Origin: an uncultured Planctomycetota bacterium
Lineage (GTDB): Bacteria > Planctomycetota > Planctomycetia > Isosphaerales > Isosphaeraceae
NCBI GenBank assembly: GCA_963845755.1
Contig: CAWJTV010000009.1
Coordinates: 312,409-376,408, forward strand
DNA: 64,000 nt
Direction: 5' to 3'
Part shown: piece after piece, positions 1 through 64,000 of the stretch
Layout: each line of letters starts with the position of its first letter
Numbering within the stretch: the first letter of the stretch is position 1
The notes under the pieces: model-generated
What the model was told of the DNA's origin: nothing
The model's database searches: none
Seen by the model: the letters and a program-made list of their open reading frames with translations, nothing else
Program-made: the position numbers and the translations under genes

Positions 1-579
1 TCGTCCAAATCGTCGTTCGACCAGGCGAATTCCGGGGTGACCCAGATGGGCGCGAAGATCATCCTACTCGACCGCGCGCTCGTGCGTTACGGGCCGGAGA
101 CCAGGGCGATCCGAGAGCGGATGCGTGAGGAGATCGCGACCAGCATTGAGCGCCTGTGGCCAACCGGACGGGGTCTGAAGCCGAGCCTCGCTGCGGTCGA
201 GCACGGGGCAGGCATGGATGACGTCCTGGACATGATCGAGCAGCTCGTGCCCCCGGACGAGGCGCGTTGCGCCATTCGGTCGCACTCCCTCCAGACCTGC
301 AGCGAGCTGGTGCATTCGCGCTGGCTGATGATCGAGCAGTCTCAGACCACACTGCCAACGGTCTTCCTCGGGATGTTGATCTTCTGGCTCACGGTGCTGT
401 TCGCCAGCCTCGGCTTACTCGCCCCGCGCAACCGGACGACGTGGAGCTGCTTGTTTGTATGTGCGGTGTCGATGGCTGGCGCAATCTACCTGATCCTGGA
501 GATGAACCGCCCAATCGAAGGTGCGGTCCAAATCTCACCCGCGCCGCTCCAGAAAGCCCTCTCGGTGATCGGCAAGTAG
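1..579 (+). CDS. DUF4239/bestrophin-like membrane protein, 5'-truncated by the window edge
   Basis: ORF 37..579 is open from the window start. It has ILLDRALxxYGPE, 'RWLMIEQ..TTLP..FLGMLIFWL' and two C-terminal hydrophobic helices ending 'AIYLILEMNRPIEG', typical of DUF4239 proteins. Confidence 0.7.
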   Translation, partial: SSKSSFDQANSGVTQMGAKIILLDRALVRYGPETRAIRERMREEIATSIERLWPTGRGLKPSLAAVEHGAGMDDVLDMIEQLVPPDEARCAIRSHSLQTCSELVHSRWLMIEQSQTTLPTVFLGMLIFWLTVLFASLGLLAPRNRTTWSCLFVCAVSMAGAIYLILEMNRPIEGAVQISPAPLQKALSVIGK

Positions 580-813
580 CCGAAACGTCTTCAGGCGATT
601 GCTGACCGCCGAGTTGGCGAGTCTGGGGGCCTCTCGACATCGCGCGCCATTCGGATGGACAACGGATGCAAGACGCCGGCCGGCAGCTTGCCGATTTCCG
701 GAACGTGCCGTTCTTCGATCAGTAAGCGCCGAGTTCAGGCGAATGAGTCGCGTCGGAACAGGGTAAGGGCTCGGAGAAGCCATTGCTGGGGTGCGGGGGG
801 GGACAGCCGGAGT

Positions 814-3800
814 TCATTTCTGTGGCGCCTCGCGTCCCCGGATTTCCGGACCAATTCGGGGACTCGTGGGCGGAATCAGTACTTCCGCCTCGCGGCGCAG
901 GACGAGCGATTCCAGCCAGTTGTGGTAGTGCAACCCTAACTCCATTTCGACCCGGGCCGGCATCCCGTCACGGTACTGGTCGAGCCACGACTGGGCCTTG
1001 TCCAGCCATCGCAGTGCCTCCTCGGCCTTCCCGAGGCGCTGATTGGCCAGGACCAGCCACAGCCAGTTGAGCACCGCACGGCCCGACTTGGGGTCGGCCC
1101 GCAGGCTCTGCTCGAACAAGGGCACCGCCTGCGGGAACTGGCCGGCCCGGTACGCCAGGGCCCCTTGTTCGGTCAGGGACCAGAACTCTCGGGCGTTGGC
1201 CTCGAGTTCCGCCTTGGCCAGGCGGCCGGGCAGCGTCGCGTCCTCGACGGCGTCGGGGGCCAGGGTGCAGGCGCGGGCCACGTGGTAGGCCCGCGGGCCC
1301 CCGGCCTTGCCACACGCCTCGATCATGTGGGCGCAGGCCCGGGCGTAGCCCGGGCGATCGCAGGTGAGCAACAACAGGGCGGCGTACTCGAACCAGACGT
1401 GACAGTCGTTTCTCGGGCCGCGCTCGATGGCCCGCGCGAAGCCGTCGGCGGCCTGGGCCCAGTCCCGGTGGGCGGCGGACGCGCGGCCTTGCCCCAGGGG
1501 GTCGGTGGCCAGAGATGCCTCCAGATCCGCCCAGAGGCGCCGCCACTGCTGGCGCTCGGCGTCGGGCAAATTCGCCAGCACCGCCTGGTCCCGGACGCTG
1601 GCCAGGTCGGCCTCCGTCCGCCAGGTCGTGAACCTCCAGCCGGCGACCTGCCGTCTCGCAGCAGTTTAGCCCCCAGGTCCAGGTCGGCCCGCAGCCAATC
1701 CAGCGCCGGCCGGCGCAGGCCGGCGCGCTCCGGCTCGCCGAGCCGCGACTCGTCGGAGCCCAGGTTGGTGGCCCGGGCGGCGGCATAGCGGTGGCCGCTG
1801 CCCAGGTCGTCGGCCAGGTCCGGTCGGGCGGCGAAGGCCGCGGCGTACAGGCCGGCTGCGGCGTGCGGCCGGCCGTATTCCAGGCACAAGCGGGCCAACT
1901 CCAGTAGTTCGGGCGCGGCGGGCCGCTCCTTCCCCTGGAGGAGCGCCTGCAGGCGGGTGTCGAGGGCGAGCATTCGCTCGCACAGATTCAACTTCTCCCA
2001 CAAGGCCGGTCGGCCAGACTCCTCGGTCAGGACCGCGTCGCGGCCGCGACGGACGACCGTGCGGGCCTCGGCGAAGCGGCCGCTCTGGAGCAGCGCCTCG
2101 GCCAGGCTCTCGTGCCTCAGGCCCGCCTTGGATTCGAGCTGGATGGCGCGGCGGAATTCGGCCATCGCCTCGTCGAGCCGGCCCTGGTCCTGCAAGAACA
2201 GGCCGAGGAAATAGTGGTACTGGCCCCTGCATTGGCTCGAGTTCGACGGCCTTGCGGCAGGGCCGGAACGCCTCGTCCCCTTGTCCCAGGCGCCCCAGGG
2301 CGGCGCCGACTTCGAGGTGGACCGCAGCCACCGTTGGCCGCGTCTTCAGGGCGGCCCGGTAGAAGCCCACTGCCTCCGCCGGCTTCCGCTCCCGCAGGGC
2401 CTCGCCCAGGGCGTAGTTGAGCCAGAAGTCCTCCGGGTGCCGCCCCTGGGCCGCCCGCAGCAAAGGCTCGGCCTGCCTGTCCTGCTGCCCGAGTCTCTTC
2501 GCCAGCAGCGTCACAAGCGGGGTCGGCGGCCCGCTCTCGGCTGCCGCTCCGGCCAGCCGCTGCTCCGCCTCTCCTGCCAGGCGCCGGAGCGCCTCGTCGT
2601 CCTCCCACAGCGCCGGATCGCGGAAGCGGTCGCCCCATTGGGGGTCCGCGTCGGCGCGCCGAGCCAGGCGCAGCAGCCGTGCCATCCACGGCCGGTCCTC
2701 GAGCGCGTCGGCCACAGAAGCCCAATGGTCCAGGGCCATCACCAGTTGCGGCCGCAGCTCGGAGGCACCGATCCGGCCGGCCACGGCCCCCTCTTCCCCC
2801 CGGACGTCCAGGCCCGCGTCCTCGAAGGCGCAGCGCGTAGGCGTCGGCCATGCCCCGGTAGTCGAAGCGGCTGGCCTCGATCGACGGGGTCAGCCGGATC
2901 CGCTCCAGCGCCGCCGCCAGCCGCAGGTCCTCGTCCGCCTGGACCAGCCGCCGCCGCAGGTCGTCCGAGCCGGCCTCGTCCAGACGGCTCCTGGCCTGCG
3001 CGAGGATGGCCTGCGCCTCCGGTCAGCGGCCCTGCTGCCGAAGGCCCGGGACCTTGGCCAACGCCGTCTCGACTGCCTCCCGCGCCCGCCCTGCCGCTCG
3101 GCCTGCTGTCGCTCCAACCACAGCCTGCCGCCGACCGTGAGGATGAAAAAGGCCAGAAGCGCCGCCTGCAACCCCGCCGTCGTCGGCTTGCGTCGGCCCC
3201 AGCGCCACAACCGCCCTCCCCAGCCCAGAGGCCGGGCCTGGATCGGCCGCCCCTCTATGAAGCGCGTCAGGTCGTCGGCCAGCGCCGCGGCGCTGGCGTA
3301 GCGACGCTGCGGCTCCTTGGACAGGCACTTCAAACAGATCGTCTCCAGGTTGCGCGGCACTTTCGGGTTCAATCGCGCGGGGGATACCGGCTCGTGATTG
3401 AGGACCTGCCGCTCGGTTTCGGACGCCGTCTCGCCTCGGAACGACGGCCTTCCGGTGAGCAGTTCATAGAGGAGGGCGCCGAGCGCGTAGAAGTCCGCGG
3501 CCGGCCCGATCGTACCCGCCTTCCCGATCACCTGCTCTGGGGCCATGTAGCTGGGAGTCCCGATCCGAGTACCACTCAGGGTAAAGGCCGGCTCGCCGTC
3601 AAAGTGCCGCGCCAGGCCGAAATCGGCGACCTTGGATGTGCCCTCGGCCGTCAGCAGGATGTTGGCCGGCTTCAGGTCGCGGTGCACAATCCCGCCCCGG
3701 AGCGCCACCTGCACGGCCTCGGCCAGCCTGGCCACGAGCGCGGCCGCCTGGCGGCCGGCTGCGGCGTGCCGGCCAGGGCCTGGGACAGGCTGCTCCCCTC

Positions 3801-4286
3801 GAGCAGCTCCATGGTGAAGTACGGACACCCCTGGTGGTCGCCCACGTCGTGGACCTGCACGATGTTCGCGTGGTGCTGGCTGGCCGCCGCCTCCGCTTCG
3901 CGCTGGAACCGCGCCCTCTCCTGCGGCCCGGCGTAGGCGCCGGTGATCAGCATCTTGAGGGCGACGAGGCGGTTGAGCCGGAGGTGCCGGGCCTTGTAGA
4001 CCAGGCCCATGCCCCCGCGCCCGAGGAGGGCCTCCACCTCATAGCGCGGTATCTGCGGCAGTTCATCGCCCGTATGCCGCGGAACGGAGGTATCGGCGCC
4101 CGGGCCGGGGTCGGACCCCGGCGTCGGAAACAACGCATCGAGGTCCGCCTTGACGGCGCACATCTGTAGCCAGCGCCGGCGGACCTCGGGCAGCAGCTCG
4201 GGGCAAGCGGCGCAGACCTGCTCCGGAGTACACCCGGAGTCGCCGAGCACGTCGAGTAGCTCCAGCACTCGCGAATCGACAGCCAT
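814..4286 (-). pseudogene. Ser/Thr protein kinase with TPR and C-terminal helical modules, multiply frameshifted
   Basis: Consecutive ORF pieces (3672..4286, 2890..3828, 1666..2784, 1323..2195, 814..1581) give [34 protein letters not shown], then TPRs. Colinear with the paralog at 49042..52984. Frameshifts may be assembly errors. Confidence 0.85.
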
Positions 4287-4356
4287 GACTGAGTTCCTCG
4301 ATGCGGCTGTGCCAGGACTCCGACACCCAGAGAACGCACTCCCTGCCGGTCTCCAC

Positions 4357-4773
4357 CTAGATCGCGTCCGGCGGCTTCTCGCTCGGGCGGAGGTCGGCCA
4401 GTTGCTCCGCCAGGGGTCGCAGGCCGCGGCTCAACCGCCGCCTCACCGTCACCGCCGAAACGCCGAGCATCTGGGCGACCTCCGCCTGCGTCATCCCCGG
4501 ATCCGCCCCAGGTCGAAGACCTCCCGCTCCTCCTCCGGCAGCTCTTCGATCGCCCAGAGCATGCGGCGCCAGTCTGGGGTCAGGCCCGAGGCGCTGCTGG
4601 CCAGCGCCGGCATGAGCCCCTCCCACAGCACCGCGGCGGCCGGCTGCTCATCTAAGCGTCGGGCCAGGTCGTTCCGCTCCCAGGCGCATATGCTGGTTGG
4701 CCAGCGCGAAGAACTGCCGCACTGTCCGGGGGCGGACTTCGCGCAGCGCCTTGAGGAGCCGTTCCGCCACGGC
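4357..4773 (-). pseudogene. ECF sigma-70 factor, 5'-truncated and frameshifted
   Basis: 'AVAERLLKALREVRPRTVRQFFALANQHMR' and region-4 HTH 'MTQAEVAQMLGVSAVTVRRRL'. Similarity to the 53058..53675 copy stops at ~4773. Confidence 0.85.
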
Positions 4774-5317
4774 GGTTACCGGCAGAGGGAGCAAAAGACG
4801 ACCGAGTACGCCCTCGAATAGTCTATCACCGGGCGGCATTCGATGTGGATGTCTCGGCCACCGCCCGGGTCGCCGCCTCCATCGAATCGGTGTCGCCGTC
4901 CACGATGCGTTCGATGAGCGCGATGAGCGGTCTGATGAAGGGACGTCGTTCGGCCGGGTGCATCGGCAGTAGGGTTGCGGCGACGCCCCGCACCAGGCGG
5001 CCGGATCTTCGGATTGACTCGTCCACGGTCGTCCTCGATGGCGAGGCGAGGGGGCTCGGGCGAGACACCGCCAGGCCTATAGTACGACCCTCACCGAGGC
5101 AACCAGGATAGGCTGGGACGGAGTCACACAGCAAGGCCATGAGGTGGATCGCGCGAAGAAACGATGAAAAAATCCAGCGGGCCGGCCGGCGACACACCAG
5201 GTCGTGCTCCGGGCCGTCGTCAATCACCAGGTGTGCTAGTGCTCTGTCACAGCTAAAAGTTAGGGTTGGGGGCTTTCCCCAAAAAGAAGATGATGTCGGG
5301 GACAAAGGAGGTTCCCC

Positions 5318-5753
5318 GTGAACAAAAAGTATATCGTTCGGCTGACGGATCAGGAACGGACCGAGTTGGCGGCCGTGATCAAGAAGTTGAAGGGGACAAG
5401 CGAGAAGGTACGGCGTGCCCAGATCTTGCTCAAGGCGGACGCGGACGGCCCAAACTGGACCGACCAGCGGATCGCCGAGGCATTCGGATGCCGAACCAAG
5501 AGCGTGGAGAACATCCGTCAGCGTCTCGTGGAGCGAGGCTTTGGCGAAGCGCTGGACCGCAGTAAGCGTGAGACACCACCGGTCGAGAAGTTGCTCAGCG
5601 GGGAGCAGGAAGCTCGGATCATTGCCACGCGACTGGGATCGCCTCCCCCGGGCTATGCCAACTGGACATTGCGCCTGCTCGCGCGCAAGGTCGTGGAGTT
5701 GGGGATCGTCGAGTCCGTGAGTTACGAAACCGTGCGGCGTACGCTAAAAAAAA
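5318..5753 (+). CDS. IS630 transposase orfA (HTH), ending at the A-tract frameshift site
   Basis: 'MNKKYIVRLTDQER...RRAQILLKAD...WTLRLLA...SYETVRRTLKK', typical IS630 N-terminus. Confidence 0.88.
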
Positions 5754-7455
5754 CTAGGCTGGCAAAAGTGGCTGGAAAGCCCTCCGGGAGCGTAGAAAGA
5801 GGAGATCGAACCCCGGGAGGAATCCACCCATGCGCAAACGACGACAACGACCACGCCCGCAACCGGACCGGGCCCTGACCCTGACGCCGGTCCTCTTGAC
5901 TGCCCCGAATGCCAGCACCGGACCTATGCCGACTACAATAACTATCGCACCATCAGTACTCTCGACGGCGTCTTCCGACTGACCCTGACCATCCGACGCT
6001 GCCCCAATCCCACCTGCTCCCGCTTCCTCCGCCCCTACCGGCCCGAGGCCGAGCCCCACTTCGCCTTGCCCTATCATGAGTTCGGCCTCGACGTCATGGC
6101 GCTGGTCGGCCGGCTCCGCTATGCCGAGCACCGCAGCATCCCCGAGATCCACCGCGAGCTCACGCACCGCGGGCTCATCCTGGCCGAACGCACCGTCACC
6201 AACCTGTTGGACCGCTACGACGAGCTGCGGTCCCTGGCCACGGCCGATCCCCAGCGACTCGGTCCGCTGTTGCGCCCGCAGGGCCGCGTCATCCTGGCCA
6301 TCGACGGCCTGCAGCCGGATGTCGGCCACGAGGTCCTCTGGGTGCTGCGCGACTGCCTCTCCGGCGAGATCCTCCTGGCCAAGAGCCTGCTGTCGTCCAC
6401 GGCCCAGGACCTGGCCGGCCTGATCGACCAGGTGCGGAAGGTCCTGCCGGTGCCGATCACCGGCGTGGTCTCCGACGGTCAGGAGAGCATCCGCAACGCC
6501 GTGGCTATCGCCCTCAAAGGTGTCCCCCATCAGCTCTGCCATTTCCACTACCTCCGCGAGGCGGCCAAGCCGATCTACGAGGCGGATCGCCACGCCAAGA
6601 AGGAGTTGAAGAAGCGGGTGCGGGGCATCCGGAAGATCGAGCGTGCGGCGGAGAAGGAGCTGGAGGACGACGCGGAGGACGCGGAGGCGGAGGTGGTGCG
6701 GGACTACTGCGCCGCGGTGCGCGGGGCCTTGACCGACGACGGACTGCCACCGCTTTCGGCCTCCGGGCTGAAGCGGCAGGATCGATTGAGCCGGATTGCC
6801 GCCAACTTGGACGATGTCGTCGCCAAGGCGGGCGACCTGCCCGGGGGTTTGAAACGGCTGAGGCAATTGCTGCGGCGCGGGCTGGAGGAGACGGCCGCGC
6901 TGTTCCCGGCGGTGCGCGAGTCGTACCAATGGGTCAAGCGCGCCGCCCGGATCCTCAAGAACGAGGAGGGGCTGCCGGCGAAGAAGGTGCGACGGCGGAT
7001 GGTGCAACTGCTGGCGCGAATGCGCCGGGCGGTGGCGACGACGGACGAGCCCGCGGTGCGGGCGGGTTTGAAGCAGTTCGTGAAGGTGACCCGGAGCTAC
7101 TGGCCGGGCTTGTTTGCCTGCTACGAGTCGTCGGATCTGCCGCGGACGAATAACGACCTGGAGCACACCTTCGGCAGTCATCGCTACCACGAGCGCCGGG
7201 CCAGCGGTCGGCGTCGGGGGTCGCCGGGCCTGGTGGTGATGGGCTCGGCGCGGGTGATCTCGGGGCTGGCGACGCGGCTGCGGCCGGACGAAGGCTTGGT
7301 GTTGAGCCCGGGCTATGTTGAGGATTGGAAGGGACTGCGCGGAACTGGAGGTGCGGCGGGAATCGCGGCGGAAGCAACGCCGGTTCCGCCACAATCCCGA
7401 TGCCTACCTCAAGGACTTGGAGCACCGCTGCCTCCAGCTAACTTTGCCAGCCTAG
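5754..7455 (+). mobile_element. Nested IS (ISNCY/MULE-like DDE transposase), 1702 bp
   Basis: Imperfect 23-bp IRs CTAGGCTGGCAAAAGTGGCTGGA and TCCAGCTAACTTTGCCAGCCTAG, flanked by A8 (5746-5753) and A7 (7456-7462) as target duplication. Confidence 0.88.
5830..7455 (+). CDS. Transposase of the nested IS (N-terminal Cys motifs, DDE domain), frameshifts near 5895 and 7340
   Basis: CPEC...RRCPNPTC N-terminus, 'LAIDGLQP', 'VVSDGQ', 'QLCHFH', 'TNNDLE'. The stop codon TAG lies in the right IR. Confidence 0.8.
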
Positions 7456-8160
7456 AAAAAAACGGCATGACCAACCGTAAGCTTGAGTACTGGGTCATCC
7501 CGCCCAAGGCCGACGGCGAGTTCGTAGCCAACATGGAGGAAGTGCTGGAGACCTACGCGATACCTTATAATCCCGCCCGTCCGGTGCTGGGCATGGACGA
7601 GCAACCGGTGCAGTTGCTGAAGGAGACCCGCGTGCCCATCCCCGCCACCCGCCGACACGGCCGGCGCGTGGACTATGAGTACGAGCGCGCGGGACAGCGA
7701 ACATCTTCATGTTCACCGAACCACTGGCGGGTTGGCGCGAGGTGGCCGTTCGCGAGACGAAAACCAAGGTGGACTGGGCGATCGAGATGGCTCGACTGAT
7801 GGAAGGCCGTTACGCCGACGCCGAGCACGTGATCGTCGTGTGCGACAACTTGAACACGCACACCAAAGGCGCATTCTACGAGAGTTTTGCACCCGCCCGG
7901 CGCGCCAGTTGGTCTGCCGCATCGAGTTCTGTTACACGCCCAAGCACGGTAGCTGGCTGAACATCGCCGAGAATGAGCTGAGCTCCCTGACACGCCAGTG
8001 CGTGTCCGGTCGCCGCTTCGGCGATGTTCCCACCCTGCGAGCGGAGACCGGCGCTTGGTCATCCGATGTCAACAGCACCCAGCGCGGCGTGGATTGGCAA
8101 ATGAAGATCGACGATGCTCGCGGTAAACTCACGTCGGTCTACCCTAAGATTAAGCTGTGA
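7456..8160 (+). pseudogene. IS630 transposase orfB (DDE), frameshifted
   Basis: 'EYWVIPP..DGEFVANMEEVL', 'MDE', 'DYEYER', 'VCDNLNTH', 'YTPKHGSWLNIAENE'. Confidence 0.88.
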
Positions 8161-8169
8161 CAAAGCACT

Positions 8170-8523
8170 AGGTCGGTCCGCATCCCGTGCAAGGCCTCAG
8201 CCCGGGCGATTCATTTCCTGGGCGGCGTCAGCGGCTGGGGATATCCGACCAGCTCACCTGGGACCGTCTCGATCAACGTCCGGCTTCACTATGTAGGAGG
8301 CAAGACGGAGGACCATCCGCTCATCAATGGCCAGCACTTCGCGGATTACATCGGTCGAGTGGACGTGCCGGGCTCGCTCTTCGCATTCCGGCTGCGGAAT
8401 CAACAGCTCCGCTACCTCGCGATCTTCCCTCATCAGGACGGCAGGATCGAAGAGATCGAATTGATCAAAGGCCCGGACGACACCGCGCCGATCGTGATGG
8501 CCATCACTGTCGAGGGGCGTTGA
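8170..8523 (+). pseudogene. C-terminal remnant of a planctomycete PVC-type heme-binding/dehydrogenase-like protein, cut by IS630
   Basis: A frame without a start codon reads RSVRIPCKASARAIHFLGGVSGWGYP...VRLHYVGGKTEDHPLINGQHFADYIGRVDVPGS...IELIKGPDDTAPIVMAITVEGR*. Family recognised from memory, not by search. Confidence 0.55.
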
Positions 8524-8544
8524 CTTCCCGGTCCGGTCCGGGCG

Positions 8545-8857
8545 GACGTGGCGACAGGGCGGTGGAGGCGACGATACCACGCCCGGTACACGACGCCCAT
8601 CCCGCCAAGGCCCAGCACTGACTGCAACTCGTAATCCGGAAGCCGGGAGGGCTCGGGGTCCGGCGGCGCGGGGGGCCTCGGGTTCGATCCAGGGTGGGAA
8701 ACATCGCATCGACCTGGGCCTCGATCGCCCGCAGCCGCCTCAGGCGCCGGCGGACCCGGGGCAGCAGCTCGGGGCAGGCCCAGCACACCTGCTCCGGAGT
8801 GCAGGCCGTATCGAGGATCTCCTCGAGCAACCGGTCCTCGCACGGATCGCCGCTCAT
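8545..8857 (-). pseudogene. Ser/Thr kinase N-terminal remnant
   Basis: MSGDPCEDRLLEEILDTACTPEQVCWACPELLPRV, then after a frameshift 'YELQSVLGLGGMGVVYRAW..RLHRPVA'; truncated. Confidence 0.8.
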
Positions 8858-8949
8858 CGCGAGAGCCGCCGACTGCGGTCGTGTCTTCGATGCCGACACG
8901 GTTCGTCGCTCCTGGCGGGCGGCAAAGTCGGCGGCGCCGTGACCGGGGA

Positions 8950-9531
8950 TACTCGAGCGGCCTTTAACCCGGCAGGCACGCTGCTGGCCTCGAGGAGCCG
9001 CGATGGCACGGTGCGGCTCTGGGACGTGGCGACCCGGACCGCACCGAGGTCCTTCCCGGCGACGCGGAGGGCTATCGGATCGCCTACAGCCCGGACGGCC
9101 GCCTTATCGCCGCCGCTGCGATCGGTGGGGGCGACGTGCGGCTCTGGGACGCCGGCACCGGCCGGGAGCTCGCGGTCTTGCCGCATGGGAACCGGGTGTA
9201 CGGCCTGGCGTTCAGTCCGGACGCTACCCACCTCGCGGTCCGCTGCGGTGACAACACGATCCGGCTGTGGGACGTCGCCACCTGGCAGGAGGTCTGCCCG
9301 TTGCGGGGGCACGAGTCCTATGTCCATGCCGTCGCCTTCAGCCCGGAGGGCACCCGGCTAGCCTCGGCTTCCGGCGACGCGACGGTTCGCATCTGGGACA
9401 CGGTCCCGCGGTCGGTGCGGGCACAGCCGCCGGATGGCTCCCTGACCTCACTCGGACGGGTCTCGGGCCAGGGCCGGGGCCCGATCCCGAGTGACGGGAG
9501 ACCGACTCGCCCCGTCGGTCCGCCGCGGTGA
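8950..9531 (+). pseudogene. WD40-repeat C-terminal remnant, probably of a kinase-WD40 protein
   Basis: Repeats 'AFNPAGTLLASRSRDGTVRLWD', 'LAFSPD...DNTIRLWD', 'GHESYVHAVAFSPEGTRLASASGDATVRIWD'. Confidence 0.82.
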
Positions 9532-10200
9532 AGCTCGGCACCGGGCGGGTCGCGCCGGTCCGCGATGAGGGAATGGGTCATGATCGTGGGCGCGAGTCCG
9601 AGCTTTTCCCGCCTGACGGTGTCCAGGGGCCACGCTCAGTTAATCAGCAGGGGAGGAGAGCGATCGAGAGGATCGCTCCGGCCTCCGGGCGTCGGGCCGG
9701 TTCGAACCGCCGGGCGTGGTCACCACCTCGGCCGGTCGATTCCCGGCCGGTCCGGGACCAAATTCAGCACACCTTCGCCTGACTGCCCCCCGGGAGTGAC
9801 TCGGGGCACCTGCGGTTCCCACGATGGGACGCCCGGTCCCGGGTCGTCCTCCCGTCACTGTCACGTTCGGCGAATCGCGACGTGAGTGCCGCGCCCGCGC
9901 CCGCACGCCGCATCGCACCGGTCCGCTCGCGCACCGGGCCGGCCACGTTCATCTTCGGACTTTGGCTCTCACCGGCAAAGATCAGGGACTCTCAACAGAG
10001 GGAGGTCGGCCGTGGATGGGACGCGAGCGCGGCGGACACGCGACAAGGCCCGCCAGGCGTGGTACGCACGACACCGGCAGCGGCGGTTCGCCCGGTTCCT
10101 GGGATTTGGTGAGACAGCCCGGGACGCGGCCTCGACCCCGAAGGCCGGCACCGGGCGCGCTTCAGCCGCATGAGCACTGTTGCAAAGATCACGGCCCGCC
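9390..10200 (+). repeat. Copy 1 of a ~0.8-kb inverted segmental duplication (partner ~40745..41525)
   Basis: Shared blocks such as CACGCTCAGTTAATCAGCAGGGG, AAAGATCAGGGACTCTCAACAGA and CATGAGCAC..TTGCAAAGAT occur in opposite orientation in the two copies. Confidence 0.8.
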
Positions 10201-10394
10201 CCGGCGCCATGCCGGCGCGGGCCGCCCACGACGTCGTCGCCAAGCAGGACCCGTTGTTCTTCCGACCTCGGGTGTTCAGTAGACGGGGTCAACCGGCCGG
10301 GACGATGGCGGTTTCCACGCCAGCCGATCGCCCGGATGAAGCCAGCCATGATACCAGCTCATGCTATCCAGCGGCCACGCTTCGTTATTCAACG

Positions 10395-11037
10395 CAGCGA
10401 TTCCGCAACTCGGCGGGTTTTGAGCAACCGAGGTGGAGCCCCGTGCTCACTTTCGTAGGTTTTCCGGCTTTCCGGCCTGGAAGGGGGGCGAGTGCGGCAC
10501 TTTCTCGAAGTGTTGGGACGACTTCTTGGGGGCGGAGACGGAGTCTCCCCGGGACCGCCTTCCCGGTGATTGGGGAGGGGCCTTGTCGCGGGCAATGGGA
10601 GAGAGCCTCCCGGTTTCTCAGGGGGCCCGGGCCAACCGACCCGACCAGGGCGCTCGGCAGCCGATCAAGCCCCGATCCAATGCCCGGGCCAACGCGATCA
10701 GCGTCAGGGTCGCGCAGGCGCCGGCTTGAGGTTCCTCAGCCAGAAGCTTTGCACCAGGGCATACACCACGAACGACGTCAGCAGGAAATTGATGATCGCC
10801 GCCGCCGCGTGCTTGAAACAGTGGTTCAAGCCCCAATGCGTCGCCAGCGTGTTGAAGCAATCGTTCTCGATGTCCCAGCGGGCATGGCCGCATCGCCACA
10901 GCCCACGCGTCGAGAGTTGGGACTTCGTCAGCGTCGTGGCCCACGACCAGATGGTCGTCTCGTCCGTCTCCTGCCACTGGCCGGCGATCCGCTCCCGCTT
11001 CCGCACGGTCTCTTCCGTGCGCAAGAACCGCAGCGGT
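10395..11037 (-). mobile_element. 3' remnant of an IS (IS4/ISNCY-like DDE transposase C-terminus)
   Basis: Minus strand 'LWRCGHARWDIENDCFNTLATHWGLNHCFKH' (RW-IE motif). Putative terminal IR CAGCGATTCCGCA at 10395 is tentative. Confidence 0.65.
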
Positions 11038-11049
11038 TGGCCGCGGTCT

Positions 11050-12020
11050 CTTCCGGCTGGGGCGCCGCCTACCACGCGATGCACGAATGCGACATCCTTC
11101 TCCTGCTCGGAACGGACTTCCCCTACGAGAGCTTCATGCCAACAGCCCCGAAAATCGTGCAGATCGACGTCCGGGCCGAGCGGCTGGGCCGGCGGTCCAA
11201 GCTCGACCTGGGCCTGTGTGGCGACATCCGCGACACGCTCCGGGGCCTCCTGCCGCTGGTGGAGACGCGGGTCGATCGGTCGTTCCTGGACGCCATGCTC
11301 GAGCAGCACGTCGCCGCCGGGCGGAAGCTCCGTGCCTACGCCGATCGCGTCAGCAAGCACCGGCCGATCCACCCGGAGCACGTCGCCGCCATGCTGGACG
11401 AGCTGGCCGGCCCGGACGCCGTGTTCACCATCGACACCGGGATGTGCGCCGTCTGGGGCGCCCGCTACCTGCGGGCCGCGGCGGGCCGGCGGTTCCTCGG
11501 CTCGTTCAACCACGGGACGATGGCCAACGCCCTGCCGCAGGCGATCGGCGCGCAGGCGGCCTACCCTGGCTGGCAGGTGATCTCGCTGTCCGGCGACGGC
11601 GGCCTGGCCATGCTCCTGGGCGAGATCCTGACGGTCGCCCAGCACGACCTGCCGGTCAAGATCGTCGTCTTCAACTACCACCGCCTCGGCATGGTCCAGC
11701 TGGAGCAGGAGGCCGCCGGCCTGCCCCACTACGGCTGCGAGCTGAAGAACCCGAACTTCGCCGCACTCGCCGAGGCCGTCGGCCTGGCGGGGCTGAGGGT
11801 CGAGGACCCCCAGGGGGTCCGCCCCGCGCTGGAGCAGGCGCTCGGGTCAAGCGGGCCGGTGCTGGTGGACGTGTTGACCGACCCGAACGTCCTCTCCTTG
11901 CCGCCGAAGGTGACGATCGAGCGGGCCAAGGGGTTCGCTCTGGCGATGACCCGGATGGCGTTCACGGGCGAGCTGGATGACGTGACGGACACGGTCATGG
12001 CCAACTGGCGGTACCTCTGA
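11050..12020 (+). pseudogene. poxB: Pyruvate dehydrogenase (quinone)/pyruvate oxidase, 5'-truncated
   Basis: 'CDILLLLGTDFPY', 'GSFNHGTMANALPQAIGAQ', ThDP motif 'GDGG...VVFN'. The N-terminal part is replaced by the IS remnant. Confidence 0.85.
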
Positions 12021-12341
12021 TGATCGTGGGGCGGATCGGTCGGCTGCGAGCGGCGCCGAGCCCGAGATCGGCGTTCCCCATCGGCGGGTGGGAGTGAGGT
12101 GGAGTCGAGGAGAACGGTGATGGTGCGCCGTGAGGTGCGGGGAGAAGTCGAGGAATGAAGTGTGCGGCGTCGATCGAGGCGTTCGATCGGACATTGGGCC
12201 CGCCGGACGCCGCGATCTTCCCGGCTTATCTCCTCGACACGGGCATTCGGCCCGAGTCCAATAGGTGTTCAGGAGGCCCGAGCGCGCTCGTGAGCGGCGC
12301 CCTACTTGATCCGACGCACAGGAAACCTAAGGAGGCCCAGT

Positions 12342-12872
12342 ATGAACAGGCGCGGGCACCTGTGGGCCGTCGGGTTCGACGGCACGGGGCGAGCCGCCCA
12401 GGTCCGGGACGAGATCACTAGGCTCGCCGGGGAGAAGCACTACCTGATCCTCCTGGATGTGGCGGTGGCCGTGCGCTACGCCGACGGATCCCTTACGCTG
12501 GAAGGGGAGCCGTTCCCGACTGTGATCACGCCTCAACGCGGCACCGTCGCGCGTCTCCTGGCCTACCTGGCCCTGGGTGCGCCGCCGCTGACCGGCGGCG
12601 CCGTCAGCGCCATGTTTGGCGTGGTTGGCATCTGCGCGAACACGGCAGGAATCAGCGACGACTTCGTGCGCAACGTGGAGGGCTTGATCAGGCCGGGTAC
12701 GTCCGTCCTCTTTGTCCTGGACGAGATCGGGAACATGGACGCCGTGTTGCGCGGGATCCGAGGGCTGGGCGGCACGGTGTTGAAGGCCAACGTGGATCTG
12801 GAGCAGGCCCGGCTGATCCAGTCCGCACTCGCCGCGTCCGCCGACGCTGGGCGTGCCGGACCGGGAGCCTGA
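12342..12872 (+). CDS. DUF1269 family membrane protein
   Basis: RBS AAGGAGG before the ATG; 'GISDDFVRNVEGLIRPGTSVLFVL', 'GLGGTVLKANVD'. Confidence 0.78.
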   Translation: MNRRGHLWAVGFDGTGRAAQVRDEITRLAGEKHYLILLDVAVAVRYADGSLTLEGEPFPTVITPQRGTVARLLAYLALGAPPLTGGAVSAMFGVVGICANTAGISDDFVRNVEGLIRPGTSVLFVLDEIGNMDAVLRGIRGLGGTVLKANVDLEQARLIQSALAASADAGRAGPGA

Positions 12873-13079
12873 ATGACCCATGACCGAGGAAACCAACCAT
12901 CATGGAGACTCGCGCGGCGGCTTGGAATGGCGAATGGAGGCGCCATCCGGTCCGAACCACCAACGTCGGGATTCCCGCCGATTACACGCCTCCGGGCACT
13001 TCTCCCAGGGAGCGATCGCATGCGATACCTGGCCGGTGGCCACAATCGATCGGCGGATTTCCCGCTCCGGATCCGGCCG

Positions 13080-14117
13080 TTAGGCTGTGCGCGATTCGGC
13101 GGCCCCCTCGAACTCCTCCCACCAACGGGCCACTTTCCGGGCATACCACTCCTGGGCCGACGCGCAGGCGGAGAGGACCCTCTTCAGGCCCTCGGCGCTC
13201 TGGAAGCGCCCGTCCGGGCCCTTCGCCAGGCAACGGAGGACGACTTGCTCAAGATCCGCGGGAACGTCGGGGCGGTGGTGCGACGGGGGCACGACCGGGT
13301 CGCGGACGTGGGCATACATCAGTTGCGTACTGGTTGCGCCAGCGAACGGGGGCTGGCCCGTCAGGAGGGTGTACGCCACGCCGCCCCGCGCGTACAGGTC
13401 GCAACGCCGGTCAACCACCCGGTCGCCCGCGACCTGCTCGGGCGTGATGTACTGGGGCGTGCCGCAGACGGTCCTCTCGCGGCACGGGCCGACCTCGTGC
13501 CGCGCGGCCACGAGCGCGACGAGGCCGAAGTCGAGCAGCTTGAGGAAGTCGTACCGCCGGCCGCGCAGGGACGCGAAGAGCTTCGCCGGCTTGAAGTCGC
13601 GATGGACCAAGCCGGCCGCATGCGCCTCCGCAGCGCCTCGCACGCCTGATGCAGCAGGTAGATGACCCGACCGGGCGGCATCGGCCCGTCGCGCGCGACC
13701 AGATCTTCGAGGGTCAGCCCGTGCAGGTATTCCATGACGTAGAAGAACGTACCGTCCGCGGTCCGCCCATAGTCGTAGATGTTCAGGGTGTTCGGGTCAG
13801 ACAGCAGGACGGTCACGCGGACCTCCTGTTCGAACAGTGCCAGCGACCGGGGGTCGCCGGCGCGCTCTGGCCGGATGAGCTTGAGTGCGCAGGGCCGTTT
13901 CAGCAACCGATGCTCGGCGAGGTAGACCTCTCCCATCCCCCGGTCCCGCTCTCGTCCCGGAAACGATACTGATTGAATAGCCTCGCGTTGCGCGCCGGAC
14001 GTGCATCGTGCGGAGCAGATGGGCGACATATCCAGGGAGCGAGGCTGCGACCACCAGGAGGGACAAGGTCTCCACGACCCTCTGCACTGTCTCGGCCCGG
14101 CGTGTTAGCGATCTCAA
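13080..14117 (-). pseudogene. Membrane-associated Ser/Thr kinase remnant, truncated and frameshifted
   Basis: 'GMGEVYLAEHRLLKRPCALKLIRP', 'HRDFKP', 'KLLDFGL', 'GTPQYITPEQ' across frames; a short hydrophobic segment lies upstream. Confidence 0.8.
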
Positions 14118-14146
14118 ACTCCCAAAGGAAAGAAAGGGACCCGACC

Positions 14147-15847
14147 ATGATCACCCTCCAGCGGCCCAGACCGTCCGTTGCCGACGACAGTCCCCGTGGC
14201 GTCGATCTCCTCAACCACCCGGCCCTGAACAAGGGCACGGCGTTCACGGAGGACGAGCGGACCCAGCTTGGCCTGCACGGTCTGCTGCCGCCGCAAGTCG
14301 AGAGACTGGACGAGCAAGTGGTGCGCGCCTACGAGGCCTACCGGCGGAAAGACGATGACCTCGAGCGGCACATCTACCTGCGCGCCCTGCAAGACACCAA
14401 CGAGTTCCTCTTCTACCGCCTCCTCCTCGACCACATCGAAGAGATGACACCGATGGTCTACACGCCGGTGGTCGCGCAGGCGTGCGAGCAGTTCAGCCAC
14501 ATCTACCGCCGGCCCCGCGGCCTGTTCATCTCCTACCCGTTGCGCGACTCGATCCCCGCGCTGCTGCGGAACCGCCCCCACCCCGCGGTGGACGTCATCG
14601 TCGTCACCGACGGCGAGCGGATCCTGGGCATCGGCGATCAGGGAGCCGGCGGCCTGGGCATCCCCATCGGCAAGCTCTCCCTGTACACGCTGATCGGCGG
14701 GATCCGCCCGGAGCGGACGCTGCCGATCGTGCTGGACGTGGGGACCAATAACCCGGAGCGACTCCACGATCCCGAGTATCTCGGCTGGCGCCACGAGCGG
14801 GTGATGGGACAGGCTTACTTGGACTTCGTCGATCAGTTCGTCCGGGCCGTCCAGCAGGAGCTGCCGAGCGTTTGTCTACAGTGGGAGGACTTCGCGACCC
14901 CGCACGCCCGCCCGATTCTGGAGCGTTATCGGGACGAGCTACTAACCTTCAATGACGATATCCAGGGGACGGCGGCCGTCGCCCTGGGCGCGATCCTGGG
15001 GGCCGTCGGCGTGACCGGCAAGCGGCTCCGCGACCAGCAGATCGTGTTCCTCGGCGCCGGGTCGGCCGCCGTCGGGGTGGCCGACTACCTGCGGGCAGCG
15101 CTGGTGCAGGACGGCTCCTCGGAGGCCGAGGCGCGGGGCCGGTTCTGGCTGGTGGACAAGGACGGCCTGCTTCACGCGGGGCGCACGGACTTGACGCCCG
15201 AGCAGCGTGTGTACGCCCAGCCGGACGATCGCGTGGTGGACTGGCCGCGGACGTTTCACGGCGCCATCGGGCTGGCGGACGTGATCGGCCGGACCGAGGC
15301 GACCATCCTGATCGGCCTCTCGACCGTCGGCGGCGCGTTCACCGAGCCGATTGTCCGCGAAATGGCCCGCAAGGTCGAGCGACCGGTGATCCTCCCGCTC
15401 TCGAACCCCACGGCCCGATCCGAGGCGAGCCCCGACGACCTGATCCGCTGGACCGCCGGGAGGGCCCTGGTCGCCACCGGCTCGCCCTACCCGCCGGTGC
15501 GCTACGAGGCGCGGACGATCCCGATCGCCCAGTGCAACAACATGTTCATCTTCCCGGCGGTCGGGCTCGGAGTGGTTGCGTCGGGGGCCCGGCGGGTGAC
15601 CGACGGGATGATGCTGGCCGCCGCCCGGGCGCTGGGCGAGCAGTCCCCGGCACGGACGGACCCGTCCGGCTCGCTCCTGCCCGCCCTCCGCGACGTCCGC
15701 GGCGTGGCCCGAGCGATCGCCACCGCGGTCGGCCTGGAGGGCCAGCGGGCCGGCGTCGCGCCGGCGACGAGCGCCGAGGAGCTGCGCGACCGAGTCGCGG
15801 ACGCACAGTGGACGCCGGAGTACCCGCGGATCGCGCCGGGCGGGTGA
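14147..15847 (+). CDS. maeA: NAD-dependent malic enzyme
   Basis: 'LNKGTAF', 'VTDGERILGIGDQG', 'QWEDF', 'FNDDIQGT', 'GAGSAA', 'LSNPT'. Confidence 0.93.
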   Translation: MITLQRPRPSVADDSPRGVDLLNHPALNKGTAFTEDERTQLGLHGLLPPQVERLDEQVVRAYEAYRRKDDDLERHIYLRALQDTNEFLFYRLLLDHIEEMTPMVYTPVVAQACEQFSHIYRRPRGLFISYPLRDSIPALLRNRPHPAVDVIVVTDGERILGIGDQGAGGLGIPIGKLSLYTLIGGIRPERTLPIVLDVGTNNPERLHDPEYLGWRHERVMGQAYLDFVDQFVRAVQQELPSVCLQWEDFATPHARPILERYRDELLTFNDDIQGTAAVALGAILGAVGVTGKRLRDQQIVFLGAGSAAVGVADYLRAALVQDGSSEAEARGRFWLVDKDGLLHAGRTDLTPEQRVYAQPDDRVVDWPRTFHGAIGLADVIGRTEATILIGLSTVGGAFTEPIVREMARKVERPVILPLSNPTARSEASPDDLIRWTAGRALVATGSPYPPVRYEARTIPIAQCNNMFIFPAVGLGVVASGARRVTDGMMLAAARALGEQSPARTDPSGSLLPALRDVRGVARAIATAVGLEGQRAGVAPATSAEELRDRVADAQWTPEYPRIAPGG

Positions 15848-15947
15848 GTCCCGATTTCGGAAGGATTTCGAGGGGCGGGTCGTCCTCGATTCCGGAAAGT
15901 GATACGACGACACGCATGACCTTTCAACCACAACGGAGTCACTCGCC

Positions 15948-17678
15948 ATGAGGAACGAACCGGGTCGATGCTCGGTCGGCGAGTACCTGGCTCAGCGACT
16001 CGAGCAGGCGGGGGTGCGCCACTACTTCACCGTGCCGTGGGACTTCAACCTCGTGCTCCTCGACCAGTTGCTGAAGGACCCCCGGCTACAGCTCATCGGC
16101 TGCTGCAACGAGCTGAATGCCGGCTACGCTGCCGAGGGCTACGCGCGCTCCAACGGCATCGGGGCGCTCGTGGTCACATACAGCGTCGGCGGGCTCAGCG
16201 CCCTCAACGCCGTGGCCTGCGCGTCCGCTGAGGACCTGCCGGTGATCGCCATCTCCGGCGGGATTAATAGCGACGCGGAGGCGGACGGACACGTCATCCA
16301 CCACGCCCTCGGCGAGGTCCGGTACGACTACCAGCGTCAGATCTACGAGCACGTGACGGCCGGGTCCTTCGCCGTCCGCCGCCCGGACGATGCCCCTGCG
16401 GCAATCGACCGTGCGATCGAGACCGCGATCGACTGGCGGAAACCCGTCTACCTCGAGATTGACTGCAACCTGGCGGCCCTGCCCGTGCCGGCCCCGACCC
16501 CGCGCGGGTTCCATCGCGGACCCCGGAGCGACCCGACCGCCCTCGCCGCCGCCGTCGCGCACGCGGCGGACCTGCTGGCCAGCGCTACAAGGCCGGTTCT
16601 CGTCGCCGGCCCCCGGATCCGGCCCCCGGAGGCCCGGGCCGCGTTCCGCAAGCTCGCCGACGCCGCCGGCTACGCCGTCGCCGCCCAGCCAGCCGCCAAG
16701 GGGATGTTCCCGGAGGACCACCCGGCCTTCGCCGGCCTCTACTGGGGCCCGGTCAGCTCCCCGGGCGTGGCGGCGCTGGTCGAGTCGGCCGACGCCTACC
16801 TGTTCGCCGGCGGTCTCCTGTCCGACTACTCCACGACCGGGTACTCGGCCCTGATCGACCCGAAGAAGCTTTTGCACGCCAACCCCGACGACATCCGCCT
16901 GCCCGGCGCCCGGTACACGGGGGTCGCCTTGGCCGACTTTCTCGCGTCGCTGGCCGAGAAGGTCCGGCCCAACCCGGCGTCGCTCGATCAGTACCGCCTC
17001 GCCAACGACGCTGGCCCGGCCACAGCGACCAACGGAGCCGCCTTGCTCAATCCGGCCGCCTTGCCGACAACGCGTTCGGTATTCGCCAGGGTCCAGTCGC
17101 TCCTCGGCGACCGGACGGCGCTGCTGGTGGAGACCGGCGACTCCTGGTTCAACGGGCTGAAGCTGCGCCTCCCCCGCGGCTGCCGGTTCGAGATCCAGTT
17201 CCAGGCCGGCTCGATCGGCTGGTGCGCCCCGGCCGCGCTGGGCTACGAGCTGGGCTGCCCCGAGCCGACCCGCGTCGTCGCGATGATCGGGGACGGCTCG
17301 TTCCAGCTCACCGCGCAGGAGGTCTCGACGATGGTGCGCTACGGGACCAGGCCGATCATCGTGCTCGTCAACAACCGCGGCTACACGATCGAGGCGGAGA
17401 TCCACGACGGCCCGTACAACCGGATCAAGAACTGGGATTACGCGGGGCTGATGGAGGTCTTCAACGCGGGGGAGGGCAACGGTCTGGGCATGCACGCCGC
17501 AACCCTGGGCGAGTTCGACTCCGCGATTGGCCAGGCCCTGGCCCACGACGGGCCGTGCCTGATCGAGGTACCTATCGACCCGCACGACTGCAGCGAGGAG
17601 CTCCGGGAGTGGGGCAGTCGCGTCGCCCTCGCCAACGGCCGGGCGCCGCGTACCGGCCTGCCCTCCCAGGAGGTGTGA
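15948..17678 (+). CDS. pdc: Pyruvate decarboxylase (ThDP-dependent)
   Basis: 'DFNL', 'CCNELNAGYAAEGYAR', 'IHH', 'ETGDSWFN', 'GSIGW', 'GDGSFQLTAQE', 'NNRGYTIE..IHDGPYN.IKNWDY', C-terminal 'EWGSRVALANGRAP' as in Zymomonas/plant-type PDC. Confidence 0.88.
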   Translation: MRNEPGRCSVGEYLAQRLEQAGVRHYFTVPWDFNLVLLDQLLKDPRLQLIGCCNELNAGYAAEGYARSNGIGALVVTYSVGGLSALNAVACASAEDLPVIAISGGINSDAEADGHVIHHALGEVRYDYQRQIYEHVTAGSFAVRRPDDAPAAIDRAIETAIDWRKPVYLEIDCNLAALPVPAPTPRGFHRGPRSDPTALAAAVAHAADLLASATRPVLVAGPRIRPPEARAAFRKLADAAGYAVAAQPAAKGMFPEDHPAFAGLYWGPVSSPGVAALVESADAYLFAGGLLSDYSTTGYSALIDPKKLLHANPDDIRLPGARYTGVALADFLASLAEKVRPNPASLDQYRLANDAGPATATNGAALLNPAALPTTRSVFARVQSLLGDRTALLVETGDSWFNGLKLRLPRGCRFEIQFQAGSIGWCAPAALGYELGCPEPTRVVAMIGDGSFQLTAQEVSTMVRYGTRPIIVLVNNRGYTIEAEIHDGPYNRIKNWDYAGLMEVFNAGEGNGLGMHAATLGEFDSAIGQALAHDGPCLIEVPIDPHDCSEELREWGSRVALANGRAPRTGLPSQEV

Positions 17679-17876
17679 CGGGCCTGGCACGCCGCCCTCG
17701 TCACCCCATTAGTCGGCTGGACCGTTCCCGGGAAAAAGGAGGCTCTCATGGCGGTCCGAAAATACCGCCCGGGTGCGATTCCGGAGCCGACAGGAGTCAA
17801 TGGCTCGCGCATGACCACCTGCGCCCGTCGGTCCGTCGCCGTCAAGGGCGGTAGCGGCTCGATTGGCCCGTGCGTC

Positions 17877-18176
17877 TCAGGGAGCCCCGTGCTCCGCGAG
17901 GATCCGCCGGATCTCGCGGATGACGGCGGGATGGTCCTGGCAGAGGTGGCCGGACGAGATGAGCGACTCGGACTCCACCCCGTCGAGATGGGCACTCTCG
18001 TACGGGACCTGGCCGTCGCTCCCTCCCGCGCCGGGCGGGTCGCGCCGGTCGGCGATGATGGAATGGGCCTTGATCGTCGGCGCGAGTCCGAGCTCATCCA
18101 GGCCGATGAGGATCGGCGATCGCCACTCCAGCTCGTCGATGCTGGTGGGCAGTCCCTTGCGGAAGCGCTCGGTAAG
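17877..18176 (-). pseudogene. Alpha/beta hydrolase C-terminal remnant (copy of ~28409..28705)
   Basis: Near-identical DNA to the 3' end of the 28409..29474 gene ('LPTSIDELEW...HSIIADRRDPP...DG.VPYESAHL...SSGHLCQ'). Confidence 0.82.
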
Positions 18177-18367
18177 TCCTCGGCGCGGTCGGTCATCATC
18201 GCCCTCAGGGCGGTCAACTGGCGCTCACGCCACTGGGCCCGGTCCGAAAGTAGGTGCGGTGCCGGGCGACCAGAGCGGAGAAATCGGGGGTGCTCATGGA
18301 TCAGTCCTCGGTAGTTGTTGGTGGATTCGATCGCCGAGGCTCGGATCGGTCGCAAGCGTTCGGCGAT

Positions 18368-18853
18368 CTAAGAGGTTGAAGCACGGTTACGATCTCGATG
18401 CTCAGCGCCGGGGATGTCGCGTCGAGCGGCCGCAGCCGACGACTTGTCCTCGTCGGGATAGAGGTCGAGGACGCGCTCCAGGCGGCAGATCCGGAGCATG
18501 TCGCGGAGGACCGGGTCGAGGCCGGAGATCGCCAGCCGGCGCCGCGACTTCTCCAATCGTCGGTGGAGCGCGGCCAGCATGCCCAGCACGTCGCTCGACA
18601 TCGTGTTGACCTCGCGGAAGTTCAGTACCAGCCGGGTGTGCCCGTCCTCGGCCAGGCGATGGAGCTGGTTGGCCAGATGGGAGATGTCCTCTTCGGCATA
18701 GAGGGTCTCCGCGTTGATGATCTCTACGACGGCGGTCCCGTCGACGGCCCGGACCCGGAGGGCCGGCTGCCGGTACGGACGATCGGATCGGGATGCGCCG
18801 CCCGGCGGCAAGGTGGCACTGTCCCACGGACTCAGGGCTTCGTCTGCTGACAT
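18368..18853 (-). CDS. STAS-domain anti-sigma factor antagonist
   Basis: 'RLVLNFREVNTMSSDVLGML...RLAISGLDPVLRDMLRICRLERV'. Confidence 0.82.
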   Translation of the reverse strand: MSADEALSPWDSATLPPGGASRSDRPYRQPALRVRAVDGTAVVEIINAETLYAEEDISHLANQLHRLAEDGHTRLVLNFREVNTMSSDVLGMLAALHRRLEKSRRRLAISGLDPVLRDMLRICRLERVLDLYPDEDKSSAAAARRDIPGAEHRDRNRASTS

Positions 18854-18865
18854 GTCTCCTGCCTC

Positions 18866-20525
18866 CTAACCATTCCCGTACAGGGCGTCGAGGCGCTGAT
18901 GGGCCATGGCGAGCCCCGCCGGTAGATCCATCCTGCCTCCGACGACCTCGATGTAGCTCGCCGATTCGCCCGTGGCGGCCCTCGCCAGCGCGGCGTCCAG
19001 TTCGCCGAGCGTGGCGACCTTCGCCGTGAACCAGCCCCGACACCCCAGGGCGGCGGGCAGGGCGTGATAGTTCCATTGGGCGAGGTCGTTGTAGACCCAG
19101 TCGGGATCCTCCTCGAGCGCCCGCTCGACCATGTATCCTTGGTTGTTGAGGACGAAGATGACCGGTTTCAGGCCGTTGCGTCCCATGGTCCCGACGTCGG
19201 CGGCGGTCATCTGGTGCGAGCCCTCCCCCGTGAAGAGCACGGTCCGCCGCGACGGGTCGGCGAGCGCGATACCCAGCGTGGCCCCGGTGGCCCACCCGAT
19301 CGAGCCCCAGAGAGGTTGAAGTTGGACCTCCGCACCGTCGGGCAGCGGAAGCGGGACCATCCCGGAACTCATGCTGCCGCTCTCGAGGACGATCCGATCC
19401 CGTGGCTTCAGGAAGTCCCGAAACCGGGGATACATGTTCACCGCGGTGATCGGGTCGTCCGGCTTCCCGCCGGGCTTGCTCGGCACTTCCCTCGGCGGCG
19501 CCGAGTATCCGAACTTCTTCTTGACCGCACCGGCCAGGCCTTCAAAGACATCGCCCATCCGGACGGGGTTATAGATCCGATCCCCGACCCGGACGTGATC
19601 CACCCCGATGGTGACGAGCTTCCCGGGATCGATGCGGCTCGTGTAGGCGGCCGTGTTGATCTCGTTGAAGCTGACGCCGCCCAGCGTCGATGACGACGTC
19701 CGCACCCTCGACCGCCTCGAGGACGGCGGGGGACGAAGCGGCCCCCGAATAGATCCCGACGAACTGGGGATGGGCCTCGGACAGGACCCCCTTGTCCATC
19801 GCCATCGCGGCGAACGGGCAGCCCAGCGCCTCGATCAACGCCCGGAGCTTGTCCTGGAGCTTGAACCGCGAGACCGTGTAGGCGGGGAGGACGGCCAGCG
19901 ACCGGGCGGCCTCGACCCGCTCGGCGATCGCCGCGACGGCCTTGGCCAGGTCGGGGCCGCTGGCGGGCTTCGGGTACGGGGTCGGCGCCGAACCGGTGAC
20001 CGGCGTGACGGCATAGTCGGACGCGACGAGGATGTAGGCCGGCCGGCTCTCCGCCCGCGCCGTGGCGATCAGCCGCTCCATCTCGTGGGCGCAGTTGTCG
20101 GGAGTGATCACCGCCGAGACGCACGCCGCCTGCGCCGAGATGTTCGCGAAGTTCTGGAACTCCCCGTCGCCGAGCGTGTGGTGGACGATCTGGCGGACCC
20201 GCTGCTTGCGCATCGTCGGCATGCCGACGACGTGGAAGACGCACGACCGCTCGGCCTTGGCCCCCATCACGCCGTTGAGCGCGGACAGCTCGCCGACGGC
20301 GTAGGTGGTCATCAGCATCGAACAGCCCCGCACGCGGGCGTAGCCGTCGGCCGCGTACGCCGCGTCCAGCTCGTTGGAACATCCGATCCAGCGGATCGCC
20401 TCGCTCCGCGCGACCGCATCGCAGAGCTTGAATGCGAAGTCCCCCGCGACGCCGAAACAGTCGGTGATCCCCTCGCGTGCGAGCCGCCGGACGATGTAGT
20501 CGGCGACAGTCGGTTGCTTACTCAT
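18866..20525 (-). CDS. 2-keto-acid (indolepyruvate/branched-chain type) decarboxylase, one frameshift near 19680
   Basis: 'FGVAGDF', 'CSNELDAAYAADGYAR', 'VHHTLGDG', 'LWGSIGW', 'GEGSHQMT', 'NNQGYMVER'. Two ORFs are joined by one frameshift. Confidence 0.85.
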
Positions 20526-20773
20526 CGAATACTTTCCTCATGATGAGACATCGTTGCCACGTGACGAACTCCTCCGCTCATTCAACCTTCTCCCAACTCG
20601 AAGCAATCGTGCGCGTGGGGCCAGGGAATCCCCACAAAACGACACTGGCACCAAACTGGCGCGGCGGTCCTCGACATTCTGGAGCACCCCCACGCCCTCT
20701 CGTCTATTGCCGTATCAAGTTCTCCGGCCGCGGGACCACGAAGAGTGATTCCTGTCACCGCGGAATGCCGCGA

Positions 20774-21226
20774 TCAGTAAGGGACCAGTCCCGAGGAAAC
20801 GTGAATGAGCGGGTGGACATCGCTGGCGGCCTTTCCGCTCTCGCGGAGCTTCCATATGATGAAGCTCGTCAACAGCTCGACGGTGAACAGGTCATCGATC
20901 CGGTTCAACTGACGGTCAAACTCCAGATCCCTGAAGTTGGCGTAGGGCATGCGGAGGCGGAGCGCGGTCAGGCCCGCGTCGGTCAGTCGGCCGTCCCGGG
21001 CGAGAATCGGGTCATCCGGGGAGATGGGGTCCGGGAACAACTCGTGGCGCTCGATCTTGATGCTGAATTCACGCTCCAGCCGGAACATGATATCCAGGAA
21101 GTCGATGGACTCCGCCCCCAGGTCTCCTTGCAAGGTGGCGGAGGGGATGACGTCGTCTTCCTCGACGCCCAGCGATTGCACCAGCACTTTCGTGACCCGC
21201 GCATGGACTTCGTTTGTGTCTGGCAT
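20774..21226 (-). CDS. Atypical (insert-containing) acyl carrier protein
   Basis: 'DLGAESIDFLDIMFRLEREFSIKI' with the Ppant serine, followed by a ~45-aa insertion before the final helix 'FTVELLTSFI'. Confidence 0.82.
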   Translation of the reverse strand: MPDTNEVHARVTKVLVQSLGVEEDDVIPSATLQGDLGAESIDFLDIMFRLEREFSIKIERHELFPDPISPDDPILARDGRLTDAGLTALRLRMPYANFRDLEFDRQLNRIDDLFTVELLTSFIIWKLRESGKAASDVHPLIHVSSGLVPY

Positions 21227-21329
21227 GGTCTGGTCCCTTCTCGACAAATGGAAGCGAAAAAAGGCGGCCGCGGTTGTCGTGGACCGGCTTGGCGGTCCAC
21301 TGCCCGTCACAAGGTACGCAAGGATCCCC

Positions 21330-22388
21330 TCAGTTCCGCGAACTCTGCTCTGCAAGGGGAGCGGCATGCTCCATCAGGATGCGTCTGACCTCTTCAATCA
21401 CGGCGGGATGATTCACACAAATGTGGAGGCCGTGCACGAGCAATTCCGAGGCGACGCCGTCCATATGCGAGCTCGAATAGGGAACGATCCCGTCGGTGCC
21501 CTCAGGCCTGGGTGGGTCACGAAAGTCCGCGATGACCGAATGGGAGCGGACCGAAGTATCAATGCCCAGCTCGCAGAGTCTCAAGAGGAGCGGGTGCCCC
21601 GGGGCAAGCTCGCCGGCGATCGTCGGGAGTTGATCGCGAAATCCGTGAGCGAATATCTCTGGCTCGTTGTTCGACAAGACCACTTCATGGGCTCGGAAGA
21701 AGCGGTTTGGTCGCCAGCAGAGCTGTGTACCAAGCTCCTTAAGACGGCCGCTGGCAAGTGGGCTGCCGCGATGGGGGGTCGCGACGAAGATGACCCGGCG
21801 CACCTCCGGCACAGGCTTGTAGAAGAACGCCTGATGCAGGAGCTGGCATTCCTCGGTCGGTCCGATGACCTGGTCGATTGGACGCTTGCAGACCGTCTGC
21901 CAGAGCCCCGGTCCGCTGGTCTGGACCAGCATCTTCGCCAGGATGCCGCCGAGGCTGTGGCCCACGACGACCATTCGGTCGAAGGCCGCGTCCGTGCCAT
22001 CGGGATCGAAGACTCGACGCACCCGCCGCAGGGACTGCCGCAGCAAGTGGGCCGAGTAGGGGATCGAGTCGCCGCTCGCATAGCGAACGGTCCAGAATTG
22101 AAACCTCGTTCGGAGTGCAGGGTCGGCCTCGAGGTCCTCGATCATCCGGTCCCAATTCCGCGGGCTGCCCCAGAGACCATGGATCAAGACGACCGGGACC
22201 TTGCCCCACTCATAAGGCCGGCGCGTCTCGAGCCGGACTGGGTCCTGCCCCGGCAGCTCGTCGCGCGGCAGCAGGGCAGTGGTCCGATCAGGGTTGATCG
22301 CAACTCCGGGCGACTCACCGGCCGCACTGAGTGAGGTCAGGATCAGCACCGCTAAGGCCGCCCAGGAGCAACGAGTCACGGTGATCAT
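21330..22388 (-). CDS. Secreted alpha/beta hydrolase (lipase/esterase-like)
   Basis: Signal-peptide-like N-terminus; 'VVLIHGLW', GHSLGG nucleophile elbow, 'ATPHRGS', 'DGIVPY', C-terminal His. Confidence 0.85.
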   Translation of the reverse strand: MITVTRCSWAALAVLILTSLSAAGESPGVAINPDRTTALLPRDELPGQDPVRLETRRPYEWGKVPVVLIHGLWGSPRNWDRMIEDLEADPALRTRFQFWTVRYASGDSIPYSAHLLRQSLRRVRRVFDPDGTDAAFDRMVVVGHSLGGILAKMLVQTSGPGLWQTVCKRPIDQVIGPTEECQLLHQAFFYKPVPEVRRVIFVATPHRGSPLASGRLKELGTQLCWRPNRFFRAHEVVLSNNEPEIFAHGFRDQLPTIAGELAPGHPLLLRLCELGIDTSVRSHSVIADFRDPPRPEGTDGIVPYSSSHMDGVASELLVHGLHICVNHPAVIEEVRRILMEHAAPLAEQSSRN

Positions 22389-22545
22389 CAAGAGCTCCTT
22401 CGGGGTGTTATTGTGCCTCTCTTCGAGGCTCTCGTCGCTTTCACTCTTCCTAAGCGTGACAACCAGTCATCGGGCATGGTCCGGTCGGCCGCTCCGCCGC
22501 ACTCTCCCGGTTGTCCTAACGCGGCCTTCGGCTGCAACCCAATCG

Positions 22546-22627
22546 GGATTCCCGATTCGCGATTCCGGATTCCCGAAGGGGAATGATCCGGGAATCCGGA
22601 ATCGCGAATCCGGAATTCGGAATCCCC
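22546..22627. repeat. Hairpin built from 7-mer GATTCCC/GATTCGC/GATTCCG units
   Basis: 22546-22575 pairs with 22589-22618 (28 of 30 positions by eye), 13-nt loop. Confidence 0.8.
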
Positions 22628-22667
22628 AGATGCGCGCACGGCGCAGCGAGCCTACGGAGGAAGACTC

Positions 22668-22705
22668 TACTGAGCGTAGCGGGCGGACATCGGGCGCGGT
22701 AGGAT
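22668..22705 (+). promoter_or_regulatory. Conserved motif upstream of ECF sigma genes
   Basis: TACTGAGCGTAGCGGGCGGACA...TAGGAT; related sequence lies upstream of the sigma genes at 42367 and 53675. Confidence 0.5.
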
Positions 22706-22745
22706 TGTCAACGATGTAACCGCCTCTCGGTCGTAAGGTTGCGCC

Positions 22746-23365
22746 ATGAACGACGAACGAACAACCGCCGTGGTCCAGCGCTACCTTGACGAGCTGGCGG
22801 GGGATTCACCCGCCGAGCCGATCGTCCGGGCAATGATGGACCGGGCCGTCCGCCGGCTGCACCTGCTCTGCGCCAGGCTGCTGTTCCGAAGTTATCCGCG
22901 CCTGACGGCCCCCCCCTTGAACTTGCAGGTCGAACGAATTGCTCGGCGCCGTCGCGGAGCGGTTGCTCAAGGCGCGTGCGCGAAGTCCGCCCTGGGACCG
23001 TGCGACAATTGTTCGCCCTGGCCGACCAGCACATGCGCTGGGAGCTCAATGACCTGGCCCGCCGCTTAGATGATCAGCCGGCCGCCGTGGAGCTGTATGA
23101 GGCGCTCGTGCCGTCACCGGCCAGTAGCGGTTCCGGGCTCACCCCGGAAGGCCGCCGCATGCTCGAGGCGATCGGCGACCTGCCGGAGGACGAGCGCGAG
23201 GCGTTCAGCCTGGTACGGATCCAGGGGCTGACGCAGGTCGAGGCCGCGGAGGTGCTGGGCGTATCGATCAAGACGGTGCAGCGGCGCGTCAATCGTGCCT
23301 TGCTGACTCTGGAGGAGGAGTTGGACGACCTCCGGCCGGCCGGTGAGCCACCGCGTCCACGGTAG
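22746..23365 (+). CDS. ECF sigma-70 factor (frameshifts near 22935-22975)
   Basis: 'TTAVVQRYLDEL.GDSPAEPIVR', 'FALADQHMRWELNDLARR', region-4 HTH 'GLTQVEAAEVLGVSIKTVQRR'. Confidence 0.85.
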
Positions 23366-23436
23366 CGATCGGTGCGGGCTCCTGCCGACACGTCGTCTCA
23401 GGGGGAAAGACGGAAGGGTCCTTGGAGACTTCCGCG

Positions 23437-26400
23437 ATGCCGGGCGACCCACGAGTGAAACGCCTGCTTGAGGAGATCCTCGAATCGGATCGCACACCGG
23501 AGGAGGTGTGTCGGGCCTGCCCGGAGTTGTTGCCCCAGGTCCGCCATCGCTTGGGGCGTGTCCGAGCGCTGGAGGCCGAGGTCGAGGCGTGGTTCCCGAC
23601 GCCGGGACGCGCCTCGACGCCCGGTTACCCGCCGGACGGAAGGCCCCCTCAGCTCCCCGGTTACGACGTGCAGTCAATCCTGGGGCGCGGCGGCATGGGC
23701 GTCGTCTACAAGGCCCGACACATGCGCCTCAACCGCCTCGTCGCCCTCAAGATGCTCCTCGCCGGAGCCTACGCCGGCCCGCCCGAGCGGGCGCGGTTCC
23801 AGCGCGAAGCGGAGGCGGTGGCGAGCCTGCACCACGCGAACATCGTCGCGGTCTATGATGTGGGCGAGCACGAGGGGTGCCCGTATTTCACGATGGAGCT
23901 CCTCGAAGGGGGCAGCCTGGCGCAGTCCCTGACGGGCATCCCGCAGCCGGCCCGGCAGGCGGCGGCGCTCCTGGTCACGCTGGCCGAGGCCGTGCAGGCG
24001 GCGCACCGGGCGGGGATCGTGCACCGGGACCTGAAGCCGGCCAACATCCTGCTCACGGCCGAGGGCACGCCCAAGGTCGCCGATTTCGGGCTGGCGCGGC
24101 CCTTCGAGGGAGGTCCGGCGCTGACTTTGAGCGGAGCTCGGATGGGGACTCCCAGCTACATGGCCCCCGAGCAGGTGATCGGGAAGGCGGGAACGATCGG
24201 GCCGGCCGCGGACATCTACGCCCTCGGTGCCCTGCTCTATGAAATGCTCACCGGCCGGCCGCCGTTTCGGGGAGAGACGGCAGCCGAGACGGAGCGGCAG
24301 GTGGTCCATGACGAGCCGGTCTCCGCCTCGCGATTGAACACGAAAGTGCCGCGCGACCTGGAGACGATCTGCCTGAAGTGCCTGTCCAAGGAGCCGCGAC
24401 GTCGTTACGCCAGCGCCGCGGCACTCGCCGATGATCTGAGGCGGTTCGGGGAGGGCCGGCCGATCCACGCCCGCCCCGTGGGCTGGGCAGAGCGTTCCTG
24501 GCGTTGGTGCCGACGCAACCCGACGGTGGCGGCGCTGTTGGTCACGGCGCTGGCCCTGGTCGGGCTGGTCGTGGGCGGCGGGTTCTGGCTGGAACGACAG
24601 CAGGCCGAGCGGCGCGAGGAGACGGCACGACGGGAGGGGCGGCAGTCGAAGGCCGCGGAGGCCGTGCTGGAGCAGGCCGCGGCCCTGCAGGAGCGGGGCC
24701 GGTGGCCGGAGGCGCAGGCGGTGCTGGAGGGGGCACCGAGCCTGGTGGACACCCCGGCACTGGCGGATCTCCGCGAACGCGTGGACCAGGCACTCGCCGA
24801 CGCGCGCATGGTGACCAAGTTGGAGGAGATCCGGCTCAGCCTGCTGGAACGCAGAGCGCTCTCGGGGAATCTCCTTTATGCCGCGGCCTTCCGGGAGTAC
24901 GGGATTGCCCTGCCGGCACCGAATCCGGAGGTGGCGGTGGTGCAAATCCGCAACTCGGCCATTCGCGAAACGCTGCTGGCCTTCCTCCACGACTGGATGT
25001 TCTTCTGGGTACCGCGTGCGGAGCAAGACCCGTTTTGGGCCGTGCTGGACCGGGCGGACGACGATGACTGGCGGCGACGCCTGCGGGCGACGCTGCTGGG
25101 GACTTACGATCCCGGCGAGCGCCATGATCTATTACGGGCCCGGGAAGCTCCCGACCAGCCGCCGCTGATCCTCGGCGGGCTGGCCTACCAGATCCTGAAT
25201 CACGGCACCGAGGGGGAGGAAGCGCGGGCCCTCGTGCGCGAGGCCCAGCAACGCCACCCCGAGGATTTCTGGATCAATCTCCACCTGGGTTATATCCTGC
25301 TGGCGGAACGCCCCGAGGAAGCCGTCGGCTACTTTCGGGCGGCAGTGGCCAGCCGTCCCGAGAGCAGTCAGGCCCACATCATGGCGGGCCGAGCACTGCA
25401 CGACGCCGGCGACACGGACGGGGCCATCGCGGCCTTCCGGAAGGCCATCCCACTCACTTCTGATCTCGCCGGCGCCAGGGACCTGGCCAGGGCCCTGGCC
25501 CGAAAAGGCGGGCTGGAAGAGGCCCGTGCCCTCTGGGCAAGACAGTTGGAAGCGTCTCCTCCGGCCTATGACCCCTGGGACGGCTACGCCCCGCTTTGCG
25601 CATTCCTCGGTAACGAGGAAGCGTACCGCTCGGCCCGCAAGGCCCTCCTCGAACGCCCCAGAGACAGCACCGACCACTGGGTCATGGCCGAGCGCGACAG
25701 CCTGGCCTGTCTGCTCCTGCCGGCTTCCGGGGAGGATCTCCGACGCACGGTCGCGCTCGTGGACCGGGCCGTGACCACCTCACCGAAGGTCCTTCCTTAC
25801 AAACTTTACACCCTGCTCATCAGCGGACTGGCGAAGTATCGTCAGGGCCGACCTAAGCAAGCCGTGCCTTTGCTAGAAGAGTCGGCGGCACTCCTCCCCA
25901 ACCGCGCCGGTCCGCGGTTGGCGCTGGCCATGGCCCAGTTCCAGTCCGGCGGCCCGGCTGAAGCACGCAAGACGCTGGCTGCCGCTATCCGGGCCTACAA
26001 CTGGATGGAGTCCCAGGCGGACCACCCCACGGCGTGGGTCAGCCACGTGCTACGCCGCGAGGCCGAGGACCTGATCCTGCCGGACCTGCCGGCGTTCCTT
26101 CGGGGAGAGTATGAGCCGCGGGACAACGACGAGCGCCTCGCGCTGGTCGGGATCTGTCAGTCCCAGGGCCGCTACCACGCCGCGGCGCGGCTATATGCCG
26201 AAGCCTTCGCGGCCGATCCGGACCTGGCCGACAGCTTGACCACGGAGTGCCGTTACCGGTCAACGGAAGAGGAACCCTTCTACGAGCGAGTCGAGTCCGT
26301 GAACACGGAACCGCGTTACCTCGCGGCCCGCTGCGCCACCCTGGCCGGCAGTGGGCAGGGGAGGGATGGTGCCGGGCTCGGCCGGGCCGAGCGGGCGCGC

Positions 26401-27801
26401 TGGCGCAAGCAGGCGCGCGCGTGGCTGCGTGCCGACCTGACCCTGTGGGCGAAGACGTTGGACAGCGGTTCCGAGCAGGACCTCGGTCTGGCCAGGAGGA
26501 TGTTGACGCACTGGCAGGTCGAACCCGACCTGGCCGGGATACGTGACCTGAAGGCGCTGGACGAGGTGTCCGCGGAGGAGCGCACCGAATGCTTCGCGCT
26601 GTGGGATGAAGTCGGTGCCGTGCTCCGACGAATCGCGGTGCAGGAACGGGCCAGCGTGCTTGACCCGAATCGCGCGGACCCCCGACGGGTATTGCCAACC
26701 GAGCTGCTGCGGCAGGGACGGCTCGAAGAGGCGCGGGTCGCCTGGCGGACCGCTCTTGAGGGCAATCCGCTGGATCACGACGCCTGGTTCGGGTATGCCG
26801 AGCTCTGCCTGTTCCTCGGCCGGGAGGACGAGTACCGCCGCGCCCGGCGGGACTTGCTCGCGAGGTTTTTCATCACCAAGAATCCGTACTTCGCGGAACG
26901 CACCGGCCGGGCTTGTCTGCTTCTGCCCGCCACGGGGGAGGAGCTGCGTCTGGCCGTCGCTCTTACCCGGCGCGCCGCGGCGTCCGACCCATCGAAGGAC
27001 CCACCGGCCTTCCCCTGGTTCCTGTTCGCCCGGGGCCTGGCGGAATACCGTCAGGGGAAGTTGGACCAGGCCATCTCCACGCTGCGTGGCGACGCGTCGC
27101 GCCTGGACCGACCCATCACCCGCCTCGTCCTCGCCATGGCGTTGCACCGGGATGGACGGTCGGCGGAAGCCCGGAAGACGCTCGCGGCGGCGATCCTGTC
27201 CTACGACTGGAGGGCGACTCAGGCGCGCGACCACGATGCCTGGATCTGCCATTTGCTCCGTCGCGAGGCCGAGGGCCTGGTCTTGCCGAACCTGCCGGCC
27301 TTCCTGGATGGAAAGTACCGACCCCAGGACAATGACGAGCAGCTCGCCTTCCTCGGAGTCTGCCAGTTCACAAATCGCACCTGCGCGGCAGCCCGCCTGT
27401 ATTCCGAGGCCTTTGCCAGCGACGCACATCTGGCGGAAGACCTCCGCGCCGGTCATCGCTGCAACGCCGCTCGTGCGGCCGCCCTGGCCGGCTGCGGCCA
27501 AGGAGAGGATGCGGCCCGGCTCACCGAGCCGGAGCGGAAGCGATGGCGGGACCAGGCGCGGCGATGGCTGCGGGCGGACCTGGCCGCCTGGAGCAAGGCG
27601 CTGGACGACGGCACCGCAGCGGACCGGGACCTGGTGAGGCGGACACTGACGCACTGGCAGGGCGATCCCGACCTGAAAGGCCTGCGCGAGCCCGCCGAGC
27701 TGGACAAATTGCCTGCCGACGAGCGGAAGGACTGCCTCCAGCTATGGGATGAGTCCGGCGTTGTCCTCAGACGCACCCGGCGAGCCGGTGACAGCGGCTA
27801 A
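23437..27801 (+). CDS. Ser/Thr protein kinase with a transmembrane helix, TPRs and duplicated C-terminal modules
   Basis: Intact ORF with all Hanks kinase motifs, a hydrophobic segment 'VAALLVTALALVGLVVGGGFWL', and two copies of each C-terminal module. Confidence 0.92.
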   Translation: MPGDPRVKRLLEEILESDRTPEEVCRACPELLPQVRHRLGRVRALEAEVEAWFPTPGRASTPGYPPDGRPPQLPGYDVQSILGRGGMGVVYKARHMRLNRLVALKMLLAGAYAGPPERARFQREAEAVASLHHANIVAVYDVGEHEGCPYFTMELLEGGSLAQSLTGIPQPARQAAALLVTLAEAVQAAHRAGIVHRDLKPANILLTAEGTPKVADFGLARPFEGGPALTLSGARMGTPSYMAPEQVIGKAGTIGPAADIYALGALLYEMLTGRPPFRGETAAETERQVVHDEPVSASRLNTKVPRDLETICLKCLSKEPRRRYASAAALADDLRRFGEGRPIHARPVGWAERSWRWCRRNPTVAALLVTALALVGLVVGGGFWLERQQAERREETARREGRQSKAAEAVLEQAAALQERGRWPEAQAVLEGAPSLVDTPALADLRERVDQALADARMVTKLEEIRLSLLERRALSGNLLYAAAFREYGIALPAPNPEVAVVQIRNSAIRETLLAFLHDWMFFWVPRAEQDPFWAVLDRADDDDWRRRLRATLLGTYDPGERHDLLRAREAPDQPPLILGGLAYQILNHGTEGEEARALVREAQQRHPEDFWINLHLGYILLAERPEEAVGYFRAAVASRPESSQAHIMAGRALHDAGDTDGAIAAFRKAIPLTSDLAGARDLARALARKGGLEEARALWARQLEASPPAYDPWDGYAPLCAFLGNEEAYRSARKALLERPRDSTDHWVMAERDSLACLLLPASGEDLRRTVALVDRAVTTSPKVLPYKLYTLLISGLAKYRQGRPKQAVPLLEESAALLPNRAGPRLALAMAQFQSGGPAEARKTLAAAIRAYNWMESQADHPTAWVSHVLRREAEDLILPDLPAFLRGEYEPRDNDERLALVGICQSQGRYHAAARLYAEAFAADPDLADSLTTECRYRSTEEEPFYERVESVNTEPRYLAARCATLAGSGQGRDGAGLGRAERARWRKQARAWLRADLTLWAKTLDSGSEQDLGLARRMLTHWQVEPDLAGIRDLKALDEVSAEERTECFALWDEVGAVLRRIAVQERASVLDPNRADPRRVLPTELLRQGRLEEARVAWRTALEGNPLDHDAWFGYAELCLFLGREDEYRRARRDLLARFFITKNPYFAERTGRACLLLPATGEELRLAVALTRRAAASDPSKDPPAFPWFLFARGLAEYRQGKLDQAISTLRGDASRLDRPITRLVLAMALHRDGRSAEARKTLAAAILSYDWRATQARDHDAWICHLLRREAEGLVLPNLPAFLDGKYRPQDNDEQLAFLGVCQFTNRTCAAARLYSEAFASDAHLAEDLRAGHRCNAARAAALAGCGQGEDAARLTEPERKRWRDQARRWLRADLAAWSKALDDGTAADRDLVRRTLTHWQGDPDLKGLREPAELDKLPADERKDCLQLWDESGVVLRRTRRAGDSG

Positions 27802-28408
27802 CGGTTGGCTCGCCGCGGTGTTCGTCATCGGTGGGTCAACTCCCCAGACATCCATCAGTAAATGCCGGCAAAAATGGATTGGTAGTGCAGATTACCCTCC
27901 GGGTTTCATTGCCGGCGACGATCTCAGACCGGTCCTCGGCACTCTCGATATGCGAGACCTGCAAAGCGTGCACGATGCATATGTGTGGCCTCTCTTGGTC
28001 AATGCGTGCTGCTATAGATGCTTGCCTGATGCCCGCGAGGAGGCACTCGAACCGGTCCTCGGCGCTCATGCTCTACAGTTTTCGGCCTCGAATTCTCGTG
28101 TGGAATATATGGAACACGTGGAGCATGGAGACCCATCAGGCGGTGTCGGTCGCCGGTCGGGTCCCTCATACTTTGCACATGCGCGTCTATACTTCGCACA
28201 CTCGAAAGCGTGCAAAGTATGCAAAGTATGTGAGGTCCGTACGGGGACCGTCCGTCGATGGAACCGTGCTAGCATCTCTGCTGGTCGCAGGCCATTGACG
28301 AGTGGCCCGAATCGGTCGTTGGCGCGCATGTGCCGCATTCTTGCCCTCCATGGAACTCGATTGTTGTGACAATCTTGCGGGCGGGATATGTCGCGGAGGC
28401 GCACCCCC

Positions 28409-29474
28409 TCAGGGAGCCCCGTGCTCCGCGAGGATCCGCCGGACCTCGCCGATGACGGCGTGATGGTCCTGGCAGAGGTGGCCGGACGAGACGAGCGACT
28501 CGGACTCCACCCCATCGAGATGGGCACTCTCGTACGGGACCAGGCCGTCGCTCCCGCCGACTGCGGGCGGGTCGCGCCGGTCGGCGATGATGGAATGGGC
28601 CTTGATCGTCGGCGCGAGTCCGAGCTCATCCAGGCCCATGAGGAACGGCGATCTCCACTCCAGCTCGTCGATGCTGGTGGGCAGCCCCTTGCGGAAGCGC
28701 TCGGTGAAGAAGTCCGCGCCGTTGCGGGCCAGGAGCCGGCCGTGCGACGCCCGGAGGGGATCGGGCAGGCGGACGAGCCGCGAGCCCAGGTGCCCCAGCC
28801 CGCCCCGATCCACGCGGCTGCCCCGGTGCGGCGTGGCGATGAACACGACGCGGCGGATCTCCTGCCGGGGCTTGTAGATCAGCGCGGAGCGGAACAGGTC
28901 GCAATCGGCCGGGTCGCCCGCGAGGTCTGCGGCGGGACGATCGCTCATGAGCCGCCACAGCCGTGGCCCGCTATCCTGGACCATCATCTTGCTCAACAGG
29001 CCGCCCATGCTGTGGCCGACGAGGACCATCCGGTCGAAGGCCGCATCCGAGCGATCCGGGTCGAACTTCCGCCGCACTTCATCGAGGTAGTGACGAAGCA
29101 GCGCGGCCGAATAGGGGAGCGGATCGCCCGTCGAATAGCCGAAGGTCCAGAACTGATACCGGGCGCGGAGGGTCGCATCGTCCTCCAGGTCCTGGATCAT
29201 CCGGGCCCAAGACCACGGGCTCGACCACAGGCCGTGGATCAGGACCACGGGGATCCGGCCGCCGCCGGTAGGGCCGGAGGAGCGAGAGCCCCGTCGGCTC
29301 GAACCGAAAGAGACCCGCAACGTCGGTATCCGCCTTCGTCGGTGCGGAGCCCGGCGCCTCGCGCGAGGACTCGACCTTCGACGGCGCCTGGGCCCGGACC
29401 GACGTCGCCGCGATGAACAAGGCCGCGACCGCGGCCGTTGATGCCCGTACCATGATGATCTCCTCTCGTGTCAT
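28409..29474 (-). CDS. Secreted alpha/beta hydrolase (lipase/esterase-like), frameshift near 29300
   Basis: Signal peptide 'MVRASTAAVAALFIAATSVRA', 'VVLIHGLW', GHSMGG, 'ATPHRGS', 'DGLVPY', 'GHLCQ'. Confidence 0.83.
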
Positions 29475-29477
29475 TCA

Positions 29478-31088
29478 TCAGGTGTAGCCCGACCCGGGCG
29501 GCGCCCGCAATCCCCGCGCGGCCTGAGCGAGCAGGATGGCGACCACCAGGCCGATGCCGAGCATCATCAGGCTGAGGAACCGTAGGCCGCTGCGGAAACC
29601 GTGGGCGACGCTCTCGAGCGTTACGAAGCCGCCGAGGACACGGCTCGTCTCCTGCTGGAGCGCGGCCCCGCTCAGTCCCCGCTGCTGGAAGTAGTCGGCG
29701 ACCCGAGCCGTGGCGTGTTCGACCGCCGGTCGGTTCTCGCGGAGGTTGTGGCGATAGACGTCGAGCGCCCGGTCGGACCAGGCTTTCACCATCGTCGCCG
29801 TCGCGTTTGGGATCGTGTAGATCGGAATCAGCAATCCGACCAGGCCCAGCGCGACCCCGTAAAGCATGTCCCTCGGATCCAGCCCCTCGACCTCGTCGGT
29901 GAGGAAGACCGGGGGGATCAGGCCCAGGAATGCTCCCCAGCAGGCCAGCATGACCGCCACGTTCTCCTTGGCGGTGAAGTTATCGATCGACGACAGCCAC
30001 CACACACAGGCCGCCGTCCCCACGAACCCCACGACCAGCCAGGCGTGCCGTAACGATCGTCGATGAAACCAGGTCGTGAGGAACGTGGTCACCGCCATCG
30101 CCGCCGAGGTCGGCACCATCAGCCAACCCGAGGTGATCCTCGGGTAGGCGCGCAGCTCGGTGCAATAGAGGCCGACGATCGAGAGGACAGCAACCATGTG
30201 CAGGAGCAGCAACCCGCGGGTTATCAGGCAGAGGACGTAGACGCGCGATCGTATGAGACGGTTCAGGTGCTCGTCCCGACTCAGACCCGACCCCAGCCAG
30301 ACGGCCAGGGCAACCGGCAAGACCAGACAGAGTGCAACCGTAGTGACGAATGCGTTCGACGACCAACCGCCCCACTTGCGGTACCAGGAGAACGTGAACT
30401 CGATGGCCACGATCCAGCCCACGAAGACGGTGACGGCCAGCCAGTCGATTGGCACGCGAATCGGCTTCGCCGGACGGTCGGGACGGAAGAAGCACCAGAC
30501 CAGGACCGCTGCGATCAACCCGATCGGCACATAGGCCCAGTACATCCACCGCCAGGACAAATACACGTCCAGATAAGCGTTGATCAGCGGTGTACAATAC
30601 CTCGTCGAGTAGGCGAACACACCATAGAAGCCGATGGCCACCAGGAGTGCGCGGTCGAATTGCTGATAGAGCGTGGCTCGACCGACTGCCATCGCCATCA
30701 ACTTGCCAAAGCCCTCGACGAGCCGCCCGAAGGCCAGGCTGTATAGCCCGGTCGCCGCGCCACAGAGCACGTTGCCTACACAGAACACCAACAGACCCGC
30801 GACGAGCGTGTAGCGCTTCCCAAACCGAACCGAGAACAACACCCCCGAGAACAGGCCATAGATGAATCCGAAGATGTAGGCGACGTTGACCCAGATCATG
30901 TCGTAGCTGTCCACCTCGACGCCGAGGCGGACAGCATCGTCGGTGATGGCAGTCTGGACGAGGGTCTGGTAGGGCGTGAAGAGGACGAAGAGCATCGCAA
31001 GGGCAGCCAGCCAGTGCCTGCGTTCAAGCAGGAGCGGCGTCGGCGCTGTGGCGGTGTGTCTTGGGATCGATGCTGCAAGCGTCGTCAT
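29478..31088 (-). CDS. MFS transporter, EmrB/DHA2-like
   Basis: Many hydrophobic helices; 'RFGKRY', 'GRLVEGFG', 'WRWMYW..VPIG', and a long loop before the last helix. Confidence 0.85.
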   Translation of the reverse strand: MTTLAASIPRHTATAPTPLLLERRHWLAALAMLFVLFTPYQTLVQTAITDDAVRLGVEVDSYDMIWVNVAYIFGFIYGLFSGVLFSVRFGKRYTLVAGLLVFCVGNVLCGAATGLYSLAFGRLVEGFGKLMAMAVGRATLYQQFDRALLVAIGFYGVFAYSTRYCTPLINAYLDVYLSWRWMYWAYVPIGLIAAVLVWCFFRPDRPAKPIRVPIDWLAVTVFVGWIVAIEFTFSWYRKWGGWSSNAFVTTVALCLVLPVALAVWLGSGLSRDEHLNRLIRSRVYVLCLITRGLLLLHMVAVLSIVGLYCTELRAYPRITSGWLMVPTSAAMAVTTFLTTWFHRRSLRHAWLVVGFVGTAACVWWLSSIDNFTAKENVAVMLACWGAFLGLIPPVFLTDEVEGLDPRDMLYGVALGLVGLLIPIYTIPNATATMVKAWSDRALDVYRHNLRENRPAVEHATARVADYFQQRGLSGAALQQETSRVLGGFVTLESVAHGFRSGLRFLSLMMLGIGLVVAILLAQAARGLRAPPGSGYT

Positions 31089-32533
31089 GGTGTCGCCCCC
31101 GCCGATTCGGCGGCGTCCCCATCTTGGACTGGCTCCCCGCGGGACTCGGGGGCGTTGTATCGCCGCTCGAGGTCTTCCATCGCGCGCGCCGCCTCCGCGG
31201 CCCAGGCGGCATCACCGGGACCGTGAGCGATGGCCACCGTCGCCATCAGCCCGGCACGGAGCCGCGGCCAGCGGTCGTCGCGCTCGATCTGGATCCGCAC
31301 CGGCACGCGCTGGACCACGCGGGTGAACTCACCGGAAACGACATTACGGGGCATGAGCGCGAACTGGGCCCCCGTCGACTTGTTGACCCAGACGACCCGC
31401 CCCCGAAACGGCTCGGCGAAGGCGTAGAGCTGGATACGGACCGCGTTGCCCGGCTCAACGCCCGGTAGGCGGTCTTCCTCCAGGTTGGCCTCGACGTAGA
31501 GTAAGTCCGGGTTGTACATGCTCAGCACGGGAGAGCCCGCCGAGGCGAAGTCGCCCAGGTGGCGGTACCGCTTGACCACCACTCCGGGGAACGGGGCCCG
31601 GACCCTGGTGTACGCCAGGTCGCTCTCGGCGGCCTCGAGCACCCGCCGGGCCTGCTCGACGGACTGCTCCTTGACCTTGACCAGGAGCTCGATCTCGCGG
31701 ACCTGATCGTAGCCGACCTCCGCGAGGCTGATGCCCTTGGCCGCCTTCTGCTCCGACTTCTGCGCGGCGTCCAGCGCGCTGCGCGCGACGTCAATCTGGG
31801 TTCGGGAGGCCAGGGCCTTGGCCAGCCGAGCCTCGGAGAGGTCCACCTGCGCGGAGGCCGAGTCGCGGGACTGCGTGACTTGCTGCTGCTGTCGAACCGG
31901 GCTGGCACCCTGCTGCTCGAGCCGGGTGAAGCGTGCGTACTCCAGCTCGGCCAGCGTGAGGGAGGCGCGGGCCGCCTTCACTCCGGCGCGGGCCTCGTCG
32001 ATCCCCTTGTCCACGTCGTCCCCGGTCAGCGTGAGCGACTTCTCGGCCTTCACCCGGTCGGAGACGGCGGCGGCGGAGGTCCGCCGGGCGATCTCGATCT
32101 GGATCGGTACCTCCTTCCGGACGCGGTCCAGGTCGGCACGCTGGCGGCTCAGTTCGGCGAGCGCGGAGTCGAGCTGGGCTCGCGCCACGTTGACCTTGTC
32201 GCGGTACGGGATCGGGTCGATCTCCGCCACGACCTGGCCCTGGGCGACGCGGTCGTTCTCGTCGGCCAGGAGGCGGATGATCCGGCCGGACACCAGTTGC
32301 GGGGCGACGTTGACGATGTGGGCCTCGACGAAGGCGTCGTCGGTGATCGAGTGGCTCCGGCGGTAGTCGACCCATGGGATACCGAACATCAACCCGAAAG
32401 CAACCAGCCCAACGACCGCGGCCCCAGCGAGGAGACGGCCAGGACGGAGCGCATGCCGGGGACGGGCGGGCGGAGTCGCCGGGGTCTGGGCCGGGCTGTT
32501 CGAAGGTGCCTGGGCTGACTGGATGGCGCTCAT
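31085..32533 (-). CDS. HlyD/EmrA-family membrane fusion protein
   Basis: 'TDDAFVEAH', lipoyl half-motifs, coiled coil, 'TGAQFALMP...GEFTRVVQRVPVRI'. The stop overlaps the MFS start. Confidence 0.9.
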   Translation of the reverse strand: MSAIQSAQAPSNSPAQTPATPPARPRHALRPGRLLAGAAVVGLVAFGLMFGIPWVDYRRSHSITDDAFVEAHIVNVAPQLVSGRIIRLLADENDRVAQGQVVAEIDPIPYRDKVNVARAQLDSALAELSRQRADLDRVRKEVPIQIEIARRTSAAAVSDRVKAEKSLTLTGDDVDKGIDEARAGVKAARASLTLAELEYARFTRLEQQGASPVRQQQQVTQSRDSASAQVDLSEARLAKALASRTQIDVARSALDAAQKSEQKAAKGISLAEVGYDQVREIELLVKVKEQSVEQARRVLEAAESDLAYTRVRAPFPGVVVKRYRHLGDFASAGSPVLSMYNPDLLYVEANLEEDRLPGVEPGNAVRIQLYAFAEPFRGRVVWVNKSTGAQFALMPRNVVSGEFTRVVQRVPVRIQIERDDRWPRLRAGLMATVAIAHGPGDAAWAAEAARAMEDLERRYNAPESRGEPVQDGDAAESAGATP

Positions 32534-32565
32534 GGAGTCCTCCACATGCTTCGACTTCGTCCCGG

Positions 32566-34266
32566 CTAGTGATGTTCGGGTGCCTGAGGCATCGGTGGCT
32601 GGCCAACTCCCATGGCATAACCCAGGCGATCCATCGCGATCAAGTAGCCATACCGGGCGTTCAGGTAATTCTGCTGGGCACGGGTCAGCGAGGCCTGCGC
32701 ATCGGCGATCTCGGTGGGGGCGGCCGCACCCTCGCGGAGCCGAAGTTGCACGAGCCGGTAATTCTCGCTCGCCTGGTCGACCGCCGGTCGGGCATCGTCG
32801 ATTCCGACCCAGGCCGTGACGGCATTCCGGTAGGCCTCGTTGACCTGGAACGCGATATTATCCACGATCGACTCGGCCTGGGCCATGGCCTGGCGTACCA
32901 TCGAGTCCGCTACGCGGGTCGCGGCGATCTTCCGACCGCCCTCGAAGAGCGTCCACTCGAGCCGGATGAACCCCAGCCGCAAATCGGCGTGGCCGTTCAA
33001 TTCTTGCTGCTGGAAGTTCAGCAGGGTCCCATCCGCAACGACCTTGGGCGCGAACTGGGCTCGGGCGATGCGGCCCCCTTGCACGGCGACCTCGACCGTG
33101 CGCTGAACGACGTAGAACTCGCGGCGCTGCCGGACGGCTGTCTGCAGGCAATCGGCGAGCGAGGAGGCCATGGGCGGGATCTCGGTCGGCTCGACGACAC
33201 GAAGCGGCTGATTGCACTTGAGCCCGATCGCCAGGTTCAAGCCCGCCAGGGCCACGAACTCCGCCTCGGTGGCGGCGTGGAATGCCTGGCGGAACTCGGC
33301 CATCTGCACCTCGGCCCGCAGGACGACCTCGCGCTCGATGACGCCCTCGCGCTGGCGCTTGCGGGCATCCCCTAGCTCCTCCTCGGCGCGACGGAGGGCG
33401 TCCTGGGCCGTCCGCCGCAGGGCCTGGCTCCGGAGGACGTTGTAGTACGCGACCGCGACCTCGTTAGCCACCGTCTGGTGGGCGCGCTCCGTCTGGAGCC
33501 AGGCGATGTCGCCCGCCAGCTTCGCCTGCTCGTATAGGCCCAGCCGACGGCCGAAGTCGAGGAGCAGCCACTGGACCTTGAGCTCGGCCAGCTCGAAGGT
33601 CGTCCCCAGGTTGAGGCCGATGGGCACGGCTCCAATGCCGGGTAGGAAGTTGAATCCCGGGAGACCCTTCGCCAGATGGATGGGCTGGCCCCCCACTCCG
33701 AGGCCGAATCCCCCTGCGTCGTAATTGGCCGCGACGGTCGGCAGGAACGTCGAGAACGCGATCTGCCGCTGCCCCTGGGCCTGGGCGATGCTCTCGACCT
33801 GGGCACGCAACCGTGGTTGAGAGCGGAACGCCAGATCGATCGCCTCGGGGAGCGTCAGTGGCTTGCCGCTCGCGGCGATCGCGTCGAGCGTGGCCTCGTC
33901 GGAATCACTCGGAAGCGACGTCGCTGGCGTTCGCGTCGCAGCAGCATCAGGGCGACGTGGCGGGCCTTCGATCGCCGCTGGTAGCCGGCCGGATCGATCG
34001 TCATCCGCGAAGGCCTCGTTCGTTTGGCCAGGTTGCGATGCGGCGGCGAGCCGCACTCTCGTATCGCTCGTCGCCGGCTTGCGGGTCTTCACCTCTGGTG
34101 GTTTGGACGACCGACTGGCACCGACTTCGTCCGACACAACTCGTGGAGCCAGACGATCCTGGAGATCGGACTTCGAAAAAGCACAGCCCATCGTGGAGAC
34201 GAGCGCGATCAGCAAGGACTGGCGGCGGATCGACCGGAAGGCGTGATCGGCGTCTGGTCGAGGCAT
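32566..34266 (-). CDS. TolC-family outer membrane efflux lipoprotein
   Basis: Lipobox-like 'LLIALVSTMGC', 'LTLPEAIDLA', 'LLDFGR', 'VAVAYYNVL', 'WTLFEGG'. The start codon is inferred. Confidence 0.87.
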   Translation of the reverse strand: MPRPDADHAFRSIRRQSLLIALVSTMGCAFSKSDLQDRLAPRVVSDEVGASRSSKPPEVKTRKPATSDTRVRLAAASQPGQTNEAFADDDRSGRLPAAIEGPPRRPDAAATRTPATSLPSDSDEATLDAIAASGKPLTLPEAIDLAFRSQPRLRAQVESIAQAQGQRQIAFSTFLPTVAANYDAGGFGLGVGGQPIHLAKGLPGFNFLPGIGAVPIGLNLGTTFELAELKVQWLLLDFGRRLGLYEQAKLAGDIAWLQTERAHQTVANEVAVAYYNVLRSQALRRTAQDALRRAEEELGDARKRQREGVIEREVVLRAEVQMAEFRQAFHAATEAEFVALAGLNLAIGLKCNQPLRVVEPTEIPPMASSLADCLQTAVRQRREFYVVQRTVEVAVQGGRIARAQFAPKVVADGTLLNFQQQELNGHADLRLGFIRLEWTLFEGGRKIAATRVADSMVRQAMAQAESIVDNIAFQVNEAYRNAVTAWVGIDDARPAVDQASENYRLVQLRLREGAAAPTEIADAQASLTRAQQNYLNARYGYLIAMDRLGYAMGVGQPPMPQAPEHH

Positions 34267-34828
34267 CGAACGACTGCTCCAGCATGCATGATCGTGACTC
34301 CAGTCCCTATCCGCGCTTACGGGATGTATCGGATCTGATGGCTCCGATTCTGAGAGGAATTGTACGATCTCCGGGGCCGTTACGCACCGGATGTAGCCGC
34401 CGAGGGTCGGTCTCAACGGGGGGAGCACGAAGGCGAAGACCGGTGGGCCGATGAGAACTTGGACCATGGATGAACTCGTCGCGAGGGTCGGTCTCATTTT
34501 GGCCAAGTGGCACCCCCACCAGGGGGTCCCTGGACTGGCGCGATTCTTCAGGTAATTCATCGTGCAGAACCGGTGGGCTTCCTCGTCGTGAGACAGGATC
34601 GTCGCACCGGAGCCGGCGGCCAGGGAGCTTCGGACGCGCTAGCCGCCCCGACGTCGGCCGATACGCCGGCCGGCGCGAGGATCGCGTCCGGGTCGGTCGC
34701 AACGGCAGAGCTCGCGTGATCGATATACAGGAGCTCCGCATCGAGGATGCGGCGCGCCCGCGCGGTCGATTTCGAGCCGGCGGACCGGAATCCGGTCGGT
34801 GGGCAGTCAGAGCGCATCGCGTCTGGCA

Positions 34829-37225
34829 TCATGCTGTGACCTCGGTGAATGTGTGGACGCTCGGGTCCTCGATCTTCGCCGGGCGGGAGACGGCAAGGTG
34901 CCGCTCCCCGGGCCGGAGTCGATCGATCAGGACGACGAAGGACGGGACCAGGATCGGCCGGACGAGGAACGTGTCGAGCAGGACGCCCAGCCCCAGCGCG
35001 AATCCCAGCTCGCGGAGCGACGTCAAGCTTCCCGTCAGCATCGATCCGAACGTCCCGGCCATGATCAGGCCGCACGAGCTGATGATGCCGCCGGTGCGAG
35101 CGACGGCCCTGCGCGTCCCCTCTACGACCCCGCACTTTCGCTCTTCCTCGAGCACGCGGGCCATGAGCAGGATGTTGAAGTCCGCGCCCACGGCCACCAG
35201 GATGACGAACAGGAAGAAGCCCACGGTCCAGTCGAGCCCCTCCCAGGGCCCGGGGCCCCGATGCAGGGCGTGGAATAACACATCGGTCAGTCCCAATGTG
35301 GCCAGGTAGCCCAGCACCACCGTGGCGATGAGATAGAGGCTGATAAAGGGTCGACGAAGCAACATGACCAGGATGGTGTACACCCCGAGCGTCACGAGTA
35401 CGTACATGCGGCGCTGATCGCCGGTGGTCACGCGCTTCAAGTCACTGACCTCCGACGTTGAGCCCGCGAGGCCGATCGCGATGGCCCCATGCAGGGGTTG
35501 ACTCGCCGCGGTGGCGCGTCGGAGCGTCGCGCCGACGTCTTGCAGGGTCTGGAAGCTCGATTCCGAGAAGGGATCGGTCTCGAAGACGATCTCGAGGCGA
35601 GCGATGTGATTGAGATCGGCCGCTCGCCTCGGCGTGGTGGCGACGTATCGGGCCTCGGCGGCCCTGCGCACGGCCCGGTCGGCCAGCCGCGTGAACACGC
35701 CCTCGCCACTGGCAGATCCCTGGGGCTTGCCCACGGGCCGCGTCAAGGAGCGGACCTCGGCGACGCCGCCCAGCGCGGCCAGCCTGCGGCTGATCTCCTC
35801 CATCGCCCCCCTGGCCTGCAGCGACCGGAAATCCAACGTGGGATGCTCGATCAGGGCCACGGTCGGGCTCAACTCGCCGACGGCGAAATAGGGACGGACC
35901 GCATCGGCACCGAGCACGCTCGGCCGATCCGGGTCGAGGTCGACGAGCTGGCTGTAGTTCGGCCGCGTGCGGGCACCGACCACGGCCAGCGGAGCCAGGA
36001 TCGCCAGACAGGCCGCGCAGATCTTCAAGGGGTGATCGACCACCAGGTCCGCAACTCCGACCCAGAAGCCCGCCGGGGTCAGCGGCTCCCGGAGTGCGGC
36101 CTCGCGATACCCACCATCCTCGTGCCGGGGGTCCCGGGACGGCCAGAAGAGGGCGCTGCCGAGGCAGGCCAACATCGCGGGTGCCGCCGTCAGGGCCGCG
36201 GCCAGTGCCACGGCGAGGCTTAACGCGATCGTCGGTCCAGTGGACCGGATCGTTTCGAAGCGCGAGAAGCCGAGCATCCCCAGCCCGACGATCACCGTGC
36301 CGGCACTGGCGACCACCGCCGGCCCCACCTGACCGATGGCTTCGCGGATCGCCTCGACCGGCGGTCTCCCTCGCCCCAGCTCCTCCCGGTACCGCGACGC
36401 CAGGAAGAGACAGTAATCGGTCCCCGCGCCGAACAAGATGACGACGATGAAGAGCTGCGTGATGTCGATCACCTGAAGTCCCAGGCCCGGTAGCCCCGCA
36501 AGCAGCGCGATCAATCTGAGCGAGGCGAACACCGAGAAGGCGATCGTCACCAGGGGCACCATCGCCAGCAGCACGGAGCGGTAGACTACCAGCAGGATCA
36601 CGATCACGAGGGCGATCGTCGCGTTCGTCGTGGCCCCGATGCTTTCGTCGGTCGCCGCGTGGATGTCACGCCCCACGGCCGCCGAGCCCGTAATCGCCCG
36701 ACCGAGCCCGGGTGGAGGCGCGGGCGCCCTTGTGTTGGCCCACTCCAGAATTCGATCGACCGCGAGTTGCGTCCTCCGTGAGAGGTACCCGCTGTTCAGC
36801 GAGACGATCGACAACACCGCCTGATCGGCACCCTCGGCGCGGGTACCGATTAACCGAGGTCCGATCACCGGCGAGCGGTGCGTGTCGATCTGCTTTACCC
36901 CGAGTTCCGGATCCTCGTGGGCGAACCGGGAGAGCCCCGAGGCCTGGCCGTCCACGAAGCGAAAGTCGTCAGCAGTCAAGCGGCCATCCTCGCGGCGGTA
37001 GAGCAGCACGAGATCGGAGCTCGAGGCCTCCTGGGGGAAGCCTCGCTCCAAAAGCTCTCGCCCGATCACGCTCGGACAATCCGCAGGGAAGAGCCCGAGA
37101 TCGTCGTCCTTGCTGATCCGGTCCCACGGCGGAGCGAGATAGTGCAATCCCGCGGCCAGCAGGAGCCATGCCAGGACGACGGCCCGAGGGTGGCGGACCA
37201 CGAAACTCGATACAATCCGGAACAT
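34829..37225 (-). CDS. MMPL-family (RND) transporter
   Basis: Two MMPL repeats; 'FGAGTDYCLF', 'VGADFNILL', 'TGGIISSCGLIMAGTF', 'LLDTFLVR'. Confidence 0.9.
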   Translation of the reverse strand: MFRIVSSFVVRHPRAVVLAWLLLAAGLHYLAPPWDRISKDDDLGLFPADCPSVIGRELLERGFPQEASSSDLVLLYRREDGRLTADDFRFVDGQASGLSRFAHEDPELGVKQIDTHRSPVIGPRLIGTRAEGADQAVLSIVSLNSGYLSRRTQLAVDRILEWANTRAPAPPPGLGRAITGSAAVGRDIHAATDESIGATTNATIALVIVILLVVYRSVLLAMVPLVTIAFSVFASLRLIALLAGLPGLGLQVIDITQLFIVVILFGAGTDYCLFLASRYREELGRGRPPVEAIREAIGQVGPAVVASAGTVIVGLGMLGFSRFETIRSTGPTIALSLAVALAAALTAAPAMLACLGSALFWPSRDPRHEDGGYREAALREPLTPAGFWVGVADLVVDHPLKICAACLAILAPLAVVGARTRPNYSQLVDLDPDRPSVLGADAVRPYFAVGELSPTVALIEHPTLDFRSLQARGAMEEISRRLAALGGVAEVRSLTRPVGKPQGSASGEGVFTRLADRAVRRAAEARYVATTPRRAADLNHIARLEIVFETDPFSESSFQTLQDVGATLRRATAASQPLHGAIAIGLAGSTSEVSDLKRVTTGDQRRMYVLVTLGVYTILVMLLRRPFISLYLIATVVLGYLATLGLTDVLFHALHRGPGPWEGLDWTVGFFLFVILVAVGADFNILLMARVLEEERKCGVVEGTRRAVARTGGIISSCGLIMAGTFGSMLTGSLTSLRELGFALGLGVLLDTFLVRPILVPSFVVLIDRLRPGERHLAVSRPAKIEDPSVHTFTEVTA

Positions 37226-37335
37226 GAAATCAGTCCCACGGTTCCCGGTTGCGATTGCATGAGCAGAACAATGATGAGGCTCTGCCGCCGGTGGGGATGG
37301 CCCACCCTCTTGCTCTCGGTCGGTCGCGGCTCGAC

Positions 37336-37821
37336 CTAGGCCGCGGAGCTCCCGGTCGAAACGGCCAGGGGCCTCGCGTTCTCATGGGAGTGGCGGCGAG
37401 CCGGCGGCTGGGCATCGGTCCTGGCGGCACTGCTCCCCATCAGCTTCCACCTGACGTAGCTCGTCACGAGGCCGACGGTGAACAGGTCGTCGATTCGTTC
37501 GAGATGCCGATCGCGCTCCAGTTCCCTCCAATCGGCGTAGGGCATCTGCTCATGCAGCGCGGCCAGGCCGTCGTCGGTCAGTCGACCTTCGCTGATGAAC
37601 GCCGAATCTCCCCGGAGGAATGCCTCCGGGAACAGCTCGTCCTGGTTGATCTTGATCATGAATTCGCGCTCGAGGCGGAACACGATGTCCAGGAAGTCGA
37701 TGGACTCCGCCCCCAGGTCGCCTTGCAGGGTGGCGGAGGGCTTGATGTCTTCTTCCTCGACCCCCAGGGCGTGCACGAGCACTCTCGTGATCTTCGCGTC
37801 AATCTCATTCGAGGTCGGCAT
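37336..37821 (-). CDS. Atypical (insert-containing) acyl carrier protein, second copy
   Basis: 'DLGAESIDFLDIVFRLEREF'; paralog of 20774..21226. Confidence 0.83.
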   Translation of the reverse strand: MPTSNEIDAKITRVLVHALGVEEEDIKPSATLQGDLGAESIDFLDIVFRLEREFMIKINQDELFPEAFLRGDSAFISEGRLTDDGLAALHEQMPYADWRELERDRHLERIDDLFTVGLVTSYVRWKLMGSSAARTDAQPPARRHSHENARPLAVSTGSSAA

Positions 37822-37871
37822 GGTCTGGTCCTTTCGCGGGAAGTTGCGGATGAGAAACAACGGAGACGGAT

Positions 37872-40453
37872 TCACTTCAGCCCGATCTCGCCAGCCGACT
37901 TGCTCAGGATCGCGTCGGCGGTCTCGCCGATCAGGGCCCACTCGGCGCAGGTCTCCCCGAGCGCCTGGAGGAATCGATCCACCTGGGCGTCGCTCACGAT
38001 CAGGGGAGGTTGGACCCGGAGCACCCGCGGGTTCGAGCGGGCCACCTGGGTGTAGATCGCGTGCTCGTGGAGCAAGTTCGACTGGACGTACAGCGCCGGG
38101 ATCGTGCGGAGAAGGTCCTCGTAACCGGGCACCAACCACCAGCTCGCCCCCGACGAGTCGAAACCCTTGAAGTTGGTGAGCAGCCCCGGGGATAGCTCGT
38201 GGAATTCCACACCCAGCATCATTCCATGGCCTCGGATCTCGCGGATGATCGGGCAGCAGCGGGCGATCGACTCGAGGCCCTCGTGGAGCTGGATCCCGCA
38301 GCGGGCGGCGTTCTCCAGCGTCGGGGTATCACGCAGGACCCGGAGCGTCGCCAGGCCCGTGGCGCAGGCCAGGCTGCCGCCCGAGAACGTGCTCGAATGC
38401 AGCGCGAACGTCTGGTACGAGCCGTACGCCTTCATCCAGATGTCGCGGCGGGCGATCATGGCCCCGAGGGGCATCAGCCCGCCGCCCAGCGACTTGGCCA
38501 GGGCGAGGATGTCGGGCTCGACCCCGTCGCTCTCGACGGCGAACAGCGGCCCGGTCCTCCCCAGGCCGGTCTGCACCTCGTCGGCGATGAAGAGCGTGCC
38601 AGCCTCGCGACAGAGCCGGTGGGCCTCGGCCAGATAGCCCGGCGGCGGCGTGACCATCCCGCCTTCTCCCTGGATCGGCTCGACCACGAACGCGGCGTGC
38701 CGGCGCGTCGCCAGGGCCAGCTCGAGGGCCCTCGTGTCGCCATAGGGGACCGCCTGGCATTCGGGGACCATCGGACCGAACGGGCCCTGATAGGTCCGGT
38801 TGCCGGTGACCGAGAGGGCCCCGAAGGTCTTGCCGTGGAACGAGCCCCGACACGACAGCAAGCCGCTACGGCCGGTCGCCGCCCGCGCCAGCTTCAGGGC
38901 GGCTTCGATCGACTCCGCCCCGCTGTTGGTGAAGAAGACGATCTCCAGGCCGCGCGGGGTGATGGCCACCAGTTGCTCGGCCAGCGCCGCCGCCAGAGGA
39001 TTGACCGAGCCCGGCGAGAATCCGGGCGTCCGCTGGCTCAACGCCGAGGCGACCGACGCCGCCACGTCGGGGTGATTGTGCCCCAGGTTGAGCGAGCCGA
39101 AGCCCGCCACGAAGTCGAGGTAGGCGCGCCCCGACTCGTCAAACAGCTCCGCCCCCTCGCCCCGGACGAACGTGCGGGCCAGCCCGCTCGGGCCGCCCAG
39201 GCCGATCAGGACGGGATTGATGTGCCTGCCGTACCGCTCGGCCGCGTGCTCGGCCAGGTCGGCGACGCTGATAGGCTCCTCATCGGCCCGCTCGAGAGCG
39301 GCCTGGTCACCGTATCGGCGTGGTGGTCGCGATCGCATGTGGCGAGTCCTCGAGAGCACCTTGAGGAACTGAGATCGGGCCTCCGGGCTCAGCGCCTGGC
39401 CGCACGCCAGCGCCTCCGAGAACACGAACCCGTGCGCTCGGCGAGCCGGCCGATCTCGCGGACGCGGTCGAGCGAGAGCTCCCGCCCGATCGAGAATGAG
39501 TCGGCGCGGTTCTCGAGCGCCAGGACCATCGTCTCGCCCAGGCAGGAGGGTACGATGCCGTGATAGAACCGGAGGAAGAACGAGTCGCGGGGCATCGACG
39601 CGGGCACGCGAGCATAGCCGGCGGAGAGGATCAGGACATCATCGCGGCTCGGCGCTGCACGGCGGATATCGCTGGGGACACCCACGTCGAGCACCAGGCA
39701 GCCCGGGCGGAGCCAGCCTGGGTCGATGCAATCGCCCGACGACGTGGCCGTTACGACGATCGAGGCCTCGGCCAGGGCCCTGGGGAGATCGACCTCCAGC
39801 CGCGCACCCAGCCGGTTGGCCAGGTGGGTCGCCCGAGGCGACGTCCGCCGTGCCCCCAGAACCAGGCGCCGGCACCGCGGCGCCAGCACAGTGGCCACGG
39901 CCGTCGCGATGCTGCCCGGGATCCCCACGACCGCGATCTCCTCGTCGGCCAGGTCGATCCCCAGGTCCTCACAGTAATGCTCGAGATTTCGCACGGTCGC
40001 GTACACGGTCAGGCTGTTGCCTGTTGTCACGGCGATCGGCTGGCGTTCGGCCAGAAACGTGCCGTGGTTGCCGACAATCCCGGTCATCGAACCGAGCCCG
40101 ACGATGCGGGCCCCCCAGCCGATGGCGTCCTCGACGGCTTGCTCCATGAGCTCGAGCGCCCGGCCGGAGTCGCCCAGGATTCCCCGCGCATCCATCGGGA
40201 TCTCGTAGAGTCGCCCTTCGGCCCTGGCGCCGGCCGCTGAGACCAGCCTGTCGAACGTGTCGGCGATCCGCGGTGCCAAAGACCGTCCGTCCGACATCGG
40301 CCGGTGACGGGGCCCGAATGCGGCATGTGCCTCGGCGCAGAACTCGAGCAGGTCGGCCCGGCCCCAGGTCCGCCGCAACCGGCCATCCCGGTCCAGCGCC
40401 ATCAGATCCGTGGTCTGCTCGGAGAGCGGGTGGATCAGGAAGGCGAATCGCAT
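37872..40453 (-). CDS. PigE-like fusion: acyl-ACP (thioester) reductase plus class III aminotransferase, frameshift near 39430
   Basis: N-terminal 'MRFAFLIHP', 'IVGLGSMTGIVG', 'VTTGNSLT', 'VVGIPGSIA', 'PSCLGETM'. C-terminal 'YLDFVAGFGSLNLGHN', 'NSGAE', 'EPIQGEGG', 'IADEVQTGLGRTG', 'AKSLGGG'. About 860 codons in total. Confidence 0.82.
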
Positions 40454-40602
40454 CCCCGGCCCGTCCGCTTGCGGGCATTTCCGTGCATGATTTAGCCCCT
40501 CAACAGAGCCCAGGAAATCCGGTGAGGCGGCGCCCTCAGCGCGCCACCTCGATCAAGACCTGAGAGTTCATCGAGCACTTCGCCTTTCTTGCCGAGTTGC
40601 GG

Positions 40603-40698
40603 TTACCGTCGGTCCACCGAGCACGGCTCGGCGCCACACAGGTCGCGGGCGTATTCGTGGATCGTGCGATCGCTGGAGAATTGGCCGGAGTGCGCCAC
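40603..40698 (-). pseudogene. glgP: Glycogen/starch phosphorylase C-terminal remnant
   Basis: Minus strand reads VAHSGQFSSDRTIHEYARDLCGAEPCSVDRR*; FSSDRTI.EY is the phosphorylase C-terminal signature. Confidence 0.7.
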
Positions 40699-40744
40699 GG
40701 TGGAGCGAGGAAATTAAGGGTGTTCAGCTTGCGGAACCCGTGGC

Positions 40745-41525
40745 GCTGCGCCGTAATCTTTGCAAGTGTGCTCATGCGGTCAAGGCTGCGCCGGCCGCCG
40801 GGGTCGAGGCCGGGTCGCAAGCCTTGTCGTCGAATTCCAGGAAGCGGGCGAACCGCCGCTGTCTGTGGCGCGCGTACCACGCCTGGCGGGCCTTATCACG
40901 CCTCCGCCGCGCTCGCGTCCCATCCACGGTAAACCTCCTTCTGTTGAGAGTCCCTGATCTTTGCTGCTGGGAGCCATGGTCCGAAAATAAAGGTGGCCCG
41001 CCCGGCGCTCGGGCGGACCCGAGGCGACGCGGGCGCGAGCCTCTTGTCGCGTTTCACCGAACATGACAAAGCGGAGAGGACAACCCGGGGCGTCCCTTCC
41101 GGGAAACCGTAGATGCCCCGTTGCTTCACCGGGGCCGGTCAGGCGAAGGTGTGGGGACTTTGTTCTCGGACCGGCCGGGATTCAACCGAACGAGGTCGTG
41201 ACCGCGCCCGGCGGTTCGAATCGGCCCGGCGCCCGGAGGCCCTGGCGATCCTTTCGATCGCCCTTTTCCCCTGCTGATTAACTGAGCGTGCCCACTGGAC
41301 ACCTTCGGGCGGGAAAGGCTCGGACTCGCGCCCGCGATCACGACCCATCCCATCATTGCGGATCGGCGCGAGATCTCCGGCGCCTGGCCTCACCGCGGCG
41401 GACCCACGGACTGAGTCGGTCCCCCGTCGCTCACGATCGAGCCGCTGTCCGAGAATTGCCTACGTGAAGACCGGGACCTGCCCGGCGGCTGCGCCTGCAC
41501 CGGTCGGGGGACCGAATCCCAGAAT
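40745..41525 (-). repeat. Copy 2 of the ~0.8-kb inverted duplication
   Basis: Reverse complement aligns with ~9390..10200. Confidence 0.8.
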
Positions 41526-41719
41526 GCGCGTTGCGGCCTCCTAGGTCGACTCCGCCTCGGGGAACAAGTTGTCGATGCGGCCTGGATCGACTCTAGTCTT
41601 TGCCAGCGAAGGCGCACCTCGGCGAGGAGTTCGAGATAATCGCGGCACACCTCGTCGGGGCTGCACCGCGATTCGAGGACCTCTTCGAACAGTTGCTGTA
41701 TCCGCGGATCCGCGGCCAT
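41390..41719 (-). pseudogene. Internally deleted kinase-WD40 gene (kinase leader fused to the WD40 protein tail)
   Basis: Starts MAADPRIQQLFEEVLES..SPDEVC..YLELLAEVR and ends 'FWDSVPRPVQAQPP...VGPPR', matching the tail of the WD40 remnant that ends at 9531. Confidence 0.72.
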
Positions 41720-41770
41720 CGCTCTTGCCTTCCCGCCTCGTCGAGTCTGCCGGTCCCCGTCGGTCCGTCC

Positions 41771-42367
41771 CTACCTCGGGCGCAGATCGTCCAGTTGCTC
41801 CGCCAGGAGCAGCAGAGCCCGATTCAACCGCCTTTGCACGGTCTTGGTCGAGACGCCCAGGACTCCGGAGGCCTCGTTATGGGACAATCCCTGAATCCGG
41901 ACCAGGCTGAAGATCTCCCGCTCCTCTTCCGGCAGGTTCTCGATGGCCTGTAAGATGCGGCGGCCGTCCGAGCTCAGCTCGGAGACGCTGCTCTCTGGCG
42001 CCGGCACCACGCTCCCGTGCAGCTCGACCGCGGAAGGCTGTTCGTCCAGGCGGCGGGCCAGGTCATTGAGCTCCCAGCGCATGTGCTGGTTGGCCAGCGC
42101 GAAGAATTCGCGCACGCTCCGCGGACGGGCCTCACGCATGGCTTTGAGTAACCGCTCCACCACGGCGCCGAGCAGATCGTCAGGCTCCAGGTTGAGTGGG
42201 GGCTGCATCAAACGTGGGTAGCCCCGGTACAGAAGGTTCGCAGAGACCAGTCGCAGTCGACGCACCGATTGGTCCACGAGCGCCCGGATGATGGGCTCGG
42301 CCGGCGCATCACCGGCCAACGCGTCGAGATAGCGCTGGAGGACGGCGGTGGTCGGTTCTGCACCCAT
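41771..42367 (-). CDS. ECF sigma-70 factor (intact)
   Basis: 198-aa ORF with region 2 ('LEPDDLLGAVVERLLKA..FFALANQHMRWELNDLARR') and a region-4 HTH. Confidence 0.9.
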   Translation of the reverse strand: MGAEPTTAVLQRYLDALAGDAPAEPIIRALVDQSVRRLRLVSANLLYRGYPRLMQPPLNLEPDDLLGAVVERLLKAMREARPRSVREFFALANQHMRWELNDLARRLDEQPSAVELHGSVVPAPESSVSELSSDGRRILQAIENLPEEEREIFSLVRIQGLSHNEASGVLGVSTKTVQRRLNRALLLLAEQLDDLRPR

Positions 42368-42493
42368 GAAACGCTACTCGTCGCTACTATGAGGTGAATG
42401 TCCACCCGCCACGCTTGAGTATTGGTAGTGGTGCGCGTGCTGAGTATACCGCCTCCAGTGTCCGCCGGCCACACCCGGACGGAGATTCCAACG

Positions 42494-45400
42494 ATGGCTG
42501 GCGATCGCGACCTGCGGCACCTGCTCGAGGTCATCCTCGACACGGGAAAGAGCCCGGAGGAGGTGTGCCAGGGCGACGCCGAGTTGCTGGCCGAGGTCCG
42601 GGCTCGCCTGCAATACGTGCGCCTGCTCGAGGCCAAGCTCGACGTCCTGCTTCCCTCGTCCTCCGGCCCTGAGGCCGGCACGGCGCCACCCAGGCCGTGG
42701 ACCGCCCAACCGCCGCATCTCAGCGGGTACGAAGTGCAGGACGAGCTGGGCCGGGGCGGCATGGGTGTTGTGTACCGGGCGTGGGATCAGCGCCTCCACC
42801 GGCCGGTCGCCATCAAGATGCTGCTGGCCGGCGACTTTGCCCGACCGGACGAACGGGAACGTTTCCGGCGCGAGGCCGAGGCCGCCGCGGGCCTTCGTCA
42901 CGCCAACATCGTGCAGGTCTACCACGTCGGCGACCACGACGGGCGGCCGTACTTCGCCATGGAGTTCGTCGAAGGGGGGAGCCTCGCCGAGAAGCTCGCC
43001 GGCGCCCCCCTCGCCGCCGGCCGGGCCTCGGCGCTCATCGCCACGCTGGCTGAGGCCGTCCAGGCGGCCCACGACCGCGGGATCGTCCACCGCGACCTGA
43101 AGCCGTGCAACGTCCTCTTGACCGCTGACGGTACCCCCAAGATCGCCGACTTCGGGCTGGCCCGGCGGGTGGACGATGGGACGGGGCTCACCCAGAGCGG
43201 CACCCCGCTAGGCACGCCGAGCTACATGGCCCCCGAGCAGGCCCGGGGCCAGACGCACTCGATCGGGCCGGCCGCGGACGTCTACGCGCTGGGGGCAATC
43301 CTGTATGAGCTGCTGACCGGCCGGCCTCCCTTTCACGCGGACACATCGGCGGAGACGCTGCGGCAAGTCGTCGAACAGGAGCCGCCGCCGCCCTCGCGGT
43401 CGAACGCGAAGGTGCCACGCGACCTGGAGGTCATCTGCCTGAAGTGCCTGCGCAAGGAGCCGCACCGGCGCTATCCCAGCGCCGCCGCGCTGGCGGAGGA
43501 TCTCCGCCGCTTCGAGCGGGGCGAGGCGATCACGGCCCGCCCGACGGGCCGGCTGGAGCGGTCGGCCCGGTGGCTGCGGCGCCGGAGGGTCCAGGTAGCG
43601 GCCCTCGCGGTCGGGATGCTGCTGGGGGTCGGGCTGGTCGCCGCCGGCCTCGGGCTGAGGTCGGAACACGAGGCGGGCGTCCGCCGCGAGCGGGACCGGG
43701 CCCGCCGTGAGCAGGCCCTGGTGGCCCGGGTGGACGCCATCCACCTGGATCGCGCCACCCTCGTCGAGGGGCGGTTCAACCCCGCGGCCGAGCGGCGCTT
43801 CAACGATGCGAGGGCGGACCGGGACTACGAGTCGGCGTTCCGCGAGGCGGGGTTCGGGGCGATCGGCGAGGACCCGGCGGGTGTGGCGGCGCGGGTCGCG
43901 ACCTCGGCCGCGCGCGAGCCGTTGGTGGCCGCGCTGGGCGACTGGGCGGTCTGCGCCGCCGATGAGCGCCGCCGGGCGTGGGTCCTGGGGGTGGCGCGGA
44001 GAGCCGACCCGGACGCCTGGCGCGACCGAGCCCGAGATCCCGCGGCGTGGTCGGACCGCACCGCCCTGGCCGCGATGGCCGGGCCCGCGCCGGTGGCGGT
44101 GCAGCTCGTGCCCTTCCTGGTCGCGCTGGCGGAGCGGTTACACGACCTCGGCGGGAACGGGACCGCCTTCCTGGCGCGGGTACACAAGGAGCACCCGGAC
44201 GACTTCTGGGCCGCCTTGACCCTGGCCCGGGCGTTGCAGGAGGGCGCGGACCCCGAGGCTGCGGTCGCCCCCTACCGGGAGGCGCTGAAACTCCGGGGGG
44301 ACTCGGCCGCCGTCTACAACAACCTCGGTCTCGTCCCGTACGGAATGCGCCGCTGGGACGAGGCCATCGACGACTTCCGCAAGGCCCTGGAGATCGACCC
44401 CGACTTCGCCCCGGCCCACAACAACCTCGGCCTGGCCTTGAAGGGCGAGGGCACGTGGCCTGAAGCGATTCACCACTTTCGCGAGGCCGTCCGACTCGAC
44501 ACCGATCTGGCCCCTGCCCACTACAACCTCGGCGAAATCCGGGCCTATCAGGGCGGTCTGGACGAGGCGATCACCCACTATCGGCAGGCCCTCCGGATCG
44601 ATCCCGAGTACGCTCTGGCCGAGTACATGCTCGGCGTCGCTCTGGCCGGCAAGGGCCTACTGGACGAAGCCAACGACCGCGATCGGCGGGCCCTCCGGGA
44701 CAACCCCGCGAGTGCCAAGGCCAATGTGAAGACCCGAGGTATTGCGGTGGCCGAGGGGATCATCCACTACAAGCGAACCCTCGGGATCGACCCGAAGCTC
44801 CCGCTCTCTCTCGACGGCCTCGGCGTCACCCCGCGAGACGCGGACCGGCTGAACGAGGCGATCGGTCACTACGAGAAGGCTCTTCGGATTGAACCGGGGT
44901 TATTCCTGGCTCATGCGGCGCTGGGCCAGGCGCTGCTGGCCCTGGGGCGATTCCGCGAGGCCGAGGCCGCGACCCGCCGCTGTCTCAACCGGCTCCCCCC
45001 GGGTCATGAGCTGCGATCCAACGTCCTCGCCCAGCTCCGGCGCTGCGAGCGGCTGATCACCTTGCAGGCCCGGCTCCCCGCAGTCCTCCAGGGGAAGGAC
45101 AAGCCCGTCGATGCGGCCGAGACGCTCGAGTTCGCCGAGCTCTGCGGCCTCCTGGGGCAACCGGTCGCCGCCGCGCGCCTGTACGCCCAGGCCCTCGGTG
45201 CGTCACCGCCACAGGCCCTGGACCTCCGCTCCGACCACCGCTACCGGGCCGCCTGCGCCGCCGCGCTGGCCGGATGCGGCCGCGACGGGGACGGGGCTGG
45301 GCTCAACCAGGCGGAGCGGGCGCGGTGGCGCCAGCGGGCCCGCGAGTGGCTCCGGGCCGAGGTCACCCTCTGGACCAGGGTGCTGGACGGTGGCCCGCCT

Positions 45401-45574
45401 GCGGATCGCGTCCTGGTTGCCCAGAAGTTGGCGCATCTGTGGGCCGATCCCGACCTGGACGGGCTCCTGGACGAGGGAGCGCGGGATCGGTTGCCGCTGG
45501 CCGAGCGCCAGGAATGCCGCGCACTGTGGGGCGAGATCGATGTCCTCATCCGGCGCGCTCAAACCATCAATTGA
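42494..45574 (+). CDS. Ser/Thr protein kinase with a transmembrane helix and TPR repeats
   Basis: Intact Hanks motifs; TPRs such as 'AHNNLGLAL'; C-terminal 'HRYRAACAAALAG' module; GGAG RBS-like sequence upstream. Confidence 0.92.
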   Translation: MAGDRDLRHLLEVILDTGKSPEEVCQGDAELLAEVRARLQYVRLLEAKLDVLLPSSSGPEAGTAPPRPWTAQPPHLSGYEVQDELGRGGMGVVYRAWDQRLHRPVAIKMLLAGDFARPDERERFRREAEAAAGLRHANIVQVYHVGDHDGRPYFAMEFVEGGSLAEKLAGAPLAAGRASALIATLAEAVQAAHDRGIVHRDLKPCNVLLTADGTPKIADFGLARRVDDGTGLTQSGTPLGTPSYMAPEQARGQTHSIGPAADVYALGAILYELLTGRPPFHADTSAETLRQVVEQEPPPPSRSNAKVPRDLEVICLKCLRKEPHRRYPSAAALAEDLRRFERGEAITARPTGRLERSARWLRRRRVQVAALAVGMLLGVGLVAAGLGLRSEHEAGVRRERDRARREQALVARVDAIHLDRATLVEGRFNPAAERRFNDARADRDYESAFREAGFGAIGEDPAGVAARVATSAAREPLVAALGDWAVCAADERRRAWVLGVARRADPDAWRDRARDPAAWSDRTALAAMAGPAPVAVQLVPFLVALAERLHDLGGNGTAFLARVHKEHPDDFWAALTLARALQEGADPEAAVAPYREALKLRGDSAAVYNNLGLVPYGMRRWDEAIDDFRKALEIDPDFAPAHNNLGLALKGEGTWPEAIHHFREAVRLDTDLAPAHYNLGEIRAYQGGLDEAITHYRQALRIDPEYALAEYMLGVALAGKGLLDEANDRDRRALRDNPASAKANVKTRGIAVAEGIIHYKRTLGIDPKLPLSLDGLGVTPRDADRLNEAIGHYEKALRIEPGLFLAHAALGQALLALGRFREAEAATRRCLNRLPPGHELRSNVLAQLRRCERLITLQARLPAVLQGKDKPVDAAETLEFAELCGLLGQPVAAARLYAQALGASPPQALDLRSDHRYRAACAAALAGCGRDGDGAGLNQAERARWRQRAREWLRAEVTLWTRVLDGGPPADRVLVAQKLAHLWADPDLDGLLDEGARDRLPLAERQECRALWGEIDVLIRRAQTIN

Positions 45575-46002
45575 TCGTCGGGCGTCCCGGAAGGCGACAG
45601 CTCCCTCGGAGGGCCACGGCGGGCGCGATGTGGCCGGTCGTGATGCCGCTCGTCGCTAAGCGACTCCGCAGAAATCATTGGACATCGGCCTCACGATCTT
45701 TCGGAAGACCGGACACCCTGCGCCAATCGCCAACGGAAGGGGACGGAAGTCGGATTCTCTAGCCCGGGTCCGTCGTCGCAATTGTGCCAGGGGCGGCGTA
45801 CCGAAACGTTCACCTCGGTCGACCGTGACTCGCCTCAGGATCAGGTGTGGAACAGGTGCCGGCCGTAGGATCTCGGTTGTGAACATTTTGCGACACACTC
45901 ATATTATTACAATATATATAGTAATCAAAATATAATCATAATCTCTGAAGGAAGCCGGCCCCAACCATCGGAGTTCTGCGAAGATCGGTGGACGACGCTC
46001 GC

Positions 46003-48844
46003 CTACGTATCGTATCGGTCGCGGAGCACGCCAGGTCTCCCAACGTACAGGCCATCGATCGTCAGGCCGTCGGTCTCCCGGAGGAGCGCGGCGACCAGGA
46101 CCCGGAGCCGGGTCATCGCGTCGCGGGCCTCCTCCCAGCGGGATTTCTCCGCGCACTCCTCCAACTCGCCCGCCAGGCACCCGGCCATTTTCGAGAAAGC
46201 TGAGAAGAGTCCATTCATCCGATGGGCGACCTCTTGCAAAGCCTTCGCGTCCCTACCCCGCACCGCGGCTTCGGCCATCTCGATGTGCTCCGGGGCCCGT
46301 GCGGCGAGTGAGCGGCACATGCTGCCGAGCATCGCGTCGTCGTCGCCGCAGGCGGCGAGGAGTACGGACGGGCTGAGAGGCGTGGAGGGCCCCGCCGCCT
46401 CCTCGTCAGGGTCTTGTCGCGCGACCGCGCGGTCAACCGCGGCCCACAACTCGGCCGACCGGAGTGGTTTGGTCAAGTAGTCGTCCATCCCGGCCGCCAG
46501 GCAGAGCTCGCGGTCGCCCGGCCTCGCCCGGGCAGTGAGCGCGATGAGGGGCAGGCGGCCCGGCCGGCCCAGCCGTCGCTCGTCCGCCCTCAGCCTGCGG
46601 GCGACCTCGAACCCGTCGAGTCCGGGCAGGTGGACGTCGAGGAACACGAGGTCGAATGCCTCGCGTCCGAGCAGCGAGATCGCCTCGTGGCCGTCCCTGG
46701 CGATCGAGACCGTGTGCCGCCGGCTCGTCAGCAGATGGCCGAGGACGTCCTGATTGAACTCGTTGTCTTCGACGACGAGGATACCGCAACGGCCGCCCCC
46801 CGCCGGTCGCGGCGCCGGGTGCCGGCGCTGGCTCGACGACGGCTGGCTGCTCCTCCTCGAGGCCGTCCATCGCCCGGCTGATGGCGTCTCGGAGCTCATC
46901 CTCCATGACCGGCTTGAGCAGGCGGGTCGCGATGCCGTGCCGTTGCGCACGCGCCGGGTCGTAGGGGTCGCCCGACCCGAGGACCAGGACCCTCCCGCGG
47001 GGCGAGGCCGGGTGGGTCGCGATCTCCTCCACCGCATCGAGACCGCCCTGGCTCCCCATCCGGCCGTCCACGATCACGACTTCAAACGGCCGTTCGCCCT
47101 CGGCGCCGCGACCCAGGTATTCGACGGCCCTGGCTGCGTCGGGTACTGCGGTCGGGTTCATACCCCAGCCGCGGAGCCATCGTTCCAGGATACCCCGGGT
47201 CGTCACGTTCTTCTCGACGATCAGCGCCGGCAGCGCCCTGAGCGACGCGGGGCCGGTCTCCGTCCCGGGGCCTGTCCGGGTCGGCTCGATCGCGAACCGA
47301 GCGGCGAAATGGAAGGTGCTACCCCGCCCGGGCTCGCTCTCGACCAGGATCCGCCCACCCATGAGCCCCACGATCCGGGCCGCGATGGTCAGGCCGAGCC
47401 CCGTCCCGCCGAAGCTGCGGGTGGTGGAGGCGTCCCCCTGCTCGAACGCCTCGAAGATCTTCTCTCGCTGCTCCAGGGCGATGCCGATGCCGGTGTCGCG
47501 GACGGTGAACGACAGGCATACTTCGCCGTCGGCCTCCGCCCCTGCGATTCCGGCGGGGTCCGCGAGGGCGACCTCGACCGCGACCTCGCCCGCTGCGGTG
47601 AACTTGATCGCGTTGCCGACCAGGTTGATGAGCACCTGGCGGAGCCGGCCCACATCGCCGACCAGGGCGTCGGGCACGTCACCGCGGAGGTCGCAAGCCA
47701 CTTCGAGGCCCTTCCTGTATGCCCGCTGCGCCAGGGCCTTCAGGGTTTCCCCGAGCATCTGGCGGAGCGAGAAGGGTGCGGGCGTCAACTCCATCCGTCC
47801 GGCCTCGGCCCTGGACAGGTCGAGGAGGTCCTCGATGATGGCCAGGAGGGAGTCTGCCGCCGACTTCAGCGTCACGAGGTAGCGCCGCTGATAGGGCGGA
47901 AGCGGGGTCTCGAGCACCAGCTCGGTCATGCCGAGGATGGCGTTCATCGGCGTCCGGATCTCGTGGCTCACGTTCGCGAGGAACTCGCTCTTGGCGCGGT
48001 TGGCCGCCTCGGCCGAGCTCCTCGCCTCTGCGAGCTCCTTCTCGTGGCGCTTTCGCTCGGTGATGTCCAGGTTCATCCCTTCGAGGCACTCAACGCCGCC
48101 GTCGGGGCCGAAGACGCCCTTCAGGCGGCACCAGATCCAGCGGACCGATCCGTCGCGGTGGCGGATGCGGTGCTCGCCCTCGTAAACGCGGCGCTCGCCC
48201 AGGGCAGCCCGGATCTCGCTCCGCGTCCGCTCGAGGTCGTCGGGCAGCACGATGTCGCTGTAGTGGACGCGGCCCGACAGGAAATCGTCGTGCGAGTAGC
48301 CCGTGAGGGCGAGTATCCCCTCCGTGACGTAGATCACAGTCCAGCTCGAGTCGTCGAGGCAGCGGTACATGATGGCCGGGAGGAAGCTGCCGATCTCGCG
48401 ACGAAGCCGCTCCCGCTCACGAGCGCCCTCCTCCTCCCTCCTGGCGCGGTTGACGTTCTGGGCCGCGAGGACGAGCCTCGTGGGTCGCCCCTCCTCGTCC
48501 CGGTCGGAGACCTCACCCCGGCAGCGAACCCAGACCCACTCGCCGTCGTGCCGCCGCACCCGGTACTCCGCGTCGTAAGCGGATGTAGTGCCTCGCAGGC
48601 ATTCCCGGAAAGACCGGTCGTGCTCGGCCAGGTCGTCGGGATGGATCGACGCCTCGCGGGCCGCGAGGCTCGCGCCGGACGTGCCCTTCGGATTCCCGAT
48701 CAGGCCGTCCCACCCCTCCTTCCCGGAGACTTCGCCCGTCGTCAAGTTGACCACGGCGAAGTGCAATCCGGCCACCTTCATGGCCAGTTCGAGCTGCCTC
48801 TCCGTGCCCCGCCCCGGCCTTGTTCGATCGGCGCCTTCCCGCAT
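46003..48844 (-). CDS. Hybrid sensor histidine kinase (PAS-PAS-HisKA-HATPase-REC-REC-Hpt), frameshift near 46790
   Basis: PAC motifs, H-box '[11 protein letters not shown]', N-box '[10 protein letters not shown]', 'DTGIGI', 'GGTGLGL', REC '[11 protein letters not shown]', Hpt 'AHRMNG'. Confidence 0.88.
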
Positions 48845-48972
48845 ACAGTGACTCCGTGCCTTAGGACCTTCCGAAGAGCGTGCTTCGGCGTGTGCACGCA
48901 CCGCAGGGTCTTGACATTGGGGATTTCGAAAACTTGCCGATTTTGGGATGCGAATCATCGAAGACGTTCTCA

Positions 48973-49025
48973 GACCAGGATTTCGGACTTAATTGGTTCG
49001 TGGCGATTATGCGGAAAGAGCGGGC
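48973..49025 (+). repeat. ~53-bp direct repeat, left copy (also the empty site of the MITE)
   Basis: GACCAGGATTTCGGACTTAATTGGTTCGTGGCGATTATGCGGAAAGAGCGGGC recurs at 54997-55015 plus 55338-55372. Confidence 0.85.
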
Positions 49026-49041
49026 GAGGGACAGCCGCAGG

Positions 49042-52000
49042 TCATTTCTGTGGCGCGACGCGTTCCCGGTTTCCCGTGCCATTTCGGGGAGCTTCCGATT
49101 GAATCAGTGCTTCCGCCTCGCGGCGCAGGACGTGCGCTTCCAGCCAGTTGTGCAGGTGCAGCCCCAACTCCCCTTCGGCTCGGGGCGGCAGTCCGTCAGG
49201 GTATTGATCGAGCCATGCCTGGCCCTTGTTCAGCCAGCGGTGCGCCTCCTCGGCCTCCCCGAGGCGCCGTTTGGCCAAGGCCAGCCACAGCCAGTTGAGC
49301 ACCGCACGGCCTAACTTGGGGTCGGCCTTCAGGCTCTGCTCGAACAAGGGCACCGCCTGTTGGAACCGGTCGGCGCGGTACGCCAAGGCCCCTTGCTCGG
49401 TCAGTGACCAGAAATCTCGGGCGGAGGCCCGGAGTTCCTCCTCGGCCAGGCGGCCGGGCAGCGACGCGTGGGCGACGGCATCGGGAGCCAGGGTGCAGGC
49501 GCGGGCCACGTGGTAGGCCCGCGGGCCCCCGTCCTTGCCACACCGCTCAATCATGTGGGCGCAGGTTTTGACGTAGCCCGGGCGATCGCCGGACAACAAC
49601 AACAGGGCGGCGTACTCGAACCAGAAGTGGCCGTCGTCGATCGAGCCGCCCTTGATAACCCGCGCGTAGCAGGCGGCGGCCTGGGCCCAGTCCCGGCGGG
49701 CGGCGCACGCCCGACCCTGCTCTAGCGGGTCGGCCGCGAGCGACGCATCCACGTCCGCCCAGAAGCGCCGCCACTCTTCACGCTCGGTGGCGGGCAATTT
49801 CGCCAGGGGCGTCTGGTCCCGTACACCCGCCAGGTCGGCGTCCGTCCGCCAGGTCGTGAGCGAGGGGCCCGCGGACTTGCCGTCTCGTCGCAATTTGGCC
49901 CACTGGGCCAGGTCGGCCCGCAGCCAATCCAGCGCCTGCTGGCGCAGGCCGGCTCGCTCCGCCTCGCCGAGCAACGCCCCGTCGGCGCCCGGGTCGGCGG
50001 CGGCGCGGGCGGCGGAGCAGGCGGCGTTGTAGCGGTTGGCGCTGCCCAGGTCATCGGCCAGCGCGGGTTGCGCAGCGAAGGCCGCGGCGTACAGGCCGGC
50101 GGCGGCGTGCGGCCGGCCGTAGTCCCGGCACAAGCGGGCCAGCTCCAGCAGTTCGTCCAGGGCGGGCCGCTCCTTGCCCTGGAGGAGCGCCGGCAAGCGG
50201 GCGTCGAGGGCGAGCATCCGCTCACACAGTTCCAGCTTCTCCTGCAAGGCCGGGCGCCGGGGCTCCTGGGCCGGAAGCAAGTCGAGGGCGCGGCGGACGG
50301 CCGAGCGGGCCTCGGCGAAGCGGCTGCTCCGGAGCAGCGTCTCCGCCAGACTCTCATGCGCCATGCCACCTCCAGGATCGCATTCGATGGCGCGGCGGTA
50401 TTCAGCCACCGCCTCGTCGAACTGGCCTCTGTCCCGCCAGCACGTGCCGAGCTGGTAGTGGGACGCGCCCCCCTTGGGGTCGAGTTCGATGGCGCGGCGA
50501 TATTCGGCCATCGCCTCGTCGAGCTCGCCCTTGGCCTGCCAGCACATGCCGAGCGAATGGTGGGCTGAGGCCCCCTCGGGCTCAAGTTCGACGACGCGGC
50601 GGAATTCGGCCATCGCCTCGTCGAGCTGGCCCATGTCCTTCCAGCACGTGCCGAGGAGGCTGTGGGCCCATGCCCCCTTGGGGTCGAGTTCGATGGCGCG
50701 TGCGGCCATGCCAGCATATTCTGGCCCATGCCCCCTGGGGTCGAGTTCGATGCGCGGATTCGGCCATCGCCTCGTCGAGCCGGCCCATGTCCTTCCAGCA
50801 CGTGCCGAGGAGGCTGTGGGGCCATTCCGCCTTGGGGTCGAGTTCGATGGCGCGGCGGAATTCGGCCATCGCCTCGTCGAGCCGGCCCATGGCCCGCAAG
50901 CAGATGCCCATCTGGTGGTGGGCCGGGGCCCCCCTGGGGTCGAGTTCGATGGCGCGGCGGACTTCGGCCATCGCCTCGTCCACCTGATTCTGGCGAAACA
51001 GGGCCATGCCGATTTCGAACTGGACCGACGCCACCGTCGGCCGCGTTGCCAGGGCGGCCCGATAAAAGCCCACCGCCTCCGCCGGCTTCCTCTCCCGCAG
51101 CGCCTCCCCCAGCGCGTAGTTGAGCCAGAAATCCTCCGGGTGCCGAGCCTGCGCCGCCCGGAGCAGGGGCTCCGCCTGCCCGTCCTTTTGCCCCAGCTTC
51201 CTCGCCAGTAGCGTCACTAGCGGGGTCGGTGGTCCCGTCTCCGGCGCCTGACCGGCGAGCTGCTGCTGCGCCTCCGCCGCCAGGCGCTTCAGGCGGCCGC
51301 GGTCCCTCCACAGGTCCGGATCGCGGAATCGGTCGCCCCACCGCGGGTCCGGATCGACCCGACGTGCCAGCTCTAGCAGCCGTGTCATCGATCGTCGGTC
51401 GCCCACCGCGTCGGCGACGTAGGCCCAGTGGTCCAGGGCCGTCACCAACTGCGGCCGCAGCTCGGAGTCGCGGATCCGGGCCGCGACGGCCTCCTCGTTT
51501 CCCCGGACGTGCAGGCCCGCATGCTCGAAGGCTCGCGCGTAGGCCTCGGCCATGCCTGGGAAATCAAAGTTGTTGCCCTCGATCGCCGGGGTCAGCCGGA
51601 TCCGCTCCAGCGCCGCCGCCAGCCGGAGGTCCTCTCCCGCCCGGGCCAGCCGCCTCCGCAGGTCGTCCGAGCCGGCCTCGTCCAGGCGGCTCCGGCCCTG
51701 CGCGAGGACCGCCTCGGCCTCCGGCCAGCGGCCCTGTCGCCGCAGGCCCGGGATCTGCGCCAATGCCGCCTCGACCGCCTCCCGCGCACGCCCCTGCCGC
51801 TCGGCCCCTTGACGCCCCAGCCACAGCCCGCCGCCGACCGCCAGGAGGACCAGGGCCGAGAGCGCCGCGGCCAGCGCCGCCCCCGTCGGGTTGCGCCGGC
51901 ACCAGCGCCAGGAACGCTCTCCCCAGCCCACGGGCTGGGCCTGGATCGGCCGGCCCTCCCCGAACCGTCTCAGATCATCGGCCAGTGCCGCGGCGCTGAC

Positions 52001-52984
52001 GTAGCGACGTTGCGACTCCTTGGACAGGCACTTCAGGCAGATCGTCTCGAGGTCGCGCGGCACTTTTGTGTTCAATCGGGAGGGGGAGACCGGCTCGTCA
52101 TGGATCACCTGCCGCTCCGTTTCGGACGCGGTCTCTCCTCGAAACGGCGGCCTTCCGGTGAGCATTTCATAGAGCACGGCACCGAGGGCGTAGATGTCGG
52201 CGGCCGGCCCGATCGTACCCGCCTTGCCGATCATCTGCTCGGGGGCCATGTAGCTGGGAGTCCCGATCCGAGCGCCGCTCAATGTCAGCGCCGTCTCTCC
52301 CTCGAAGGGCCGCGCCAGCCCGAAATCGGCGACCTTGGGCGCGCCCTCGGCCGTGAGCAGGATGTTGGCCGGCTTCAGGTCGCGGTGCACGATCCCGGCC
52401 TGGTGCGCCACCTGCATGGCCTCGGCCAGCGTGATCAGGAGCGCGGCCGCCTGGCGGGCCGGCTGCGGCGTGCTCGCCAGGGCCTGCGCCAGGCTGCCCC
52501 CTTCGAGGAGCTCCATCGTGAAATACGGGCATCCCTCGTGGTCGCCCACATCGTAGACCTGGACAATACTGGCGTGGCGCAGGCTCGCCACCGCCTCGGC
52601 TTCGCGCTGGAACCGCGCCCGCTCGGGCGGGCCGGCGTAGGCTCCGGCGAGGAGCATCTTGAGGGCGACGAATCGGTTGAGACGCAGGTGCCGGGCCTTG
52701 TAGATGACGCCCATGCCCCCGCGGCCGAGTAACGCTTCCACGTCATAGCCCGGGATCCGCGGCAAGTCGGCGCCCCCATGCCAAGAAGCGGGGGTATCGG
52801 CGTCGGAGTCATGTCCCGACACCGGGAAGAGCGCATCGAGCTCCGCCTCGACGGCGGACATCTGCCTCCAGCGCCGGCGGACCTCCGGCAGAAGCTCAGG
52901 AGCAGCGCCGCAGACCTCCTCCGGACTGCGCCCGGAGTCGGAGATCTCGTCCAACAGTTGCTGGACTAGCGATTCGGCAGCCAA
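49042..52984 (-). CDS. Ser/Thr protein kinase with expanded TPR array, frame broken near 50700-50760
   Basis: ORFs 50582..53041 and 49042..50709. The TTG start is inferred by alignment with MAVDS of the 4286 paralog. Confidence 0.87.
50377..50990 (-). repeat. Tandem 102-bp TPR-coding repeats
   Basis: The unit anchor GTCGAGTTCGATGGCGCG or a close variant occurs at 50479, 50581, 50683, 50740, 50837 and 50939. Confidence 0.85.
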
Positions 52985-53057
52985 GTCTGGGCTCCTCGAG
53001 GCGGCTGAGTGCCGGGACTGCGACTCCCAGAGAACCCCCATCCTGCCGGCATGCCGC

Positions 53058-53675
53058 CTAGATCGAGTCGGGCGGCTCCTCCCCCGGGCGGAGGTCGGCC
53101 AGTTGCTCCGCCAGGTGCCGCAGGCCGCGGCTCAACCGCCGCTTCACCGTCACCGTCGCGACGCCGAGCAACTCGGCGGCCTCCACCTGCGTCAGCCCCT
53201 GAATGCGGACCAGGTCGAAGACTTCCCGCTGGTCCTCCGGCAGCTCGTCGATCGCGCGGAGCATGCGGAGGCCGTCGGGGGTGAGGCCGGAGACGCTGCT
53301 GGCCGGCGACGGCACGAACTCCTCGCACAGCTCGGCGACGGCCGGCTGTTCATCTAAGCGTCGGGCCAGGTCATTGAGCTCCCAGCGCATGTGCTGGTTG
53401 GCCAGCGCGAAGAGGTGGCGCACGGTCGGGGGCGGGCTTCGCGCAGGCGCCTTGAGCAACCGTTCCGCCACGGCGCCGAGCAATTCGTCGGCCTGCACGT
53501 TCAACGGCGGCTGCGTCAGGCGCGGATAACTTCGGTGCAGCATGGTGGCGCACAACAGGTGCAGTCGTCGGACGGACCGGTCGAGCAACGCCCGGACGAT
53601 CGGCTCGGCGGGGGAATCCCCGTCCAGCTCGTCGAGGTATCGCTGGACCACGGCGGTGGTGTGCTCTTCGATCAT
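53058..53675 (-). CDS. ECF sigma-70 factor
   Basis: MIEEHTTAVVQRYLDEL...FALANQHMRWELNDLARR...GLTQVEAAELLGVATVTVKRR; a short locally shifted stretch lies near 53440. Confidence 0.88.
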   Translation of the reverse strand: MIEEHTTAVVQRYLDELDGDSPAEPIVRALLDRSVRRLHLLCATMLHRSYPRLTQPPLNVQADELLGAVAERLLKAPARSPPPTVRHLFALANQHMRWELNDLARRLDEQPAVAELCEEFVPSPASSVSGLTPDGLRMLRAIDELPEDQREVFDLVRIQGLTQVEAAELLGVATVTVKRRLSRGLRHLAEQLADLRPGEEPPDSI

Positions 53676-53756
53676 CGCGCAGCCCGTCGGTTCGAGTGCC
53701 GTTGCAACCGTGCCCATTCTACTGCGACGGGGTGCGCGCCCGCCACGCTTAGTAAG

Positions 53757-54971
53757 ATGGAGCGGCTGATCGCCACGGCGCGGGCGGAGAGCCGGCCGGC
53801 CTACATCCTCGTCGCCGCCGAGTACGCCATCACGCCGGTCACCGGTTCGGCGCCGATCCCGTACCCGAAGCCCGCAAGCGGCCCCGACCTGGCCAAGGCC
53901 GTCGCGGCGATCGCTGAGCGGGTCGAGGCCGCCCGATCGCTGGCCGTTCTCCCCGCCTACACGGTCTCGCGGTTCAAGCTCCAGGACAAGCTTCTGGGGC
54001 TCATCGAGTCGCTCGGCTGCCCATTCGCCGCGATGGCGATGGACAAGGGGGTGCTCCCGGAGACACCCCCCCAGTTCGTCGGGATCTATTCGGGAGCGGC
54101 TTCGTCTTCCACCGTTCTCGAGGTGGTCGAGGGCGCCGACCTGGTCATCGACGCCGGCGGCGTCAGCTTCAACGAGATCAACACGTCCGCCTACACGAGC
54201 TGCATCGATCCCGGGAACCTCGTCACGATCGGGGTCGATCACGTCCGCATCGCGGACCGGATCTATAACCCTGTCCGGATGGGTGACGTCTTCGAAGCCC
54301 TGGCCAGTGCGGCCAAGAAGAACTTCGGATATTCGGCGCCTCCGAGGCAAGTGCCGGCCAAGCCGCCTGGGAAGCCGGACGACCCGATCACCGCCGTGAC
54401 CATGTGTCCCCGCTTTCGGGACTTCCTGAAGCCACGAGATCGAATCGTCCTCGAGAGCGGCAGCATGAGTTCCGGGATCGTCCCGCTTCCGCTTCCCGAG
54501 GGCGCCGAGGTCCAGATTCAACCTCTCTGGGGTTCGATCGGATGGGCGACCGGAGCGGCCCTGGGTATCGCGATCGCCGACCCAATGCGACGGACCGTGC
54601 TCTTCACGGGGGAGGGCTCGCACCAGATGACCGCCGCCGACGTCGGGACCATAGGACGAAACGGCCTGAAACCGGTCATCTTCGTCCTCAACAACCAAGG
54701 ATCCATGGTCGAGCGGGCGCTCGAGGAGGATCCCGACTGGGTCTACAACGACCTCGCCCAATGGAACTATCACGCCCTGCCCGCCGCCCTGGGCTGCCGG
54801 GGCTGGTTCACCGCGAAGGTCACCACGCTCGGCGAGCTCGACGCCGCGCTGGCCAGGGCCGCCGCGGGCGAATCGGCGAGCTACATCGAGGTCGTCGGAG
54901 ACAGGATGGACTTCCCGGCGGGACTCGCCATGGCCCATCAGCGCCTCGACGCCCTGTACGGGAATGGTTAG
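53757..54971 (+). pseudogene. 5'-truncated second copy of the 2-keto-acid decarboxylase
   Basis: Highly similar to the reverse complement of 18866..~20083. It lacks the N-terminal ~148 aa including the NEL catalytic Glu motif. Confidence 0.85.
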
Positions 54972-55015
54972 TGCGCCGAACCTTAGCGGCCGATCTGACC
55001 AGGATTTCGGACTTA

Positions 55016-55335
55016 GAGCGCGTAACGATTGCATTGCGCACATGCGCCCGCCGCGAGCGATGGAGACCACCCCAGCCAGGGGGGACGATGTCCGGCGGCG
55101 GCCCGCAGGGCCGCAGCAGCCAAGCCCCGGGTGAAACCCGGGGTCCGCGGCAAGCCAGCCCCCATCTCCGGCGGCCAGAAGGGCCGCAGGAGACGTCCGG
55201 CACCCCTTCAGGGTGCACGAGGAAGGCGCGGGGTGCACGAGTCCCAGGGTTTCACCCTGGGCTGGGTTCCCGCGGCCCGTCAGGCCGCAGAACATCGGCT
55301 GACAGAGTGTGGCGCAACCCATCTGTCATGCGCTC
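55016..55335. mobile_element. 320-bp MITE-like insertion with TA duplication and internal REP-like palindromes
   Basis: Ends TA|GAGCGCGTAACGATTGCATTGCGC ... GCGCAACCCATCTGTCATGCGCTC|TA. The empty site GGACT-TA-ATTGG is seen at 48985-48996. Confidence 0.8.
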
Positions 55336-55443
55336 TAATTGGGTCGTGGCGATTATTGCGGAAAGGGCGGGCAAAGACCGTCGGACTCGGTATCCTGACG
55401 TTATCACGACACGAGGTACTCGGTCGCTACGGAGGCCCGCCCC

Positions 55444-55899
55444 ATGGATCAGCTTATCCCCAGCCTCGCCGAACTGGTAGCACCCTTCCGCGATTGCTTC
55501 CGCGCCGAGATCTTCCAGACCTTCCAGGCCCTCCTCGCCGGCGGGATCCTTTGCAATGGCCACCGCACCATCAGCGAGGTCGGGCAGGCCACCGGGTTGG
55601 CCGCCCGACGGCATCATGAAACCGCTTATGCCGAGTTCCACTCCGCTGTCTGGGTATGGGACGATCTGGGCATCGTCTCGGCCACGTTGATCCTGGCCCA
55701 CCTCATCCCCGGCGGTATCATCTGGTTGGTCGTCGACGATCCGCTCTGCCACAAGCGCGACGCCAAGGTTTCCTTCGGCGGTATCTTCCTGGATCCGGTC
55801 CTCTCCTCCAAGCGACATAAGACCCTCCGCTGCGGAGTCAACTGGGTGGTCCTGGGCATCGCCGTCCCCATCCCGTTACGGCCCGATCGCTATGAGTAG
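55444..55899 (+). pseudogene. IS701-like transposase N-terminal remnant
   Basis: 'PFRDCF...TFQALLAG.IL..G.RTIS', 'LVVDD..CHKR', 'GVNWVVLG'; truncated. Confidence 0.7.
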
Positions 55900-55937
55900 A
55901 AGTCCGATATCCTAGTCCGACAAGGAGCCTCGACACC

Positions 55938-57392
55938 GTGTCCCACATTCTCCTGATTGATGACGATCTGGACATCCTACCACAGCAGATCAGGCACGCC
56001 TTTCCGGAACCCGAGTATCGCGTGGACCACGCGACGACCGGTTCCGAGGGGATCGAACGCGTGGGGCTCGAGCCCCCCGACGTCGTCCTCCTCGACCTGC
56101 GGCTGCCCGATCTCCCCGGCCCCGAGGTGTTCCGGAAGATCCACTCCCTCGACGCCCGTATCCCGGTCGTGTTTATCACGGTGGCCCGGTCCGCGGACGA
56201 CGCCATCGAGATCATGAAGCTAGGTGCCTACGACTACCTGCTCAAACCCCTCGATCTGGCGCGGCTGGAGCAGGTCGTCGATGAGGCCGCCAGGATCGCG
56301 AGGCTGAGTCGCGTGCCGGCTCGGGTCGTGGAAATTCCGGTAGACGACGACCTGGCGGGCGACTCCATCCTCGGCACCTGTCTGGCCATGCAGGAAGTCT
56401 ACAAGGCGATCGGCCGCGTCGTGCCCTTCGATCTGCCGGTCCTCATCTGCGGAGAGAGCGGCACGGGCAAGGAGCTCGTCGCCCGCGCCATCTATCAACA
56501 CGGGTCGAGGTCCGGCTCGCCCTTCCTCGCGCTCAATTGCGCCGCGATCCCCGAGCATCTGCTCGAGAGCGAGCTGTTCGGCCACGAGAAGGGCGCCTTC
56601 ACCGGGGCCGACCGCCGGCATGTGGGGAAGTTCGAGCAGTGCAACGGGGGCACGCTGTTCCTCGACGAGGTCGGCGACATGCCACTGGCGACCCAGGCGA
56701 AAGTCCTGCGGGTCCTGCACGACCAGGAGTTCGTGCGCGTCGGCGGCGGCGAGATCATCCGGACTAACGTGAGGCTGATCGCGGCGACGCATCGGGACCT
56801 CAAGCGGTGGTCCGCCGAGGGGCGGTTCCGACCGGACCTCTATCATCGAATCGGCGTGTATCAGATCGACCTGCCGCCACTCCGCGAGCGAGGGGAGGAT
56901 CTCAAGCTCCTCGTGCATCACTTCTTGCGGCGCTTCGGGCGTGAGTTCGGGCGGCCGATCGAAGAGATCGCGCCGGAGGCGATGGATCGGCTCCGAGGTC
57001 ATTCGTGGCCCGGGAACGTCCGGGAGTTGCAGAACGTGCTGCGTCAGTGCCTGCTCCGGTCCCGGGGCCCGATCCTGCTCGCCAATTTCGTCCCCGAACT
57101 CGAGCCCGACGCCGCGGGATCGGGAGGCGTCGCGCCCTCGACACAGCGTGGAGACGCGCTGGGGGCGTTCGTCCGGCGAAAGCTCTCGGCCGGCGCGGGA
57201 GGAGTCTATGAAGAGACCCATCGCTGGGTCGATCGCCTGCTCCTCAGCATGGCGCTCGAGCACACGGGAGGCAATCAGAGGCAGGCGGCCGAGATCCTGG
57301 GCATCGTGCGCAAGACGCTGAGGGACCGGCTGCGCGACGCGAACCTTGCGGTCCATCGCTCCGTTAACCCGGGAGGAGGTGGCGCGACCTGA
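55938..57392 (+). CDS. NtrC-family sigma-54-dependent response regulator (REC-AAA+-Fis HTH)
   Basis: REC 'LLDLRLPD', Walker A 'GESGTGKE', 'GAFTGA', 'LFLDEVGD', 'WPGNVREL', HTH 'GNQRQAAEILGI'. Confidence 0.93.
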   Translation: MSHILLIDDDLDILPQQIRHAFPEPEYRVDHATTGSEGIERVGLEPPDVVLLDLRLPDLPGPEVFRKIHSLDARIPVVFITVARSADDAIEIMKLGAYDYLLKPLDLARLEQVVDEAARIARLSRVPARVVEIPVDDDLAGDSILGTCLAMQEVYKAIGRVVPFDLPVLICGESGTGKELVARAIYQHGSRSGSPFLALNCAAIPEHLLESELFGHEKGAFTGADRRHVGKFEQCNGGTLFLDEVGDMPLATQAKVLRVLHDQEFVRVGGGEIIRTNVRLIAATHRDLKRWSAEGRFRPDLYHRIGVYQIDLPPLRERGEDLKLLVHHFLRRFGREFGRPIEEIAPEAMDRLRGHSWPGNVRELQNVLRQCLLRSRGPILLANFVPELEPDAAGSGGVAPSTQRGDALGAFVRRKLSAGAGGVYEETHRWVDRLLLSMALEHTGGNQRQAAEILGIVRKTLRDRLRDANLAVHRSVNPGGGGAT

Positions 57393-57555
57393 GCCGCTCG
57401 CGTCCGTCGCCAGACGGACTGGTGCTGGTTTCTTTCCACGTCGGCACGAACGTGTCCTTTGGCCTGGCACTTCTCGATCCACGTCGCTGGATTTCGGATT
57501 CTCGTCGTCTCCGCAAGTTCTGAGCCATATTCGACTTGCGTCTCCAGAAAACGAG

Positions 57556-57571
57556 CGGCACGCGGCATGCA
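57556..57571 (+). promoter_or_regulatory. Putative sigma-54 (-24/-12) promoter
   Basis: CGGCACG-CGGC-ATGCA has GG and GC at consensus spacing, just downstream of the NtrC-type gene. Confidence 0.4.
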
Positions 57572-58475
57572 TAACGCAGCAATCGCTGTGCCGTGACCTC
57601 ATTGCCGAGCTCCGGCACGACGTAAGTTGCGAGAGAGAATGGGGCGGCCGTCGGATTCATGGACTGTCTGACTCGGACAGCGCCAGGACAACAAAGCAAT
57701 TTAATATCATGAATCATCGTTTTATCGCGATTCGGCCGAGGACTTGGCCGATCTGGGGCAACCCTCTTCGGGACCGTTCTATGTTGTCGAACGGAAAACA
57801 ATCCGCCCAGCGTCGAACCTCCTCCCCCGGCGGCCCTCTCCTGATCCGGCTCCGGGTTCTACACCGCAGGCTGTGGATCCTGAATGCGACCTTCGAGTCC
57901 TTCCTCGCGCGGGTCGAGCGGGCCTCGCGCCGGGACGACAACGGCGCGGACGATACGGCCGCTGCAGGCACGCTCTTGGGACGGACGTCCCCTGGCGAAC
58001 GCGCGACGATGGCCGGCTTGCCGGCCTGGTGGAGGCAGGCCCGCCTCCGGTGGCGGGCGGATCGTGCCGAGGCTCGCGCGGCCGTCGCGATCGAGCGGGC
58101 CGCGGCCACGCTCGCGTTGGCCGACGCGGCGGTCCGGGACGCCACCGAGGCGCGCGCCAGGGCCGACGCAGCCGGCCCCGGACAATCGTGTGTTCTCGAC
58201 CAGCCCACCGAGTCCCAGCCCAATGGCCGCCGGTCACACTCGGCCGCCGCCGCCGCCACCCCTGGAAAGGATGAGCGATGAGGAGTCGCAGTTCGCGGCG
58301 CCCTGCACGATCGGCGCGTCAGATTGGCCGGGTGACCATACCCCACGCTTAGGTCTACAGGCGAGAGCAGAAGGGGTGCGAGGGGCACCGCGGTCCGCGA
58401 GAAGGTGGTGACGGCGGTCACGAAAAGGCGGGCGAGCATGTGAACAGGCCCAGAACCGAACCCGAGGAGAAAGCC

Positions 58476-59711
58476 ATGAGCGCAACGAACACCGCGACGA
58501 CCACGGCAACAACTCCCGCGAAGCAACCGAAGCCGCTGCCGGCGCCGAATAGCGACTTCTACGAGCTCGCTGACACCTTGGACTCCGAGGAACTCGCGCT
58601 CCTGAAACAGGTGCGTGCGTTCATGGAGGCCAAGGTCGCGCCGATCATCAACAAGTACTGGATCGAAGATTCGTTTCCGTTCGAGCTGCTGCCGGTGATC
58701 CAGGAACTGAATCTCGGCGGGCTGGGGATGCAGGGATACGGGTGCCGAGGCGGAAGCGCGCTGCTGTTCGGCCTGGCCGCGATGGAGATGTCGCGCGTTC
58801 AACTCGTCGATCGCGACCTTCTTCGGCGTCCACAACGGCCTGGCCATGGGCTCCATCTACGCCGCGGGATCGGAGGAGCAGAAGCAGAAGTGGCTGCCGC
58901 CGATGGCTCGCTTCGAGAAGATCGGCTGTTTCGGCCTGACCGAGCCGCTCGTGGGTTCCGGAGCGAGCCACGGTCTGATGACGACGGCGAAGCGCGAGGG
59001 GGACACCTGGGTCCTCAACGGCCAGAAGAAGTGGATCGGCAATTCGCCCTGGTGCGACCTCTCGATCATCTGGCGCGTGACGTCGCCGACAACCAGGTCA
59101 AGGGCTTCATCGTCGAGAACAAGACCACGCCCGGCTTCAGCGTCGAGAAGATTCAGAACAAGATCGCGCTCAAGGTGGTCCAGAACGGCTTGATCACGCT
59201 GAAGGATGTTCGGGTGCCCGAGGAGAACCACCTTCAGGAAGGCAAGTCGTTCCGCGACACCGCACGGGTGCTGCGCATGACGCGGTATCTCGTCGCGTGG
59301 GAGGCGACGGGATGCCAGATGGGAGCATACGAGCACGCGGTTCGGTACGCCCAGGAGCGGCTGCAGTTCGGCAAGCCGATCGGCTCGTTCCAGCTCATTC
59401 AGGACTTGCTTGCGAGGATGCTGGCCAACGTCACGGCATGTCAGTGCTTGGTGGTGCGCTCGGCGCAGCTCCACGCGGAAGGCAAGCTGGGGGACCATCA
59501 CGCGGCCCTGTCAAAGGCGTTCTGCACCTCCAAGATGCGCGAGACGGTCTCGTGGGCCCGCGAGATTTTCGGCGGCAACGGCATTACCACCGACTATGAC
59601 GTGGCCCGCTTCTTCGCGGACGCCGAGGCGCTCTACTCCTACGAAGGGACGTACCAGATGCAGAACCTGATCGTCGGCAAGGCCATCACCGGTTTCAGCG
59701 CCTTCGTGTAG
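58476..59711 (+). CDS. Acyl-CoA dehydrogenase (glutaryl-CoA dehydrogenase-like), two compensating frameshifts
   Basis: RBS GAGGAG; 'GCFGLTEP..GS', 'LNGQKKWIGN', 'RLQFGKPIGSFQLIQ', 'GGNGI', 'YSYEGT'. Confidence 0.88.
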   Translation: MSATNTATTTATTPAKQPKPLPAPNSDFYELADTLDSEELALLKQVRAFMEAKVAPIINKYWIEDSFPFELLPVIQELNLGGLGMQGYGCRGGSALLFGLAAMEMSRVQLVDRDLLRRPQRPGHGLHLRRGIGGAEAEVAAADGSLREDRLFRPDRAARGFRSEPRSDDDGEARGGHLGPQRPEEVDRQFALVRPLDHLARDVADNQVKGFIVENKTTPGFSVEKIQNKIALKVVQNGLITLKDVRVPEENHLQEGKSFRDTARVLRMTRYLVAWEATGCQMGAYEHAVRYAQERLQFGKPIGSFQLIQDLLARMLANVTACQCLVVRSAQLHAEGKLGDHHAALSKAFCTSKMRETVSWAREIFGGNGITTDYDVARFFADAEALYSYEGTYQMQNLIVGKAITGFSAFV

Positions 59712-59780
59712 CGACGGTCGGATCGTGCGGCAAGGTGGTGAGATCGCAACGGCTGACTTTTCGCAAGAAGGGGCATACCC

Positions 59781-60584
59781 ATGAGTTCGGCAACCGCAGC
59801 ACCAACCCGCGAGAACGTGCTGTACGAGAAAAAGGGGGCGATCGCATACGTGACGCTCAATCGGCCAAAGGTCTTGAACGCCCTCAACAAGGCCACCATC
59901 GCGGAGCTGACCGAAGTCTTCGAGAATGCCCGTGATGATGCCGCGGTGCACGGCGTGCTCTTGACCGGCGCCGGCGACAAGGCGTTCGCGGCCGGCGCGG
60001 ACATCGGCGAAATGGCCGACGATACCCCGGCCGAGGCTGAGGACAAGACGCGACACGGGCAGAGTCTCACCCAGGTCATCGAGGACCTGGGCAAGCCGGT
60101 GATCGCGGCCGTCAACGGTTTCGCCCTCGGCGGCGGCTGCGAGCTGGCGATGGCGTGTACGATCCGGCTGGCTGTCGAAACGGCCAAGTTCGGCCAGCCC
60201 GAAGTGACCATCGGCATCATCCCCGGATTCGGGGGGACGCAGCGCCTGTCGCGGCTCGTCGGCAAGGGACGCGCGCTGCAATTGATTCTCAGCGCCGACA
60301 TGATCGACGCCCAGGAGGCCTACCGGATCGGCTTGGTCAACGAGATCGTTGCCAAGGACAACCTCATTCCGCGGGCGGAAGCCATCCTGAACAAGATCAA
60401 TGCCAATGCCCCAACCGCGGTCAAGCTCGCCATCGAAGCCACTAACCGAGGGCTTGATGTGAGCCTCGCCGAAGGGCTGAACATCGAGGCTTCGCTCTTC
60501 ACCCAGTGTTTCGCCACCGAGGACAGGAAAGAGGGCGTCGCCGCGTTTCGCGAGAGGCGCAAGCCGAAGTTCCAGGGCCGGTGA
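59781..60584 (+). CDS. Enoyl-CoA hydratase (crotonase family)
   Basis: 'TLNRPKVLNAL', 'AFAAGADI', 'NGFALGGGCEL', 'FGQPEV..GIIPGFGGTQRL'. Confidence 0.93.
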   Translation: MSSATAAPTRENVLYEKKGAIAYVTLNRPKVLNALNKATIAELTEVFENARDDAAVHGVLLTGAGDKAFAAGADIGEMADDTPAEAEDKTRHGQSLTQVIEDLGKPVIAAVNGFALGGGCELAMACTIRLAVETAKFGQPEVTIGIIPGFGGTQRLSRLVGKGRALQLILSADMIDAQEAYRIGLVNEIVAKDNLIPRAEAILNKINANAPTAVKLAIEATNRGLDVSLAEGLNIEASLFTQCFATEDRKEGVAAFRERRKPKFQGR

Positions 60585-60633
60585 CGGGGGCCGAGCGTGA
60601 GGCGCTATCCCACTCAATCTGACGAGGTGAGCC

Positions 60634-61872
60634 ATGAGTAGTGACAATATCTTTGCCGGCCTGAAGGTCGTGGACCTGGCGAGCTTCATCGCGGGCCCGA
60701 GCGCCGCGGTGATCCTGTCCGACTTCGGCGCGGACGTGATCAAGGTTGAGCCGCCCACCGGGGACGGCTGGAGAAAGGGGCACAGGATCCCGCCGCAGCC
60801 GCAAGCAAATGACGCCTATCCCTGGCACCTGGCCAATCGCAACAAGCGCGGCATCACGCTCGATCTGAAGTCTCCGAGCGCTCCGCAGGTTCTCGAGCGG
60901 CTTGTCAAGTGGGCCGACGTGCTCATCGTCAACACACCGCATCCCGCACGCAAGCGACTGAAGCTCGAATACGACGATGTGGCGCGGTGGAACCCGCGTC
61001 TGATTTATGCGGACGTCACGGGCTTCGGCGAAAAAGGGCCCGACGCCGATCTGCCGGGATTCGACATCACATCGTACTGGGCGCGAAGCGGATTGTTGTC
61101 GATGACGCGCGACGCGGGCGAGCCGCCGACCTGGCCGGTGGCCGGCAGCGGTGACAATGCTACCGCCGTCGGCCTCTATTCCGCGATTGTGACGGCGCTG
61201 TATCGTCGTGAGCGCACCGGCAAGGGATCCTATGTCACGACATCGCTCCTCGCTCAAGGCGTCTGGTCGGCCAGCGTTTCGATCCAGGCCGCGCTGTGCG
61301 AGGCGAAGTTCTTCGGGCCGCACGACCGAAAGAATCCCGCCAATGCGGCGCTGAACGTGTATCGCGCCTCGGATGGCACCTGGTTCGTGCTCATCGTCAC
61401 GCCCGACAAGTTGGCCGCCGTGGCGAAAGCCATTGGCCGCGCGGATCTCCTGACGGATCCGCGATTCTCCGATCCGGCCAAGCTGATTCAGAACATGCCG
61501 CAGTTGACCGCCATTCTGGACGACGTCTTCGGCTCGCAGCCGATGACGCACTGGTACGAGGTCTTCAATGGCGTTCATGTCACGTTCGGCGCCGTGCGTG
61601 GGCCGCAGGAAGTCATTGACGATCCGCAGCTACGGTTGAACGACATCGTCGTTCCGCTCGAAGGAGCCGGCGGCAAGCTGACCTCGACGATCAGCAGTCC
61701 CATTCAGGTGCATGGCGTCACAAAAGAGGCTGCGAAGCGCGCCCCGGCACTGGGAGAGCACAACGCGGAGGTTCTCGAGCAACTCGGCTTCAGCGCGGCC
61801 GAAATCGACGAGTTGCACGCGAGTGGCGCCGTCCCGAATACAAAAGAACGGGAGGCAGCGGCCGTTGGATAG
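60634..61872 (+). CDS. CaiB/BaiF family III CoA-transferase
   Basis: 'IAGP....LSDFGADVIKVEPP', 'NRNKRGITLDLK', 'GFG..GP...PGFD', 'APALGEHN'. Confidence 0.92.
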   Translation: MSSDNIFAGLKVVDLASFIAGPSAAVILSDFGADVIKVEPPTGDGWRKGHRIPPQPQANDAYPWHLANRNKRGITLDLKSPSAPQVLERLVKWADVLIVNTPHPARKRLKLEYDDVARWNPRLIYADVTGFGEKGPDADLPGFDITSYWARSGLLSMTRDAGEPPTWPVAGSGDNATAVGLYSAIVTALYRRERTGKGSYVTTSLLAQGVWSASVSIQAALCEAKFFGPHDRKNPANAALNVYRASDGTWFVLIVTPDKLAAVAKAIGRADLLTDPRFSDPAKLIQNMPQLTAILDDVFGSQPMTHWYEVFNGVHVTFGAVRGPQEVIDDPQLRLNDIVVPLEGAGGKLTSTISSPIQVHGVTKEAAKRAPALGEHNAEVLEQLGFSAAEIDELHASGAVPNTKEREAAAVG

Positions 61873-61899
61873 GTTTCTCGCCCGCATCGCGAATCTTTC

Positions 61900-62109
61900 C
61901 CCGCGGGCGTGATCTGCGAGATCGTCAACGACGACGGCAACATGGCCCGCGTACCGGACCTGATCCGGTTCTGCATGACGCACGGCCTCGTGACGGTCAG
62001 CGCCGCCGCCCTGGCGCGGAACCGTTTGGAAACGGAGCACGAACGGTCACTCTGGGCGAGCGACGCCACCGCCCTGAGTTTGATGATGTCCGCGTTGATG
62101 GCGCAATGA
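61900..62109 (+). pseudogene. ribB: DHBP synthase C-terminal remnant
   Basis: 'PAGVICEIVNDDGNMARVPDLIRFC..HGL' is the RibB C-terminal signature; no N-terminus is present. Confidence 0.72.
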
Positions 62110-62129
62110 ACGAGATCCGGAGAAACAAC

Positions 62130-63064
62130 ATGGCAGAGACACAGCCGGCAACAACAAGACGTGCCCCCGGGGCCCAGGCCGCACACGGCCGCCTGTTCGT
62201 TCTCGACCTCAGCGGCAACCGCGTGCTGTCGCTGAACCCGGACGGCTCCGACCGCACGGTCATCGTCACCGGGTGCCGACTCCCCGACGGCATCGCGGTC
62301 GACGTCGCAGGCGGACACGCCTACTGGACCAACATGGGTGATCCCAAACTGAACGACGGCTCCATCGAGCGCGTCGACCTCGACGGGCGGAATCGCAAGA
62401 CGATCGTTCCCCAGGGCGGCACGTTCACTCCCAAGCAGCTCCAGCTCGAAACGAAGAGCGGGAAGCTCTACTGGTGCGATCGCGAGGGCATGCGCCTGAT
62501 GCGCGCCAACCGCGACGGGGCGAACCTCGAGACCCTCGTGGACACGAGCCAAGGCGATCCACGGCCGGGCCCTGATCCCACCAAGTGGTGCGTGGGCGTG
62601 GCCGTCGATGTCGGTGGCGGCAAGGTCTACTGGACGCAAAAAGGCGAAGAGAACGCGGACAAGGGCGCATCTTCCGCGCCAATATCGAGATTCCGCCCGG
62701 TCAGACGCCGGCGCACCGCCGGGACATCGAACTGCTCTACGACGGGTTGCCCGAGCCGATCGACCTGGAGATCGACCCGGCCACCGGCACGCTGTACTGG
62801 ACGGACCGTGGGGATCCGCCCCGCGGCAATACCGTCAACCGCGCGCCCCTCGACCCGCCGTCCGGCAAGCGCCCGGCGCCCGAGGTCCTGTTCACGCACC
62901 TGGAGGAAGGCATCGGCATGGCGCTGGACCGCAAGGGCGGTCGGATGTTCGTCACCGACCTCGCCGGGTCGGTCTATTCCGCCGGTCTCGATGGGTCGGG
63001 AAAGCGGACGCTGCTCTACGCCCAGGGAAACCTCGCCGGCATCGCCTACGTCGAACTCACCTGA
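62130..63064 (+). CDS. YWTD (LDL-receptor class B-like) beta-propeller protein, frameshift near 62665
   Basis: Repeats 'PDGIAVD..G.AYWTN', 'KLYWCD', 'KVYWTQ', 'TLYWTD', 'MFVTD'. Confidence 0.8.
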
Positions 63065-63076
63065 GGAGGAATCGTC

Positions 63077-64000
63077 ATGCCGTTCAACAAACCTGTTCAC
63101 CGCATCGCCATCGTCGGCACCGGGGTCATCGGCGCGAGCTGGGCCGCCCAGTACCTGGCGCGAGGCTTCGACGTGATCGCGACCGATCCCGCCCCGAACG
63201 CGGAAGCGAGTCTGCGCGAGTACGTTGACAACGCATGGGAGCAACTCGAGGCCATCGGCCTTTCGCCGGGCGCCGCGCGAGGCCGCCTGTCCTTCACTTC
63301 AGACATGAAGGAGGCGGTGGCAAAGGCCGACCTCGTCCAGGAAAATGCCCCTGAGCGGCCCGAGTTCAAAATGAAGCTGTTCGCGGACATTGACGACGCT
63401 ACACCCGCCGATTCGCTGATCGCGTCGAGCTCGTCCGGCATCACACCGAGTGTGATGCAGTCGAAGTGCAAACGCCCCGAGCGTGTCCTCGTCGGGCATC
63501 CGTTCAATCCGCCGCACATCATTCCCCTGGTGGAAGTCGTCGGGGGCGCCCAGACATCGCCCGAAGCGATCCAGCAGGCGATGGCGTTCTACGCATCCAT
63601 CGGCAAGAAGCCGATCCATGTGCGGAAGGAGCTTCCCGGTCATGTCGCCAACCGCCTGCAAGCGGCACTCTATCGCGAGATCCTTTACCTCATCGAGCAA
63701 GGGGTGCTCAATGTCGCCGAGGCGGACGACGCCGTGAGCTGGGGGCCGGGTCTTCGCTGGGGCGTGATGGGCCAGAACATGCTCTGGCACATCGGCGGTG
63801 GCGCAGGCGGCATCCGCCACTTCATGGAACATCTCATGGGGCCGCTCGCGGGCATGATGAACGACCTGGGGAATCCCGAGATCACCCCCGGGCTCAAGCA
63901 AACGATCATCGACGGCGTCCTAGAGCAGGCTGGGAATCGCACCGTCCAGCAACTCGCCCGGCAAGAAAACGAGACATTGATCGGACTGCTCAGCCTGCGT
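63077..64000 (+). CDS. 3-hydroxyacyl-CoA dehydrogenase family (carnitine dehydrogenase/lambda-crystallin-like), runs off the window
   Basis: RBS GAGGAGG; 'IVGTGVIGASW', 'VQENAPE', 'ASSSSG', 'GHPFNPPH', 'GHVANRLQ', 'GPGLRW'. Confidence 0.9.
   Translation, partial: MPFNKPVHRIAIVGTGVIGASWAAQYLARGFDVIATDPAPNAEASLREYVDNAWEQLEAIGLSPGAARGRLSFTSDMKEAVAKADLVQENAPERPEFKMKLFADIDDATPADSLIASSSSGITPSVMQSKCKRPERVLVGHPFNPPHIIPLVEVVGGAQTSPEAIQQAMAFYASIGKKPIHVRKELPGHVANRLQAALYREILYLIEQGVLNVAEADDAVSWGPGLRWGVMGQNMLWHIGGGAGGIRHFMEHLMGPLAGMMNDLGNPEITPGLKQTIIDGVLEQAGNRTVQQLARQENETLIGLLSLR

Follow-up and report, generated by a model that had tools for sequence, protein, structure and literature searches.

A PigE-like reductase-aminotransferase module beside a separate efflux operon in a planctomycete genome

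We analysed a 64,000-nucleotide stretch (the window) of contig CAWJTV010000009.1 from the genome of an uncultured Isosphaeraceae bacterium (G000). A row of seven genes lies on the minus strand at 28409..40453. The first-pass annotation, made from the sequence alone, had described seven co-oriented genes with named domains, and this is borne out by the coordinates and by Pfam and NCBIfam profile searches. The row and the features upstream of it are, in the direction of transcription:

41771..42367, minus strand, ECF sigma factor upstream of the row (Sigma70_r4_2 and Sigma70_ECF matches)
40995..41019, minus strand, terminator-like hairpin between the ECF sigma factor and fusion genes (10-pair stem, 9 of its pairs GC, with a T-rich tail; the terminator scan overall was not enriched, with 7 sites against 5.4 +/- 3.0 in shuffles)
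40454..40571, minus strand, possible N-terminal extension or leader of the fusion gene (six-locus DNA alignment and frame analysis)
37872..40453, minus strand, PigE-like thioester reductase-aminotransferase gene (the fusion), split in the assembly into 39389-40453 and 37872-39425
37336..37821, minus strand, long acyl carrier protein (ACP) of 161 aa, PP-binding
34829..37225, minus strand, MMPL-family RND transporter of 798 aa
32566..34560, minus strand, TolC-like outer-membrane factor (OEP, 141.4 bits)
31085..32545, minus strand, EmrA-like periplasmic adaptor (HlyD_3 match; TIGR00998 at 209.5 bits, below its cut-off of 390.8)
29478..31088, minus strand, EmrB-like DHA2-type MFS permease (MFS_1, 81.1 bits; TIGR00711 at 87.8 bits, below its cut-off of 230.2)
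28409..29474, minus strand, secreted alpha/beta hydrolase, called at 28409-29320 and starting at 29474 when an indel at 29262 is read through

The genes are tightly spaced within two units. In the first (unit A), 50 nt separate the fusion from the ACP gene and 110 nt separate the ACP gene from the MMPL gene, as computed from the coordinates. In the second (unit B), the TolC and EmrA genes are 20 nt apart, the EmrA and EmrB genes overlap by 4 nt, and 3 nt lie between the EmrB stop and the indel-corrected hydrolase start. The gap between the MMPL and TolC genes is 268 to ~560 nt, depending on the TolC start. Judging from the N-terminal reading and the GC3 profile, translation of TolC probably begins near 34266, with a lipoprotein-like N-terminus. 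One contig carries a 19-nt insertion variant at 34608, which indicates non-coding DNA at that position. No strong terminator is predicted between MMPL and TolC, so the two units may be co-transcribed. A sigma-70 promoter scan returned 0 sites with a consensus that may not fit planctomycete promoters, and Rfam gave 0 matches at E <= 1 across 28000-42500. The remark that no PKS or NRPS genes lie nearby stands: the window ORFs scanned contain no KS, adenylation or condensation domain. No ACP-loading enzyme is present in the row.

The likeness of the fusion to PigE in both halves, domain order and length was correctly recognized in the first pass. The PigE profile NF053554 matches the reductase half with 232.1 bits and the class III aminotransferase half with 499 bits. 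The profile cut-off of 850 bits is missed, as it is by an intact orthologue (P0001, 87% identical) at 738.7 bits. PigE (PDB 4ppm) is also the best solved match of both halves, with 159 bits for the reductase and 357.5 bits for the aminotransferase. The reductase precedes the aminotransferase on one polypeptide, as in PigE, with the frame broken as assembled. Catalytic residues are kept: Cys304 aligns with PigE Cys296 and is invariant in 4/4 orthologues, the NAD(P) motif GIPGS aligns with GYPGS of PigE, and LAKSLGGG aligns with the PLP lysine motif. Pfam Aminotran_3 matches the C-terminal half with 317.5 bits. The long-chain acyl-ACP reductase model TIGR04058 reaches 69.8 bits over residues 142-342, below its cut-off of 449.7. 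We found 326 fused relatives, many of them labelled Planctomycetia or Pirellulales; a metagenome scan gave only four short loci.

The ACP matches PF00550 with 36.1 bits (cut-off 20.8) and conserves the attachment serine, which lies in the motif GAESID and is invariant in 6/6 aligned copies; this alignment left out one reference with stop codons. About 45 extra residues lie between helix II and the last helix. All NCBIfam ACP equivalogs score below their cut-offs, which fits an insertion of this size. Clustering places the protein in a planctomycete group of 3928 members. The same ACP lies directly 3' of the fusion in six of the 30 other fusion loci (L010, L090-L093 and L115); all six come from the clade in which the reductase is at least 78% identical.

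The MMPL protein scores 324 bits with PF03176 (threshold 20.5) and 381.4 bits with TIGR00833, short of the 874.7-bit cut-off; the HpnN and MmpL3 models give 26-59 bits. Four relatives (G093, G049, G075 and G048) have an orthologue, 58-81% identical, downstream of the fusion. Five loci combine a reductase of at least 73% identity with sufficient flank, and four of them carry an orthologous MMPL gene (absent in G067). A paralogue (66%) on contig C21 has no fusion or ACP nearby. Both ACP and MMPL, named as partners of the fusion in the first pass, therefore recur beside it in the closest clade.

The commonest partner of the fusion was missed in the first pass. A GNAT acyltransferase lies beside it at 14 of the 30 other loci and a GH3 enzyme at one, and an amide-forming neighbour at 15/30 loci fits an amine product. 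The closest relatives usually have a FemAB-like GNAT with the module. A tblastn search with six GNAT queries found no partner GNAT in the window or in genome G000 (87.88% complete), and the lack of matches also rejects a degraded copy hidden in 40454-41770. A contig from a public wetland run (X1) bridges ACP and MMPL without a GNAT gene, indicating that the loss at this locus is real.

Unit B has the architecture of EmrAB-TolC, the tripartite MFS efflux system of E. coli. Both combine an OEP, a HlyD-type adaptor and a DHA2 MFS permease in a tight operon. The window operon differs in having a secreted alpha/beta hydrolase as its fourth gene and in three sub-cut-off scores, the third being TIGR01844 for the TolC-like protein (110.7 bits against a cut-off of 225.15). 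Since OEP, HlyD_3 and MFS_1 exceed their Pfam thresholds while the NCBIfam cut-offs are missed, we assign the pump to a distant subfamily of this architecture.

The hydrolase matches Abhydrolase_6, DUF676 and PGAP1 and has a GHSMG elbow; Ser104, Asp258 and His281 are invariant in 4/4 paralogues. Secretion was proposed in the first pass, and a predicted signal peptide is indeed recovered in the other frame, beyond the 29262 indel, where it matches the N-termini of the paralogues. Comparison with PDB sequences gave one marginal match only (E 0.0096), and an AlphaFold model built from a four-sequence alignment has a mean pLDDT of 38.8.

TolC and EmrB are near none of the 30 other fusion loci, 18 of which have 6 kb or more of sequence downstream. 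In all three relatives with EmrB flanks examined (G093, G049 and G075), unit B lies on contigs other than that of the fusion. EmrB orthologues share 95% (G093 C2) or 76% identity (G049 C7, G075 C16 and G048 C56), all off the contig of the fusion. Orthologues of TolC (71-80%) occur in the same operon of G093, G049 and G075, those of EmrA (82-83%) are found in G093 and G049, and an 82% orthologue of the hydrolase follows EmrB in G049. The TolC-EmrA-EmrB-hydrolase genes are a separate, tightly coupled operon that neighbours the amine pathway and is not a conserved part of it. The single seven-gene operon with two export systems described in the first pass is not supported by this comparison. Conservation of the gene set holds for fusion, ACP and MMPL, which recur in the closest relatives, and fails for TolC, EmrAB and the hydrolase, which are not beside the fusion.

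We favour, with a probability of about 0.6, two units that have become neighbours in this lineage: unit A would convert acyl-ACP to a primary amine and export it, and unit B would be an independent pump. The dedicated long ACP would hand its acyl group to the active-site cysteine of the reductase, where NAD(P)H would reduce it to an aldehyde. The aldehyde would pass to the PLP domain and be transaminated to a primary amine, which the MMPL protein may then move out of the inner membrane as a hydrophobic product. The amine product is probably lipid-like. A fatty acyl-ACP as substrate, its long-chain alkyl nature, the choice of amino donor, export by MMPL and a connection of unit A with unit B are all inferred. 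In most relatives, the GNAT, GH3 or condensation enzyme beside the fusion would N-acylate the amine; with GNAT missing from this genome, a free amine may be exported, or the amine may be acylated elsewhere. Unit B would act as a translationally coupled tripartite efflux operon with a secreted Ser-Asp-His hydrolase, conserved in the family by itself.

The first-pass alternative is that all seven genes serve one pathway, in which MMPL moves an amine lipid, TolC-EmrAB carries it across the outer membrane, and the hydrolase acylates or deacylates it in the periplasm. Co-orientation and the MMPL-TolC gap without a predicted terminator speak for it, as do three pairings of hydrolase paralogues with nearby long-ACP paralogues in G000. 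In G093 a hydrolase paralogue directly follows MMPL and precedes a HlyD-FtsX-ABC exporter, an arrangement that may link the amine module functionally to a secreted hydrolase and to a pump spanning the envelope; immediately upstream of the G093 fusion gene there is, in addition, an EmrA-like remnant. However, this G093 hydrolase matches another G000 paralogue better (67%) than the window hydrolase (57%). The MMPL-TolC gap likewise contrasts with the tight spacing within units, and the synteny above separates unit B from the fusion. We consider a single pathway unlikely.

The enzyme logic of unit A is already published for PigE, TamH, KecF and TabE/TabA. Serratia PigE, from the 2-methyl-3-amylpyrrole branch of prodigiosin biosynthesis, joins an AAR-like reductase to a class III aminotransferase in the same order and at similar length, and thioester reduction followed by transamination is described for it, with a role for Cys296 (PMC8341465). 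The row differs in having no PigD- or PigB-type partners; the partners here are ACP and MMPL, and in relatives GNAT. TamH of Pseudoalteromonas tunicata (tambjamine YP1), acting with TamA, is described as a stand-alone route from acyl-ACP through the aldehyde to a fatty amine with a dedicated carrier; thioester reduction and transamination are reported, with acyl-ACP accepted and C12-CoA not (PMC9594044). According to that account the TamH domains are reversed (TA-TR) and the carrier forms part of a fusion with an adenylating enzyme; the window ACP is free, with no loader nearby. KecF of Pseudomonas koreensis (koreenceines) is likewise presented as a predicted fusion of reductase and transaminase that unloads a chain from its ACP, but in TA-TR order, within a type II PKS cluster and with a product that cyclises (PMC6498172). 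The TabQ/TabJ/TabE/TabA system of Streptomyces albus (tambjamine BE-18591), as outlined in a preprint, makes a fatty amine with a dedicated ACP, an acyl-ACP reductase and an omega-transaminase as separate proteins; its TabJ is a cytoplasmic editing thioesterase, while the window hydrolase has a signal peptide (bioRxiv 10.1101/2025.08.11.669332). Cyanobacterial AAR (PDB 6jzu and 6jzq) shares a homologous fold and the Cys-thioester mechanism with the reductase half. It is a distant match (59.5 bits over residues 105-342), and its aldehyde feeds a deformylating oxygenase instead of a transaminase.

These relatives raise a second alternative, in which the ACP carries a functionalised chain (keto-, enoyl- or short polyketide-type) and the amine cyclises to an imine- or pyrroline-type diffusible metabolite instead of a lipid, as with MAP and the koreenceines. 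As described, the two nearest characterised relatives (PigE and KecF) each lead into a cyclisation (PMC8341465, PMC6498172). A long-ACP paralogue lies within a KS/FabA cluster on contig C34, and the region upstream of the fusion encodes an SDR in both G093 and G017, along with a CoA-transferase in G093. Against this, the row has no KS, ThDP Stetter enzyme or oxidase. The ThDP enzymes of the window were rejected as PigD-like candidates because they resemble indolepyruvate decarboxylase. Of the prodiginine cluster genes, none of PigD, PigB and MBC is apparent among the window ORFs scanned, and the PigA (416.8 bits against 500) and PigJ (158.4 against 900) models stay below cut-off in G000, on other contigs. 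MMPL and N-acyltransferase partners suit a lipid better, and we regard a cyclised product as rather improbable.

This family of planctomycetes might also produce an amine lipid of the envelope: the fusion would supply a fatty amine from acyl-ACP, MMPL would deliver it to the periplasm, the secreted hydrolase would act on it there as an acyltransferase, by analogy with MmpL3 and the Ag85 mycolyltransferases, and a HlyD-adaptor pump would carry the product to the outer membrane or surface. The pump would be EmrAB-TolC here and of ABC type in G093, and the genome lacking GNAT would be a variant with periplasmic in place of cytoplasmic acylation. We give this reading only a slim chance.

Two frame breaks affect the row, as suspected in the first pass. 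The halves of the fusion join by a -1 shift at 39436/39437, a one-base gap in the assembly, and an extra base behind 39436 is present in seven contigs from all four public wetland runs, so the fused frame exists in near-identical environmental DNA. In the four runs the base accounts for 21.8/26, 8.26/11.9, 11.4/22 and 14.7/18.9 of the total depth; part of the depth lacks it, e.g. 4.2 of 26 in X1. Orthologues P0001, P0021 and P0027 are continuous across the junction. The second break, placed near 29300 in the first pass, is at 29262, where the hydrolase N-terminus switches frame; one base is omitted there in one X1 contig (10.6 of 10.6) and not in run X2, at depth 2.

The module could instead be decaying in this strain, with real frameshifts, a lost GNAT and no product made. 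The one-base gap, a further indel in the N-terminal extension, the genome without GNAT and the X1 contig joining ACP to MMPL without it fit such decay. The restoring base in 4/4 runs argues otherwise, as does GC3, which is steady at 0.84-0.86 on either side of the fusion break. At least five other window genes are broken in like manner, which indicates assembly error, and indel-split genes also occur in G093 and G049. Both breaks are very likely assembly errors, with strain variants as the alternative. The fear that the fusion is inactivated is thus not borne out, although the breaks are present in the assembly, and we judge decay to be quite improbable.

It is highly improbable that the enzyme is an ordinary ornithine, putrescine or hopanoid (HpnO-like) aminotransferase with an irrelevant N-terminal domain, a case raised in the first pass: the putrescine (327 bits) and acetylornithine (ArgD TIGR00707, 310.3 bits) models match strongly, and the fusion has SHC-like and PNP_UDP_1 neighbours at L023 and L025, but these models and that for ornithine aminotransferase (TIGR01885, 243.5 bits) fall below their cut-offs (612, 410.05 and 378.4), HpnO is absent among the 25 NCBIfam matches listed for the aminotransferase half, PigE is the top match for each half (357.5 bits for the aminotransferase against 280 for putrescine aminotransferase), and the reductase domain is fused in 120/120 orthologues among the matches listed, with the catalytic Cys kept.

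To our knowledge, reductase-transaminase fusions have so far been characterised only in pigment and alkaloid pathways. The fusion described here, in PigE order, belongs to a large uncharacterised clade, whose usual neighbours, an N-acyltransferase, a dedicated carrier and a lipid exporter, point to an undescribed amine-based lipid or surfactant. In agreement with the first-pass annotation, we found no description of such a planctomycete cluster or product in the literature searched. Planctomycete envelope chemistry is poorly known. Enzymes of this clade also offer natural biocatalysts for turning acids into amines. For the window itself, the picture is corrected: the efflux pump is a neighbour of the amine module, and the gene breaks are very likely assembly errors.

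The fusion gene may extend further upstream. Relatives have ~48 in-frame codons before the fusion start, which in the window are put out of frame by a 1-nt indel; an ATG is present at 40571, 118 nt ahead of the one at 40453. Many fusion orthologues are called at 906-915 aa, compared with 860 aa for P0001. This conserved extension, read in another frame, accounts for the weak similarity seen ahead of the fusion gene in relatives. The ORFs 40536-40880 and 41390-41719 were rejected as genes, having no Pfam match in a region (40454-41770) with no clear coding GC3 in any frame. Further upstream, the ECF sigma factor has an 80% orthologue in G049 (L130, tblastn), which lies ~3.4 kb upstream of TolC-EmrA-EmrB-hydrolase and not of the fusion.

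The gene row on the minus strand at 28409–40453 is confirmed by domain assignments and by third-position GC, which is 0.80–0.86 across all row genes and marks them as coding. The first-pass annotation read it as one seven-gene alkylamine operon with two export systems. The row itself and the chemistry of its first genes stand. The operon as drawn does not: the row consists of two units, A and B, since TolC and EmrB occur at none of 30 other fusion loci and unit B lies elsewhere in relatives.

Genes of the row
39389–40453 (−), AAR-like reductase ORF (unit A)
37872–39425 (−), class III aminotransferase ORF (unit A)
37336–37821 (−), acyl carrier protein, ACP (unit A)
34829–37225 (−), MMPL transporter (unit A)
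32566–34560 (−), OEP/TolC-like protein (unit B)
31085–32545 (−), EmrA-like adaptor (unit B)
29478–31088 (−), DHA2 MFS permease, EmrB (unit B)
28409–29320 as called (−), alpha/beta hydrolase with GHSMG elbow (unit B)

The row is flanked by an ECF sigma factor and by genes for Ser/Thr kinase-TPR proteins. The source planctomycete assembly (G000) comprises 14.27 Mb in 49 contigs (68% GC, 87.88% complete), and the window (G000:C9:312409-376408) ends where contig C9 ends (376,408 bases).

Homology to characterised enzymes supports the predicted chemistry of the first genes well. The NCBI PigE model matches both ORFs (reductase 232.1 bits, aminotransferase 499 bits), and the best solved match of both is the PigE chain of PDB 4ppm. 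The reductase scores 159 bits against this chain versus 59.5 against cyanobacterial AAR; the aminotransferase scores 357.5 versus 280 against putrescine aminotransferase. Reductase Cys304 aligns with PigE Cys296, described as the acyl-accepting cysteine and common to AAR as Cys294 (PMC8341465). This cysteine and the Gly-rich NAD(P) motif are invariant in 4/4 aligned orthologues, and the PLP-lysine motif of the aminotransferase half aligns with that of PigE. PigE is described as reducing a thioester and transaminating the resulting aldehyde (PMC8341465). TamH, whose domain order is reversed relative to PigE, is reported to form a C12 amine from acyl-ACP and none from C12-CoA (PMC9594044). Accounts of KecF (PMC6498172) and the TabQ/TabE/TabA set (bioRxiv 10.1101/2025.08.11.669332) give the same reduction-transamination logic. 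The fusion chemistry itself is not new.

The fusion is not PigE proper: an intact orthologue scores 738.7 bits on the PigE model, below the cut-off of 850, and the window holds no prodiginine partner genes. All matches to the PigA and PigJ models across G000 fall below their cut-offs. One of them, an acyl-CoA-dehydrogenase-type gene (G000:C33:480330-481472; PigA prolyl-carrier-protein dehydrogenase model, 416.8 bits, cut-off 500), lies on another contig and may be part of an unrelated pyrrole-forming pathway.

Occurrence of the fusion gene is sporadic. Reductase-domain matches comprised 326 proteins of 621–2000 aa (E <= 1e-5, 8000 candidates scored); among the matches listed, Aminotran_3 is found in 120/120, at lengths of 749–969 aa. 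Counting G000, the gene is present in 5 of 41 relatives, 13 of 121 family genomes and 5 of 401 genomes in an even phylum sample (at most five candidates scored per genome).

Neighbours of the fusion at 30 other PigE-order loci (L010-L028, G027, L090-L093, L115-L120; tblastn and Pfam). Many loci without a given feature sit on contigs too short for judging.
FemAB-like GNAT (PF13480/PF04339): 11/30 (L011, L012, L014, L017, L021, L022, L092, L093, L115, L117, L120)
Acetyltransf_9 GNAT: 3/30 (L013, L019, G027)
GH3 amide synthetase: 1/30 (L028)
Condensation-domain protein: 1/30 (L017, also with GNAT)
Any amide-forming neighbour (GNAT, GH3 or condensation domain): 15/30
Long ACP directly 3' of the fusion: 6/30 (L010, L090-L093, L115; reductase identity at least 78% in all)
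MMPL: 6/30 (orthologous in G093, G049, G075, G048; distant in L025, L026)
TolC or EmrB: 0/30, including 0/18 with a downstream flank of 6 kb or more
Hydrolase homologue: 1/30 (G093)

The commonest neighbour, the FemAB-like GNAT (~400 aa, PF13480 plus PF04339), has no NCBIfam match and may use acyl or aminoacyl donors as substrates. No homologue was found by tblastn in the window or the rest of the 87.88% complete G000. In the window, 110 nt separate ACP and MMPL with no intervening GNAT, and one contig from public metagenome run X1 spans this junction unchanged. In the closest relative, G093 (reductase identity 83–93%; locus L115, G093:C3:39400-59399), the order is CoA-transferase, SDR, a 75-aa EmrA-like remnant directly upstream of the fusion, fusion, ACP, GNAT and MMPL, followed by a hydrolase paralogue, B12 radical-SAM (DUF4070), SnoaL-like, HlyD, two FtsX and an ABC ATPase (cNMP-binding). 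The literature searched held no description of the product or role of this planctomycete fusion-ACP-GNAT-MMPL module.

At L023, L025 and L026 (reductase identity 47–48%) the fusion adjoins a Peptidase_C25 gene. Squalene-hopene-cyclase-like and PNP_UDP_1 genes also adjoin it at L023 and L025, and MMPL lies upstream at L025 and L026. This setting is possibly hopanoid-related.

TolC, EmrA, EmrB and the hydrolase form one tightly coupled operon, because gene order is kept in relatives and the corrected hydrolase start lies 3 nt past the EmrB stop. EmrB orthologues are found in G093 (95%, C2), G049 (76%, C7), G075 (76%, C16) and G048 (76%, C56), in each genome on a different contig from the fusion. 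TolC-EmrA-EmrB order is kept in 3/3 genomes with flanks examined (G093, G049, G075). G049 also has a hydrolase orthologue (82%) after EmrB and, upstream of TolC, an orthologue (80%) of the ECF sigma factor that lies upstream of the row in the window; no hydrolase follows EmrB in G093 or G075. In the window, unit A looks to be positioned with this operon on one side and the operon's sigma factor on the other. Read through the indel at 29262, the hydrolase has a Sec-type signal peptide, as in its paralogues, and Ser104, Asp258 and His281 are invariant in 4/4 of these.

The reductase and aminotransferase frames overlap by 37 nt and are joined via a −1 shift; orthologues are continuous through this point. 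Seven Logan contigs (95–99% identity to the window) from 4/4 public wetland-metagenome runs have one extra base behind 39436, at depths of 21.8/26, 8.26/11.9, 11.4/22 and 14.7/18.9, which restores residues present in orthologues P0001, P0021 and P0027. The best-matching run is possibly the window's own sample, so this evidence is not fully independent. The break, flagged near 39430 for a read-level check, is very probably an assembly error. At the second suspected break, near 29300, one X1 contig lacks the 29262 indel, and run X2 does not resolve it. Six further genes are split across overlapping frames (10170–12020, 18866–20537, 46003–48988, 49042–53131, 52749–54971, 22746–23338; PoxB-like, IPDC-like ThDP ×2, hybrid histidine kinase, kinase-TPR and ECF sigma types), which would correspond to an indel error about every 10 kb of assembly. 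Ahead of the fusion start, a ~48-codon in-frame extension containing a duplicated REDGA-like motif is conserved in five relatives; window 40454–40571 holds it minus one repeat (27-nt gap), with the frame broken by a 1-nt indel.

The long ACP falls in a planctomycete cluster with 3928 members and has four copies in G000, one in a KS/FabA cluster on C34; G000 also has several paralogues of the hydrolase. One of each lies in a mini-row at 18866–22391 (−), with an unusual pairing of ThDP decarboxylase and carrier protein.

Genes of the mini-row
21330–22391 (−), secreted hydrolase paralogue, 54% to the unit B hydrolase
20774–21367 (−), long-ACP paralogue, 61%
18866–20537 (−), indolepyruvate-decarboxylase-like (IPDC-like) ThDP enzyme, split by an apparent frameshift

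A 99-residue fragment at 17877–18224 (−) shares 90% identity with the C-terminal end of the unit B hydrolase and appears to be left over from a recent duplication or recombination event involving that gene. Locus L100 (G000:C9:223001-243000) carries a second EmrA-MFS-OEP set, a hydrolase paralogue on the opposite strand (61% to that of unit B), a truncated long-ACP copy ~5 kb upstream and flanking DDE transposases. At the contig end, 58353–64000 (+) holds a beta-oxidation-like row of acyl-CoA dehydrogenase, enoyl-CoA hydratase, family III CoA-transferase and 3-hydroxyacyl-CoA dehydrogenase.
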